A DNA stretch of 64,000 nucleotides, taken from Rebecca billardiae RCC1528 (taxonomy: Eukaryota; Protista; Haptophyta). The stretch covers positions 434,001 through 498,000 of the forward strand of contig OZ251232.1 in NCBI GenBank assembly GCA_965240325.2. Direction: 5' to 3'. Made by a program: the position numbers and the translations under genes. Under the pieces are notes generated by a model. That model searched no databases. It worked only from the letters and a program-made list of their open reading frames with translations, and was not told the origin of the DNA. Positions 1 to 64,000 of the stretch are shown here, one piece after another (position 1 is the stretch's first letter; each line of letters opens with the position of its first letter).

Positions 1-381
1 TCTCCGCCTGCCTCGCCGCCGCCGCAGCCCGCCAGAGCCGGCGCCAGCTGCTCGCCGCCGCCACGGCTGGGCGGCGGCGGCGGCAGCGGCGGCTTTGGCG
101 GCGGCGGCGGCGGCGGCGGCTGCGGCGGCGGCTTTGGCGGGTGCGGGTGCGGGTGCGGCTCAGCGGCGGCCGCCTCTCACTGTGCGCCCTCGAGCGCTGC
201 GCCGTGCTCGGCGGGCGCGGCGACGGGCGGCGGCTTCCACCCGCCGCCCGCGCCGCCGCTGCACCCGCCGCCGCCGCCAGCGCCGCCCGTCGCCCGCGCG
301 GCCGCGCCGCAGAGCTGGGGGCACGAGCTGAGCCCCGCAGCGGCCGCGCGCAGCGATGCGTGGGCTTGGGGGCGCGCGAGC

Positions 382-2127
382 GTGTCCGCCCCGCAGGGCG
401 CGGGCGCGGCGCATGGGAGCGGCGCGCGCGGAGGGGAGGCGGGCGGAGGCGCGCTCGCGCGCTCGCCGCCCGCGCTGCTCTCGCCACCAGCGCCCGCGCC
501 GCCCCGCCCGCCGTGGCACCGCGCGCACGCTCACGTGGACTCGCCGGCGGCCGAGCGCGCCGGCTGCGCGCTCGCTCGGCGCGCGGCCGCAGTCGAGGCT
601 GCCGCTCGGAGCGCGGGCGAGACCGGCGGCGCTCCGGAGTGGGGCGTGCGCGAGGCGGCGGGGATGGTGGGAGGGGTCGACCTGGACGCGCTGGCCTGGC
701 TGCTGGGTGTCGCCCCGCCCTTCCGCCGGCGCGACGACGCGTGCGCACCGCACTGCGACGCGGACGCGGCGGCGGCCGGCGGCGCGGCCGCGCGGCCGGC
801 GACGCGCGCCGCCTTCGCTCAGACGGACTCAGACTCCGCCGCCCTGTGCGCTGGCTGCGGCGCGCGCGCGGGCCAAGGCGGCGGCTGTGCGGCGGTGGCG
901 CGGCCGCCGGCGGTGCTCGCCTCGCCCACCGACCACCCCGCGCCGCCCCTCGGCGCCCCCGCCTCGCCGCGCTCGACGGCGGCGGCGCGCTCCTGCCCGC
1001 ACACGCCGCTGAGCGCGCCGCCCTCGGAGCGCGGGCGCGCGCCTCGCTCGGCTGATCGCTCGGCCTCGCGCGCGCGCACGCCGTCGCCGCCGCCGCGGCC
1101 CAAGCCGTACTTCGAGCGGCACTGCTTCGACGACGAGAACGGCCGGCGGCTGTGCGAGCGGCGCGCGTCCGCGCCGATGCTGCTGCCGATCTCGCCGTGC
1201 GGCTGCGCAGGCGCGGCGCCCACGCCACGCGCCCGCGTCGGCGCCAGCGCTGGGCTGCACGCGTGCGGCTCGCCGCCCTCGCAGCCGCGGTGCGCGTCGA
1301 GCCCGCGGCTCCTCTCGCCGCGGCGGCACACGGACGACGACGCGTGCACGCGCAGCGCGCGCACCGCCGCGCCATCGCACCCGCGTGCCACCGCCACGGC
1401 CACGGCCGCCCTCCCGCCCGCCGCCCCCAGCGCATCCGCCAGAGCCGAGCCCGCCGCCGATGCGGCGACGCTCGCCGACGGGCGGTGCGGCGGCGCCAGC
1501 GCCCGCGCTGCCGGCCCCCAGCCGCCGAGCCCCGCGCAGCGCAGCGCGCAGGCGCACAGCCCGCGGCCCGCCCCCGCTGCGTGCGCGCGCCCCGGCCTGC
1601 CCGGCTCGGCCACGGCTGCCGAGCCGGCCGTCGCCACCTCTCTGCGCGCGGTCGAGCTGGCGCTCTTCCGGGCGGCAGCGGACGCGCCGGCACCGGCGTG
1701 CGCGGTCGGCGCGCACGCGGAGCGCGCACTCGCCGGCGCGCGCGCGCGGGGCGAGCGCTCCGATGGCACCAGCTCGGCCTCGGCCGGCTCGGCTGCCGCG
1801 CCAGAGGCCGCTGGCGCAGCGGAGGCGGCGAGCGCGCTCGCTGCCGAGCCGGAGCCCTCGGTGGGCGGCAGCGGCAGCGCTGAGGCGCAGGGGTGGGGCG
1901 CGCTCGTCTCCGCCGTGTTCCCCACGGGCACGGCGGGCGTGGGCGCGCTGGGCTGCAGCCTGGACGGCGCCGGCAGCGGCGCGGACGACGGCGTGCGGAC
2001 TGCGTGCTACGCCCCGCACGCACGCACCCCGCCCCCGCCGCCTCCGCGCCCCCGGCCCGCCGTGCCGCCGAGCGAATCGCCAGCATCCAATCAGTGTGAG
2101 CAGCCTGCCGTCTATAGCGACTACTAG
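382..2127 (+). CDS. Hypothetical Ala/Pro-rich low-complexity protein; true 5' end uncertain
   Basis: 581-aa ORF with GC-ending codons and protein-like islands (WGVREAAGMVGGVDLDALAWLLG; PKPYFERHCFDDENGRRLCERR). TAG at 2125-2127, then lower-GC DNA. No domain recognised. Confidence 0.5.
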   Translation: MSAPQGAGAAHGSGARGGEAGGGALARSPPALLSPPAPAPPRPPWHRAHAHVDSPAAERAGCALARRAAAVEAAARSAGETGGAPEWGVREAAGMVGGVDLDALAWLLGVAPPFRRRDDACAPHCDADAAAAGGAAARPATRAAFAQTDSDSAALCAGCGARAGQGGGCAAVARPPAVLASPTDHPAPPLGAPASPRSTAAARSCPHTPLSAPPSERGRAPRSADRSASRARTPSPPPRPKPYFERHCFDDENGRRLCERRASAPMLLPISPCGCAGAAPTPRARVGASAGLHACGSPPSQPRCASSPRLLSPRRHTDDDACTRSARTAAPSHPRATATATAALPPAAPSASARAEPAADAATLADGRCGGASARAAGPQPPSPAQRSAQAHSPRPAPAACARPGLPGSATAAEPAVATSLRAVELALFRAAADAPAPACAVGAHAERALAGARARGERSDGTSSASAGSAAAPEAAGAAEAASALAAEPEPSVGGSGSAEAQGWGALVSAVFPTGTAGVGALGCSLDGAGSGADDGVRTACYAPHARTPPPPPPRPRPAVPPSESPASNQCEQPAVYSDY

Positions 2128-3094
2128 CTGCGAGCGCCCAGCCTCTGAGAGCTTCCGACTCTTGACGAGTCCGAGACGTGCATGGCAGGGTCACGTCAGC
2201 GGTCTCAGCGGTGCCAGCGGAGGTCTGACGACGGTGCCGCCGCTCACTCAAGCTGTCGTGATCGACTAAGCAGTAAGCTGAGTATAGTGAGTAAATAATA
2301 AGCTCGACTCACAGTCACACCGCTCACGTCCGCTGAGCCTGCCGCCTGAGTCCGCCCCGGCTCGTCCGCTACGTCTACGGACCCGCCGTAGTATCGGCAG
2401 CTATATAGCGGCTGGTATTGCTGCCTGAGACCCTGCACTAGTTTGTTAGTGAGACAGTCGTCGTGCTATTTAGTATTTATAATAATTTATTTTTCGTAGC
2501 GGCTGTGTACCGAGACCGCAGACGCCGGGCGCAGACAGTGTTACGACCGACCCGCGGGACCGCGCCTGACCGTCGCCGATCAGTACTGATCATGATTCGT
2601 GGCCGTGTGATAGTCTGGCGCGCCCAGCCGCCCGCCAAGTCCGTGTAAGTGGCACGCGTGACGCGGTCAAGTGACATGCCGTTACACTCGTGAATCCTGT
2701 TGACTTCCCGGGCGCCGCAAGTGGAAGGACCGGCCGCAATGCGGCCGATCATCAGTGTGCCGGACAACAGTGCTCTGGCCTTTCATTGCGGCTCAGGGCG
2801 GGCGCTCTACTCTCAGCGGAGCAGTGTCTGATAGGCGCGCTACAGGTGCCAGCATCACCGCGGGGCCGCACTAGAAACGGTGAGTAGCCGGCTAGCCGCC
2901 GCGGCCCGCCTCCGGACGCGCGCACGACCGGAGGGGGAGCGACGCGCGCAGACTCGAAGGCGGCGTACCGCACAGGCCGGCTTGCTCGAGCTGGCAGCAA
3001 AGTCGAGCGCACTGGTACCAAGCCGACACCGGCGCGAGCACTGCTCGACGCCTCGACCAAGCTTGTTGCCGGGACGCCGGTCGGGCAGCCGTGA

Positions 3095-4148
3095 GAGGCC
3101 ACTCGAGCGACTTCGTGTCTGGCGAGGCAGATCGCGCCAGTGCGTGGCGAGGCAGACGCTCGCCTGCCTCGCCGCTTGGCGAGGCAGCTAAGCTAGTAAC
3201 GCCGCGGCCGAACTTTACGAAAGCCAAATGTCTGCCGGTGCGCCGCCCGTCTTTTGCGCACGGTGACAAGGGCGCGCGAGGGCGCTTCCTCACGATCCCG
3301 AAGAGCGCTGCGCGCGGCGTCGCGTTGGCGGCGGCAGCGGCGCTGGGGTGTATCTTGCCCATTCTGCGTGGCGGCGCGCTCTCATGACGCCTCGGCCGCC
3401 GCCACGCCATGCGCGACCGGGCGTGTCGCCTTCTTGACGGGCAGTGCACACGCCCTTGCAAGCGCACAGCCGTGAAGAGCCGAGAGCGTCCGTCGCGAGC
3501 ACGCCGCCCACGCGGGATGCGTTGCCAGGGCTATTCGTATGACACTGGGTGCTCGCGCTCTGGCATGTGCGAGCCAGGATGACCATGGGTAGCAGCTACG
3601 ATGAGCACTGCTAACCTGCATTTCAGCCGATGACATCCTCTCGTTCAGCGATCTTGACTGCTCTGAACGCATGGCGAACTCGGCGAAGCGCATGCGCAAG
3701 GTGGCTTCGGTGACAGCATAACGCATCCCGCGTGGGCGGCGTGCTCGCGACGGACGCTCTCGGCTCTTCACGGCTGTGCGCTTGCAAGGGCGTGTGCACT
3801 GCCCGTCAAGAAGGCGACACGCCCGGTCGCGCATGGCGTGGCGGCGGCCGAGGCGTCATGAGAGCGCGCCGCCACGCAGAATGGGCAAGATACACCCCAG
3901 CGCCGCTGCCGCCGCCAACGCGACGCCGCGCGCAGCGCTCTTCGGGATCGTGAGGAAGCGCCCTCGCGCGCCCTTGTCACCGTGCGCAAAAGACGGGCGG
4001 CGCACCGGCAGACATTTGGCTTTCGTAAAGTTCGGCCGCGGCTTTACTAGCTTAGCTGCCTCGCCAAGCGGCGAGGCAGGCGAGCGTCTGCCTCGCCACG
4101 CACTGGCGCGATCTGCCTCGCCAGACACGAAGTCGCTCGAGCGGCCTC
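3095..4148. mobile_element. Non-autonomous foldback/MITE-like element: 429-bp inverted arms, 196-bp spacer, 5-bp TSD CGTGA
   Basis: 3095-3523 is the near-perfect reverse complement of 3720-4148 (ends GAGGCC...GGCCTC). CGTGA lies directly outside both ends (3090-3094, 4149-4153). TGGCGAGGCAG is repeated near the termini. Confidence 0.85.
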
Positions 4149-4380
4149 CGTGAGCGAGCGGGAGGGCCTCGACCGCCGCCGTCGCCCGTCTGGACTCCGG
4201 AGCACTGTTCCCGGACCGGACTGCCGTCGACGGGTGCACAAGCTGCGCAAAGACCGTTGGCGCGCTCGAAAGGCGAGCCGACTCAATACCCGAGTCCTCA
4301 GCGCGAGGGGGCGCAGCGCTGGGCACGTGCAGCGCTCGCGCGGCCTCGAGCGAGCACTCCCAACGCAAGGCGCAGCACAG

Positions 4381-5913
4381 ATGGTGCTCCCTGCCGAGCT
4401 GGGGGCGAAGCTCGCCCACCCGCTCCCCGACGTGCGCGCTCGCGCGCTCCACTCCCTCGCCTCGAAGGTGGCGAGCGGTCTGCTCGCCGCCGAAGACTTG
4501 GCGTACGAGCGCGAGCTGCAGGCCTCTCTGCTCGCGCTGCTGGCGGGGGCGGAGCCGTCGGCGAGGCGCGAGGCGGTCGAGCTGATCGCGCGCATCGCCG
4601 AGCACCCGCACGCCGCGAACCAGCTCGGCGCGCTCGGCGCCGTCTCCGCGCTGCACGCGCTCGCTGACGACGACCCGGGCTGCCGCGCGCACGTCGCCGC
4701 CGCGCTCGACCGCCTTTTCCACGTGCCGCGCGAGCTGCCCGCGGCGGCCGCCGGCGCGGCGCCCGGCGAGGCTGCGTTCCGCCGCCAGCTCGAGGCGCTC
4801 GAGCCGCCCACGCTCGCCGAGCTCGAGCCGGCGCACGCGCGGGCGGCGGGCGCGGGCGCGGGCGCGGGCGGTGCGCGCGCGGGCGGCGCGGGCGCGCCGC
4901 GCCGCGCGCGCACCCTGCCGCCGACGCCGGACGAGCTGCCCATCGCGCTGGATGCGAGCGTGATCGAGTCGATCATGCCGGCCCCGCCCAACGCCACCGA
5001 GCTCGCCGCCCTCGCCGAGCTCGGCGGCGCGCTCCAGCTGCCAGACGCGCGCGCGGTGCACGGCGCGCTGGTGACGCTCCGCGTGCGCGCGTGCGCCGAG
5101 CTGCCGCCTCTGGCGTTCCTGCTCGACCGCACGGTGTTCTGCTCGGTGCTGCCGCTGCTGCACTCGACGGGCGAGCCGCTGGTCGAGGAGGCCGCGCTCG
5201 ACGCCCTCCGCGCGCTCTTCGACGCGTGGACGGCCGAGCTGCACTGCGCCGCGGACCCATGCCGCGCGTCCGCGCGCACCGCCGCGCTCGCGCCGCCCGC
5301 CGCGCGCGTGAGCGCGCTCGCCGACGCGCTGTCCGTGGTGGCGCGCGCGGCGTTCGGCGCGCTCGCGCCGCTGCTGCGCGACACGGCGCGGCTGCCCGAC
5401 GCGTGCGCGCTCGCCGCGCTGCTCCTGCCGCTGCTGCCGCGGGGCACGCAGCCGGCCGGCGCCGCCGGCTCGCGCGCGGCCGCGGACGGCGAGGCCGGCG
5501 GCGGCGCGGCGGGCGCGGAGGCGGACGCGTCGTGGGAGCTGGACGCGTCGTGGGAGTTGGAGCAGAGCGGCGTCGGGCCGCCGCTCGAGGCGGTCGAGGC
5601 CGCGCTCCACTTCCACCTCGGCGCGTCCGCGCGCCGCGCCGCGCCCAGTCCGTTCGACCCCGCCGCCGAGCTGCCGTCGGTTGAGGTTTCGGCACTCCTG
5701 CACCTGAGCCTCGGGCTGGCGCGGCTGCTGCCGCCAGCGCTGGCGCCTCGGCTGCTCGGGCCGGCGTGCGCGAGCGTGCTCCGCCACGCCGCGGCGTGCG
5801 CGGCGCTGCACGCCGCCGCGGCGGGCACGGGCGCGCCGGAGGGGCTCGAGCGCGCGCCGGCGGTCGTCGAGGGCGGCTGGCGCGCGCTGGCACGCGGCGA
5901 CGGCGCGAGCGAG

Positions 5914-5946
<33 letters not shown>

Positions 5947-6333
5947 GAGGCGGAGGCGGAGGCCGCGCGCGCGTGCGCGCTGCGCGTGGGCTACGCGCAC
6001 GAGCACATGCACGCCTACCTGCGCGCGCTCGACCCGGCGGCGCTCGAGGCGCTGGGCGAGGCGCGGCGCGCGGCGCGCGCGCTCGACGCGGCGCGCGCGC
6101 TCGCCGCCGAGCCCGCCGGCCTGTGGGCGGCGGGCGCGCGCGCGGCGTCGCCCGCGGCCGTGCGCGCGCGCTGCACGCTGCTCCGCGAATGCCTCGACGC
6201 GCCGCCGGCGCACGCCGCCGGCGCGGGCGCGGGCGCGCTCGCGCACGTCCTCGCGGCTATCCGCGACGTGTGTGCCGCTCGCATCGACGGCGCCGCGCCG
6301 CCGCCGAGCGGCGGCGGCGCTGACGACGGCGGC

Positions 6334-6376
<43 letters not shown>

Positions 6377-9300
6377 AGGCGGAGGCGGCGGCGGCGGCGA
6401 CGGCGGTGGCCGAGCTCGCGCTGAGCGCGCTGCGCGGCGGCGCCTCCGCCCGGCCCGACGTGCGCCGCGCCGCGCTCGTCGTCTTCGTCTCCGCGTGCCG
6501 CCCCGACGCGCCGGACGCCACCGAGCTGCCGCTGCTGCCGGGCCGCGGGCTGGACGGCGTGGCGCACTCGGAGCGTGCGCGCGTCGCACCGCTCGCCGCA
6601 CGGCTGTGCGCGCTCGAAGAAGCGGTCGCGCACGCGCTGGGCACGGCGCTGCGCCCGTCCTCGCAGCCGGCGCGCGCGACGGCGCAGGGCGCGGCGCGGC
6701 TTCAGCAGCAGCATGCCGCCGCCGACCGCGCCGACGTCGACGACGGCGACGACGGCGACGGCGGCGACGGCGGCGACGGCGGCGCGGCCGATCGTTCGGC
6801 CGAGGCCGAGGCGGAGGCCGCGCTGGGTGCGTCGCTGCTCGCCGCCCTGGCGGACGCGCACGCCGCTGCGTCCGCCGGGGCGCTCGGCGGCGCGAGCGAG
6901 CGCGCGGCCGCGCGCGTGTCGCGCGCGCTCGCGCCGCTGCTGCCGATCTTCGAGTCGCTCGCGGCGGGCGGCGGCGGCGCGGCGCGCGGCGGCGCGGAGG
7001 GCGCGCGCGCCGGCCGCGGCACGCCACACGTCGGCGCGCACGCGCAGCTCGCCGCGAGCGCGACGGCCGTCACGCTGTCGCGCGCGTGCGCGCGGCTCGC
7101 GCGCGCCGTCGCGGCGGCCACGCGCGTGCCGCCCGCCGCGCTGGGCCTCGCCGAGGCCGCGCGCGCGCTGTGCGACTCGAGCGTGGCGAGGCAGCGCGCG
7201 GGCGCTCTGATGGCCTCGCGGCGCGTGCCTGGCGGGCTGCCGGCGGCGTGGGCGGCGTGGGCGGGCGCGGGGGCGGGCTCGGACGAGATCAGGGCGCCGT
7301 TCGAGGCGCCGCTGCCGGCGCTGCGCGCGCCGCCCGTCCGCCCGCCCCACGCGCACCGCGCCCCTTCGGCGGGCGCGGACGGCGCCTCGGCCGCCTCCAA
7401 CGCGTCCGCGCTGTGCGCCTTGCTGGCCAACGGCAGGCTGGGTGCCGAGGTGCGCGCGTCCGCCGCGGCGCACCTGCTCGGCGCGGCGCTGGGCGCGGCG
7501 GCGCGGCGCGACGCGGCCGCGGCGGAGGAGGCGGCGCGGCCGCTGCTGCGCGCGCGCGCGCTCGAGGCGGCGCTCGGCGTGCTGGGCGCGCGCGCGGACG
7601 CGGCCGCGGCCGCCGCGCCCGCGCCCGCTGCCTCGGCGGGCGAGGGCGGCGGCGACGCCGCCGCCGCCATCGCGGAGGCGGACGGCGCGGACGGCGCGGA
7701 CGGCGCGGCCGAGCTCGACGGCCTGTGCTGCGCGCTCGTGCGCGCGCTCGCCGCCGCGTCCGCGCGCGCGCGCGCCGCGCTGTGCGGCAGCGCCGAGGCC
7801 CTCGGCTGCCTCGTGCGCACGGCCTTCAGCCCGCGGCCGCGCGTGGCGGCCGAGGCGCGCGCCGCGCTGCTGGCCGTTGTGCTCGACGCGCGCGCGCTCG
7901 GCGCGGACGCGGCGGAGGCGGGCGCCGAGCGCGCGCCGGCCGAGCTGGTCGACCTGACCGCCGCCGAGCCGGGCGGCGGCGGGGCCGCCCCGCGCGCGCC
8001 CGACGCCGACGCCGCCGCCGACGCCGCCGCGCCGCTCGCGCCGTGCGGGTCGCTGCGCGTGCCGCTGCTGCTGCTGCGCGCGCGGCTCTTCGACCTGGGC
8101 CCCTGGGCGGACGCGGCGGCTGAGGCGGCGGGCAGGCCGCGCTCGGCGGAGGCGGACGCGCCCGGCGCGGCGGACGCGCCGCGCGCGCGCGCGCTCGCCG
8201 CCGCGGCGCTCGGCGCGCTCGCCGCTCTGCGTGCGGACGGCGGCGAGGCCGGAGCGCGCGGCGCGGCGGCGGCGGGCGGCGGCGGCGGCGCGGCGCGCGC
8301 CGCCGCCGGCGGCGCGGCCGCTGCGGACGCCGCTTCGCGCGCGCTCGTCGTCGTCGGCGGCGAGGGCGGCGGCGGCGGGCATGGGTCGAGCGAGTGGCAC
8401 GTCGCGGAGGGCCTGCGCCCGCTCCTCGCGCTGCGCGCCGCCGCGGAGGACGCGCTGGGCTCGCTCGAGGCCGCGGGCTCGCACGCGCAGCTGCGCGCGG
8501 CGCTCACGCGACTCCAAGCGCTCGGCGCCGCCTTCGAGGTGGAGGCGGCGGCGGCGGCGACGGCGGGCGCGCTGGGCGGCGGCGCGCGGCGCGCGCCCGC
8601 GCACCCGCGCGCGCACCCGCTGCTCGGCGCGCTCGAGCTGTGCGGCGTGCCGCCCACGCTGTGGCGGCTGTGCACCGTGCTTCCCTCGGGAGAAGACGAC
8701 TGCCGTCTGCTGCTGCGCGCGCTGGCGGTGCTCACGGCCGCGCTCAGCGGGCACGCGCGCGCGGCGGGCTGGGGGGCGACGCCCGGCGCGACGGACATGT
8801 GCGTGCGCGCGCTGCTCGGCGTGTGCACGCACCTCATCGAGGCGGGCGCCGACGCCGCCCCGCCCGCCGCCGAGCCCACCAACGCCGAGGCCGAGGCTGA
8901 GGCAAGGCTCGCGCCGCCGCGCGGCGCCGCGCTGCGCGCCGCGCTGCGTGAAGGCTGCCTGGAGTACGCGCTCGCGCTGGTAGGCTTCGCGCCGCACGCC
9001 GCGCATGCGCTGCTGCGCGCGAGCGCGGGGCCGGCGCGCGCGCCGTTCGCCACGGTGCTGGCGCGCGCGCTGCAGGGCGGCGCGGCGGGTGCCGCGCCCG
9101 CGCACCCGCCGTGCGTGCGCACGCTGCGGCTCGCGCGCGCGTGCGCCGCGCACCTCGCGCGCGGCGCGGACGCGGAGGCGGAGCGACTCGCCGCGCCGCT
9201 GCTGCCGCCGCTGCTCGCGCTCGCGGCGGTGGGCTCGGACGGCGGCGGCGGCGGCAAGGGCGGGTGGCACGCCGCGCTCGGCGCGGGCGCGGCGGGCGGG

Positions 9301-10429
9301 CTCGCCAGCGCCGCGCGCCGCTCAGCGCTCGGCGCCCTCCGCCGCGGCACCGCTGAGTTGGGCGCGCTCGGCGCCCGCGATTGCCTCACGGCGATGGCGT
9401 GCCGCGCGCGCGGCGCGCCGCACGCCGCCGCGCCGGCGGGCGGCAGGGCGGGCGCCGGCGGGCCGGCGCCGGCCGTCGACGAGGCGGGCGCGCACGTCTG
9501 CCCCTCCTTCGGACTGGACGCGCTCGCGGCTGGCGCGTGGCTCCGCGCGGCGGACGCGGCGGCCGAGTCGGCGGGCGCGGCGGAGGCGGCGCGCGGCGAG
9601 CGGCCGCGCGCGCCCGCGCCGGCGGAGGGCGGCGGCTGGCTGATGCGGCTTGCGGCGGACCGCTCGCCCGACGTGCGCGCGGCGGCGTTCGGCTGCGCCG
9701 CGGTCCTCGCCCTGCCGCCGACGCGCGCGCAGCTCGCAGCCGCAGCGCCCGCCATGGGCTCTCTCGCCCTGCGCTCGCTGCTTGAGGGCGCGGCCGCCGA
9801 GCACTACTGCGTGCGCGCGGAGGCGGCGGCCATGCTGGCGCACGCCGCGCTGCCCGCGCGCGCCGCGCCGCCCGCGCGCGCCGCGAAGCCGACGCGTGCC
9901 AAGCCCGGCGGCGGCGGCGGCGGCGGCGGCGTGAGCGCGCGCGTGCCGCTCGCGCGGCGCGACGGCGCGCCGGCGCGCGCGCTGCGCTCTCGCGCGGCGG
10001 CGGGCGACAACTCGCTGCCCGGCCGTGGCGGCGGCGGCGGCGCCAAGGCGGAGGCGAAGCAACAGCCTGCCTCCGCAGCCGCCAGACCGGCCGCGCACGG
10101 CGCGGACGGCGCCGAGCCCAAGATCGGCGCGGCGGAGCGCGACGCCGAGGCGGCGGCGGCGGTGGCGGCGGCGGCGGCGGAGGCGGAGGCGGCTGCGGAG
10201 GCGGAGGCGGAGGCGGAGGCGGAGGCGGAGGCGCGCCACCTGTCTTACAGCGCCATCGACGCGGAGGGCCTGTTGTGGCGCGCGCTGCCTGCGCTGCTCG
10301 ACGACGCGCGCGCGCCGCCGGCGCTCGTGCGCGCGCTGTGCGCGCTCGGGCGCAACGCCATCGCAGACCCCGATGCCGAGCTCGGCGCGGCGCGCGCGCG
10401 GCGCACTTTCGCGCCCGCCCCGCCGGCCG

Positions 10430-10465
<36 letters not shown>

Positions 10466-13311
10466 TGCGGCTGGGTGTGTGGGCCCCGCTCTCGCGCTGG
10501 ACGCACCTGCACGGCTTCTGGGACGCGGCCGCGTCGGGCGCGGAGGACGAGGCGCAGGCGCAGGAGCGCCACCGCCAGCTCGCGCCGTGGGCGGCGCACG
10601 GCGGGCCAGCGCGCGCCGCGCGCCGCGCGCCCAGCCGCGCTGCGCTCGCGCTGCTGAGCGCGCAGTGGACGCGCGCCGCGGGCGTGGACGCGCACCTGGC
10701 GCGGGCCGCCGCGTTCGAGCTGGCGCGCTGCGTGCTCGAGCGCTGCCCGGAGCGCCCGCTCGCCGAGGCGCTGCTACGGCGCACCGAGCTCGCGCGCGGC
10801 GCCGCGGCCTGTCTCTGCGCGCGCGCCGACCGCGAGTCCGCCCCCGTGGAGCTCGCCATCGCCGGGCGGCACGTGGCCGGCGCGCCCGCCGCGGCGCGCG
10901 CCGACGCGCCGCCGCGCGTGCGCGCGGCGCGCGATGCGCTGCGCGCCGCGCTCGACCGCGCCGAGGCCGCGCCCGCCTCGCTCACCGGCGCGGCGCGCGC
11001 TCTGGTCAGGGAGTCGGCGCTCGGCGCGCTCGGCGCGCTGCTCGCGGTCGCGCCCGAGTCGAGCGCGCCCGCGCTGTGGGCGTGCCGCGCGGCGGCCGGC
11101 GCGTCGGCGCGGCCGGGCGCGCTCGTGGGCGCGCTCGCGCCGCTGCTCGCGCCCGACGCGCCGCGCGCGCTGCGCCTCGGCGCGTGCCGCGTGCTGCTGC
11201 GCCTCGCGCGCGCCGCCGAGCCCGACGCTGCGTGCGCCGTGCTCGACGCGAGCCCGCCGCCGCCTTCGCCGCGCGCCGCCGGCCGCGAGCCGCCGCCGCT
11301 GCCCGCCGGCGCCGCGCTCGCCGACGCTCTGCTCAGCGCCCTGGCCGCGGCGGAGGCGGCGGCGGGCGCGTCCGCCGCGGCGGGCGGCGCGCTGGTCTCC
11401 GCCGCGCCCGGCGCGCCGGCCGGCTTTGCCGCCACCTCCGCCGCCGACTGCGCGGCCGAGGCGGACGCGCTGCGCGCCGCCCTGCGCGCGGTGCTTGGCC
11501 CCTCGTGCGAGGCCAAGGCGGCCGCCCTGCGGCGCGGGCTGGCCGGGGCGGCGCTGCGGCGCTTCGAGGATGCGGCCGGCTTGCTCTCGGCGCACCTCGC
11601 GCGCTCGCCTGCCGAGCGCATGCGCGCGGAGCAGCCCCCGCGCGCGCTCGCGCACGCGCACTCTGCGCGCGCGCTCGCAGCACACCTGGGCGGCGGGGGC
11701 GGCGAGAGGGTGGTGCTGGGAGAGGCGGACGAGGCGGCGCGCGGCGGCGCGCGCTCGGCGCCCGCGGCGCGCGCGGCGCTCGCGTTGCAGCGGCGCTGCT
11801 GCGAGGAGCTGGGCACGCTCAAGGCGCTGCTGCTGGGCTGCGAGGCGGCGCGGCTCGAGGCGCTGCGCGCGCACCTCCCTGCCACGATCGCACGGTGCGG
11901 CGCGCCGGGTGCTGCGACCGCCGAGGGGAGCGCAGCCGAGCGCGGCGGCGCCGACGCGCGATCGCCCCGCGCGCGCGCGCTGACACCGCGCGCGCCCTGC
12001 CGCCCTGTGCGCTGCCGCGCGCGCCGCCGCCGCGTGCGCGCAGCGCGTGGCCGCTGCTGAGCGCGCACGAGCCGATGTGCATCGAGGCGCTTGGCCTGCT
12101 GTGCAACTTTGCGGTGCGCGCACGCAGCCGCGCGCGCAGCCGCACGCACAGCCGCGCACGCAGCCGCGCGCGCAGCCGCGCGCGATGTGCGCACGCAGCC
12201 GCGCGCGCACTGCGCACCACGCACGCGCCCGGCGCGCCCTCGCGCGCGCTGGGCTGGCGCGAGCGCCCTCCTCGCCGTGAGCGCGCGCGCGCGCGTGTGC
12301 GCGCGCGCGCGTGTGCGCCGACACGCGCACTCGTCCCCGGCCCCGCCGCGCCGCCCGCGCCGCCCGCGCCGCCCGCGCCGCGCGCGTGTGGGCGCCTCTT
12401 GGGCGCGGCAGGCGCACTGCGAGCCCGCCAAGCGCGCGCTGCTCTCCGAGGCGGGCCGGCCGGGCGCGGGCTCGCGCGCGTCGCTCGTGTCAGCCGTGTG
12501 TGCGCTCGCGCTCGCGCACACCGCGCAGCCGGCCGCGGCGCGCACGCTCGCGTGGACGGTATGCAGGTCGCTCGGCGGGAGCGCCGACGGGCGCGCCGCG
12601 CTGCAGCGGCTCGGCTTTGCGGCCGCGAGCGCACGGACGCTGCGCTCGGCGCTGCGCCAGCGGCACGCGTGGGCGGAGGACGGCGGCGCGGACGACGTCG
12701 CGCTCGGCGGCGCGCTCGAGCTGCTTGCCAACTGGACGCACAGCACCGACGGCTCGGCGAGCGTGCTGCGCACCGCGCCGAGCGTGCTGAGCGACCTCGT
12801 GGACGTGCTGGAGGACGCGGCGCCGCAGCCGCCGGCGCAGCCGCCCGGCGCGGCGGGCGCGGCGGCGGGGCGCGCGCGCTCGCGCGCCGCCGCCGCCGAG
12901 CTCGAGGCGGAGCAGCGGCGGCGCACGGCGCACGGCGCGGCGGCGGCGCTGTGCTTGCGCAACCTCGCGCTCCAGCCGGACGGCAAGGCGCACCTCCTTG
13001 CGCACGAGCGCGCGCTCGGCGCGCTGCTCGGCGCGCTCGGCGCGCCCGACGAGAGCGCCAAGCTGGCCGCGCACGCGTCCGCGGCGGTGTGCGCGCTGCT
13101 GCACGGCTCGGCCAAGGCCAAGGCGCTGCTCAAGGGCGGGGGCCTCGTGCGCGCGCTCATCGAGGCTGAGACGCGGATGCGCGCGCTCGCCGTCGACACC
13201 GCGACGGTCGGCGCGGGCGGCGCCCTCGGCGTGCACGAGCGCGCGCGACGGCCGTACGTCGACGAGGCGCTCGAGAACATCGCCGCCGCGCGCGCGGTGC
13301 TCACGCAGTGA
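4381..13311 (+). CDS. RTTN: Rotatin-like armadillo-repeat centriole/basal-body protein; join(4381..11894,12044..12113,12412..13311), about 2830 aa
   Basis: N-terminus MVLPAELGAKLAHPLPDVRARALHSLASKVASGLL resembles the rotatin N-terminal domain. Long helical-repeat ORF. Two GT..AG introns (11895-12043, 12114-12411) join the frames through AWPLLSAHEPMCIEALGLLCNFA/AHCEPAKR. Further in-frame introns are possible. Confidence 0.8.
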
Positions 13312-13845
13312 TTGCGTCTGATGATTCGACGACGATCAACAACGCCTATTGCTGGCGTGGGTCGTGCTGCTACTGTTTGTGATGATGATGATGGCCGAAT
13401 TGAACCGTGCCGGCCGGCGGAGTACCGCCGCAGCAGTAACTAATAACTTTACGCGCGTGCGCGCCGTGACTGATGACGACGCTCGACTGCGATGATATGT
13501 ATATCGATCAGCATATCGTCGCGACGGCCAGTCGTGGCGGCCGCATACACTTACAGTCGTCATATATGTCATCACTCATCAGCGCCGCGCGAGCACGGCA
13601 GCTGAGCCAGGCCCAGCAGCGCAGACTGCTACGACGCGCTATATATACGACGTATAGGCGAATACGGCTAGCTGCTGCTTAAGTACGACGTTATTACTAG
13701 TTACAGTACTTGCCGACTGCCGCCTCGTTACGCTGCCGGCGGCGCGGCTGCTGCTGCCTGCTGGCTGGACCGCGCATGCATCACTGCCACTAGGCACTAC
13801 GCTCAACGCTTAGTCTACTGACAGATGATATTCTCGCAGCAAGCA

Positions 13846-14025
<180 letters not shown>

Positions 14026-14116
14026 CGGCGGTGCGCACAGGACAACGCAGGAATGCCGTGCGAGCCGGATTCTTGGCGTCGCTCATAGACACTCAGTTAT
14101 AGGTTCCCTATAACGC

Positions 14117-14313
<197 letters not shown>

Positions 14314-14360
14314 GTCATCATCGTCGTCTGATCGTCATTCAGATTGATATTGACTCTCTT

Positions 14361-14509
<149 letters not shown>

Positions 14510-14693
14510 GAATAAGTGACGACGCGAGATGACGACGAGCGCATCACTGTGAAGTGTGATCATTCACTCGGTCCGAGTGGCATACGGATCATACAGCGCG
14601 CACGGCCGTCGTACTATCGGCGCCAGCCGCACAGCAGCGGCCGCGCGTGCGCGGACTAGTTCGCAGCAGCATTCGTCGGCAGGAGCGCCATCG

Positions 14694-15758
14694 TCACACG
14701 GCCGACAGCGCCGGCTTCTGCCCGAGGATCATCGTGCACTCGGCGATGGGCACGCTGCCGCGCTCGCGCTGCAGCATCGCCGTGACCGCACCCGCGCCGC
14801 CCGACGCGGCCGGCCAGCCGGCGGCCGAGAGCTCAGCGCTTGCCGCCAGCCCGTCTCTGCCGTGCTCGCGCGCGTGGTCCGCTTCGCCGCTGCAGAACCC
14901 CAGCCCAAGCTGCGCCTTCACACGGACGGTCTCGGGCCGCTTGGCCAGGTGGAGTCCGGAGATCAGGTGGGCTTGGATGGCCAGGACTGGCAGTGGGGTG
15001 AGGCCGAGCTGCCGCCGGCCTGCGGTGCTCGCGAGGAGCACGCTGGCGCCGCCGTGCAGCGCGCCGAGCGGGTTGGCGTGGGCGGTACTCAGCTCCACCA
15101 GCCCCGCCTCGCCGCCCTCGCCCACCGGGCGGAACACCTCGTCGAAGCTCTGGGGCGCGTGCGCCGCGCCGTCCGTCAGCACCGGGCGCGTGGCCCAGTA
15201 CGCATGTGCGGCGCTCAGCGTGAAGGGCTGCAGCTGCGGGCGCATGAGCCACTCGGGCCGGAGGCCCGTGCCGGGGAAGAACTTGACGTGCCGCCCGCGC
15301 ATGATGGACGCGTCGCTCCCGTCCACCTCGGCGCGCACGTCCACCTCGATGAAGCCGATCGTGCGGCCGATGCGTTGCGGCCGCGAGACGATGCTGATGG
15401 CCGAACCGTGCCCCACCTCGCGAGCGCGCGGCGAGAGCACGCCGGAGAGGTGCACCGAGACGCCTGGGCGGCATAGCGGGTCCCACAACGCGGCGCCCGC
15501 GAACGAGCTCGCCTCGTCGAACAGGGCCACCAGCCCAGCCGCAGAGACAGGCCCCTCGCCACTGCGGCCCTCGCACAGCCACCTGGGCACACGGCAGGCG
15601 ACTTCGCACCTGTCTGCGTCGAGCTGCCGCAGCTCCAGATCGCCACCGTCCGACTGCAGCACCAGGCCCAAGGTGCGGCCGAACCAGCCTGCCTGCGTCC
15701 TCGCGCTCGCCTTCCAGAAGAGCTCGACGCGTGAGCGTGCCGCAGCCGAAGGCGCCAT
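14694..15758 (-). CDS. Tandem (double) hot-dog fold acyl-CoA thioesterase, PaaI/ACOT13-like
   Basis: First module: GLVALFDEASSFA...PGVSVHLS...RIGRTIGFIEVDV. Second module: HANPLGALHGGASVLL. ATG at 15758, intronless, 354 aa. Confidence 0.75.
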   Translation of the reverse strand: MAPSAAARSRVELFWKASARTQAGWFGRTLGLVLQSDGGDLELRQLDADRCEVACRVPRWLCEGRSGEGPVSAAGLVALFDEASSFAGAALWDPLCRPGVSVHLSGVLSPRAREVGHGSAISIVSRPQRIGRTIGFIEVDVRAEVDGSDASIMRGRHVKFFPGTGLRPEWLMRPQLQPFTLSAAHAYWATRPVLTDGAAHAPQSFDEVFRPVGEGGEAGLVELSTAHANPLGALHGGASVLLASTAGRRQLGLTPLPVLAIQAHLISGLHLAKRPETVRVKAQLGLGFCSGEADHAREHGRDGLAASAELSAAGWPAASGGAGAVTAMLQRERGSVPIAECTMILGQKPALSAV

Positions 15759-15791
15759 GCTTGCCGGTCGTTTAGTGCGTCGGTCATGGGG

Positions 15792-15850
15792 GTACAGTTT
15801 ACTAAGAATAAGAGACGCACACAGCTCAGGCAGGCGAGATTGACGCCCGC
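15792..15850 (+). repeat. Dispersed ~50-bp repeat, copy 1 (GTACAGTTTACTAAGAATAAGAGACGCACACAGCTCAGGCAGGCGAGATT); probable Tc1/mariner-type terminus
   Basis: Identical 50 bp at 37467-37516; variants at 40051-40094 and, inverted, 63341-63395. Confidence 0.8.
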
Positions 15851-16646
15851 CAACTGTCACCGCCCACTTGATGATCAGCATGGCTGATCTGATCAGGCTT
15901 GATGCACCGCCAAATTCTTGGATAGAGGCCGCTGCCAGAGGTTGGCGCTCGCCTCCTGCTCGCGGATCGACCAGTGTCTTATTATGAGTGATGATTCGGA
16001 GAGCAGTGTCACGCACAGACTGGGTCCGAAGAGTCTGTGCCAGAGCCGGGCATCATCGGAGTCCGGCCCGAGCTGGTTGCGGTCGGCCACGTCACTCGTC
16101 AGGCAGCGTGACCGGGCCGGCGATGCACGGCGCAGCCGCACGGGTCGAGTAACGCGACCGGTCAGTCCGGTCACGGTCCGTCGGTCCGCGCGGTCGGACG
16201 AACGCGACGGCGCCACGGTCACCGGGACACGGGGCCACGCCAGACAGGGCCGTCGGCCCGGCGGCGCGGCAGCTCAGTGGCGAGGCTCCATGGTCCATGT
16301 GATTCAACGGCCGCCATGGCCGCTGAGATCTCATCCTGCCCGGAGCCAGTGAGCCGCTCCGCTTTGTCAGCCACCCGGCCTGCGTCCGTCCGTCCGCCGG
16401 CCAGTGCTGCGCGTCGTGTGGGGTCGCGCGAAGCCGGCGTCGGAGCTCCATGTGTGCGCCCGAGTCCAGCCATATGCACGGTGGTGCGCCTGCGTGCACC
16501 CACGCTCGGCAGCATCACAGGCGGCAGCCAACCGGGGCAGCCGCGCGCTGAGAGCAAATGCGGGCCGCGCCCAGCAGCGGCCAGTGACGCCCGGTCCTGC
16601 GCGCCTCGAGCCGCACGCCGGCTCTAGCCGCGCCCGAGCGCGCGCG

Positions 16647-17473
16647 TCACGACTCGAGCTTGCTCTCTGCCAGCAGCGCCATCACGTCCTCGAAGAAGTC
16701 TTCTGGCGGCTTCTTGGAGAAGTCAATGGCCGCCTTCACAGCGGCGTCAAACGCCTGCGCGGAGGGGCGCGCGACGACGGGCGCGGCGGGGTGGGGCAGG
16801 GCGAGCGGCACGCTCAGCCCGGCACGCGCCGGGCCGCCGCGCCCTCGCGCGGGAAGCCGAGGCGCCACGCCACGCGGCGCAGAGGCGCGAGGCGCGGCGC
16901 GGCGCTCGGTCGGCGGCTTGCCTGCACAACGTTGGTCCCATCCGCCGCCGAGCACATGAAGAGCGGCAACTTGTGCTTGTCCGGGAAGCCAAACCCCTTG
17001 GACGCGACGGCCGGGTCGACGTCCACCTTGTTCGCCACGCACACCACGGGGATGTGCTTCCGGTACTCGCGCAGCTCCTTGTACCACGTGACGAGATTCT
17101 TGTACGTCACCTTTCGTGTCACGTCAAAGCAGAGCACGCACGCGTGCGCGCGGTGGTAGTAGCTCGGGTGGAGCGACTGGAAGCGCTCCTGCCCCGCTGT
17201 GTCCCAGAAGTCGATGTGGTACATCTCGCCCTCGTGCTCCACGTCTTTCCTGAAGAGCGTGAGCGCGTACGTGCTGAGCTGGTGTTGTGCGTAGTTATCG
17301 ACCAGATACCGCTCGATCAGCTTGCTCTTGCCAGTGGCCGAGTCGCCGAGCAGGATGATCTTGATGGGCTCCTCGTCGTCGTCCGTCGGAGGGGCCTTCA
17401 TCCCCTCGTCGCCGTCGGGCTTCACCGTGCCCTCCGCCTTGGCAGCATCGCCTGCCGAGGCAGAGACAGCCAT
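16647..17473 (-). CDS. RABL2: Rab-like protein 2 (ciliary GTPase); complement(join(16647..16754,16922..17473)), GC-AG intron
   Basis: [66 protein letters not shown]; no C-terminal prenylation Cys. Intron 16755-16921 (CAG|GCAAGC...GCGCAG) joins to AFDAAVKAAIDF. Confidence 0.9.
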
Positions 17474-17657
17474 GGGCTTCGCGACGGGAGCGGTTGAACG
17501 AACGCCCCTGACGGTGAGGCTGGCGAGGCCGGGGCGCAAGACGTCCGGATGTGGGCGCAACATCGGATGCCGGATGTACGAGCGGGAGTTTGGCCGCCGC
17601 CGCCCTTTCGGCCCTTGCTGGTTGAGCAAGGTAGCCGCCCCCCGCGGCGACGCCGCC

Positions 17658-19175
17658 ATGCCTGCTCCAGCTGGCAGCAACGGGGCGCCGCCCGCACCCG
17701 CGACCAATGCGCCGATGCGCCCGACCGTGCTGGAGGCCGGCACTGCCACCGCCCCGGGCGCTGCGACCGGCACGGGCACGGCGGCCGCTCGGCTCGGCTT
17801 GCACGAGCGCGGGAAGCAGGTGGCGATGGCTGGCGGCAAGCAGGCGGCGATCGCAGGGCGCAAGGCGGCGGGCAAGGCGGCGCAGGCGACGGGCAAGGCG
17901 TACGAGCTGGCGACGACCGAGGAGCAGCGGCGGCAGCACAAGGAGAAGTTCAGGCAGCAGGCACGCGCCGTCGCGCTCCCGGCGGCCGAGCTCGTGATGG
18001 GCGTGACCGGCTCCAAGCTCAAGCTGCTGCTCACGAACGACGCCGACATGCCGGGCTCGGTGGCGCGCACGATCGAGAGTATGGTCGATAGCCTCTGGCC
18101 CGACGTCCAGCGCCAGGTGCTCGTCGAGCTCGAGAAGGCGCTCGCCCCGGCGCCGCTGGCCGCGGCGGGGGAGGCCGCGGCCGCCACGGTCGGCTGCTGC
18201 ACCGGCCTCTTCCGCCGCGTGCGCGGCGCGGTGCTGCACGCGTACAAGCCGTACGACGCGTCGATCTTCGGCCAGCTGCGCCGGCCGGGCAGCGTCCTCT
18301 GCCTCCTGCTCGCGATGTGCCCCTGGTTCGGCGTGCGCGCCGCCTTCTTCGTGTTTGTCCTGCTGCTCATCTCTGCGGGCGGCTCTCCGTTTGACGAGCA
18401 CCAGCTGATTGCCTTCATCCTGCACTTCAAGGCGACGCAGAGCCTCGCGGGCGTGCTCTTCTTCGCGCAGGGGCACGTGATGTACTACGCGTGCCTGCAG
18501 CTGCTGCCCCCCGCGGGCAGCGCCGCCGACGCGCCCGGCGGCCACTCGTGCGTCGACAACGGGCCGGGCGCGCACCGCATGTTTGTGATGGACATGCTCG
18601 GGCTGCTGGCGTATGTGACGCTGGCGTGGCTGGCGTGGGCGCTGCTCGCGTACGCGCGGCCCTTCGAGCACGGCGCCGGCGCGGCGGACGGCGCGGCCGG
18701 CTCGAAGACGCTCGTGCGCGACCACTCGCAGATGTCACGGGACGACCGCGCGCGCGCGCGCGACCGCCGGCTGCGCTACGGCAGCCGGCTGCGCTCGCTG
18801 CTCCGCTACGACACGGTCGCCTTCCTCGTGTGCGGGCTGCTGTGCGTGCTGCTCGAGATGCTCACGGAGGACTGGGACGCGGTCGCGGCGAGCGGCGAGT
18901 CGTTCGTCACGTCGTGGCGCTTCAAGGCAACCTTCTTCCTCTGCCGCTCCATCTACGCGCTCTCGAGCGTGCCCTTCCTGCCGCTCGCGCTGCCCATCGT
19001 CCGCGAGATCCTGACGCAGTCGGCGCAGCCGACCGGCTTCGACCGCGACGGCATCGTGCGCGCGATGGCGATCCCGCCGCGGCCGCCGCCGGCTGCGCCC
19101 ATGCCCGCCGCGCAGGCGTTGCAGGCTGGAACTGCCACGCCGGCGGGCGCCGGCGCCGTGGGAGCGCGCGTCTGA
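17658..19175 (+). CDS. Hypothetical multi-pass membrane protein (about 505 aa)
   Basis: ATG 17658, strongly GC-ending codons, several hydrophobic segments (VRAAFFVFVLLLI, LLAYVTLAWLAWALLAY, VAFLVCGLLCVLL). Divergent from RABL2. Confidence 0.75.
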   Translation: MPAPAGSNGAPPAPATNAPMRPTVLEAGTATAPGAATGTGTAAARLGLHERGKQVAMAGGKQAAIAGRKAAGKAAQATGKAYELATTEEQRRQHKEKFRQQARAVALPAAELVMGVTGSKLKLLLTNDADMPGSVARTIESMVDSLWPDVQRQVLVELEKALAPAPLAAAGEAAAATVGCCTGLFRRVRGAVLHAYKPYDASIFGQLRRPGSVLCLLLAMCPWFGVRAAFFVFVLLLISAGGSPFDEHQLIAFILHFKATQSLAGVLFFAQGHVMYYACLQLLPPAGSAADAPGGHSCVDNGPGAHRMFVMDMLGLLAYVTLAWLAWALLAYARPFEHGAGAADGAAGSKTLVRDHSQMSRDDRARARDRRLRYGSRLRSLLRYDTVAFLVCGLLCVLLEMLTEDWDAVAASGESFVTSWRFKATFFLCRSIYALSSVPFLPLALPIVREILTQSAQPTGFDRDGIVRAMAIPPRPPPAAPMPAAQALQAGTATPAGAGAVGARV

Positions 19176-19706
19176 GGCTGACCACCGACGAGCCGTGACT
19201 GAGTGGAGAGTGACTCGTCACTCTACTCGTGACAGAGGCGTGACGGCCGTGGGCGTGGGCCGCGTGTGGTGCGTTGCGTGAGCGTCGGCGGCGCGCGCTG
19301 TTATTGTGAAGTATTCAACGACGAACGTCAGCGCTGAATAAATTATTATTAGCATCATATATATATATATATATATATATCATCTGTGAATTATTGACAC
19401 TGACACTGTGATCTGCCCGCGGACGAATAAAAGTCTATATACTCATCGATCTGATATGATGACAAAGAGGCGCGACTCTAGCTCGCTGAGACTCGACTCC
19501 AGAGTCCAGTACTGGCAGGAGTCTACGAGACCGATCGTCTCCAGACCGAGTCTCTGCACTCTCTGCTTGTAGCTTGAGACGTTCAGACAGCTTGATCGTC
19601 GGCGATCGACGGCGCCCGGTGCGGCCGGTGCCGGCATCGCCGCGCGAATGGCGGTGACCGTCAAACTCCCAGCCCCGGGCCCGGCCGCGCACATGCGGTG
19701 GCCTCA

Positions 19707-21168
19707 TCACAGCTTGCCTGCCAGGAACTGGTCGAGCATGTACAGGCTCGCCGCGGGCTGGTCCATCGGCGCCATGTGCCCCGCATTGAACATGCGCAGG
19801 AAGGTGAGGCCCTTTGCTGAGCGCACATCGCCCGCGTGGGCCGGCTTGCCACGGGACTCGACGGTGGGCGCGGTCCAGGGCAGGTCCTTGGCATGCTCGA
19901 AGGCGTGCTGGCCCGGCCACGCCATCTTGAGGGTCCACGCCTTGTTGCCCAGCCAGTTGCAGATGAAGTCCTGCCGAGCGGCGGCGCGCGGGCAGCAGTG
20001 CGGCACGCGTCCAGGTGAGCGCTCGGCGCGTCCGAGTGCCGCGCGCGCGCGGGGGCGGTCTGCGGGCACGCACCTGATCGCCCGCGTAGATGAGCACGCG
20101 GATGCCGTCGTTGAGCAGGTCCGGCAGGCGCTGCTGGTAGTCCTTCATCCAGTCCGCCCTGAACATCATGTTCACCGCCATGTTGCAGTCCGCCCAGTCG
20201 GCGTGCGCTGGGTCGATGTTGAGCGCGCGCCGCACCTCCGCGCGCGCCAGGTACTTCCCGATGTTGGAGAAGTCGTAGCACAGGCCGGGCACCTCGCAAG
20301 GGATGCGCATGTCGTACACGTTGAGGCCCGACGTCTGGTACGGCATCACCTCCGCCGCGTTGCGCCCCGTCTGCGCCGCAGCGCACGCCGCGTCGGCCAT
20401 GCTCGAGTTGGCCGCGTTGCAAGCGCGGATGGTGGCAAGGCACGCGGGCAGCGCCAGCTTCATCGCCGCGTGCGTGAGCGAGCCGACTGCGGGCTTGTGC
20501 CCGTTGGTCGAGATCGCCATGTCGGGGTAGTACGCGTACTGCACCTCCGGGTCGGTCAGCCCGTTGCCCACCGCCACGCCGCGCAGCTGCAGCCTCGGCG
20601 TGCCGCCCTCCTTGTTGCCGCGCCACACCCGGTGCGCGATCGCCGGCACGTAGTGCCCGGCGTACGACTCGCCAAAGATGTAGAGGTCGTTGTCGGCGAG
20701 CTCGGTGTGCTTGGCGAAGAACTGCAGGAGGAAGTCGTACATGTCGTTCGCCACGCCCTTCTCGTCGTGGTCGTACCCCGAGCCGTACGAGAAGCCCGTG
20801 CCAGTCGGCTGGTCGACGTAGAGGAGATTGGCCGCAAAGTTCCACGAGTACGGGTTGCGCGTCGTGGCGGTGCCGTCCTTGTTCACCTTGCACGGGCCGT
20901 TCTCGCCGAAGAGGGCCACCTCCGACGAGCAACCGGGCCCGCCCGTCAGCCAGAGCACCACCGGGTCGTCCTTGGGCGCGTTGCGCGACGCAAAGTGCCA
21001 GTAGAAGTAATGCTTGCTGCCGGGGCCAGTCCGCAGGTGGAAGTAGCCGGCGAACTGCTCGACGTCGTCGCAGAGCCGCGGCGAGGTCTCGTTGAGCACC
21101 TGGAAGCTCGTGGGGCCGATCACGCCCGCCACGCCCCCGGCGAGGAGGACCAGGCCGGCGAGCACCAT
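19707..21168 (-). CDS. Secreted serine carboxypeptidase (peptidase S10); complement(join(19707..19970,20074..21168))
   Basis: Signal peptide, WLTGGPGCSS, YVDQPTGTGFSY, catalytic GESYAG, YAGDQ|DFICN across intron 19971-20073, AGHMAPMDQP. Confidence 0.93.
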
Positions 21169-21625
21169 CGTCGGAGCAAGCCGCGGGCGGCTTGGGCGGC
21201 TGGCGGCGGCTTCCTCGCGTCCGAGGCTGCCGGGCGCCGGCCGAGCGTCTGCGGAAGGATGGGGCCGAAACGCGCTTTCCAGCAGCTCTTGCTGGTCAGA
21301 AGCTCCAGAGCGAGCGCTCGCGCAGGACGGGCTTACCGCCCTTGGCTGCGGCTCCTGCCGCCTCGCCAGCCAGCTTAGCTTGCCTGCTTGCCCAACGACT
21401 CCAACGAGTACGACCGACCACGCTTGGCCCAACTCAGACTCAGTCTCGTAACGGCGTCAGTCCAGACTCCTTAGCAGTACTAGTCCACGGTGCCTAATCA
21501 CAGTCTGCTGCTCCCTATTAGGCAGTAGTCTGTATAGGGAGCAGCAGTAGTCTGCATAGCAGTAGTCTACGCCGCCCTCGGCCCGGTGGACATCGCGACC
21601 GCCAGGCGCCCTCCGGCAGTGGCAG

Positions 21626-22995
21626 CTACTCGAGCGGTGGCACCTCGTCCTCGTCGTCGTCGACCACCGCCTCCTCCAGCGGCGGCGGCGCCTCGCTCGC
21701 GAGCGCGGCGGCCTCCTCGGCGGCGGCCTCCTCGTCGGGCACGATGCCGTGGATGTCCACCGCGCCGGCCAGCCCGAGCCGCGCGCGCGTGCCCTTGTCC
21801 TCGAGCTGCTCGGGCGCGGGCTTGGCGCCCCGGACGAGCGGCCGCGCGCGCGGGCACTTGAGGAGCAGGTGGCCGGTGGTCGTCGAGCGCACGGCGGTGG
21901 CGGCCGAGGCGTGCACCTCGTCGGGCAGGACCAGCTGGATGTGCTTCCCCTTCGCCGTGCACCGCACGTACGTCGGCTGCACGTCCGCCTCGATCTGCGC
22001 CGTGTCGAGGAACTTTGGGAAGGCGATGTCGACGTGGATCTCGTCGCCGAGATCGTCCACCTTGAACGGCCACTTACCCATGTTCATCTGGATGGGCGAG
22101 CCGTCGTCGCGGAAGAGGCGGCGCGGGCGCTCGGGCTCGATCCCGAGGAGGTAGTCGTCCCGCCGCTGCGCCTCGCGCCGCTGCTCCTCCTGCTGCAGCT
22201 TGAGCTCGCGCGTCTCGAGCGCGTCCAGCGTGCGCGTCTCCGGGCACCACTCGCGCGCGTCCGCGTCGTCCGGCTCGAGCGCGCGGCGCGCGCGCGCGGC
22301 GGCGTTGGCGGCGGCGTTCTCGCGCGCGGCGACGACGAGGCGGCGCTCGAGCGCCTTGAGCTGCTGCACCGCCTCGATCCGCTCGCTCCGCGTGACGTCG
22401 ACGCCGTCGAGCTTGGTGAGCTGCGGCAGCGACGCGAGCACGTACGGCCGGTACCCGTCCCACTGCGCGCACGGGTTGCCCGTGAGGTAGAGCTCCTCGA
22501 GCTGCGTGTTGTTGCGCAGCGAGCGGATCGACGCGAGCTGCTCCACGTCGACGAAGTTGCACGTGAGGTCGAGCTTCTTGAGCGACTCGCACCCGTCGAG
22601 CCCCTCGAGCTTGACAATGTTGTTGAGCGCCACGTTCAAGTACTCGAGCTTCTTGAGCCGGTTGAGGTTCTCGAGGCGCGGGATGAGGTTGCACTGGAGC
22701 AGCAGGATGCGCAGCTCGCGGCACGCCTGGTTCACCGTCTCGATCCGGCCGATGTCCAGCTGGTGCAGCGCGATCTCCTCGAGCGTCGAGAGCATCCCGT
22801 CATTGTGCTCCGCTTTCCGGCGGATCAAATCCTCCGTCAGGCGCTCGGGCTCGGTGCGCGGCCTGGCGGCGCGTGGTGCGGTGGGGCGCGGGCGGCGCTC
22901 AGGCCCGAGGCGCGGCGGCGGCGCGCGCGCCGGGCGCGCCGCGGCGCGCACTTCGTCTTGCCGCTCGCGCCCGCCGTCTGGACCTCCCCCGGCAT
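21626..22995 (-). CDS. DNAAF11: Axonemal dynein assembly factor LRRC6/TilB (LRR + CS-like domain); complement(join(21626..22862,22952..22995))
   Basis: LTEDLIRRKAEHNDGMLSTLEEIALHQ, LEYLNVALNNI, LYLTGNPC, PKFLDT, DVQPTYVR, C-terminal DEVPPLE. Intron 22863-22951. Confidence 0.9.
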
Positions 22996-23649
22996 TTTCC
23001 TCCTAACGGTGATGCAACCTAACCGCCCAGACTTGCACGGCACGATGGCGGCAGCCAGAAAGTCGCACGATGGCGGCTGCACCAACCAGAGCTGCTCACC
23101 AGTTTTGGTCAGCAAGGAGCATGTGGCAGCGGCCGGGCAGGCGTGAGTGCGTGACCTGGTGCCAGCCGAGGGAGCAGCAGGGTCTATGCGACTTCCACAC
23201 GCGTCGCGCGTGACGACTACTGTCGTCGTCGACGCCGCGGTCCGATTGGAATGAATCGGACGGTCCTCGGAACAGACGGCGGCGCAGGATTCATCTGCCA
23301 TCTGGATTCTGGCCGCGACTCGGGCGAAGTCTCGATGACCGCGTGGACGAGTGCACGCAGGACTCGGCCGCCACGCGCGGACGACTTAGACTACGCCGCA
23401 TCGGCGGCCTATTCGGCCCCGTTCATCCGTGATCCGCGATCGCTAAGTGAGTCCAGCCCCGGGAGCAGTGCTCCGAGTGTCAGTGAATAGTGATGTCGAT
23501 GAGTATCAGTATGGTCTCAGTAGCTGATGGTGGCATCGGCGGTCGCGGAACCCACCCGGTCCCCTGCGCGGCCTGTGCGCCTCCGTCTCAGAGCCCGGGC
23601 CTCAGCTGTCAGCGTGGCCAGCATCATCCGCCGACCCAAGCAGCGGCCG

Positions 23650-26600
23650 TCAGCCCGCCGCCTCCTCCTCCTCCTCGACCTCCTCCGCCATTCGGAGGAA
23701 CACGCGCTCGAGCGTCGAGTGCGTCACGGCGTAGCTGTCGATGCCCGCCGTCTCCTTGGCGCGCTCGAGCGCGCCGAAGAGCGCGGAGAGCGCGGGCGGC
23801 GCGCTCTCGGGGTCGGCGGGCGCGCGCAGCGACATGCGCAGCACGACGTGCGTGCCGCGCACCTCCTGCACCGCGCACTCGCGCAGCCGCTCGCCCGCCG
23901 CGCCGCCCGCCCACGCGCGCGCGAGCTGCTGCGCGGCGCGCACGCCCGCCTCGTCGCGCATGCGCAGGCTGCACGAGTACCCGTCGCCGAAGCGCGATTT
24001 AAGGCGGTGCGCCGTGCCGAGGCAGCGCAGCCGGCCGCCCACCATGATGCCCACGCGCTCGCACAGCGCCTCCGCCTCCTCGAGCGAGTGCGTGCTCAGC
24101 ACGACGCTCGCACCGCTCTCGCGCACGTGCGCTCGGACCGCGCGCCACATATCGCGCTTGGCGGCAGCGTCCATGCCGCTCGAGGGCTCGTCGAGGCAGA
24201 CGACGCTGGGCGCGCCGACGAGGGCGAGCGCGAGCGCGAGCTTGCGCTTGTTGCCGCCGGACAGCCGCGCCGCCGGCCGCTCAGCGTGCCGGCTGAGGCC
24301 GACGCTGTCGATGAGCCGCGCGCACTCGGCGGCCACGCGCGCGCGCGGCACGCCCCGCAGCGCGCACCACAGCTCGAGGTGTTCGCGCGCGCTGAGCGAG
24401 CGCACCAGCGCGTCGTGCTGCGGGCAGAGGCCGAGGTGGGCGCGCGCCGCCGCGACCTCCACGCCCACCCTTCGCCCGCGCACGTGCACCTCGCCGCCGC
24501 TCGGCTGCAGCTGCCCCGCCAGCATCGCGAAGGTGGTGCTCTTGCCCGCGCCGTTCACGCCCAGCAGCCCGACGCACTCGGCGGGGCGCACGCACAGCGA
24601 GAGGCTGGGCGGAAGGGGGGCGCGGGGCCGAAGGGGGCGGGCGCGGGAAGGGGGCGCGTGGGGGCAAGGGGGCGCGCGCGGGGCGCGGGCGTGACGGCGC
24701 GGCCGCACGAGAGCCGTCGAGGTGCCGCGCGCGCGCGCGCGCAGCAGGTGGTGCGTGCGTGCCTGCGCGCGCACCCGTGCACTGCAACCTTGCAGTCCCC
24801 TCCGCCGCCACCGCCGCCGCCACCGCCGCCGCCACCGCCGCCGCCACCGCCGCCGCCACCGCCGCGCGCACGGCCGCGCGCGGGCCGCGCGGCCGGGTAC
24901 ACCTTGCGAAGGTGGTGCGTGACGACGGCAAAGTCGGCGAGCGCGGGGTACTCGCCGCCCGCGGCAGCACGCCCGGCCGCCGCGCCCTCGCCCGCAGCGG
25001 CCGTGCGCGATTCATCGTCGTCCGCGCACCCGAGCAGCTGCCGAGGCGCGTGGCCGCCCGCGCGGACGCCGCGCACCGCCGAGCCGGCGGCGGCGGCGGC
25101 GGCAGCGTCGGGCGCGGCGGGGTGCGCGCCGGCGCGCGCGCGCTGCGCATCGGCGCCCTCCGCGCGCTCGAGCAGCGCGGCCACGAACGCCGCCTCCGCC
25201 GCCACGTCCTCGTCCTCCCCCGGCCCAGCAGGGCCCGGCGGCGCGGCCGCGGCCGCGGCCGCCGCCGCGCGGCGGCGCGCGCGCTCGGCGGCGGCGGCGC
25301 GGCGCGTGAGGCCGAGCATGCGGCCGAGCGCGGCGCGGAGCGCGGCGCGCGCCGGCGCGTGCTCGGCGGCGAGCGTGAGCGCGCCAAAGCCCACCGCCTC
25401 CGCGAGCAAGAAGGCGATCGGCCTGCCGAGCACGCCCCACGCCAACACCCCCTCCTCCTCCCGCGCACCCACGCCGCGCCCCGGCGCCCCATCTGGCCCA
25501 TCTGGCAGCGCGGCGGCGAGCTGCGCGGCGACCGCTCTCACCGCCAGCTGGAACATGCCGTGGCCGAGGCAGTAGGCGGGGCACAGGCTGAAGACCCACG
25601 CGGAGAGCCAGCGCTGCGCGCCCGCCGTCGCCTCCACGCTCATCAGCACGAAGTCGAGCACCACCAGCCCGAAGCCCGACGCGAAGAAGCCCGCCGCCAC
25701 GCCGAGCTGCGCGGCCGAGTGTGAGCTGAACGCTCGGGAGCAGAGCGCACAAAGAGGGATGGCGGCGGCGCCGAAGGCGAGGAAGAGGGCGGCCGTGCCG
25801 CACAGCGCCTCGGCCGAGCCGACGAACTCGTCGCGCCCCATCGCGCCGAACACGCCGAGCGTCGCCGCGCTCACCAGCACGTACGTGAGCGCGTCGCACG
25901 CCCAGTGCGCGCCCCAGAGCGCGAGCGGCGCCGCGCCCGCCAGCAGCTGCGCCGCGTGCGCGCCATCCTCCGCCTCGCGCACGGGCGCCAGCACGAAGGA
26001 GGCGGGCACGAAGGAGAAGGGGATGAGCACGAGCAGCGAGACGAAGACCGAGAGGATCGCCGACGCCGCCTGCTGCTCCGACGCGGTGCGCGGCAGCGGG
26101 TGCGTCGCGATGCTGCTCCAGCCGACGCGCCGCGCGCGCCACCCCGCGTCGGCGCGCGCCGCGCCGCCCGCCCGCGGCCGCGCGCCGCGCGCGCCACCTC
26201 TGCGCTCGGCCGCGTCGGCGCGGCGGAGCAGCATCGCGTTCCGAGCGTACGCGACGAACGTGGGCAGCGCGTGCGGCGCGCTCGAGTTGTGCAGCACGGT
26301 GAGCAGCTCGAGCTCGCCGAGCGGGGTGGGCACCGAGCTGAGCGCCAGCGCGCCGTATCTGCCGCCCGCGCCCGCGCCCGTGCCAGCCGCGGACGCGCCG
26401 CCGCCGCCGCCCGTCCGGTTGGCCGCGCCGCCGCCGCCGCTGCCGCCGCCGCCGTCCGCGGCGGACGAGGCGAGCAGGTAGTCCGACACCGCCTCGGCCG
26501 CGCCGAGCAGCCCCTCGTGCGCGCCCAGCTCGACGGGCTTGGGCGCGAGCGCGCGCGCCGCGTGCGCGCGCAGCGGGCGCAGCAGCGCCGCGGTGGGCGC

Positions 26601-27920
26601 GTCCGCGGCATAGGGCAGTTGCGAGGGGAGGGAAACGTCGGCGGCGGCGGCCCAGCCCGGCATGGCGAGCTCGACGCGCGGGCCCGCGTCGCTCACGTCG
26701 ACGCGCAGCAGCAGCAGCGCGAGCGCGACGAAGCCCACGGGCAGCGCCAGCTGCAGCGCCGCCACGCCCAGCTCTCGGCGCGCGCACAGCCAGCGCTTGC
26801 GCAGCAGGGCGCGGAACTGCGCGCACGCGCACGGCGCGCGGCGCTCGGGCGGGGCGCTGGCGGCGGGCGCGGCGGGCGCGGCGGGGGGCGGGCTCGGCGC
26901 GAACGCGGCGGAGGCCGTGGACGCCGCGCGCCCACCGCCCGTCTCGGCAGGCGATGGCTCTCCCGCCGCCACCGCCGCCGCCGCCGCCGCCCCGCCGCCG
27001 CCATCGCCGCCGCGCGTGACGTCCGCCCGCGCCCCGGCCGCCGCCGCCGCCGCCGCCGCCGCCTCCGCCTCGGCCGCGCTCTCATCGTCGGAGAGGATGG
27101 CGAGGAACACATCCTCCAGAGTGGTCACGCCCAGCGCGCACGACAGCAGGCCGAGGCCGCCCTCCTCCTCGCCCTCGGCCGGCGGCGTCCCTTGCCCTCG
27201 CCCCAGACCCTCCAGATCCGCAGCCGCCGCGGCGGACAACGCGCCGCGCGGCCCGGGCGCTGCACGCGCGCGCGCCTCCGCCGCTCCGCCGCCCACCGCC
27301 TGCCGGGCGGGCGCGAGCGCGGCGCCGCCCGCGGCGTCGGCGCCGCCCGACGCCACCTCCGCCTCGACGCGGGCGAGCAGCGCCTCGAAGCGCGGCGCGT
27401 CGTGAATGGGCAGCCTGATGACGCACTCGCGCGTGGGCGCGGCGCCCGCCACGCCGCCGTCCGCGCGCGCCTCGGCCGCCGCGTCCGCGGCCGCCGCCGT
27501 GTCGGCGTCGGCGCGCGACGGCGCCGCCGACGCGCCCCCGCCGCGGCTGCCGCCGTCCGGCGGCGCAGACGGCGCCGCCGAGCCCGCCGGCGGCGCGTCG
27601 AGCTCGGCGCTCGGCACGTGCTCGCGCACGAGCGCCAGCGCGCGCCGCGCGAGCCGCGCGTGCGGCCGCCGCCTCCCGTCGGCCGCGTGCGCGCGCAGCG
27701 AGAGCGTCAGCCTGTAGCCGACGCCAAACCGCGCCCTGAGGTACATGGGCGTGCCAGCGGCGCGCAGCGCGCCTCGCGCCAGCACAGCGACTCGGTCGCC
27801 GAGCGCCTCCGCCTCGTCCAGGAAGTGCGTGGTGAGGAGGATGGTGCGCTCCACGACGGGCGAGGAGGGCTGAGCGCACGCCGGCGCGCCGCGCGACGGC
27901 GCGGCCGCGCCGCTCGGCTC

Positions 27921-27961
<41 letters not shown>

Positions 27962-28642
27962 CGCCGCCGCCGCCCTCGCGCCACGTCGCGGGCGGCCGGG
28001 CCTGGCCCCGCGGCGGCGGCGCGCGCTCCGAGCGGATCAGCTCCCACAGCGCGCGGCGCGACGCCGGGTCCATCCCCGAGGTGGGCTCGTCCAGCACGAC
28101 GAGCGGCGATGCGCCGAGCAGCGCGATGGCCACGCACAGCTTGCGCTTCATCCCGCCTGAGAGCGTGTCGGAGCGCGCGCGCGCCTTTGGGCCGAGCCCG
28201 ACCGCGGCGCACATGCGCGCGGCCGCGTCGGCCGCGGCGTGCGCGGGCACTCCCTTCAGCGAGGCGTACAGCTCGAGGTGCTCGAGGGCGCTCAGCTCGG
28301 CCCAGAGGATGTTCCCCTGCGGACACACGCCGAGCAGCGCGCGCAGCCGCCCCATCCCGGGCCCAACCTGCTTGGAGCCGTACAGCTCGCACCAGCCCGC
28401 GCTCGGCCGGAGCAGCCCGGTGAGCAGCGCGATCGCGGTCGACTTGCCCGCGCCGTTCGCACCGAGCAGCGCGGTCACCTGCCCTCGCACCAGCGAGAGG
28501 TTGAGCCCGCGCAGCGCGACGTGGCCGTCGGGGTACACGTACCGCAGGCGGCGCGCGCGCACGGCCACGCCCGCGCGCAGCTCGGCGCCGCTCAGCGCCT
28601 CCTCAGCCGCCGCATCGCCACCGCCCTCGCCCTCGCCCTCGG

Positions 28643-28701
<59 letters not shown>

Positions 28702-30461
28702 GTGTCCGCGCTGGTACCGGCCGCGCGGCGCGCGGCGCGGCGGCACGCCGCGCGCGCGCGCGCGAGCAGGCCCGCGCGCGGCCCGTACTCGCCGGGCAGC
28801 GCCCACTCCAGCGCGGCCGCCACGCCGAACCACAGCGGCACGTCGAGCGCGAGCAGCAGCAGCACGGCGCGCAGCGAGAAGTCGCCCTCCGCCGCCGCGC
28901 GCCACGAGGCGGCGCGCCCCGCGCCCTCGAAGAGGCAGAGGAGGTTGGCGCCGAGCGTGAAGCCGAGGGGCGGCAGCACCGACGCGGCGGCCTTGGCCCA
29001 CGCGCGCCCGTCCGCGAGCACGCCCGTGCTCGTGTCGAGGAAGAGCGCGGACAGCTGCTGCGCCACCAGGAACAGCAGAGGCGCGCTGATGGCCGCCGCC
29101 TTGGCCGAGCGGAAGAGCGGAGCGAGCGCGGTCGCAAACGCGAGGCTGGCGAGCGCGAACAGGGCGAAGAGGCAGCCGACCAGCGACGCGTCGGCGAGCG
29201 GGAACGCGCTCGGCGCGAGCTCGAGGCTGACCAGCGCGCCGACGGCGAGGAACTCGAGGCCGTACGCCACGGCCCACGACAGCGCGAGCACGCGGCCGCG
29301 CAGCCCGACCATCAGCATGGCCTCGCGCACGCGCAGCTCCTTCTCGAGCACCAGGCCGCGCAGCAGCGACGAGAGGGGCACCACCATTGACACGGCGAGG
29401 ACGAGCCCGACCAGGTTGCCCACGTGCTCGAAGAACGCGTTCACGTCGTACGCCACCGTCGGGAACGGCACGCCGAGCACGAGCGGCGGCAGCGGCAGCG
29501 GCGGGTGCGCGGCCGCGAGGAGAGGCGCGAGCAGCGCGCCCGCCGCGGACGCCTCGGCGCCGGCCGGCTGGGCGCTTGCGTTCGCGCCCGCCCCGCCCGC
29601 GCGCACCCCACGCCGCGCCGCCCACTCCGCCCCGCCGCCCGGCTGGCCGTGCCCGCGCGCGCGCCCGGAGTCCGGGGAGTCCGGGGAGTCCGGGGAGTCC
29701 GGGGCGTGCTGGGAGTCCTGGGAGTCCTGGTAGTCGTGCAGCGCGGACTGCAGCGAGAGGAAGCCCGACGAGAAGTACGCGGCCCAGCGGCCGGAGAGGC
29801 CGACGGAGAAGCGGTCGACGGCGGAGCGCGTCGAGGGCAGCCTCGCGTGCGGCATGCGGATCGTCGCGTTCAGCCCACCCGGCGCGGCCGCGCGCTGCAG
29901 CACGACGGCCGCCCAGACGCGAGCCGTGCCGGAGACGTGCGCGCGCTCCAGCGCGCGCTCGGTCGGGTAGAAGCCGGCGAAGGCGCGCAGCGCGCACGGC
30001 GCGGTCTGCGCGAGGAAGGCGTGCAGCCGCCGCGCGCGCCGCGAGTCCGGCACGATCGCCAGCCCGCCCGCCTCCTCGCCGAGCAGCTCGGACGCGGCGC
30101 GCGACACGTTGCAGAAGAGCTCGAGGGGCGGGATCGCACACGAGTTGGTGGCGCCCGGGAGCCAGACCTGCGGCTCGAGGGTGAGCAGGGCGTCGACGAG
30201 GGTGGGCGGCACGTACGAGCGCGCGGCCGACGCCTCGCGGCTCGAGAGCTGCGCGCCGAGCACGACTGTGAGGCACAGGATCGCAGGCAGCGCGACTTCG
30301 CACACCGCCGTGCACGGCGCGCGCCGCTTGACGAGCCAGTGCTTCCGCAGGAGCGCGCGCAGCTGCTGCGCATCCGAGCGTGGCGCCGCCACCGGGGCCG
30401 GGGGAGGCGCGCCGACGCCATCGGTCGGCGTGCGCGCCTCAAGGAGGGGCGCCGCGAGCAT
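23650..30461 (-). CDS. Full-size ABC transporter, subfamily A; complement(join(23650..24604,24775..30461)); alternative start at 30542
   Basis: QLRALLRKHWLVKRR; two TMD-NBD halves with Walker A LLGANGAGKST and LLGVNGAGKST, signatures LSGGMKRKL and LSGGNKRKL, LDEPTSGMD, TTLEDVFL and STLERVFL. Intron 24605-24774. Confidence 0.93.
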
Positions 30462-30583
30462 GCGGAAGCGTGCAGGCCGTACTGCCGCGCCCGGGCTCTC
30501 CGGAAATCCGGGCCCAGTGGCAGCGGGCGCGAGCGACCCCATTGCCGCGTGAGCAGCACGCCGAGTCGGCACGCGCCCCGCGG

Positions 30584-30763
30584 ATGGGCCTGTGGGAGCG
30601 CTGGCTCGCTGTCCCCGGCCGGCGCAAGATCCTCGGCGGCGTGATCGTGGGCTCGTTCGCGGCGCTCGGCCTCTACCTGAGCCCCTTGCCAGACACGCCC
30701 GAGGGCCTGCACACCTCGCCGCTCGATCGGCCACCGCCGCGCGCCCAGGCGCCGCAGCAGTGA
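30584..30763 (+). CDS. 59-aa single-pass membrane microprotein; upstream cistron overlapping the LARP7 start
   Basis: MGLWERWLAVPGRRKILGGVIVGSFAALGLYLSPLPDTPEGLHTSPLDRPPPRAQAPQQ*. 55 of 59 codons end in G/C; one TM helix. Stop TGA 30761-30763 shares its A with ATG 30763-30765. Confidence 0.65.
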   Translation: MGLWERWLAVPGRRKILGGVIVGSFAALGLYLSPLPDTPEGLHTSPLDRPPPRAQAPQQ

Positions 30764-31935
30764 TGGCTGACTCGGCGCTACCGGCCGACACGCGCGCCGC
30801 GCTGCACAAGCAGCTGCGCTTCTACTTCTCGGACGCGAACCTGCGACGCGACCGCTTCCTGCAGCAGCAGCTCGGCGCCGACGGCCGCACCTTCATGCCC
30901 GTCTCGACGCTGTGCACCTTCAAGCGCGTGAGCGCGGTCACGTCGGATGCGGCGCTCGTCGCGGCCGTGCTCGCCGACGTCGACCTGGTCGAGCTGAGCG
31001 AGGACCGCGCCGGGGTGCGCCGGCGCGAGGCGGTGCGCCCAATCTCGCGCGACGACGCCGACGCGCGCACCGTGTACGTCGAGCGCCTGCCCTCGAGCTG
31101 CGACCAGGAGACGCTGGAGGCGGCGCTCACGCGCGCGGTCGGGCCTGTGTCCTTCGTCGCACTGCCGCGCTTCGACTGGCCGGAGGAGCGGCGGATCAAG
31201 GGGTACGCGTTCGTCGAGTTCGTGCACGCGCGCGACGCCGAGCGCGCGCCCGCCACGACCGTGCGTATGTGCGCACAGCCGCCTGCGCAGCCGCCTCGGA
31301 GGCGCCCGCCCGCGCCGGCAGGCGCACCCGCGGCCGACGCGGCCGGTGCGGCAGACGCCCCGTCGCCGCCGCTCGTGCTGGCCAAGCCGCGCGAGCTGCG
31401 CATCCTCCCCAAGCGGGAGTGGGAGCGCCTGAAGGCCGAGTACGCCGCGCGCGTCTCGCTCCAGCTCGAGGCGAGCGCGCAGGAGCGGCACGCCGAGCTC
31501 GCCGCGCGCGGCGCGAGCACGCCGGCCGTCGGCGCGGCCGGCCGCGCGGCGGATGAGCTCGGAGAGCCGCGCTCCGCGGAGGCGAGCGCGCAGGCGAAGG
31601 GCACGCTCATCCACATACGCGGCATCCCCGAGCACGCCTCGCGCACCGACGTCCTCCGCTGGATCAACCAAGCGGGCGCGCGCGCACTGGCGCACGCCTC
31701 GGGTGCCACCGCGGCCGCGCCGAGTGCGGCGCCTGCGGCCGACGGCGCGGGGAGCGGCGCAGCTGCACCAGCGCTCGCCAAGCCCGAGTTCGTCGACTTC
31801 CCGAAGCCGTCCGCGCCGGGCACGGCGTACGCGCGCTTTCGCGTGGAGTCCGACGCCCACGCGTACGCGGCCGCCCTGTGCGTGCACGGTGCGGCGTGCC
31901 TGCCCGGCACGCTGGTCGTGGGCGCGGGCGCGAGC

Positions 31936-31966
<31 letters not shown>

Positions 31967-32547
31967 GTGCGGGCGGCAACGATGGAGGCGATGACGAGCC
32001 AACTGTGCAGGCACGCGTGCTCAGCTTGGCGGACGCGGTCGAGTACTGGCGCGAGGTGAACGTCGAGCGCGCCCAGCGTTGGCTGCTGCTCCAGCGCCAG
32101 CGCCAGAGCTTCACGCCGCACGAGCTCGGCGCAGGCGGCGCGCCACACGCTCAGCCGCGCAACGCGCCGGGCCCGCAGCGCGGCGGCCGGGGGCCTGAGC
32201 TCTGGCACCGTGCGCGCGGCCGCGGCCGCGGCGATGGCTTCGGCCGCGCACGGGGCCCCGAGTTCGGCGCTCGTGGTCGCGGCTATGGCCGCGATCGCGG
32301 CCGCGGTGACGGCCGCAGCCGCGGCCGCGGCGACAGCTCCGAGCGCGGGCGCGGGCGCGGTCGCGCTGCAGCCAGCAGCGCGTATCACGACGGGCGTGGC
32401 TCGGGGCTCGGCGAGGGCGGTGGGGCACGCCCGGGCAAGCGTTCTGCGCACGCAGCCGGCGCAGTGGCCGACGAGGCAGCGCGGCCAGCCAAGCACGTGC
32501 GCTTCGATGCCAATGTCGCTGCGGATCATAACGATGCGGGCAACTGA
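30763..32547 (+). CDS. LARP7: La-related protein 7 (La motif + RRM1 + xRRM, RG-rich tail)
   Basis: KQLRFYFSDANLRRDRFL (La motif); RTVYVERLP...KGYAFVEF (RRM1); LARP7-type LRILPKREWERLKAEY; FVDF..AYARF..EYWREV (xRRM); C-terminal KHVRFD. Confidence 0.85.
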
Positions 32548-32992
32548 CTGAAGCCTACTGAAAGCTGATCCAGCCGGACGCGACGCCGACGGATCGACGG
32601 ATCAGCAGCTGCTGAGCTGCTGGAGGCAGTGGACCGCGTGATTCCCGGTGCAGGGCTCGAGGCCGACACCGAGTCGCTGCAGCCTGAGTTGTCGGGTTCC
32701 GGCAAAAGCAGCTCGCCGCCACGTCGTCGCCGATGATCTTAGGACGGCTTGCAGTCATCACTGGGCTGCGGCGAGCTCGTGGCTTGCGGCAGCCTGTGAC
32801 CGTGTAGCCTATTGTGTCCCGTGTCCGGTGATCAAGAGAGGCGCTGCTTGAACCACACCGGACCGTTGATGATGTTTACCGGTGCGCTGCACGCACGAGA
32901 GAAAGCGCTCAAGCGCGCGCTGCGAATTCGCACCTCGCGCTGGACTGCTCACGCTCAGCCGCCGCCGCCACCGCACCGACAACGCGACGACG

Positions 32993-35476
32993 ATGCCCCT
33001 CTTCAAGAAGGCGATCTTTGCCGCGGCCAAGACGAACGTGACTGCAAGTGCCTCGGCGACCTTCGACGACTCCACGCTCGGCACCGGTCCCGAGGTTGAC
33101 GCTCCAGGGCCAGCCGACCACGTCGACGACAACGACGAGCCGCATGCGCCCGAGACGACAAGCGCGCCGACGCCGCCGATGAGCCCGATGCCCGAGGACG
33201 ATGAGGACGATCACGACGAGAACATGGATGCGACGAACCAGGCACGCGACGCCGACGCCGACGCCGACGCCGAGCTCATGGACATCGACGACAAGGCGAC
33301 AGCTGCAGAGGACGAGCCGCGCGATGACGACGATGCCAAGGCGAAGGAGGTCGATGCGGCTGACTCCCAAGCTCAGACCGCCCAGATGGAGGTGGACGAC
33401 GAGATGACGACTGCTGGTGCCAACCGCAACGGCGCAGCCGCGCCCGACGCCGACCCGCCCGCCGACGATGCTGCCGACGACGCGCGCGCCTCTGCCGGTG
33501 CATGCGCTCCCGCGCATGAAGAGCCGCTCGCAGAGACCGAGCGCTTCGAGCCGGCGCCGATGCCGGCGCCGACGACCGCAGACGCGGACAAGCAGCAGCG
33601 CGCAGCACCCGCCGCGCCGCCCAAGCCACGCCGCCGCGGCTTCACCGCGCCGACGGCCGCCAAGCCACCCGCGTCCGCGACGGCCGATGCTGCGCCCGCG
33701 CGCGCGCATGCAGCCGCGGCCTCAGCAGCTGGCGGCGATGGCGACGGCGACAACCAGGACGACAAGCGGGCGAAGAAGCGCGAGTCGTCGAAGCCGCGCA
33801 AGAGGAAGCCGTCCAGCGCCGACGGCGACGCCTCGAGCGCCGAGAAGAAGGCCAAGAAGAAGCGCAAGGCGGAGAAGCCGGCGGCAGACGAGGGCGGCGA
33901 GGGCGAGGCCGCTGACGGCGAGTCGACGGCGCCCAAGCAGCGCCGCTCGAAGAAGGACAAGGCCGAGCGCAAGGAGCGCAAGGAGCGCAAGGAGCGCAAG
34001 CGCGAGAAGAAGGAGCGCAAGGAGCCCGCGCCGAAGAAGACCAAGGACCCCGGCGCGCCCAAGGGCGCCCTCTCGGCGTTCATGTTCTACTCGAAGGAGC
34101 GGACGGCCGAGCTCAAGGCCGCGGGCAACTTCAGCTTCGGCGCGTCGGCCAAGGAGATCGGCGCGTCGTGGAAGGCGCTCGACGCGGAGGCGAAGGCGAA
34201 GTACACGTCGCTCGCCACGGACGACAAGGCGCGCTACGAGCGCGAGCTCAAGGAGCACAAGGAGGAGGGCAAGCTCTTCTCGACGCCGTCGCCGCGCAAG
34301 GCGGCCAAGCCGCGCGCACCGGGCGCGTCTGCGCAGCGCGCTCGCAAGGCTGCGGGCGCGCTCGCGCGAGAGCTGAGCACGCCCGGCTCGGCGCAGATGA
34401 CGGGCGACGCTCTCGAGGCGGTCGATCCACCGTCGTCATACCAGCTCGCGACCAAGAACCAAGGCTGGATCGAGCACGTGAACTTCGAGCAGGGCGAGCT
34501 CGTGGTCTGGTTCCCGCGCGCGCTCGAGCAGCTGTGCACCGAGCACGGCGACGAGCTGCGCACGGCCGGGCTGCTCGAGGGCGCGATGACGCTGAGTGCG
34601 CGCAAGGACGACGAGGTGCGCGCGCGCGTGGTGCGCGTGGAGGCGCCCGCGGAGGGCAAGCACGTGCAGCACCTCGTTCTCGCCCCGCTCACCGACGGCA
34701 CGGCGGCGGAGGGCGCGGAGACGTACGCCATGCCGCACATCTCGCCGCCCGATTGCAGCGTCTCGGCGCACATCGTGTCCGAGGCGGTGTTCGAGGCGAG
34801 CATCGGCAAGTTCGAGGAGAACGACCACGTGCAGATGCTCTTTGCAAACGAGGAGCAGGAGCGCAACGGCCAGGGTGCCGTGCTCGCCGACGTGTGGGAG
34901 GGGCGCATCATCGACATCGACGAGTCGGCGGGCGCGTTCGAGTCTGTGCGAGTGCTCTGGTACGAGCCGACGACGAAGAAGAACGAGTTCGTGCTCAGCG
35001 GCCTGCAGCAGGACACGGAGCTGTCGCCATGGCAGCTGATGCCGTCGGAGGCGCACATGCTCTACGTGGCAAAGTTTGGCCCCGTCCCGAAGTCGCGTCG
35101 TCTCCTCTACGCCGACGATGGCAGCGCATCGCCCGTCGACGACCTTGACATCGCTCCGGCCGACGGTGAGCTCGATGAGGCAATGCGCGTCGCCCACCTG
35201 CGCCTCTCGACGCTCGAGGCGAGCTCTCCATTCCTCCAGCCCGTGCCGGCGACCGACCTTGCATACCACGAGCTGGTCTCGTCGCCCATCTCGCTCGCGT
35301 GCATCAAGAGCAAAATCATCAACCGCGCGTACCCCGACTTCCCGAGCTTCGAGGCGGATGTGGAGCTCCTCATCGAGAACGCGCTCAAGGCCAACGGCGA
35401 TGACACGCTCTTCTTCGCGCTCGCTACGGTGCTGAACAAGGAGTGGGGCCGCGTCAAGCAGAGCCTCGAGCGCTGA
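32993..35476 (+). CDS. Chromatin protein: acidic/basic IDR + HMG box + PHIP/BRWD-like Tudor-type region + bromodomain
   Basis: DPGAPKGALSAFMFY...KEIGASWKAL...KARYERE (HMG box); GELVVWFPR, WEGRI, VRVLW, LSPWQL; SPFLQPV..YHELVSSPISL..NALKAN (bromodomain). Confidence 0.85.
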   Translation: MPLFKKAIFAAAKTNVTASASATFDDSTLGTGPEVDAPGPADHVDDNDEPHAPETTSAPTPPMSPMPEDDEDDHDENMDATNQARDADADADAELMDIDDKATAAEDEPRDDDDAKAKEVDAADSQAQTAQMEVDDEMTTAGANRNGAAAPDADPPADDAADDARASAGACAPAHEEPLAETERFEPAPMPAPTTADADKQQRAAPAAPPKPRRRGFTAPTAAKPPASATADAAPARAHAAAASAAGGDGDGDNQDDKRAKKRESSKPRKRKPSSADGDASSAEKKAKKKRKAEKPAADEGGEGEAADGESTAPKQRRSKKDKAERKERKERKERKREKKERKEPAPKKTKDPGAPKGALSAFMFYSKERTAELKAAGNFSFGASAKEIGASWKALDAEAKAKYTSLATDDKARYERELKEHKEEGKLFSTPSPRKAAKPRAPGASAQRARKAAGALARELSTPGSAQMTGDALEAVDPPSSYQLATKNQGWIEHVNFEQGELVVWFPRALEQLCTEHGDELRTAGLLEGAMTLSARKDDEVRARVVRVEAPAEGKHVQHLVLAPLTDGTAAEGAETYAMPHISPPDCSVSAHIVSEAVFEASIGKFEENDHVQMLFANEEQERNGQGAVLADVWEGRIIDIDESAGAFESVRVLWYEPTTKKNEFVLSGLQQDTELSPWQLMPSEAHMLYVAKFGPVPKSRRLLYADDGSASPVDDLDIAPADGELDEAMRVAHLRLSTLEASSPFLQPVPATDLAYHELVSSPISLACIKSKIINRAYPDFPSFEADVELLIENALKANGDDTLFFALATVLNKEWGRVKQSLER

Positions 35477-36538
35477 TGAGCTGGCGTGCTGCTGCTCCTT
35501 CTGCACGGTGACGACGACGGGCGTGGGAGGGCCTGGTTGCGCTGACAAGGTTTGACGACGCGGGACGAGGCGTACATCATGTAGCGCCGCAGGCAGCGCC
35601 CGCCGCAGCGGATGATGCGACGCATCTTATCAGCGCATCATCATCAGACGCGCAGCAGCCGTGATGATCGATCAGCGCCGCGCGCCATCGATCTATCATA
35701 CGACTTATCATCGTCATCAGAACGCAGTAATACTAGTATAGGCATATAAGCATGCATCGTCATCGGCCGTAGTCTGCGCCATTCGATCGAGCTGTCGCCT
35801 GTTGTCGCTGTCGATACTCGATCGCGGCGCATGCAGCGCCGGACAGTCGTCTGCCGGTCGGGTCTCGGGACCAGCGCGCGGCGTCAGCGCGGCCAACTAC
35901 AGCCAACCGAGGCAACAGCATGATCTGCTGGCTGACTGCGCGACTTGCATCGTCACTGGCTGAGCCGAAGATCGACGGTAGCAGCAGTCATCAGAATATT
36001 GTACAGTTAGTCGTCTGACGATGTATCGTTATTGTCGCGACGATGATCATCATCACTGCTCGTCGCGTCAGCCTCGTCAGGATATGCCGCATTTAAAAAT
36101 ATGCGCGCATGCCATCGACGTTCATCACTCAGTGAGTCTAACTCTAAGTGACTCAGCAGTAGTCATATGACGATATATAAGAATCGTCTTAGTAAGTTCA
36201 CGTCGCGCATCGTCGATATGCCGCGTCACAATAGTATATACGACGACTATTATTCCTGATGATGATGAATAATTATAATATATATTATAATTAATAATAT
36301 ATATTTATTAAAGTATATTATTATTATAATAGCCGATCGGCACTGCAGTCTCACGGCAGACTTCTTGTCCGGGCCTCATCGACATCAGGCGACGATCAAC
36401 AGCGCAGATACGCGTCTGCTGCTTTGGCGACTACGATGATGCGCCATCTGATCCATTCCGGATCACACGGGCGTCGTCGGGCCGTCGTCTTATTGCGCGC
36501 GTCGCACGTGTACGATCCGACGATGTCATGGCAATCCG

Positions 36539-37309
36539 TCAAGCGCCAGGCTCATTGCGACCAGCCTGAGTGCTTGCAGTGGTGGGTGAAATCTCTGCCA
36601 TGAGCAGGACAGCTGCGCGAGAAAGCGCCGCCGTCCACTTTGGCATCGACTGCCGCCACCACCGCCGCGCCCGCGCGACGAGGGCCCCCGGCCCGCCCCG
36701 CCTTCCGCTGAGCAGCCCGCCCTGCCGCGGGTTGTACTTCCGGAAGGAGATGCACCAGAGCGGCGCAGAGCGTGAGGGCTGCAGCCGGCCGCCACGGATC
36801 GTCCCGTACGCCATGGCCTGCACCGTGAGGTTATTCGGTGCCCAGCCAAACCCTTGCCACATGTAGGGCTGGATGCGCACGACCGTCTCTGTCACCTCAT
36901 GCGTGCATCGCCTTGCGTACGTGCCGCACGGGTTGACAGCCGCGCGACTTGTCGCCGCGCGCGCAGGCGACGAGTCGGCGCACGTGTCTTGCGGGAAGGA
37001 GCCGAAGATGCTGAGCGCATAGTTGAACACCCGCGACGAGGAATTGAGCGAGACCATGTAGCTGTCGAGTGTCTGGCCGCACAGCTGCCGGCCTGGCGAC
37101 CAGCGGATGATGAGATGCGTCTCATTCACGAACGGCAGCTCCCAGCGCTCGTGCTGGGCCTCCGGCTGCGCGCCCAGCGTGTCAATGTGCGCGACATCGT
37201 TGCAAAAGCCAGCTTGCACGCACGACGTCGGAGAGCTGCAGTAGTCGCCAGCGGCGCGCGCGACGAGCGCCGACGCCACGAGTAGGGCCAGGGGAGGGAA
37301 TCTCGTCAT
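36539..37309 (-). CDS. Secreted Cys-rich protein of unknown function, paralog A
   Basis: Signal peptide MTRFPPLALLVASALVARAAG; aligns with 37907..38725 over about 180 aa. Confidence 0.8.
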   Translation of the reverse strand: MTRFPPLALLVASALVARAAGDYCSSPTSCVQAGFCNDVAHIDTLGAQPEAQHERWELPFVNETHLIIRWSPGRQLCGQTLDSYMVSLNSSSRVFNYALSIFGSFPQDTCADSSPARAATSRAAVNPCGTYARRCTHEVTETVVRIQPYMWQGFGWAPNNLTVQAMAYGTIRGGRLQPSRSAPLWCISFRKYNPRQGGLLSGRRGGPGALVARARRWWRQSMPKWTAALSRAAVLLMAEISPTTASTQAGRNEPGA

Positions 37310-37466
37310 CCCAGCAGAACAGCTCTGCCGGCTTCGTGCTTGCTCAGCCGGGCGGTCCCTCCCCGAAGCTGCGAGGAACCGGGTGTGGCATCATTGTTGT
37401 TGTCAGTTGACGTCAGATAAGTCGCGACTCGCGACGACGAAACGAACTACCAGTAGTAGGTAGTAT

Positions 37467-37516
37467 GTACAGTTTACTAAGAATAAGAGACGCACACAGC
37501 TCAGGCAGGCGAGATT
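37467..37516 (+). repeat. Dispersed ~50-bp repeat, copy 2
   Basis: Identical to 15792-15841. Confidence 0.85.
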
Positions 37517-37906
37517 ACACAGTGTGGGTACTGTACTTACTCTCAATCGCGATTACGATATTCTCGGCCAGTTCTTCATTGGCACACTTTGGCAGGCCTT
37601 CAGTCTTCACAATCATCAAGCTCGACAGCATGCTGTACTTTAGTTGATGTTTAGTTGATGTCGTAAGTATGTTATGGATACATCGTAAGCCAAACTGCAT
37701 CGACACCCCCCGCATTCCTTTGGGTTGGCCGCCGTGCCCGTGGCAGGCTCCTCGGGGCCTGGACCCGGCACGGCATCATTGTACGGTCAACGATCGGCGC
37801 CTATAGTCATGCGGCAGCGCGACACGTACGTCGACCAGCTCCCGCGACCCTCCAGAGAGACCCCTTGGAAGTTCGAAGAGTGACATCAGGGTGGATGAGA
37901 GATAAA

Positions 37907-38725
37907 TCAAGGGAAACCCCGGCCGCCGCTGAAAGGCGATCCTTGGTTGAACGGTGCGCCCGGCCCCGCCCACGCACCAGGCCCAGGGCGGAACGGCTGC
38001 TGCCCGGGGAACCCAGGCGGCCCGCGCGTCCACCGTTTGACAGGCCGCCGACGAGGCGGGAAGGCCCCGCCTGGGAAGGGTTGGCCGAACGGTTGGCCGA
38101 ACGGATGGCCGAACGGCTGTCGCGACGGTGGCTGCGACAGCTGCTGCGGGTTGTACTTGCGCATCGCAAGGCACCAGAGGGGCACGGTCACTGCCTGTCT
38201 GTGGGCCTTGGACGGCTTGAGCTTTGCGTGCGCCATGATTCCGACGGTGAGGTTGAGCGGCGCCAGCCGGAACGCCTCCCACACATAGCTGTTGATGCTG
38301 ATCACCTTCTCGGTCACCACGTCCGTGCAGTTGACGGACCTGAACGTGCTGCATGGGCTGTCCTGCTGCAACTCCTGCAGCGCGGCGGAGCCAGGCGCAC
38401 ATGCGTCCTGGGGGAAGCCACCGAAGAGGCTGGTCATCGTGTTGAGCAAGGGAGACGTCGAGTTCATCGTGAGGACGTAACTGGTCCGTGTCTCGCCGCA
38501 CAGCTGCGGCACCGGTCGCCAACTCGTCAAGCAGTGCGTCTGGTTGAGCTTGGGCCGTTGCCATCGCTCGCCCTGCACCGCGGGCTGCGCATCGAGCACC
38601 TCAGGATGTGCCAGGTCGTTGCAGAACCCCACCTTCACGCAGTACGTCGGCGTGTAGCAGAAGTCACCCGCCGATGCACCCAGGATCCACACGGCGAGGA
38701 GCACCGGCTGCGTGGGCAGGCGCAT
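37907..38725 (-). CDS. Secreted Cys-rich protein of unknown function, paralog B, with QPFG/PG-rich tail
   Basis: Signal peptide MRLPTQPVLLAVWILGASAG; GDFCYTPTYCVKVGFCND versus GDYCSSPTSCVQAGFCND in paralog A; shared PLWC...RKYNP. Confidence 0.8.
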   Translation of the reverse strand: MRLPTQPVLLAVWILGASAGDFCYTPTYCVKVGFCNDLAHPEVLDAQPAVQGERWQRPKLNQTHCLTSWRPVPQLCGETRTSYVLTMNSTSPLLNTMTSLFGGFPQDACAPGSAALQELQQDSPCSTFRSVNCTDVVTEKVISINSYVWEAFRLAPLNLTVGIMAHAKLKPSKAHRQAVTVPLWCLAMRKYNPQQLSQPPSRQPFGHPFGQPFGQPFPGGAFPPRRRPVKRWTRGPPGFPGQQPFRPGPGAWAGPGAPFNQGSPFSGGRGFP

Positions 38726-38985
38726 GGGCGGCTTGCGCGCTTGGGCGGCTCCCAGTCCACCTCCCCGCGCGGAGCACGCACCGAAGAGCGGCCGTGCAGC
38801 TGGATGCGCGGGGCTGCTTCGGCCGACTGCGTGCCGCCGAGTCGTACTCGCAGGGGGAGGCGGCAGAGACCGGCACGCGCAGAACCCCGGGCCCCGGCTC
38901 CCCGCAGCATCCGCGTCGTTGCTCCCGGAATCGCCCCTTGCCGGAGCAAGCGCCGCGGTCGATCGCCGCCTCGCCGACTGACACG

Positions 38986-39900
38986 ATGATCTCTCGGGCG
39001 ATGTCGACGTCCGCGCGATGGCCGCTCCTGGTGACCCCGGCGTGGCTGCACGCCCGGCTGCCGGACCCATCTATCGTCGTGCTCGACTGCTCGTGGCACA
39101 TGCCGCAGGTGAAGCGCTGCGGCAGGACCGAGTTTGCGGAGGCCGCGATCCCCAGCGCGCGCTTCTTTGACGTGGACGGCACGAGCGACCGCGCGTCGCC
39201 GCTCCCGCACATGCTGGCCGCGGCGGAGGAGTTTGAGCAGCACGTCGCAGAGCTCGGGATCGATGCCTCGCAGCACCTCGTGTGCTACGACAGCACGGGC
39301 ATCTTCTCCGCTCCGCGCGCATGGTGGACGTTCCGTGTGCATGGCCACGAAGCGGTCTCCGTCCTGGACGGCGGGCTGCCCGCATGGCGTGCCGCTGGCT
39401 TCCAGACCGCACCGGGCGCGGCGCCCCCGGCTCCACGAAGCGGCCAGCCGCCGTGGAAGTCGCGCGGCATCGACTCCTCACTCGTGCGCTCGATTGAGGA
39501 CGTACGAGCGCTGGTGGCCAACGAGTGCAGCAGCGCGCAGGTCGTGGACGCACGCGCGTCGCCCCGGTTTCAAGGCACTGCGCCTGAGCCGCGGCCTGAG
39601 TGTGTCAGTGGGCACATGCCGGGCTCGAACAACTTGCCGTTCTCCGAACTGCTCGAGCCGGTCCCCGGCGCCGACGCTGGCACGCAGCTGGCCACCACGG
39701 AGAAGCTGAAGGCAGCTTTCGAGCGCGCTGGCGTGCGCAGCGCCGAGCCGTTTGTCGCGAGCTGCGGCAGCGGCATGACTGCGTGTGTCATCGCCCTGGC
39801 CGCTGCGCAGCTCGGCAACCAGCGCGTCGCCGTGTACGACGGCAGCTGGTCGGAGTGGGGCGCGCGCAAGGACACGCCCATCGTCAAACAGGGTGATTGA
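38986..39900 (+). CDS. 3-mercaptopyruvate/thiosulfate sulfurtransferase (two rhodanese domains)
   Basis: LVTPAWL, VLDCSWHMP, LPHML, SAPRAWWTF, VLDGGL, GHMPGS, active-site CGSGMTA, YDGSWSEW. Confidence 0.93.
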   Translation: MISRAMSTSARWPLLVTPAWLHARLPDPSIVVLDCSWHMPQVKRCGRTEFAEAAIPSARFFDVDGTSDRASPLPHMLAAAEEFEQHVAELGIDASQHLVCYDSTGIFSAPRAWWTFRVHGHEAVSVLDGGLPAWRAAGFQTAPGAAPPAPRSGQPPWKSRGIDSSLVRSIEDVRALVANECSSAQVVDARASPRFQGTAPEPRPECVSGHMPGSNNLPFSELLEPVPGADAGTQLATTEKLKAAFERAGVRSAEPFVASCGSGMTACVIALAAAQLGNQRVAVYDGSWSEWGARKDTPIVKQGD

Positions 39901-40050
39901 GCCTGCTGCCGGCGCCACTGGCCGCAAGTCGAGTGACGTACTCACTACTGACTCTCGGCGCGTCCAGATCCGGGGTCTGGCTGTGGTCTGTGCCCGATCC
40001 GTGTCGCGTCTACGGTAGTAGCTAGCACGCGCAGAACGATCAGACGAGAA

Positions 40051-40094
40051 GCACACAGCTAGCTCAGGCAGGCGAGCAGATTGACGACGCCCGC
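40051..40094 (+). repeat. Degenerate partial copy of the dispersed repeat, carrying three micro-duplications
   Basis: GCACACAGCT[AGCT]CAGGCAGGCGA[GCA]GATTGAC[GAC]GCCCGC versus GCACACAGCTCAGGCAGGCGAGATTGACGCCCGC in copy 1. Confidence 0.7.
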
Positions 40095-40212
40095 TAATAA
40101 ATAAGTGTCTGACGATGATTTAATAATAATAATAATCAGCGCGCAATATAGACGATATATATATATAATCAATATATATATATTGATTATATTATTATTG
40201 TAATACTTATTA

Positions 40213-42070
40213 TTATTCAGGCAGGAGGTCCTTCTCGTCGTCCGCAGGGTCGACCGTCTTGGCCAGGATCGTCTTAGGCTGCGTCTTGGCGTACGCGTTC
40301 GTCCACAGCGGGTCCTTCTCCGCGAGCTCGGCGTACTTGAGGATCGCCTCGCGCGGGTCCTCGTCACGGAACGCGTTGAGGTTGCGGTCGACCGTCTTGA
40401 TCAGCGCGTGCTGGAAGCCCTCCGTGACGCGGCCGCCGATGCCCACGCCGGGCGGCGGCTGCAGCGGCTTCTTGGTCGCGATCTCGCGCTCGCGCTCGCG
40501 CTCGCGCCCGCGCTTGCGCGAGCGCTGCGGGCCCTCGCGGAAGAGCGGAAGCGCGTGCGGCGCGATCGCGTTGGCGGCCTCGAGCGCCGCCGCGTCGCCC
40601 ATCTCGACCTGCCGCCGCTTGGGCGCGCGCACGTTGCACAGCAGCACGCCCCGCTCGGACATGGCCGGGTCGTAGAGCGCGTACGTCACGCCATCCGAGC
40701 CGCCGACGAAGATCTGGTTGAGGCGCGGGTGCCAGGCGAGGCCGGCGACCGACGCGCTGGCGCCCAGCGGCTCGCGCATCGGCGGCGCGTCCAGCGCGCG
40801 CGCGGAGCACGCCACGATGTGCGCTTCGGCCGCGTCCGAGCCGACGCCCGGCGCCGCGCCGCGCGCGGCGCGCTCGATCGAGGTGCCTGCGTGCGCGTGG
40901 CGCGCGCGGGGGGCGGGGGGCGCGGCGGTCCGTGCACGGCCGCGCGGCTCGCGCGCGCGCCGCGTGCGGCGCCGCGCGCGCGCGCGCGCACCGGTGCACA
41001 CAAACTCCCCGCTTGGGCTCCACACGCACGGCGCCGTGGAGAAGAGGGTGGGCAGGTCGCCCCACGCGGCGAGCGGCTCGGCGGCGGCCATCCTGCCGCC
41101 CGCGAGCGCGGAGGCGTCTGCCGAGGCGCGCAGCATGCGCACGTCCCACAGCTTGAGCGTCCCGTCGCCGACGCCGCCGCGCGAGGCGAAAATGTTGCCC
41201 GCGGCGCTGCCCGCGGACGCGGGGGCCCACTTGACGCACGCGGCGCCGCAGCCCTGCTCGTGCGCGCCCCGCGCGACGAGCTGCGCGCGCGTGTCGTGGT
41301 GCCGCACGTCCCACAGCTGCGCGGTGCCGTCTGCCGCGCTCAGCACGACAACCCGCCCGTCCTGGTGCCTGCGCGCACGCGCGCGGCGCCGCGGCGCGCG
41401 GGAGGCCGGCGCTGGTGAGCGCACTGGGGCGCGCGGCTCGCGCGCGCCGCGGGGGCCGGACGCGCGGGCGCGCGCGCACCAATCGAAAGCGGTGACGGCT
41501 GTGCGCTGGCCGCGGTCGTCGCGCACGGGGAATGCGCGGAGCTGGCCCGACGTCGGGTTGAGCGAGCGCTTGTCGTCGCGCTTGCTTGCCACCTCCACGT
41601 CCCACGTGCGCAGCGTCGAGTCCTCCGACGCGGTCGCGATCGTGAGCGGCTCGGTCGGGTGCCAGCGCACGCACGTGAGCGCCGCGACGTGGCCTCTCGT
41701 GTTGCGCAGGTCGCGCAGGTACATGTCGCCGCGCATGAGCGTGCACAGCTCCTTGCCGTCGCGGTCGTACAGCCGCGCCTGCGGCGACGACGCGCCCACG
41801 ACGAAGTTGGACGCGGTGGGCGACCAGTCGATCGAGCGCAGCTGGTACGAGCCCAGCGGCTCCTCGAATTGACGAAACGGCCGCAGGTCGGAGGACATGC
41901 CGTTGAAGTCGTACATGCGCATGCCGTAGTCGGAGGAGCCGGTGACCATGCGCGCGCCGGGCTGGTCGAGCGAGACGACGGTGACCGACTTGCTGTGCCC
42001 GCGGATGCCGACGAGGTGCGAGATGGGCAGCCGCTGCCGATGGCGGTCAAGGCCATCCTCCTCCTCGTCG

Positions 42071-42110
<40 letters not shown>

Positions 42111-43272
42111 TCGCGCCGGCGCCGCCCGCGCCCGCGCCGCCTCCGGCTGCAAAGCCCGGAGGCATCGGCGGCCCGACCAAGTCCTCCTCCTCGTCCTCCG
42201 CCTCGCCGACGCCCGCAGCGCCCGGCTGCGCCGCGGCAAACCCCGGCGGCAGCGGGGGCCCGACCACGTCCTCCTCCTCCTCCGCCTCCTCGCCATCTGC
42301 CGGGCTGCTGCCCGCGCCGCTGCCGCCGCCGCCGCCGCTGCTGCCGCCGCCGCCTGGCGAGGACATCCGCCGGCCGCCTGAAGGCTCGGTCTGTGCGGTG
42401 AGCAGCGACGGGGATCGCGTGCTGCCGTTCGCGGGGGCAGCCCTCGGCGGCGGCGGCAGCATCAGCCGGGCGTGCGCTGCGCCGTTCTGAGCCGCAGCCT
42501 CGGCTGCGCCCTCCGCTGCGTCGTCCTCTGCATCCGCGACGCGCACGTCGGCCGCGGGCGCATCCGCCGCCACGCCGAGCCCGTCGCCGACGCGCGCGGC
42601 GAGCTGGATGCGCGTGGCCCCTTGCTTCCCGCGCCGCTGCGCCCGCGCCGCCTTCCCGCCGCCGGCTGCTTCGGCCGCGCCGCCGTCGGCCGCGCCCGTA
42701 CGCCTGAAGGCCCCGTGCTTCTCGTCGAGGCTCTTCTCAGGGCCGGCTGTGCGCTTGCCGAACGCGCTGGGCAGGCCGTACATCTCCTGCAGCTCGGCGT
42801 CGTCGTCGGCGGGAGGCTCGGGTGCGCGCGTGCCAGTGGCCGAGACGCCACCGCCGTCGTGATCGGGCTCGCTCGCCGGGCGCGGCTGCGGTCCGCGCAC
42901 CGCGCGCGGCGCGCCGGTCGCTGGAGCAGGCGTCTGCCGCACGAGCGGCACGAGGGGCACACCCTCCGTGGAGTACTCGCGCTCAGACTGGCCGAGGGTG
43001 AAGCTCACACCGTCGAAGAGGCGCATCGGCTGGTTCGGCGCGAGAGGCTGCCCCGCGTACCGCGTGCCATGCACGGAGCCGAGGTCCGTCACGTAGTAGC
43101 AGCCGTCCTCCGCGAGCGTGATCGCGACGTGCTTGCGCGAGAGCGAGGTGTGGTCGTCGATGCACAGGTCGCTCTCGACGCTCCGCCCAACGACCCAGCG
43201 GCCGCTCTCGCCGCGTAGCTCGAGCGTCGCCACCACCTCGCCCGCCTTCCTCCCGACGAGCCTGGGCGCCAT
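40213..43272 (-). CDS. WDR70: WD repeat protein 70 with N-terminal FHA domain; introns 41369-41479 and 40887-40991
   Basis: FHA: VVGR..SDL....[17 protein letters not shown]70: LPISH..GHSKSV, YDFNGM...[55 protein letters not shown]. Both introns are 3n and stop-free. Confidence 0.88.
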
Positions 43273-43493
43273 GGGTGGCCGCCCGTGCAGTGGTCAATGC
43301 CTCCGCGTCGTCGCCGCCTTTCCCAGGACCGCAACCCCCCCTTTCATTCCTTTGGTCATTCTTCTTGGTCTACCCAGTCCGGGATATTCGCCAACCGAGC
43401 GGAAGGACTGACACACTCGTGCAGGAAGTGAAAGCCTTCCACGGCCATCGCGGCCGTGGACCGTCAGGGCCGACCGCTGAAGGACCGCGCGCG

Positions 43494-44195
43494 ATGGATG
43501 CTTCCCCTCCAGCGAAGCAGCACCATCAGTTCAAGCTGGTCGTGCTGGGCGAGGTCGCCGTCGGCAAGTCCAGCCTCGTCTTCCGCTTCGTACGAGGCCG
43601 TTTTCTTGACTCGCACGAGCCGACGATCGGCGCGAGCTTCTTGGCAAAGACCGTGGATGTCGACGGTGTACCAGTGAAGCTGGAGCTGTGGGATACGGCT
43701 GGGCAGGAGAGATATCAGTCACTGGCGCCCATGTATTTTCGTGGGGCCGCGGCAGCCATGATTGTCTTCGACATCACCGAGAGAGGCAGTTTTGACCGCG
43801 CACGCTCTTGGGTCGATCGCCTGCGAGAGCAAGCGCAGACCAACATTGTGATCGCTCTGGTGCGTGGCTGTGCGCGCTTGCGCGCTCGCGCGCTTGCGCG
43901 CTCTGACCCCAGCCCCAATCCTGCGCCACCACGCTTCGGCCGCGCGCAGGTGGGCAACAAATGCGATCTCGAGGAATCTCGCGCGGTCAGCACGCAGGAG
44001 GCATACGAGTACGCAGACTCCAACGGGCTCCTCTTCATGGAGACGTCCGCGAAGACCGCCGAGAACGTGTTCGAAGTGTTCGACATGATCGCGTCCATGC
44101 TGCCCGGGCTGGCAGGAGGTGGCAGACCGCAGTCGCTGCGTCTGAACGACATGAATTTGTCGGCGCGGGATCAGCAGCGAAGGCCATGCTGCTGA
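43494..44195 (+). CDS. RAB5: Rab5-family GTPase; join(43494..43859,43950..44195)
   Basis: [47 protein letters not shown]|[15 protein letters not shown]-terminal CC. 90-bp in-frame intron. Confidence 0.9.
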
Positions 44196-44899
44196 CTGCT
44201 ACACTCCGTGCTACCGTCGTATCGGTCAGAACTCAGTCTGAGTGACTGCGGGCGGACGAGCTGTTGCATGACTACCGTGACGACGCGCGTATTATACCGC
44301 TAGCGCAACTATGTTACTACAGCATACCGTATCATCTACTACGCGTAATTACTTAAATATAATTGTTATTAATATTATTTTTAAATACACTTAAAAAAAC
44401 TCGTTCGGCCCGCCGTGATGTCGTCGTCAGACATCCGGACGATGAATAACCGCGGCGGGTCGTCTAGCAGTCCGTAGCGTATGCGGTATATTCTGTCATC
44501 TGTGAGAGTGACGTCGGCTGACGGCCGCGCCCGCGCGGACCGACCGCCGGGCTGCACCGCAGGCCAAGCCCAAGGTCCAGCAAGGATGAGGAGGACTGAC
44601 TTGGCGCAGGCATCGGGCGTGGCGGGTAGCTTAGCGGCTTGCACATCGGCGCCCGACGGCCCGGGCCCGTAGGCCCGCACCGGGCCTCGCGCGGCCCACG
44701 GGCCGGAGCCAACGCCAGTAGGCGTCACATACGTAATCCGAATCGGCTGGTACCCGGTCTCGTCCGTCGATAGCCGCTGCGGACACAATACCCGGCCGTG
44801 CTGCGTGCCCATTTGACCCGGCAAAGTCCGCACACCCGGTGGACGAGTAGCCCAGGTGCGGCCGGGACGCCCGGGTGCCGGTGGTCAGCAGCGAGAACG

Positions 44900-45724
44900 T
44901 CAGCCGCTTTGACAAGCCTGCGACGACCGGCCAGCTGGCTCGACTCGTGACGCCAGGCGGTCCGATGATTGCCTGTCGCGCATAGCATGAAAGACGCGGT
45001 ACTTACCGAGAGGGCTCACCTCCACCGGTGCGGCCCAGAGCGCGGAGGCTGCGCTGCCCGCAGGCTGAGCCGTCAGGGCCATGCCACCGCCGGCGTCAAG
45101 CGCCGCCAGGCTTTCCGCAGCGACGCTCGCAGCCTGTCCACCCTCGGATGAGCAGTGCTGGTCTAGCAGTGGCAGAACCACGCTGGCTTGAGAGAGGGAG
45201 ATGGCGACAAAGTGCCCACCGGGCTTGAGCACGCGCAGCACCTCGGTCATGTATCGCGAGACGTCAGAGTCGAACGCGTCGCCGCACATGAGCGCATCCA
45301 AAGTGCCCTTGTCCACGACGGCATCGACCGAGGTGTCTTCGAGTGGCAGGGCGCGCACATCCATCACCTCCCAGGACAGCCGCTCCTGTGGGCCCGTGCG
45401 CTCTCGGCCATGTGTGATGCATGCTTCCGAGAAGTCTGCGTTGATCACGCGCCAACCCTCGTCACAGAGCGCCTCGCCAAGCCTGCTTGTGCCGCAGCCC
45501 GCGACAAGGATACAGCCGCCACTCCGCGGTGGTTGCTCGATGCGCGCTTGGACTGCAGGGAGCGCGACGTCCACCTCGACAAGCCATTCTGCCGGGGGCG
45601 CAGTGCCGCCGGACCGTGCTCCCGCGTATGCGCTGTTCCAGTACGATCTCAACGAAAAGTTCTCCGCACCAACCGCGGCCAGCACGATTGTCAAGCAGAG
45701 CGCTCGGCGCACACCCACCCCCAT
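44900..45724 (-). CDS. Class I SAM-dependent methyltransferase, EEF1AKMT4/METTL13-N-like
   Basis: YWNSAY..EW, ILVAGCGTSRLGEAL, NADFS, VMDVR, DAVVDKGTLDALMCG, RVLKPGG. Confidence 0.85.
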   Translation of the reverse strand: MGVGVRRALCLTIVLAAVGAENFSLRSYWNSAYAGARSGGTAPPAEWLVEVDVALPAVQARIEQPPRSGGCILVAGCGTSRLGEALCDEGWRVINADFSEACITHGRERTGPQERLSWEVMDVRALPLEDTSVDAVVDKGTLDALMCGDAFDSDVSRYMTEVLRVLKPGGHFVAISLSQASVVLPLLDQHCSSEGGQAASVAAESLAALDAGGGMALTAQPAGSAASALWAAPVEVSPLGKYRVFHAMRDRQSSDRLASRVEPAGRSSQACQSG

Positions 45725-45855
45725 CGTGGGCGTCAACCCGGGTCGTGCATGCAAGTCCGGCCAGGCGGCGAGACCTGTGCCAAAGTCCGGTGCGCGCCGG
45801 CTTCAACCGCCCTGGGCGTGAGCTGGCGGCGCTCGCGCGTGTTTTCGTCGCGACG

Positions 45856-47170
45856 ATGGTGGCCTTCCGCCTCGCCGCCCGGCTGCTGCTGCTGCTGGCC
45901 GCGGTGCACACAGCTCACGCGGATGCCGTGGTAAAGCTCAGCGAAGCAAACTTTGACCAGCTCACCGCCGCCACGGACGCAGAGCGCGCAGTGCCGCATT
46001 TCGTCGAGTTCTTTGGTGCGCACGCGCCGATGCGCGCGATGCGCACGCGCTGCGACGGTCGTTGCTGACGACGACCCACCCTGCGCCGCCGCAACGCCAC
46101 AGCACCATGGTGTGGGCACTGCAAGAAGCTCGCCCCCACCTGGGCCGAGCTCGCCGATAAGCTCAACGCTGACGGAGATGCGACAAAGGTCGCGGCGGTC
46201 GATGCCACGGTCGACAAGCCGCTCGCCTCGCGGTTCGGTGTCCGCGGCTTCCCGACCCTCCTCATGTTCGCGGGCGGCAAGATGTACAAGTACTCAGGGA
46301 GCCGCGACGTCGAGTCGCTGCGGGCGTTCGCCACCGGCGGCTACGCGCAGGCCGAAGGCGCCGACGTGCCGAAGCAGGGTACGGCCATGAGCGCGCAGAA
46401 GGAGCAGGAGGCCGGCATCAAGATGTCTGCCGCTGTGCTCCGGCTGGACGAGGCCAACTTCGACGAGCTCACCGCGGCGACGGACGCGGAGAAGGCCACG
46501 CCCTTCTTTGTCGAGTTCTACGGTGCGCGCCGCGCGGCGCTGTGCGTCGCGCCGCGCGGGGGGAGGGAGGCGGGGCGCTCGCGCCGTGCGGCGTGCGCAC
46601 CTCTCACGTGTCGTGGCCGCGCGCGGCTGCCAACCGCCAACCCGCCGCTCCGCCTCGCTGCCGCGCCGCCGCGCAGCGCCGTGGTGTGGGCACTGCAAGA
46701 AGCTCGCGCCCAAGTACAGCGAGCTGGCGGACAAGCTCAAGGCGGAGCAGTACATCGCCAAGGTGGGCGCGGTCGACGTCACGAGCAACCCGATGCTCGG
46801 CATGCGGTTTGGCATCCGCGGGTTCCCCACGCTGATCATGTTTGCCGGCGGCAAGCTGTACAGGTACGAGGGCGGGAGGTCACTCGAGGAGATGGAGAGC
46901 TTCGTCAAGGGCGGCTACTTGCAGGGCGAGAGCGAGGCCGCGCCGCCGGCGCCCACGCTGGTCGACCGCATCCAGATGGCGCTGGGCGAGCTCTTCAAGG
47001 CCATCGTCAACCTGTACCAGACACAGCTGCCCGCCGCGATGGTGATGACCACCCTCGCGCTGTTCACAGGGCTGCTGGTCGGCTTCGCGTGCGGGCTCAT
47101 CGTCGCGCCCAGCCCCAAGCCGAGGCCGCCCGCGCGGCCGGCGGGCGACGAGAGCAAGAAGGAGAAGTGA
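45856..47170 (+). CDS. ER membrane thioredoxin/PDI-family protein (two WCGHC domains, TM, KKxx); join(45856..46015,46103..46522,46677..47170)
   Basis: Signal peptide; two FF/FY-A-PWCGHCKKLAP domains, each split by an intron; RFGVRGFPTL and RFGIRGFPTL; C-terminal TM and KKEK. Confidence 0.9.
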
Positions 47171-47993
47171 AGGTGAACGGCAGCCTGCCGCCTGCTATTT
47201 GCCTTCGGCTTCATTCACTTCCCAGTTCCCACAGGCCGTGGGGACGCGTGGCCAAGCGGGGCACCGGCACGGCCACGCAGGATGCACGGAACCCGAGCAG
47301 AACGACTACAGCGGTATTACACAACATCATGGGGGTCTTCTTTATCCGGCGAATCCTCAACGTCCGTCCGATCGGCAGTCAGCCGTGAGCCGGCCGTTTC
47401 GGCGTCGCAGTGTCGCCTGTTGGCCAGGCCAGGCGTCGCCACCCGCGCGGCCCCGGCTGGCAGACTACGGCAGTCCGGCCGCCCGAGGCCGATCCGCCGG
47501 GCCTTGAAGCGCTCATGATGACGAGCAGAATAAGTATATAATAATTATGTACATATTATTTATAAAAGATATCGCGCGAGCAGAGACCGCGCGCCGGCGC
47601 GCACGCGCCACGCGGCCGTGGACGGCGTCGGGCCGCGTGAGTGGCGGACGGCCTGACGACTGACGAGTGACGGGGGCCCCGCGGGCCCGCGGCGGCCGGG
47701 CGGCGGCGCGCGCGGGCCCGCGGCGGGCGCCGCGGCCGCGGACGGGCGCTGCTTATTATATCTACGACGACTGCTATAGCCCATGCACCATGCGCGCGTG
47801 CTTGATATCGGCTATCATCGCATCACCACTAATCGGATTATATTTATTACAAATTATCACATCCGGGGTAAAAGTCCAAATCTGCAGCGCACGCCAGCGG
47901 CAGCAGTCATCATCCGCCGCGCCGATTCGGGTCAGTGACCAGTTCACCATCGGTCACTCACTCGGCGGTCACGGGTCAGCAGCTGCCACCACG

Positions 47994-50552
47994 TCAGCCT
48001 GCGACCTCGTCGATGACAGAGTCCTGCACGAAGGCCCGCGCTTCGTCGACAGTCGCCTCCTGTGGCGCCAGCGCGCACGCGGGCATGGGATTGGCGAGGC
48101 GGGCGGGTCAGCCGCGTACAGGGTTCATGCCGATGCGGGCGCAGCGCGGGTGCATCAAACGGCCGCACGGCACGTCGCGCGCACCGGGTGATCGAGCTGC
48201 CAGGCGAGCAGCGCGTTGGTCGCCTTGCCCACGGCCGGGCCCTTGGGGATTCCCAGCTCGAGCAGCTCGTTGCCGTTGATGAGCGGCGCGAGCTGCCACG
48301 CGTCCTGCGAGGCGGAGAAAGCGGGCGGACGGGCGGCGCGCGCGCGTGAGCCGGGCGGCCGCGCTCGCCCGCTCGCGCGGCCGCTTTTCGCGCGCACACC
48401 TGCAGCTGCTCCGCCTCGATCAGCGCGCACAACCTGCCAAAGCCCGCCAGGGTGCGCTGCGTCGTCGGGTCGGCGCGCCATTCGCGCACTTGGCCGGCCG
48501 AGGGGCGGACGGGCAGCGGCGGCAGCGCGCGCACGAGCGCGAGCTGCAGGCATTCCTGCCAGTGGCTGCCGGCGCTGCGGATGATGAGGCCCACCTGCCG
48601 CCGGCCCGCGGGCGGCGAGCGCTGCGCGTGGTCGTGCTCGTCCGACGTGCGCTCGTCCTCGCGCACGAAGGAGTCGGCGAGCTCGGCGAACTCGTGCGCG
48701 TGCGCGTGCATCTTGAGCACGGCGGAGATGTCCTGCGACGTCATGCCGCGCAGCCCGGCACGCATCACGCGCTCGGCGAGTCCCGACGCGCGCCGCACGG
48801 GCAGCGCCGGCACGGCGCGCTTGCCCTTGCGAGCGGTGCCCGCGGCCGGCAGCGCCCTGTCCGGGCGCAGGCGCTCGACGGCCGCGTCGGCCGCGCCGGC
48901 GGTGCTGAGCGCGGGGCTGTGCAGCGGCGCGAGCACGACCGCGACCCACAGCCGCCGTCGCGCCTTCGTGTCCACGTGCATCTCCGTGAGCATCTGCTCG
49001 AGCGCCGCGGTGCTCGGCGCGCCCGAGCTCGCGAGCGCCTCCGCGCCGGCGCGCCCGTCCGCGCGCAGCTGGCGCATCGCCTCGGCCGTCGCGTCGTGCC
49101 AGTCGGAGCAGAGCGCGTTCGCCTCGCACAGCACGGCGTGCAGCGCCTCGATCGCGCCGGTCGACGCGCGGAGCGTGCGCGAGAGCTCGTGCGCGCGCGC
49201 CGCGCGCTCCGCCGCGCCGCCGCACTCTCCGCTGGCCGCCGCCGCGACCGCCGCGCCGACGCCGTCGGGCGCGCCGTCCGCGCTCGAGACGACGCCCGGC
49301 AGCAGGATCGCCTCGTGCAGCCGCAGCTTGTGGATCAGGCGCATCGCGCGCACGGGCGCGGCGCCCGCCGCGCCGAGCATCGAGTAGAGCTCGCGCAGCA
49401 CGCGCTCGCGCGAGATCTTCGCGCCGAGCTGCGCCTGCACACCCGGGTCGTCCATCGCGGCGCGCAGCTGCGGGTCGATCGTGTAGTCGAAGCGCGCGGC
49501 GAAGCGGATGGCGCGGAGCACGCGGAGCGGGTCGTCGAGCAGCGTCTCGAGCGGCGCGAGCGGCGTGGTGATCACGCCCGCCTCCAGGTCCGCCAGCGCG
49601 CGCCCCGTCATGTCCTCGATGCAGTCCGTCTCCAGGTTGTAGAAGAGGGAGTTGATCGTGAGGTCGCGCCGCAGCGCGTCGCTCGTCGGCGAGCCAAAGT
49701 GCACGTCCGACGGGATGCGCGAGCCGGAGGAGTACTCCTGCGGGGGGGCGGCGGGCGCGCGGGGGCGCGGGGCCGCGCGGTGAGCGGGCGGCGGGGCCGC
49801 GCTGCCGCCTTTGGGCGCGGGCGCTCGCGCGAGAGGAGCCGCAGCGTGGCGGCGGCGGCGGCGGCGGCGGCGGAGGCGGAGGCGGAGGCGGGTCTGGGCG
49901 CGGCGCGCGGCCGCACCTCAGAGCGCAGGTTGACAAGGTCCACAGCGAAGCCCTTAATCGAGATGGCGACGGTCTCGAGGTGCTTGGACTGCTCCGGATT
50001 CGCCTGGATCACGCCGATGTGCAGCGGCTCGCCCAGCTCCTCCAGCCGCGCCTTGACGAGCTCGGCGAAGCCAAGGCCCGTCATGTTGTCGAGCGCCAGG
50101 TCGATGTCGTCCGTGTCGCGCCCGAGCAGCTTGTCGCGCACCCAGCCGCCGGCGACGCGCATGACGGTGCCGCACTCCGAGGCGCTCACCACGTCGCGGA
50201 GGAAGTCGAAGAGCTCGCGCTCGCGCGCCGTGAGCCCGAGCCGCTCGCCGCCGCCCGCCAGGTAGCGCGGCTTGCGCTGCTCAGGGCGGTCGCGTGTGGC
50301 GCTGGCCTTGCTCACCGTGGAGAAGGCCGCGCCGAGGTGAGTGAGCGGCGAGCTCGCGGCAAATGCGGACAGGTGCAGCGGCAGGCGCGCCAGCTCCAGC
50401 ATGGTGCATGTTGGCGCGCGCGCGTGCGCGCGCGCCCCAAAGGCCGCCGAGTGCGGTGCCGCCAAAGCGCCGCGCGCGGCAGTGACCGAGGTGCGCGTGG
50501 CGGCGTGCACCGCGAGCACGTGCCACATGAGCGCAGTGGCGTGCACGGCCAT
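47994..50552 (-). CDS. CCA tRNA nucleotidyltransferase with N-terminal targeting-like extension; introns 49738-49916, 48305-48399, 48060-48184
   Basis: RVAGGWVRDKLLG..DDIDLALD, NPEQSKHLET, DLVNLRSE|EY, DALRRDLTINSLFYN, DDPLRVLRAIRFAARF, KISRER, PLINGNEL..KGPAVG, HP|EATVDEARAF. Confidence 0.9.
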
Positions 50553-50840
50553 CGCTGGCCGCCCCCACGCTGCACGCCGGAAGCCGGCGGTCGCGGGGTC
50601 GCGGCGGCGGCGGTCGCGGGGTTCGAGAAGGGCCGAAAAGCCGCCCCTCGAGGCCTTGATGAAGACGATGTCGCGAACCGGCACGCCTTTTTGGTCCAAG
50701 TCCGAAATATGGCAAGGCCAGGGCCTATTCGTCTTTCCAGGACTTTTCAGGGTCGCCAAGGCCGCGCGGCCCAGATTGCCGCGAGATTGCGGGGAGTTTT
50801 TTTATGCGCGCGCGGTTTTTACGCCCGCCCTCACCCCATA

Positions 50841-53329
50841 TTACCGATTTTGGGCAACTGAAAACATGAAACTGCACTTTTTTGAAAAACGCACTTCAAA
50901 AAGTTTCATCTTTTGAAAACCGGATAACATGAAAACGTTTTTCAAAACCTGTTTTCAAAACGTGTTTTCAAAAAGTGCAAACCTGTTTTCTCTTTTTCAA
51001 AAACGTTTTCACTTTTTGTCTTCTTCCAAAAAGTGACGCTCGAAAACACACGGTGAACAGAATGGCGGCCAAATGTCTACTTCACGGTGGCCGCCGCGCG
51101 ACGCGGGCCGGCGGCCTAGTAAGAACCCTGAGCCGGCGCGGACGGGCACTGGCAGGTGCGCAACCACCCAATACATGCTCCAGACACCGCTCACCAGCCC
51201 CTGCCACTGCGTCTCCTCGTCTATATTACTGCCCGCGACACGCGCGAATGTCATCTCAATCGCGGCTGCGTCGCGCGACCGCGCGTCCGCGCGCGCATGC
51301 GGTGCGCAGGCGTCAGATGGCGGAGGTGGAGATGCGGTGCGACGCGCATGGACGATCTCGCGCAGACGCACCTCGCTCGCAGGCCCGCTGCCACTGGATG
51401 CGCCCGGCTGCACCGTCCGTTTGCTGCGCGCAGTCGCAGCCGGCCGTTCTTGTCAACGGTGTTGGTGCGCTTCTTCATGATCTTGCCCACGATCACCTGC
51501 TTGGCGGCCTGCTCGACGCGGCCAGCTCGCGGCATGCTCGTGCCGCGTCTGTTCGAGCTCAGCCCGCCCGCCCGGCACGTGCGGTCGCGGAACGTGTTGC
51601 CGATGATCTTGCCGTCGTGCTCCGACGCTTGTGTGCTCGCGCGGTGCAGCGCGCCGCCGAGTCGCACGATGGCGCGAAGGGCGATGGCGACGACCACGTG
51701 CGGGTAGCACGCGACCGTGCTCGTCCACCGCTTGAGCTCACGCACATACGCGCACCTGGCGTTGAGCGCAGCAAGCACCATCACCTTCACCTCCGCGGCG
51801 GTCGTCGGACGCCGCCGACGAGTTCGCGCACCGCCGCCAACCACAGTCGGCAGAAGTCCTCACGCGTGAGCTGCGGCTGCTGCGGTGCCTGAGCAGCGTT
51901 GGCGTAGCCCTCGCACGGCACGTTGGCGTCACGCGCGTGCTGCATCCTCTGCTGCCCGCCGTCACCGGCGTGGCCCTGGCGGTACCTGGCCGCACGCGGC
52001 GCGCACTACGACCTCGTCGTGTCCGCCGACTTTGCGTCTGCCGACGGCTCGGTCCACACTGATCGTCAGCCCTGGGCTCCGCGGGGCCCCGTGCAGCGCC
52101 ACTGCTGTGTGACGATCGCATCGATATGACTCACAGCGACTCACGCGTACTTGTGTCGTAGTAGCAGTATGGCAGCGTCATGCAGGGCATCAGACGACTG
52201 ATAATGACGCTGAGGGCTCCTGCCCGAAGCGCACGGGCCCGCGGAGGGATGAAAGTCGAAAGACATGATGATGATGAGTGAATTGAGTGATGATCGGCTC
52301 GCGTCCGGACGCGCGCATCATCACGCTGCTCGTCGCGCCCAGATTCCGCTGCTCGCCATGATGACGAACGAAGCACGGACTCCTGCAGGCCGATGTGCTC
52401 AGCGGCGCGCTTACTGCGTCGGCGACAGGATCCTCCATCAGCTCCCGCCCCTGGCCCTGTCGCAGCAGGGCACGGCTGAGGGTCACACCCGCTGATGGCC
52501 GGGCGAGACCAAGCATCAAGCGCGCACGCATGCGCGGTCGCCGCGGCGCACTTGCGCGCACCACCGGAACCTCAACGGTCTTCTTGCGCGTCATGCGGAT
52601 GACCTGCATTGCCCTGCAGACGGTCGGCTCGCTGACGCTCAGGCCATACCACAGCGCAAGGCGTGCACACGTTTGGGCCAGCGTGTCTCGCGAGTACATC
52701 GTGACGAGTGCTTTCAGCAGGAAGAGCTGGGGCAGGTCAAAGATCGGCGGGCCAGAGGACGCGACGCCACCCGACTGCGTGCTCACGATCTGCTGCGTCG
52801 CGAGGTACTCCCGCACCCACTTGAACACGGTCGATTTGGCGACGCCCGTGAGTCGAGCGATCTCGTCGTACGTGCACGACGAGTTGCCCGCGCGCAGTCG
52901 GAGGGCAGTCCCCACGACGCGCTGCCGAAGGCACACGTCGTAGCTCCTACCCTGTCGGTACACGCCGTTGTGCGCGTTGACTGCGATCCGCGGCCGTGGC
53001 TCGCGCGGCATCTCCTGTCGCCGCCGATGCCCGCCGCCGCGCGACGCGGTGGGCAACGGTCTTTCTTTCCTCTCCAAGAAAACTTTTTCAAAACAAAACT
53101 TGAAACACGTTTTGAAAACTTAAGTTTTGTTTTGTTTTTTTGAAACACGTTTTGAAAACTTGTTTTCAAAACGTGTTTCAAAAAAAACAAAACAAAACAA
53201 GTTTTTCGAAAACATGTTTTCAAAAAGATTTTTTCCCAAAACCTGTTTTAAAAAATGAAAAAAGTTTAAAAAAACAAAACAAAACTTGCAAAAACGAAAT
53301 GCATGTTTTCAGTTGCCCAAAATCGGTAA
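50841..53329 (-). mobile_element. IS630/Tc1/mariner-superfamily element, probably non-autonomous; 28-bp TIRs, TA TSD
   Basis: TA|TTACCGATTTTGGGCAACTGAAAACATG (50841-50868) and its exact inverse (53302-53329)|TA. AT-rich subterminal arrays of GTTTTCAAAA/TTTTGAAAAC at both ends. Confidence 0.9.
52562..53011 (-). pseudogene. Transposase N-terminal DNA-binding region (paired-like HTH + winged HTH); DDE domain not found
   Basis: NAHNGVYRQGRSYDVCLRQRVV...YDEIARLTGVAKSTVFKWVREY...TLAQTCARL....LSVSEPTVCRAMQVIRMTRKK is typical of IS630/Tc1 N-termini. No DDE motif is visible downstream. Confidence 0.75.
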
Positions 53330-53333
53330 TAAA

Positions 53334-56300
53334 ATAACCGTACAGTAAAGAAGAAATGGTCCGCGGCCGTCCGGCCGTGCTGCGCAAACGATGTCCTCGC
53401 CAGCACTCAGCAGCGCTCCCTCTGTCCATCCAGCGCCGTGACCATCCCGCAAGGTTCCCTCACATTCTAGACGACGATCTCTGCTTCCAGCGTAGGAGAC
53501 AGTCGAGGTCGGAGGTGTGGCCCATGCGAGTGACGGAGTGACCAGCCCGCAGCCGGCGAGTCCTCGTGTGCGGTGTGGCGCCACCTGTGCAGCACGACTT
53601 TCGCATAGCTTCCCCCTGGCTGTGCTCGTGCTGGCTAACCTGACTGACGCGTATCAATTGGCTGTGACGTCCGACACGATCCGCGGTAAACTATACGAAT
53701 CTTACGAACGCGTCCTGGTGCTGGCCAGGCGCCGCAGACGCAGTGCGAGCGAGCCAACAGCGCCGTGCACTGGCCGGTTGGCCCACAAGTGGCCATACGG
53801 CGAGACGTCACCAGGCACCTGTCGCACGAGTCGCACGTTAATTAACGTGGTGCGCTCCCTCCGCCTCCCTGCCGATTCAGACTTGATGCCCGGCGTCACA
53901 CCTGACACCAGCTCACTGCCCCAAGGCCCAGATGTGAGACGGGTAAAATGGAGTCTGGGCTGCCGGCCGGAGCCCATCAAGCAGACACGCCTGCGGCTGC
54001 TGCAGCCGCAACGTGCTGGCGCTGAGACAGGGGACCAAGACCACCCCGTCCGCACCAAGCCATCCGCGATTGTGGTCATCCAGCCGCCCGAGGAGCCAGC
54101 CTCGCGCGAGCAGGCGGCAGACAGCTGCCGCCCGACCACCTGAGCGCGGCACCTGGCAGCACATGCCACACAACGGTGGCGCAGCTGCCAAGGGCAAGGC
54201 AAAGCGGAAGGACGCAATCCTGCGGCCAGCGTCGCAGCGGGCATGCATCCAACCCACACGGGAGGCCCGCAGCCGCCTAGCAGCCCAGCCCAGCCCGTCA
54301 CAGACAGTCACGGCAGCACTGGCTCTCGTGCAGCATCCGCACCCTGCGAGCACGGAGAGTTCAGGACGCAACGCAGGGCGGCGCGCGCGCGGCAGACGAG
54401 CCAGGCCGTCACCGCCCGCCTCCACAAGCCGCCCCCGCGCGCGCGGTGCGCACCATCCGCCCCAGTGGTAGCGCGCAGCGGCGCGCGCCGCGACCCTGGT
54501 CGAACCGAGACGCACTGCTCACGCCGTGGCGCGGCGCGACAGGCGCGGCGCGGCGAGGTCGCATGTGCTTCCCCCGGGGGCCTGAGCGTACTGGCTGAGG
54601 CCCCCACGCGCGGCGGACTCCGTGCGCGCCCCGCCTGATGTGCGCGCGGCGCGCGGCCGCAGCGCGCGGCGGGCTTCCATGGGCCGGTGCCGGTGCGTAT
54701 TCGGTCTCGTCAGAACCGTGCTCGGTCTCGTGACTCGTCAAGCGTTTTACCCGCATCGGCCCCCCGGCGGCCCCCTTTAGCTCGGTTCTCGACAGCGAGG
54801 CCAACCATCGACGCTTTGACGCCTACGGCCGCGCCAAGCGACGGCGCCGAGCGGGCGCGCGCGCGCGGCACGAGAAGTAGACTCCCGTAGCGTGCCTCCA
54901 CACCCCGCCCGCGCCAGCGCACCCGCTCCCGGCTCTCTTTCCGCTCCGCGGCGGCGCGCGGCACCCGAGCCGAACTGAACGCGTGCACGGCGCACACCGC
55001 AGCGCGGCGCGACGGGCGCGGCGCGGCGCGCTCGGACTTTTCCGGAAGATGGCTCCGAGCGTACGGGCCGACGCGCCCACGCGCGGCGCGCTCCGCCCGC
55101 GCCCCGCCAAATGCGCATGTTATCACGAGGCGCGGGTCGGCACGCTGGGGTGCAGCGGCGCGGCCGTCGCGAGGGGTCCCCGCACTTGGCGGCGACGAGA
55201 AGCGTCCGGACTCTCCTTGATGTTGCACAAAGCCGCGGTTAAATCATAACCGTAAAGAAGAAATGGTCCGCGGCCGTCCGGCCGTGCTGCGCAAACGATG
55301 TCCTCGCCAGCACTCAGCAGCGCTCCCTCTGTCCATCCAGCGCCGTGACCATCCCGCGCAAGGTTCCGCCTCACCTTCTAGACGACGATCTCTGGTTCCA
55401 GCATAGGAGACACTCGAGGTCGGAGGTGTGGCCCATGCGAGTGACGGAGTGACCAGCCCGCAGCCGGCGAGTCCTCGTGTGCGGTGTGGCGCCACCTGTG
55501 CAGCACGACTTGGTTCCGGCATAGCTTCCCCCTGGCTGTGCTCGTGCTGGCTAACCTCGGACTGACGCGCATCAATGGGCTGTGACGTCTGACACGATCC
55601 GCGGTAAACTATAGGAATCGTCTTACGAACGCACCCTGGTGCCGGCCAGGCGCCGCAGACGCAGTGCGAGCGAGCCAACCGCGCCGTGCACTGGCCGGTT
55701 GGCCCACAAGTGGCCATACGGCGAGACGTCACCAGGCACCTGTCGCACGAGTCGCACGTTAATTAACGTGGTGCGCTCCCTCCGCCTCCCTGCCGATTCA
55801 GGCTTGATGCCCGGCGTCACACCTGACACCAGCTCACTGCCCCAAGGCGGCCCACTGATGTGAGAGGTAAAATGGAGTCTGGGCTGCCGGCCGGAGCCCA
55901 TCAAGCAGACACGCCTGCGGCTGCTGCAGCCGCAACGTGCTGGCGATGAGACAGGGGACCAAGACCACCCCGTCCGCACCAAGCCATCCGCGATTGTGGT
56001 CATCCAGCCGCCCGAGGAGCGAGACTCGCTCACCTGGCAGCACATGCCGCACAACGGTGGCGCAGCTGCCAAGGGCAAGGCAAAGCGGAAGGACGCAATC
56101 GTGCGGCCAACGTCGCAGCGGGCATCCATCCAACCCACACGGGAGGCCCGCAGCCGCCCAGCAGCCCAGCCCAGCCCGTCACAGAGAGTCACAGCACTGG
56201 CTCTCGTGCAGCATCCGCACCCTGCGAGCACGGAGAGTTCAGGACGCAACGCAGGGCGGCGCGCGCGCGGCAGGCGAGCCAGGCCGTCACCCCCGCGCCA

Positions 56301-56622
56301 GCGCACCCGCTCCCGGCTCTCTTTCCGCTCCGCGGCGGCGCGCGGCACCCGAGCCGCACTGAACGCGTGCACGGCGCACGCCGCAGCGCGGCGCGACGGG
56401 CGCTGCGCGGCGCGCTCGGACTTTTCCGAAAGAGGGCTCCGAGCGTACGGGCCGACGCGCCCGCGCGCGGCGCGCTCCGCGCGCGCCCCGCCAAATGCGT
56501 TTGTGCACGCGAGGCGCGGGTCGGCACGCTCGGGTGCGGCGGCGCGGCCGTCGCGAGGGGTCCCCGCGCTCGGCGGCGACGAGAAGCGTCCGGACTCTCC
56601 TTGATGTTGCACAAAGCCGCGG
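53334..56622. repeat. Tandem direct duplication: copy A 53334-55238, copy B 55246-56622 (B lacks about 490 bp)
   Basis: Both copies start ATAACCGTA..AAGAAGAAATGGTCCGCGG and end GTTGCACAAAGCCGCGG; high identity with indels. Confidence 0.92.
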
Positions 56623-57084
56623 GGGCGGCACGGTTAAAATCCGGGCGTGCCCCCCCCGCGGAATAAAATGGGGCTCGGTGCCGGCCGGGTGGCACCAAGG
56701 GGGTAATCGTGGCACCGGGGACAAGCAGCCGTCCGGGTTGCCCGAGCTCGGTACCGGTAAAACCGGGTGAAAAGTCAAAAAGTCGTCAAAACGGTTGGCG
56801 AAAGTGGGTAGATTGCGTTTCATCGTCGTCGTCGGACTGCCCTGCAGCTCCTCCTGCTGACGATCGCCCCGGGACTGCTCTGCCGGTCACACTCCGATGC
56901 AGCCACTGCACTAGTGCAGGAGGGCCGGCCCGGCAATTACCGCAGACCGCTGAGTGGGCGCCTTGTTAGGGCTCGGATACGGTTACGCAGGCGTCGGATG
57001 ACCGATTACCGAGTCTCCGGTCCGACGAAGTTACCGCAGAAAGACAGTGTGCCGACGATTCGGAAATTGAAATACAGCACGCAC

Positions 57085-58002
57085 GGCCTGTTTTAATTCT
57101 ACGAGAGCCCAACGGCGACATCAGCCAAAACGCGGTGAATTTAATGGCGGCTTGGCAGCCGGCCGGGGCGGGTGCAGCGGTAGTGCAGAGTAGTGGCGGC
57201 CCCGCGGCACGTCGTTGGCGCATCCTCGTACTAAGACGCTGAGCTGTGGCGACAGACGTTGCCCAGACGTGCTGCTTCGACTTGCCGAGGTGCTTAGCCT
57301 TGACACAGGGGTTCCTCGCGGCGCACGCGCGCGACCAGCCACTGCATGAACCGCAGCGGCGGGCCCGCTGCAAGCTGCAAGCACTCTGCGTTGGCTGCGT
57401 CTAGCCCGTGCCATGTGACGACCAAGGCCGGCTGATAGAAAGATAGTCTGCCATCGAAACCAGCTCTACACGCTCCGCCGCCACTACCTTGTCGGGCTTG
57501 AGATGCTTCCGTTGCGTGCGCTCGCATGCGGCCTGCTGCCTGCTTTTGAACGTGATCGCGGCAGGTCGGCTGGCCGGATTGTCAAGCCTCCTCGGCGTAG
57601 ACTACGACACGATGCGTGCTACACGCACCCATGACACGCCGAAAGGCGTATGCACGCGTCATCGCGCATCTGGCAGGCTGCAGTCTTGGCCAAATGGATG
57701 AGAACAAGCCTGCATCAAGCGCTCGCCGCGCAGGCGCGAGCGCGCGGAGAGTTCTGGGGCGACCCATGGTGCCTTGTTGGGGGACGCAACTCCTCCTCAA
57801 CGGCTGCGAGCAGCGACACCGGAGCTAGATCGCTGCACTCAGCACTCCTCGCTGAGTGCAGCGTGACCCTCGGAGTCGTGCGTCTCGGCTTCCCGCCGGA
57901 GCCTTTGCGTCCCCCAACGGGGCGTGACACCGATTCCCACTGGCGGGCACGGGTTTGTCGCCGTGACATAGTAAATGGAATCTGGTAGAAATAAAACAGG
58001 CC
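57085..58002. mobile_element. Non-autonomous TIR element (about 920 bp), GGCCTGTTTT termini, apparent 4-bp TSD GCAC
   Basis: Left GGCCTGTTTTAATTCTACGAGA versus reverse complement of right GGCCTGTTTTATTTCTACCAGA (2 mismatches in 22); shared subterminal ACGGCGACA; GCAC at 57081-57084 and 58003-58006. Confidence 0.7.
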
Positions 58003-58223
58003 GCACTAGTTATAGCTAGTGAGCGCAACTCGTCTCGACGTCTCCTCTTAGCTCAGTAGCAGTCGTGAACGGTCGGGACGCGCGGAGCCTCCACTTTCCA
58101 AATCCAATTCCAATGGCGCCGGTCCGGTCATCAGTCACTTCCACGGCGGCCCGGCGGCGCGCAGGCTGGGCGGCGGCCGTCGCCTCAGTCAAGCCCAGAG
58201 CGGCTCGGCGCGCGCGCTCGGCA

Positions 58224-61031
58224 TCAGGCGAGCGGCGGCGAGGGCGGCGGCAGCTCGCCCGTGCTGAGCAGGTGGCGCAGATCGTCCATCGCCGACTTGT
58301 CCTTGCCCCAGCACGCGGTGAGGCCGGACGCCTCGAAGAAGTCGCGGTCGCCGCTGCCGCGCGGGTCGCCCGTCATGCCGATGATGATGCCCGCGTACTG
58401 CCGCGCGCGCAGCGCGCGCACAAACTCGGTGCCGGAGAGCACGGGCATCTGGTTGTCCACGAGGACGACGTCGAAGGTCTCGACCGCGCACGCGTCGAGC
58501 GCCTGCTGCCCGTTGGAGACGGTCGTGATCGCGTGCTGCGGGAACTTTTTGAACACGCGCAGGTGCATCGCGCGCGAGAGGATCTGGTCGTCCTCGGCGT
58601 AGAGCACGCGGAGGCTCATGGCGCTCGGCGGGCCCGGCGCGGCGGTGAGGCTGTGCGGCACGCCCGCGCTGGGCGCCAGCTCGGGCGAGGGCGGCTCCGA
58701 GCGGTCGACGATGGGCGGCAGCGGCGAGCCCGCCTGGTGGCGGTTGCACGAGAACCAAGAGCGGTCGACGTGCATCGGCGCGCGGCTGCCCGTCAGCAGC
58801 CGCTCGATGTGGTCGACGAGCATGGCGAGGCCCTCCGGCGTCTTGTCGAGGCAGAAGGTGAGGCCCGCCGCCTCAAACTCCGCGCGGTCGGGGCAGCCCT
58901 GCGGGTCGCCCGTGTGCCCGATCACGTCGCCGTGGAAGCCCATCGCGTGCAGCTGCATCGCAACCTTTGCGCCGCACACGCGCGGCATCTGCGAGTCGAG
59001 CAGGATCAGGTCGAACTGCGGCTGGCCGAGCGCGGCGCGCGCGCCCACCGCGTCGAGCGCGGCCTGCCCGTCCGCGACGTACTCGACGCGCAGCCCCTCG
59101 CGCGCGAAGACGCCCGCCGAGAGGATGGTGTGCATCATCAGGTCGTCGTCCACGTGCAGGATCTGCAGCGGCTGGTTTGGCGCGGCGATCGGCGCGCCGT
59201 GGTCGTCGCTCGGCCGGCGCGTGCTCGCCGACGACTCGTCGGTGCCCGTGCTGCTCGGGACGTGCGGGAGCCGGACGTCGACGGCGGCGTCGGCGCCCGG
59301 CGCGCACCCGCCGTGGATCACCAGCGGCGCCGCCGCCGCCTCCGGCGCGCGCGAGAGGCGCAGGTCCATCTCGAAGGTGGAGCCGCGGCCGTACCCGTCC
59401 GAGCGCATCTGCAGCGTCGAGTCGTTGTGCAGCGACAGCAGCTGGCGCACGATGGTGAGGCCGAGGCCGGTGCCGCCGTTGCCCTGCAGCTGCCCCTTGC
59501 CCACCTGCGCGAAGGCCTCGCCGCGCTGCAGCGTCACGATCTCGGTCGGGTCCATGCCCACGCCCTCGTCGGTCACGCGCACGAGCACGCGCTCGAGCTG
59601 CGCCGCCGGCGCGGCGCCGCAGTCGGCGAGCGCGGCCGCGGCCGCCTCCGGCGGCTCCGGCGGCTTCTGCCACACGGCCGAGACGGTGATGTGCCGGCCG
59701 GGGTCGGTGAACTTGGCGGCGTTGCTCAGCCCGTTGCCCAGGCACTGGAGCAGCCGGCGCGAGTCGCCGACGAACCGCGCCGCCGCCAGCTCGGGCGCGA
59801 GCGGCGCGAAGACGAGGTCGACGCCCTTGCGCCGCGCGAGCGGCCCAAACGCGAGGTCGGCCTCGGCGAGCAGCCGCTCGAAGCAGAAGGGCTGGTAGAC
59901 GAGGACGAGGCGGCCCGAGTCGATGCGCTCAAAGTCGAGCATGTCCGAGACGATCCCCTCCATCAGGTCGACGCACGTCTCCATCGCCTCCGTCGTCTTC
60001 GCCACCTCGCTGTCGCCGACGGGCGTGCCGTCGGGCAGGTCGCCGAGCACGCCGACCATGTTGCGCAGCGCGAGCAGCGGCGAGCGCAGGTCGTGCATCA
60101 CGACGCGGATGAGGCGCGCGCGCGCGTGGGTGGCGACCTCGGCCTTCGACGCGCGCACGTCGGCCACGAGCTGCGCGCGCTCGGCGTCGCGCCACGCGTG
60201 CGCGCGGCGCAGCACCGAGCGCCGGAAGTGCCACTGGCCGCGCACGGCGCGCACGCGGCCGGCGACCGCGATCGCAACCATCACGACGAGCGCGGCGTAG
60301 ACGACCCACACGCCGGCCTCCGGGCTGTCGCAGCTGGGCAGCGGGAGGAGGAGGTCGCCGGAGATCACGATCACGACGCACACGCACAGCACGCCGAGCA
60401 CGTGCGCCACCTCCAGCGGGAGGAAGAGCCCGGAGGCGAGCACGTTGGCGAACGCGCGCGCGAGCACCGCGCAGTGCGAGTCCGCAATCTCGGCGTCAAT
60501 CACGCCGGCCATGCGGTTGATGCGCGAGGGCGCGAGCACGACCACGCGGAAGGTGCACGCGCAAATCCACGCCGTCGCCACGCCCTCGAGCGTGCTCAGC
60601 GGCAGGCTCGACAGGCGGCGCGCACGGCGGCTCACGCCGATGACGGCGACGTGCATCGCGACCGTGCCGGCGGTCGTGAGCACGCGCGGCAGGAGCTGCG
60701 AGCCGGGCGCGTGCTGCGCGATGTACACCGTGAGCAACGCGGCCTCAAATATCAGCGCGATGACACCCAGGCGGAGCATCGCGAGCGCGAGTGCGGGCCG
60801 CAGGCTCGAGCGGCGGTAGTCTGCGTCCTCGGCCGCGTCTGCAAAGCGGCCGAGGTACGTGAGCGGCGGGGGGCGCACCTCCATGTCCGGGACGTCGGCG
60901 GCGGAGTGCACCGACTTCCACGACGCCTCCTCGTCGTCCGCGCGCGTCTCCACCGGCTGGGGGCGCACTGCGGCGTTCGAGGGCATCGCGAGGGTTGCGA
61001 GGGGCGGATGGTGCTCAAGGCGGTGGGGCAT
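58224..61031 (-). CDS. Membrane-bound hybrid histidine kinase with two receiver domains
   Basis: Several N-terminal TM helices; H-box VMHDLRSPL; N-box NGLSNAAKFT; DEGVGM; GGTGLGLTIV; REC1 ILHVDD..LLDSQMP; REC2 VLYAEDD..LVDNQMP. Intronless. Confidence 0.92.
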   Translation of the reverse strand: MPHRLEHHPPLATLAMPSNAAVRPQPVETRADDEEASWKSVHSAADVPDMEVRPPPLTYLGRFADAAEDADYRRSSLRPALALAMLRLGVIALIFEAALLTVYIAQHAPGSQLLPRVLTTAGTVAMHVAVIGVSRRARRLSSLPLSTLEGVATAWICACTFRVVVLAPSRINRMAGVIDAEIADSHCAVLARAFANVLASGLFLPLEVAHVLGVLCVCVVIVISGDLLLPLPSCDSPEAGVWVVYAALVVMVAIAVAGRVRAVRGQWHFRRSVLRRAHAWRDAERAQLVADVRASKAEVATHARARLIRVVMHDLRSPLLALRNMVGVLGDLPDGTPVGDSEVAKTTEAMETCVDLMEGIVSDMLDFERIDSGRLVLVYQPFCFERLLAEADLAFGPLARRKGVDLVFAPLAPELAAARFVGDSRRLLQCLGNGLSNAAKFTDPGRHITVSAVWQKPPEPPEAAAAALADCGAAPAAQLERVLVRVTDEGVGMDPTEIVTLQRGEAFAQVGKGQLQGNGGTGLGLTIVRQLLSLHNDSTLQMRSDGYGRGSTFEMDLRLSRAPEAAAAPLVIHGGCAPGADAAVDVRLPHVPSSTGTDESSASTRRPSDDHGAPIAAPNQPLQILHVDDDLMMHTILSAGVFAREGLRVEYVADGQAALDAVGARAALGQPQFDLILLDSQMPRVCGAKVAMQLHAMGFHGDVIGHTGDPQGCPDRAEFEAAGLTFCLDKTPEGLAMLVDHIERLLTGSRAPMHVDRSWFSCNRHQAGSPLPPIVDRSEPPSPELAPSAGVPHSLTAAPGPPSAMSLRVLYAEDDQILSRAMHLRVFKKFPQHAITTVSNGQQALDACAVETFDVVLVDNQMPVLSGTEFVRALRARQYAGIIIGMTGDPRGSGDRDFFEASGLTACWGKDKSAMDDLRHLLSTGELPPPSPPLA

Positions 61032-61401
61032 TGCCGAGCGCGAAGGTTTCCGAACTGGGTGGAGAGCGGAAGGTTGCGGAACTAGCCGGTACTTTACGTA
61101 GCCAAACGAAGCACAAAGGCGTGTAAAAGCTTGGTAAAAGGCACGCGACGTACTCGCGGGTTTAAGGCGTACCCGCGGCTTAATTATCAGTACCGACCGA
61201 GATCATTATGTATCAGCGGTTGATTTGGTTGCCGGCGCAGTCATTAGGGGAACCGAGGGAAGAATCTTGACGAGTAGTCCAAAATGAGTAAGCTTGAATC
61301 AATGGCCGATGATTGTGACGAAGAGTATCGAAGACAACATCAATGATCAGCAGCAATTGACGAATGACCCGTGGCGAGCGCGAGGAACGTCATGAATTAA
61401 C

Positions 61402-61862
61402 CAGGGCTCCAAGACGGTACACCGGACACCGGTAAATACCGTACCGGTGCGTACCGGTGCGTACCGGTACGCACCGCCACAAACTGCCGCGCACCGGTGA
61501 GAGTCCGGGAGGGGTCGTGTGCGCCCGGACCACAGCACCCGCGAGTACGGACTACTCGCGGAGCTGTCACTTGTCAGTGTCCGAGGTCGGAGTACTGAGA
61601 CTGAGTAGTCACTGCTGGCACTCTCAGGCCGTGCCCCGACTCAGGGAAGGCGAATACGCCGGCCGATTTCGTCCTGAATAATTGGGCTATTTCTATCAGT
61701 AAATAGGCCCAAAAATTTTCTTCGCCTCGGGCCGGCGGGGCCCCGGGGGGGACACCCCCCCGAACCCCCCCGCGGTGCGCGCACCGGTGTACCGGTACAC
61801 CGGCGCCTGCGGCGCCGGTGCACCGGTACGCGTACTGCCGAGCACCGGATCTTTGAGCCCTG
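61402..61862. mobile_element. hAT-superfamily MITE (461 bp), TIR CAGGGCTC(C/A)AAGA, 8-bp TSD GAATTAAC
   Basis: GAATTAAC at 61394-61401 and 61863-61870; subterminal ACCGGT/GTACCG arrays at both ends. Confidence 0.92.
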
Positions 61863-62200
61863 GAATTAACGTTTATTCACAAGGCCCTTGGTTTTCAGTT
61901 GTTTTCAGTTTGCATGCTCCCTTCCGACTGTGAAGTTGTATGGCGGCGTTTGGGCGGGTGCTCACGAGGCGTGCACATCGCGTTTCCTTTCACCCCCAAG
62001 GGCGTTCCCGGGATCCTGCCACACGCTCCCGAAAAGCAAAGCCCCCCCTGGGGGGGCTTTGCCTTTTTCCGTATTCAATGTACCCGCTTCAAATGGACGA
62101 AGCCCGTTCCAATAGGAAGACGGTTCAATTTGGCGTATGACCGATGCGGGGAACGCCCCTGAAGATAGTTCAGGAGATCTCCCGGACTCTCTCAACTGCC

Positions 62201-63079
62201 GTGACGAAACACAAGAAGTTGGTCCGCTGGGGCCGCGGGGCGCGATGGCAGCCGTGCCCCCGTGCGCTCGGGCGGCCACTTGCCCGCCGTGTGCGTGGCA
62301 ATGTGCGCGTCAGCACCGGCTGAGACGTGCCTACGGGATGATATGGGCTATGAACGTCCCATCAGTGCGCTTGAATGACCGTGTTGCGCGCGCGTGATGC
62401 AGTACGCGTGCACCGCTGTGCTTGTTCGCCCGTGCTCGTCGCTTGCGCCGAACGCGCGGCTGGCACGAGGTTGTGCTCGGTGAGCGAGTACCGACTTGGG
62501 CCGTTGACGGCATGTACATGGCATCTGCCCTTGTTCCTGCCGCGCACCATCCCCTACAGCTGCATTCTCCCGAGGAGCACGCATGCCAAGCTGTCTCAAG
62601 CATTATACCAATAGACAGGCCATTGCTGGCATTTGCTGCTCAATTTGAAATACCTTTGCGCGCGGAATACACCATGCAGCATGCGTGCTTCGAAGTGCCC
62701 CGAAAGATGCGATGCGACGCTACCGTGGAGATGGTGAAGCGTTGAGAGAGCGGCATCATCTCACACAAACGCTTGGTGGCTTCAGTCAGTACTCGCTCAC
62801 CGAGCACAACCTCGTGCCAGCCGCGCGTTCGGCGCAAGCGACGAGCACGGGCGAACAAGCACAGCGGTGCACGCGTACTGCATCACACGCGCGCAACACG
62901 GTCATTCAAGCGCACTGATGGGACGTTCATAGCCCATATCATCCCGTAGGCACGTCTCAGCCGGTGCTGACGCGCACATTGCCACGCACACGGCGGGCAA
63001 GTGGCCGCCCGAGCGCACGGGGGCACGGCTGCCATCGCGCCCCGCGGCCCCAGCGGACCAACTTCTTGTGTTTCGTCAC
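62201..63079. mobile_element. Foldback element: about 296-bp inverted arms, 287-bp spacer
   Basis: 62201-62496 is the near-perfect reverse complement of 62784-63079. Direct repeat CTCCCGGACT at 62179-62188 and 63080-63089 is a possible TSD. Confidence 0.85.
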
Positions 63080-63340
63080 CTCCCGGACTTTCTGCCCTGA
63101 ACTATCTTATTATTATCATGTGGGGAACTGGGGATCCATGATTGAGCCATATCATGAGCCATATCAACCACTCTGAACCACGACAAAATACCGCCTTGAA
63201 CAACACCTACACTCAACTTGAACATGTGATTCAGTCAGAGGGCAAGTTGCCACTGAAAACCAACCGACAAGAAATACTTTCTGGAACCTACCCTCGGTCG
63301 GCTTTTAGCTAAACCACATTTCTACCCACCCGGACTACTG

Positions 63341-63395
63341 TCTCGCCTGCCCGAGGCCTGAGCTGTGTGCGTCTCTTATTCTTAGTAAACTGTAC
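63341..63395 (-). repeat. Dispersed repeat, copy 4 (inverted), with internal 7-bp duplication
   Basis: TCTCGCCT[GCCCGAG]GCCTGAGCTGTGTGCGTCTCTTATTCTTAGTAAACTGTAC. Confidence 0.85.
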
Positions 63396-63606
63396 TCTGA
63401 TCCGACTCGGACCAGCCTCTGCCAACGGACTGTCGGTCGGTGTCCAACTCATAGTCATTAGTTGTCTGCATTGAGGGCATCCTCCGACCCGGCGAGCCCG
63501 ACCTCTGACCGACGGACTGCTAAGTACTGTATAGTAGGCTTAACTGTCCTCGATCTCGACGACAGCAGGACTTGCCATGCGGCCCGTGCCGGCCGATCGC
63601 TCCGCA

Positions 63607-64000
63607 TCAGAGGCTTAGCAGCGCACTCTCGCTCCCACGGCCTGCGGCTGCGCCGCGTCCGCGCGCCGCCTGCGGCTGGGCCGCGGCGGCGGCGGCGCCC
63701 GCACTGGCCGTCCGCGCGGCGCGCTCGCGCCACGGCTGCTCGTGCGCGTGCACGCGCAGCGCGCTCAGCGCGCGCAGGCCCGCTCGGCGCGCGCTTGGCG
63801 CCGCCAGTGCGCCGCCGACGGCAGCCGCCTCGCGCCATGCCGCCTCCGCCGCGCGCGCGTGCGCCAGCAGCCGCGCGCGGTGCAGGGCTCGGAGCGCGCG
63901 CGTCGCGCCGTGCGCGCGCCGCAGGGCGGCCGCGCGCGCGCTCAGCCGTGCCGCCGCGGCGCGTCCCCGCAGCGCGCTCAGCCCACGCCGAGCCCGGGCG
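63607..64000 (-). CDS. 3' end of an Ala/Arg/Leu-rich helical protein running off the window
   Basis: Open minus-strand frame from the window end (ARARRGLSALR...ESALLSL*) to TGA at 63607-63609; GC-rich coding-like composition. Confidence 0.5.
   Translation of the reverse strand, partial: ARARRGLSALRGRAAAARLSARAAALRRAHGATRALRALHRARLLAHARAAEAAWREAAAVGGALAAPSARRAGLRALSALRVHAHEQPWRERAARTASAGAAAAAAQPQAARGRGAAAGRGSESALLSL

What the first reader, a model, noticed from the sequence alone, without database searches (positions are those of the whole stretch)
30584..32547. Probable bicistronic nuclear locus: membrane microprotein ORF coupled to LARP7 by a TGATG stop/start overlap
Seen: a 59-codon ORF (ATG 30584) with 55/59 G/C-ending codons and one clear TM helix ends at TGA 30761-30763, whose A is the first base of the LARP7 ATG. 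No other ATG lies between the two starts in any frame. There is no intergenic space for a poly(A) site or promoter. The only obvious promoter space is the ~120-bp gap shared with the divergent ABCA gene. The first ATG has C at -3 (weaker context) and the LARP7 ATG has G at -3 and +4. Known: polycistronic nuclear mRNAs with short upstream ORFs occur in green algae, and stop/start overlaps mediate coupling in bacteria and some viruses. Inference: one mRNA makes two unrelated proteins by leaky scanning or termination-reinitiation, in a lineage where I know of no such report.
Basis: partly seen in the sequence, partly recalled or inferred. Interest (0 to 1): 0.85.

Follow-up and report, generated by a model that had tools for sequence, protein, structure and literature searches.

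The report
Conserved microprotein ORF preceding haptophyte LARP7
A 59-codon reading frame directly in front of the LARP7 gene of a very GC-rich haptophyte alga encodes a small membrane protein under purifying selection that stays attached to LARP7 in six related lineages, with the sequence hallmarks of two proteins read from one mRNA, though no RNA data could be reached to show this.

Summary
The small ORF is not a chance ORF. Homologues (55-71 aa; MSLWxRFLxVPGRRK…GLYLSP) sit on the same strand directly before the LARP7 start in six Pavlovales-type lineages with DNA, including Diacronema lutheri and Pavlovales sp. CCMP2436. They are unannotated in both public genomes.

Evidence for a selected coding sequence and a fixed pair:
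- dN/dS on the conserved block is 0.09-0.60, and GC3 periodicity runs to the stop codon.
- The upstream neighbour changes between lineages, but the micro-LARP7 pair is never broken.
- Inter-ORF gaps are -1, 5, 6, 7, 40 and 41 nt.

Evidence bearing on mechanism:
- All six lineages have no ATG in any frame between the two starts.
- All six have a pyrimidine at -3 of the micro ATG and a purine at -3 of the LARP7 ATG. These are the leaky-scanning hallmarks described for green-algal bicistrons.
- The TGATG overlap is peculiar to this genome, so it is not the conserved coupling device.

No RNA evidence could be reached, so co-transcription is inferred. I found no haptophyte report of this. Other first readers noted similar pairs elsewhere in this genome; I did not test them. 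I rate it a new member of a known kind, of moderate-to-high interest.

The parts
24558..30461 (-). Divergent ABCA-type ABC transporter gene; start codon at 30461..30459
   Evidence: Pfam ABC2_membrane_3 (two stretches), ABC_tran. N-terminus alignable with the ABCA N-terminus in L010. GC by codon position 0.81/0.64/0.95.
30462..30583 (.). 122-nt gap between the two divergent start codons: the presumed shared promoter and the 5' leader of the micro-LARP7 unit. It holds no + strand ATG and carries a palindrome-like TCCGGAAATCCGG at 30499-30511.
   Evidence: No codon periodicity in the leaders of the six lineages (0.67/0.60/0.68). The TSS is not mapped.
30584..30763 (+). Microprotein ORF: 59 codons plus TGA. 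The ATG is in weak context (C at -3).
   Evidence: Homologues in six lineages. dN/dS 0.09-0.60.
30584..30685 (+). Conserved N-terminal 34 codons. They hold 15 of the 17 invariant alignment columns: M1 L3 W4 R6 L8 V10 P11 G12 R13 G19 F25 G29 L30 S33 P34.
   Evidence: Alignment A1. Between lineages, codon position 2 identity is 0.62-0.97 against about 0.5 at position 3.
30620..30679 (+). Predicted transmembrane helix (residues 13-32), preceded by a short helix (3-8) and a VPG kink
   Evidence: AlphaFold2 on A1, pLDDT 83-87 over residues 1-30. Hydropathy maximum.
30686..30760 (+). Variable proline-rich C-terminal tail (25 codons), predicted disordered. Its length and sequence differ between lineages, but codon periodicity is retained.
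   Evidence: Pooled tail GC by position 0.79/0.63/0.84.
30761..30765 (+). TGATG: the micro stop overlaps the LARP7 start by one base. Specific to this genome.
   Evidence: Gaps in the other lineages are 5, 7, 6, 40 and 41 nt.
30763..32547 (+). LARP7-like gene: single exon, 594 aa. La motif at residues 15-71 (30805-30975), RRM1 at residues 104-162 (31072-31248), Gly run and RG-rich C-terminus. The ATG is in strong context (G at -3 and +4).
   Evidence: Pfam La 5.3e-17 and RRM_1 4.3e-08. Human LARP7 7slp/4wkr at E 5e-22. Orthologues are 51-58% identical in the La module and share the same N-terminus.

Best explanation
The locus is a conserved two-ORF transcription unit of pavlovophycean haptophytes.

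ORF1 (30584-30763) encodes a 59-aa single-pass membrane microprotein of a previously unannotated family. It has an N-terminal basic amphipathic segment, a VPG kink, a Gly/Ala/Ser-rich TM helix and a disordered tail. ORF2 (30763-32547) encodes a LARP7-type La-module RNA-binding protein.

Most likely both are read from one capped mRNA started in the 122-nt gap shared with the divergent ABCA gene. Some scanning 40S subunits initiate at the weak-context ORF1 AUG. The rest leak past it, meet no other AUG, and initiate at the strong-context LARP7 AUG.

Shown: ORF1 is a selected coding sequence, its linkage to LARP7 is conserved, and the start-context and AUG-depletion pattern is conserved. Inferred: one mRNA, translation of both ORFs, and leaky scanning as the mechanism.

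The one-base TGATG overlap is an incidental extreme of a short, variable inter-ORF spacer.
For: 1. Coding signature. GC by codon position is 0.75/0.57/0.92, as in neighbouring genes. Periodicity also holds in the variable tails and is absent from the leaders. Over this stretch the LARP frame and the ABCA frame put their third positions on low-GC columns, so neither is coding there.
2. Conservation. Homologues occur in D. lutheri (L003), Pavlovales sp. CCMP2436 (L004), and four unnamed lineages: L005-9, L010/11, L012, and P0011 (protein only, no DNA). NG86 dN/dS is 0.09-0.60 with dS about 0.7-2.5.
3. Linkage. In all six lineages with DNA, ORF1 is on the same strand and ends -1 to 41 nt before the LARP7 ATG. 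The upstream neighbour differs: ABCA in the window, L010 and L012; other genes in L003, L004 and L005.
4. Leaky-scanning hallmarks.
   - Zero ATGs in any frame between the two starts in 6 of 6 lineages. The mononucleotide expectation is 0.9-1.7 each; dinucleotide-shuffle joint P is about 0.003.
   - Position -3 is a pyrimidine at all six ORF1 ATGs and a purine at all six LARP7 ATGs; +4 is G at five of six LARP7 ATGs.
   - A rough window baseline gives a -3 purine at 14 of 19 putative starts.
5. Match to a tested system. The same three features, plus a short ORF1 and a short inter-ORF, define green-algal bicistrons, where leaky scanning was shown by mutation (PMC11892635; PMC7896298).
6. No fusion. 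The relative frame of ORF2 differs between lineages. No frame-restoring GT..AG intron exists in the window.
Against: - There is no RNA, ribosome or peptide evidence. No RNA run was listed, and two JGI scans returned no Pavlovales transcript.
- AUG depletion would equally be selected if the ORF1 region were merely part of a LARP7 5' UTR from an internal TSS.
- The six lineages are related, so the joint probabilities overstate independence.
- The Kozak baseline for this clade is rough (19 putative starts, some spurious).
- The microprotein has no recognisable relatives outside Pavlovales and no assigned function.
- L012 has a second in-frame ATG 42 nt upstream of the conserved start.
Confidence: 0.6

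Rival explanations
1. Two overlapping monocistronic transcripts. The microprotein has its own short mRNA that ends inside LARP7. LARP7 mRNA starts from a TSS (or a trans-splice or processing site) inside or just after ORF1, so ribosomes never meet the ORF1 AUG on the LARP7 message.
For: - The genome is compact, with 122 nt between divergent starts and only 10-52 nt in L012, so overlapping transcription is plausible.
- AUG depletion of ORF1 is also expected if ORF1 doubles as a LARP7 5' UTR.
- More distant LARP7 transcripts have short leaders of 38-130 nt.
Against: - It does not predict the conserved pyrimidine at -3 of the ORF1 AUG in 6 of 6 lineages.
- It requires a poly(A) site inside the LARP7 coding sequence in every lineage.
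- The pair is never separated while other neighbours change.
Confidence: 0.2
2. ORF1 is a conserved-peptide uORF. Its nascent peptide acts in cis on the translating ribosome to regulate LARP7 synthesis, and the released peptide has no function of its own.
For: - The peptide sequence is under purifying selection.
- It lies immediately upstream of a main ORF.
- It has no homologues as a free-standing gene elsewhere.
- A weakly conserved P-x-(D/S)-R motif lies in the tail (P46 and R49 invariant).
Against: - Conservation is concentrated in the N-terminal 34 residues (15 of 17 invariant columns). The C-terminal 23-37 residues next to the stop vary in length and sequence. This is the opposite of what a stalling peptide at termination would show.
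- The conserved part folds as a TM helix.
- Language-model features place it weakly among small single-TM proteins (scores 0.76-0.82).
- This reading is not exclusive of the best explanation: any translated ORF1 lowers ORF2 output.
Confidence: 0.13
3. Termination-reinitiation at the TGATG overlap. The ribosome that finishes ORF1 restarts at the overlapping LARP7 AUG, as in some viral stop/start overlaps.
For: The stop and start share a base in the window. Gaps are only 5-7 nt in three other lineages.
Against: - The overlap is unique to this genome. Two lineages have gaps of 40-41 nt.
- From established knowledge, reinitiation after a 55-71-codon ORF is inefficient without a dedicated upstream element, and the sequence just upstream of the stop is the least conserved part.
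- This model does not predict the weak ORF1 start context.
- In green algae, an inverse dependence of ORF2 output on ORF1 Kozak strength argued against reinitiation (PMC11892635).
Confidence: 0.04
4. A chance ORF in a GC-rich 5' UTR, or a mis-modelled first exon or non-AUG extension of LARP7.
For: Long ORFs occur in all six frames of this very GC-rich DNA. The LARP frame is itself open upstream to 30592.
Against: - Frame-specific periodicity.
- dN/dS<1 across six lineages.
- Differing relative frames between lineages.
- No frame-restoring GT-AG intron in the window.
- The LARP7 N-terminus and ATG are conserved in orthologues.
Confidence: 0.03

Closest known systems
Exclusively bicistronic nuclear loci of green algae (Chlamydomonas, Chromochloris, Auxenochlorella), translated by leaky scanning (PMC7896298; PMC11892635)
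   Same: - Short ORF1 (here 180 nt; algal medians 291-357 nt) before a normal-sized ORF2.
- Very short inter-ORF (here -1 to 41 nt; the A. protothecoides median is 40 nt).
- Weak Kozak-like context at ORF1 and a consensus-like context at ORF2.
- Depletion of AUG before ORF2.
- The ORFs are often in different frames.
- ORF1 is often a small membrane or mitochondrial protein (TOM22, OST4, PET100), or a 'pioneer' protein of unknown function.
- Colinearity is conserved across deep divergences.
   Different: - The supergroup is different: Haptista (Pavlovales), not Chlorophyta.
- This gene pair is not reported there.
- Here there is no Iso-Seq, Ribo-seq, proteomic or mutational evidence.
- A one-base overlap lies at the extreme of the spacer range.
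Functional uORF-encoded microproteins of animals, such as the MIEF1 upstream ORF (recalled from memory, not tested here)
   Same: A small conserved protein is encoded upstream of, and on the same mRNA as, an unrelated larger protein. Many such proteins are small mitochondrial or membrane proteins.
   Different: Those loci have long 5' UTRs and no tight stop/start spacing. No homology to this peptide was found.
Conserved-peptide uORFs (CPuORFs) of plants and fungi
   Same: An upstream ORF whose amino-acid sequence, not just its presence, is conserved.
   Different: CPuORF conservation is typically C-terminal and acts in the exit tunnel. Here the conserved part is an N-terminal TM segment and the C-terminus is variable.
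Viral termination-reinitiation overlaps (AUGA/UGAUG with an upstream 18S-complementary element)
   Same: A UGAUG stop/start overlap, in this genome only.
   Different: The overlap is not conserved among lineages. The region upstream of the stop is the least conserved part. This is a cellular gene pair.
LARP7 family (human LARP7, 7slp/4wkr), for ORF2
   Same: La motif plus RRM1 align to human LARP7 over residues 12-181 at E 5e-22. UniRef names the D. lutheri orthologue LARP7.
   Different: Pfam did not detect the C-terminal RRM_3/xRRM in the window protein at E<=1. More distant homologues do carry PF08777. Its RNA partner in haptophytes is unknown.

Membership tests
Green-algal-type bicistronic nuclear locus (leaky scanning) | Two colinear, independently conserved ORFs with a very short inter-ORF spacer; ORF1 much shorter than ORF2 | tested here: met
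   59 aa against 594 aa. Gaps of -1, 5, 7, 6, 40 and 41 nt in six lineages. Both ORFs are conserved.
Green-algal-type bicistronic nuclear locus (leaky scanning) | Weak Kozak-like context at ORF1, consensus-like context at ORF2 | tested here: met
   Position -3 is C/T/C/T/C/C at ORF1 and G/A/G/G/G/A at ORF2; +4 is G at 5 of 6 ORF2 starts. The clade baseline is only rough.
Green-algal-type bicistronic nuclear locus (leaky scanning) | Under-representation of AUG between the ORF1 start and the ORF2 start | tested here: met
   0 observed in 6 of 6 lineages. The summed mononucleotide expectation is about 8.2. Dinucleotide-shuffle joint P is about 0.003, and lineage relatedness makes this optimistic.
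Green-algal-type bicistronic nuclear locus (leaky scanning) | A mature capped, polyadenylated mRNA that spans both ORFs, with no monocistronic forms | not testable with these tools
   No RNA run was listed, so read laying could not be used. JGI scans gave no Pavlovales transcripts.
Green-algal-type bicistronic nuclear locus (leaky scanning) | Both polypeptides produced (Ribo-seq, proteomics, in vitro translation) | not testable with these tools
   Only indirect evidence is available: purifying selection on ORF1.
Conserved-peptide uORF (cis-acting stalling peptide) | Peptide conservation concentrated at the C-terminal part near the stop codon | tested here: not met
   15 of 17 invariant columns lie in residues 1-34. 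The tail varies in length (23-37 residues) and sequence.
Conserved-peptide uORF (cis-acting stalling peptide) | Peptide-sequence-dependent repression of the main ORF | not testable with these tools
   Needs reporter assays.
Termination-reinitiation stop/start overlap | Stop and restart codons overlapping or within a few nt, conserved among relatives | tested here: not met
   The overlap occurs only in the window. Gaps of 40 and 41 nt are seen in L010 and L012.
Termination-reinitiation stop/start overlap | Conserved upstream element that tethers the 40S subunit (18S rRNA complementarity) | not tested
   The 18S rRNA of this organism was not retrieved. The relevant 40-80 nt before the stop are the least conserved part of ORF1.
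LARP7 (ORF2) | La motif followed by RRM1 forming a La module | tested here: met
   PF05383 at 5.3e-17 and PF00076 at 4.3e-08. Human LARP7 at E 5e-22 against human La at about 5e-11.
LARP7 (ORF2) | C-terminal xRRM (RRM_3, PF08777) | tested here: inconclusive
   Not reported by Pfam at E<=1 for the window protein. It is present in more distant homologues P0006 and P0008-P0010.

The most novel reading that the evidence does not exclude
Bicistronic nuclear mRNAs translated by leaky scanning may be a general, ancient feature of pavlovophycean (perhaps all) haptophyte genomes, not a one-off locus. It would have arisen independently of, or be shared by deep ancestry with, the green-algal system. In that case small unannotated membrane or mitochondrial proteins are systematically hidden in front of annotated genes. 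Other first readers noted LYR-, twin-CX9C- and other micro-ORFs tightly upstream of larger genes elsewhere in this genome; I did not test these notes.
Probability: 0.35. Interest if true: 0.78.

Novelty: new member of a known kind. Interest (0 to 1): 0.62.

Why it matters
Nuclear bicistronic mRNAs that are the only expressed form of their genes have been demonstrated mainly in green algae. The literature I could search also mentions red algae, some fungi and Cryptosporidium (abstract listed). None of it mentions haptophytes.

A pair conserved across Pavlovales, carrying the same start-context and AUG-depletion signature, would matter in four ways.
1. It suggests the leaky-scanning solution is either much older or repeatedly evolved in compact, GC-rich algal genomes.
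2. It adds an unannotated, selected membrane microprotein family to haptophyte proteomes. The family is missing from both public Pavlovales annotations.
3. It warns that gene finders that allow one ORF per transcript miss such genes.
4. It offers a natural two-gene expression design for engineering D. lutheri, an aquaculture and lipid-model alga.

Tried and rejected
- RNA evidence: the look-up of sequencing runs (kind rna) listed no run, so read laying could not be used.
- JGI scans: the scan with the microprotein alignment matched 134 patterns, but none passed the tblastn confirmation. The query is short and the window sequence is the most divergent. A second scan with the La module returned only distant LARP7 loci of 43% identity or less, none with the micro ORF.
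- Family assignment of the microprotein. Pfam and NCBIfam gave no hit for any member. A PDB profile search gave only E 1.5 noise. Two billion-scale protein searches found only Pavlovales-type homologues. Foldseek against PDB found nothing. The shape search of the Atlas returned generic signal-anchor helices. Atlas features gave only a class-level likeness to COX6C, MITRAC7, BRAWNIN and ATP19 at 0.76-0.82, plus unnamed ascomycete clusters at 0.91. I treat these as leads, not as assignments.
- A remembered resemblance of 'VPGRRK' to SMIM4/UQCC5 was not tested. I had no tool-derived sequence for it, so I do not claim it.
- N-terminal extension of LARP7 from the upstream-open frame: rejected by codon-position GC.
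- Extension of ABCA through the region: rejected in the same way.
- Spliced fusion: no frame-restoring GT..AG intron in the window.
- Window-wide scan for further micro-ORF/big-ORF pairs: only this one passed. The others look like antisense-frame artefacts.
- The Logan contigs carrying the exact peptide (L001, L002) span parts of both divergent genes, so they say nothing about transcripts.
Full report
**Observation**

The region reads exactly as described. An ATG at 30584 opens a 59-codon frame. Its TGA (30761-30763) shares its A with the ATG (30763) of a 594-aa ORF. On the + strand between 30400 and 30800 the only ATGs are at 30460, 30584 and 30763. The downstream protein has a La motif and an RRM_1. 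Its best solved relative is human LARP7, at E 5e-22 over residues 12-181, against about 5e-11 for human La. The divergent upstream gene is ABCA-type. Its start at 30461 is supported by the N-terminus of the L010 orthologue. That leaves 122 nt between the two start codons.

The window is extremely GC-rich, at 0.58-0.85 per 2 kb, and long ORFs occur in all six frames. Openness alone therefore means nothing.

**Is the small ORF coding?**

GC by codon position is 0.75/0.57/0.92. This matches LARP (0.80/0.62/0.88) and ABCA (0.81/0.64/0.95). Two other frames are open across this stretch: the LARP frame, open back to 30592, and the ABCA frame, open to 30809 on the minus strand. Both place their third positions on low-GC columns, so neither is the coding frame here.

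**Relatives**

The La module finds its closest relatives in Pavlovales haptophytes: Diacronema lutheri, Pavlovales sp. CCMP2436 and unnamed Logan and JGI contigs, at 52-58% identity. I fetched those loci and read upstream of each LARP7 start. Every one carries a homologous ORF of 57-71 aa on the same strand.

Sequence searches with the peptide itself added two more lineages:
- P0011, for which no DNA was available.
- P0013, on locus L012, whose downstream fragment is again the LARP7 N-terminus.

Alignment A1 has 17 invariant columns, 15 of them within the first 34 residues (MSLWxRFLxVPGRRK…F…GLYLSP). The tail varies in length and sequence. The ORF is not among the called or annotated genes in either public genome locus, L003 or L004.

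**Selection**

I analysed an ungapped 32-codon block.
- Identity between lineages is 0.62-0.97 at codon position 2 and about 0.5 at position 3. The latter is saturation for a G/C-only third position.
- NG86 dN/dS is 0.09-0.60 in all 15 pairs. L010 against L012 gives 91% amino-acid identity at dS of about 1.
- Pooled over the six lineages, periodicity holds in the conserved block (0.60/0.53/0.86) and in the variable tails (0.79/0.63/0.84). It is absent from the 120-nt leaders (0.67/0.60/0.68).

The frame is therefore translated to its stop and the peptide is under purifying selection.

**Linkage**

- Inter-ORF gaps are -1 nt (window), 5 (D. lutheri), 7 (CCMP2436), 6 (L005), 40 (L010) and 41 (L012).
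- The frame of LARP7 relative to ORF1 differs between lineages (+2, +2, +1, 0, +1). This excludes a conserved fusion, frameshift or readthrough product.
- The window has no frame-restoring GT..AG intron that could join ORF1 to the La module. The candidates in other lineages are non-conserved chance pairs.
- The upstream neighbour is ABCA in the window, L010 and L012, but other genes in L003, L004 and L005. Rearrangements have hit the 5' side of the pair but never the junction.
- More distant LARP7 transcripts and loci (L013-L032) have no such ORF. Several are transcript-like contigs with leaders of only 38-130 nt.

**Mechanism**

Three sequence features are shared by all six lineages.
1. There is no ATG in any frame between the ORF1 ATG and the LARP7 ATG. 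The mononucleotide expectation is 0.9-1.7 per lineage. Dinucleotide-preserving shuffles give P(0) of 0.20-0.69 each, about 0.003 jointly. That joint value is optimistic because the lineages are related.
2. Position -3 of the ORF1 ATG is a pyrimidine: C, T, C, T, C, C.
3. Position -3 of the LARP7 ATG is a purine (G, A, G, G, G, A), with G at +4 in five of six.

A rough baseline from 19 putative starts in the window gives a -3 purine in 14.

These are the features that characterise green-algal bicistronic loci: a weak ORF1 context, AUG depletion before ORF2, a consensus-like ORF2 context, a short ORF1 and a short inter-ORF. There, in vivo mutagenesis supported leaky scanning and argued against reinitiation and IRES activity (PMC11892635; PMC7896298).

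Gaps of -1 to 41 nt after a 55-71-codon ORF are a poor setting for classical reinitiation; this rests on established knowledge of scanning. The TGATG overlap is confined to this genome. I therefore read the overlap as an incidental end-point of spacer shrinkage, not as a coupling device.

**What the microprotein is**

AlphaFold2 on A1 gives a short helix (residues 3-8), a VPG kink, a helix at 13-32 and a disordered tail. pLDDT is 83-87 for residues 1-30.

No family could be assigned:
- Pfam and NCBIfam gave nothing.
- The PDB profile search gave nothing.
- Two very large protein searches found only Pavlovales-type homologues.
- Fold searches were uninformative, as expected for a single helix.
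- Language-model features place it weakly (0.76-0.82) among small single-TM mitochondrial proteins (COX6C, MITRAC7, BRAWNIN/DUF4500, ATP19), and at 0.91 near unnamed ascomycete ~68-aa clusters. These are leads only.

I commit to 'small single-pass membrane protein, possibly of an organelle inner membrane'. A functional tie to LARP7 is neither shown nor needed.

**Rivals**

- Overlapping monocistronic transcripts with an internal LARP7 TSS would also select against AUGs in ORF1. They do not predict the conserved weak ORF1 context. I give this 0.2.
- A cis-acting conserved-peptide uORF is disfavoured because conservation is N-terminal and TM-like rather than C-terminal. I give it 0.13. It is not exclusive of the main reading.
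- Termination-reinitiation gets 0.04.
- A chance ORF or fused exon gets 0.03.

**What is missing**

I could obtain no RNA evidence. No RNA run was listed, and the JGI scans found no Pavlovales transcripts. The Logan contigs carrying the exact peptide span both divergent genes and are uninformative about transcripts. Co-transcription and dual translation therefore remain inferences.

**Known or new**

Full-text searches found no report of nuclear bicistronic genes in haptophytes. [quoted passage not shown]

Other first readers of this scan noted similar candidates elsewhere in the same genome:
- an LYR ORF 11 nt before an FKBP15-like gene;
- a twin-CX9C ORF before a MalY-type lyase;
- an ATGA-coupled micro-ORF before an oxygenase;
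- a micro-ORF before QSOX.

None has been followed up, and I could not reach those regions. A scan of this window found no second pair.

**Verdict**

This is a real, conserved, previously unannotated microprotein gene, permanently coupled to LARP7 in Pavlovales. It shows the full sequence signature of a leaky-scanning bicistron. I file it as a new member, in a new eukaryotic lineage, of a known kind. Interest is 0.62. Confidence in the one-mRNA leaky-scanning model is 0.6. My judgement that ORF1 is a genuine selected coding sequence is about 0.9.

Noticed in passing
window 30499-30511; L003 about 1881-1950 and 3640-3715: A palindrome-like TCCGGAAATCCGG lies 85 nt upstream of the micro ATG, in the shared ABCA/micro gap. 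It is the only match in the window (16 of 100 shuffles give one). D. lutheri has six near-copies (TCCGAAATTCGGA-like), clustered at both ends of the intergenic region upstream of its micro-LARP7 pair. None was found in L004, L005, L010 or L012. It may be a promoter element of some Pavlovales.
   Followed up: partly
L003 3807-3995 (D. lutheri JAGTXO010000001.1) and L004 3778-3993 (Pavlovales sp. CCMP2436 MU631613.1): The conserved microprotein ORF is absent from the called or annotated genes of both public Pavlovales genome records.
   Followed up: yes
L012 2633-2690: In this lineage the divergent ABCA start codon lies only 10 nt from an extra in-frame ATG (2646), and 52 nt from the conserved micro start (2688). 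The divergent transcripts must therefore overlap, or the 5' leader is extremely short.
   Followed up: no
window 1-2000 and 6001-12000; ORF 4381-12060 (+): Stretches reach 0.84-0.85 GC, and there is a single 2559-codon ORF with GC3 of 0.95. This is extreme even for this genome.
   Followed up: no
window 31930-31962 and 32170-32350; ABCA about 28600-28700: Low-complexity coding repeats: a (GGC)n glycine run and an RG/RGG-rich C-terminus in LARP7, and (GAC GCN)n 'DADADA' and poly-Gly runs in the ABCA protein.
   Followed up: no
window 32993-35476 (+): The gene downstream of LARP7 encodes an HMG-box plus bromodomain protein with long acidic and basic low-complexity regions.
   Followed up: no
same genome, other pieces (not in this window): Four other first-reader notes describe micro-ORFs tightly upstream of larger genes: LYR/FKBP15-like, twin-CX9C/MalY, ATGA micro-ORF/oxygenase, and micro-ORF/QSOX. 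If real, the phenomenon is genome-wide.
   Followed up: no
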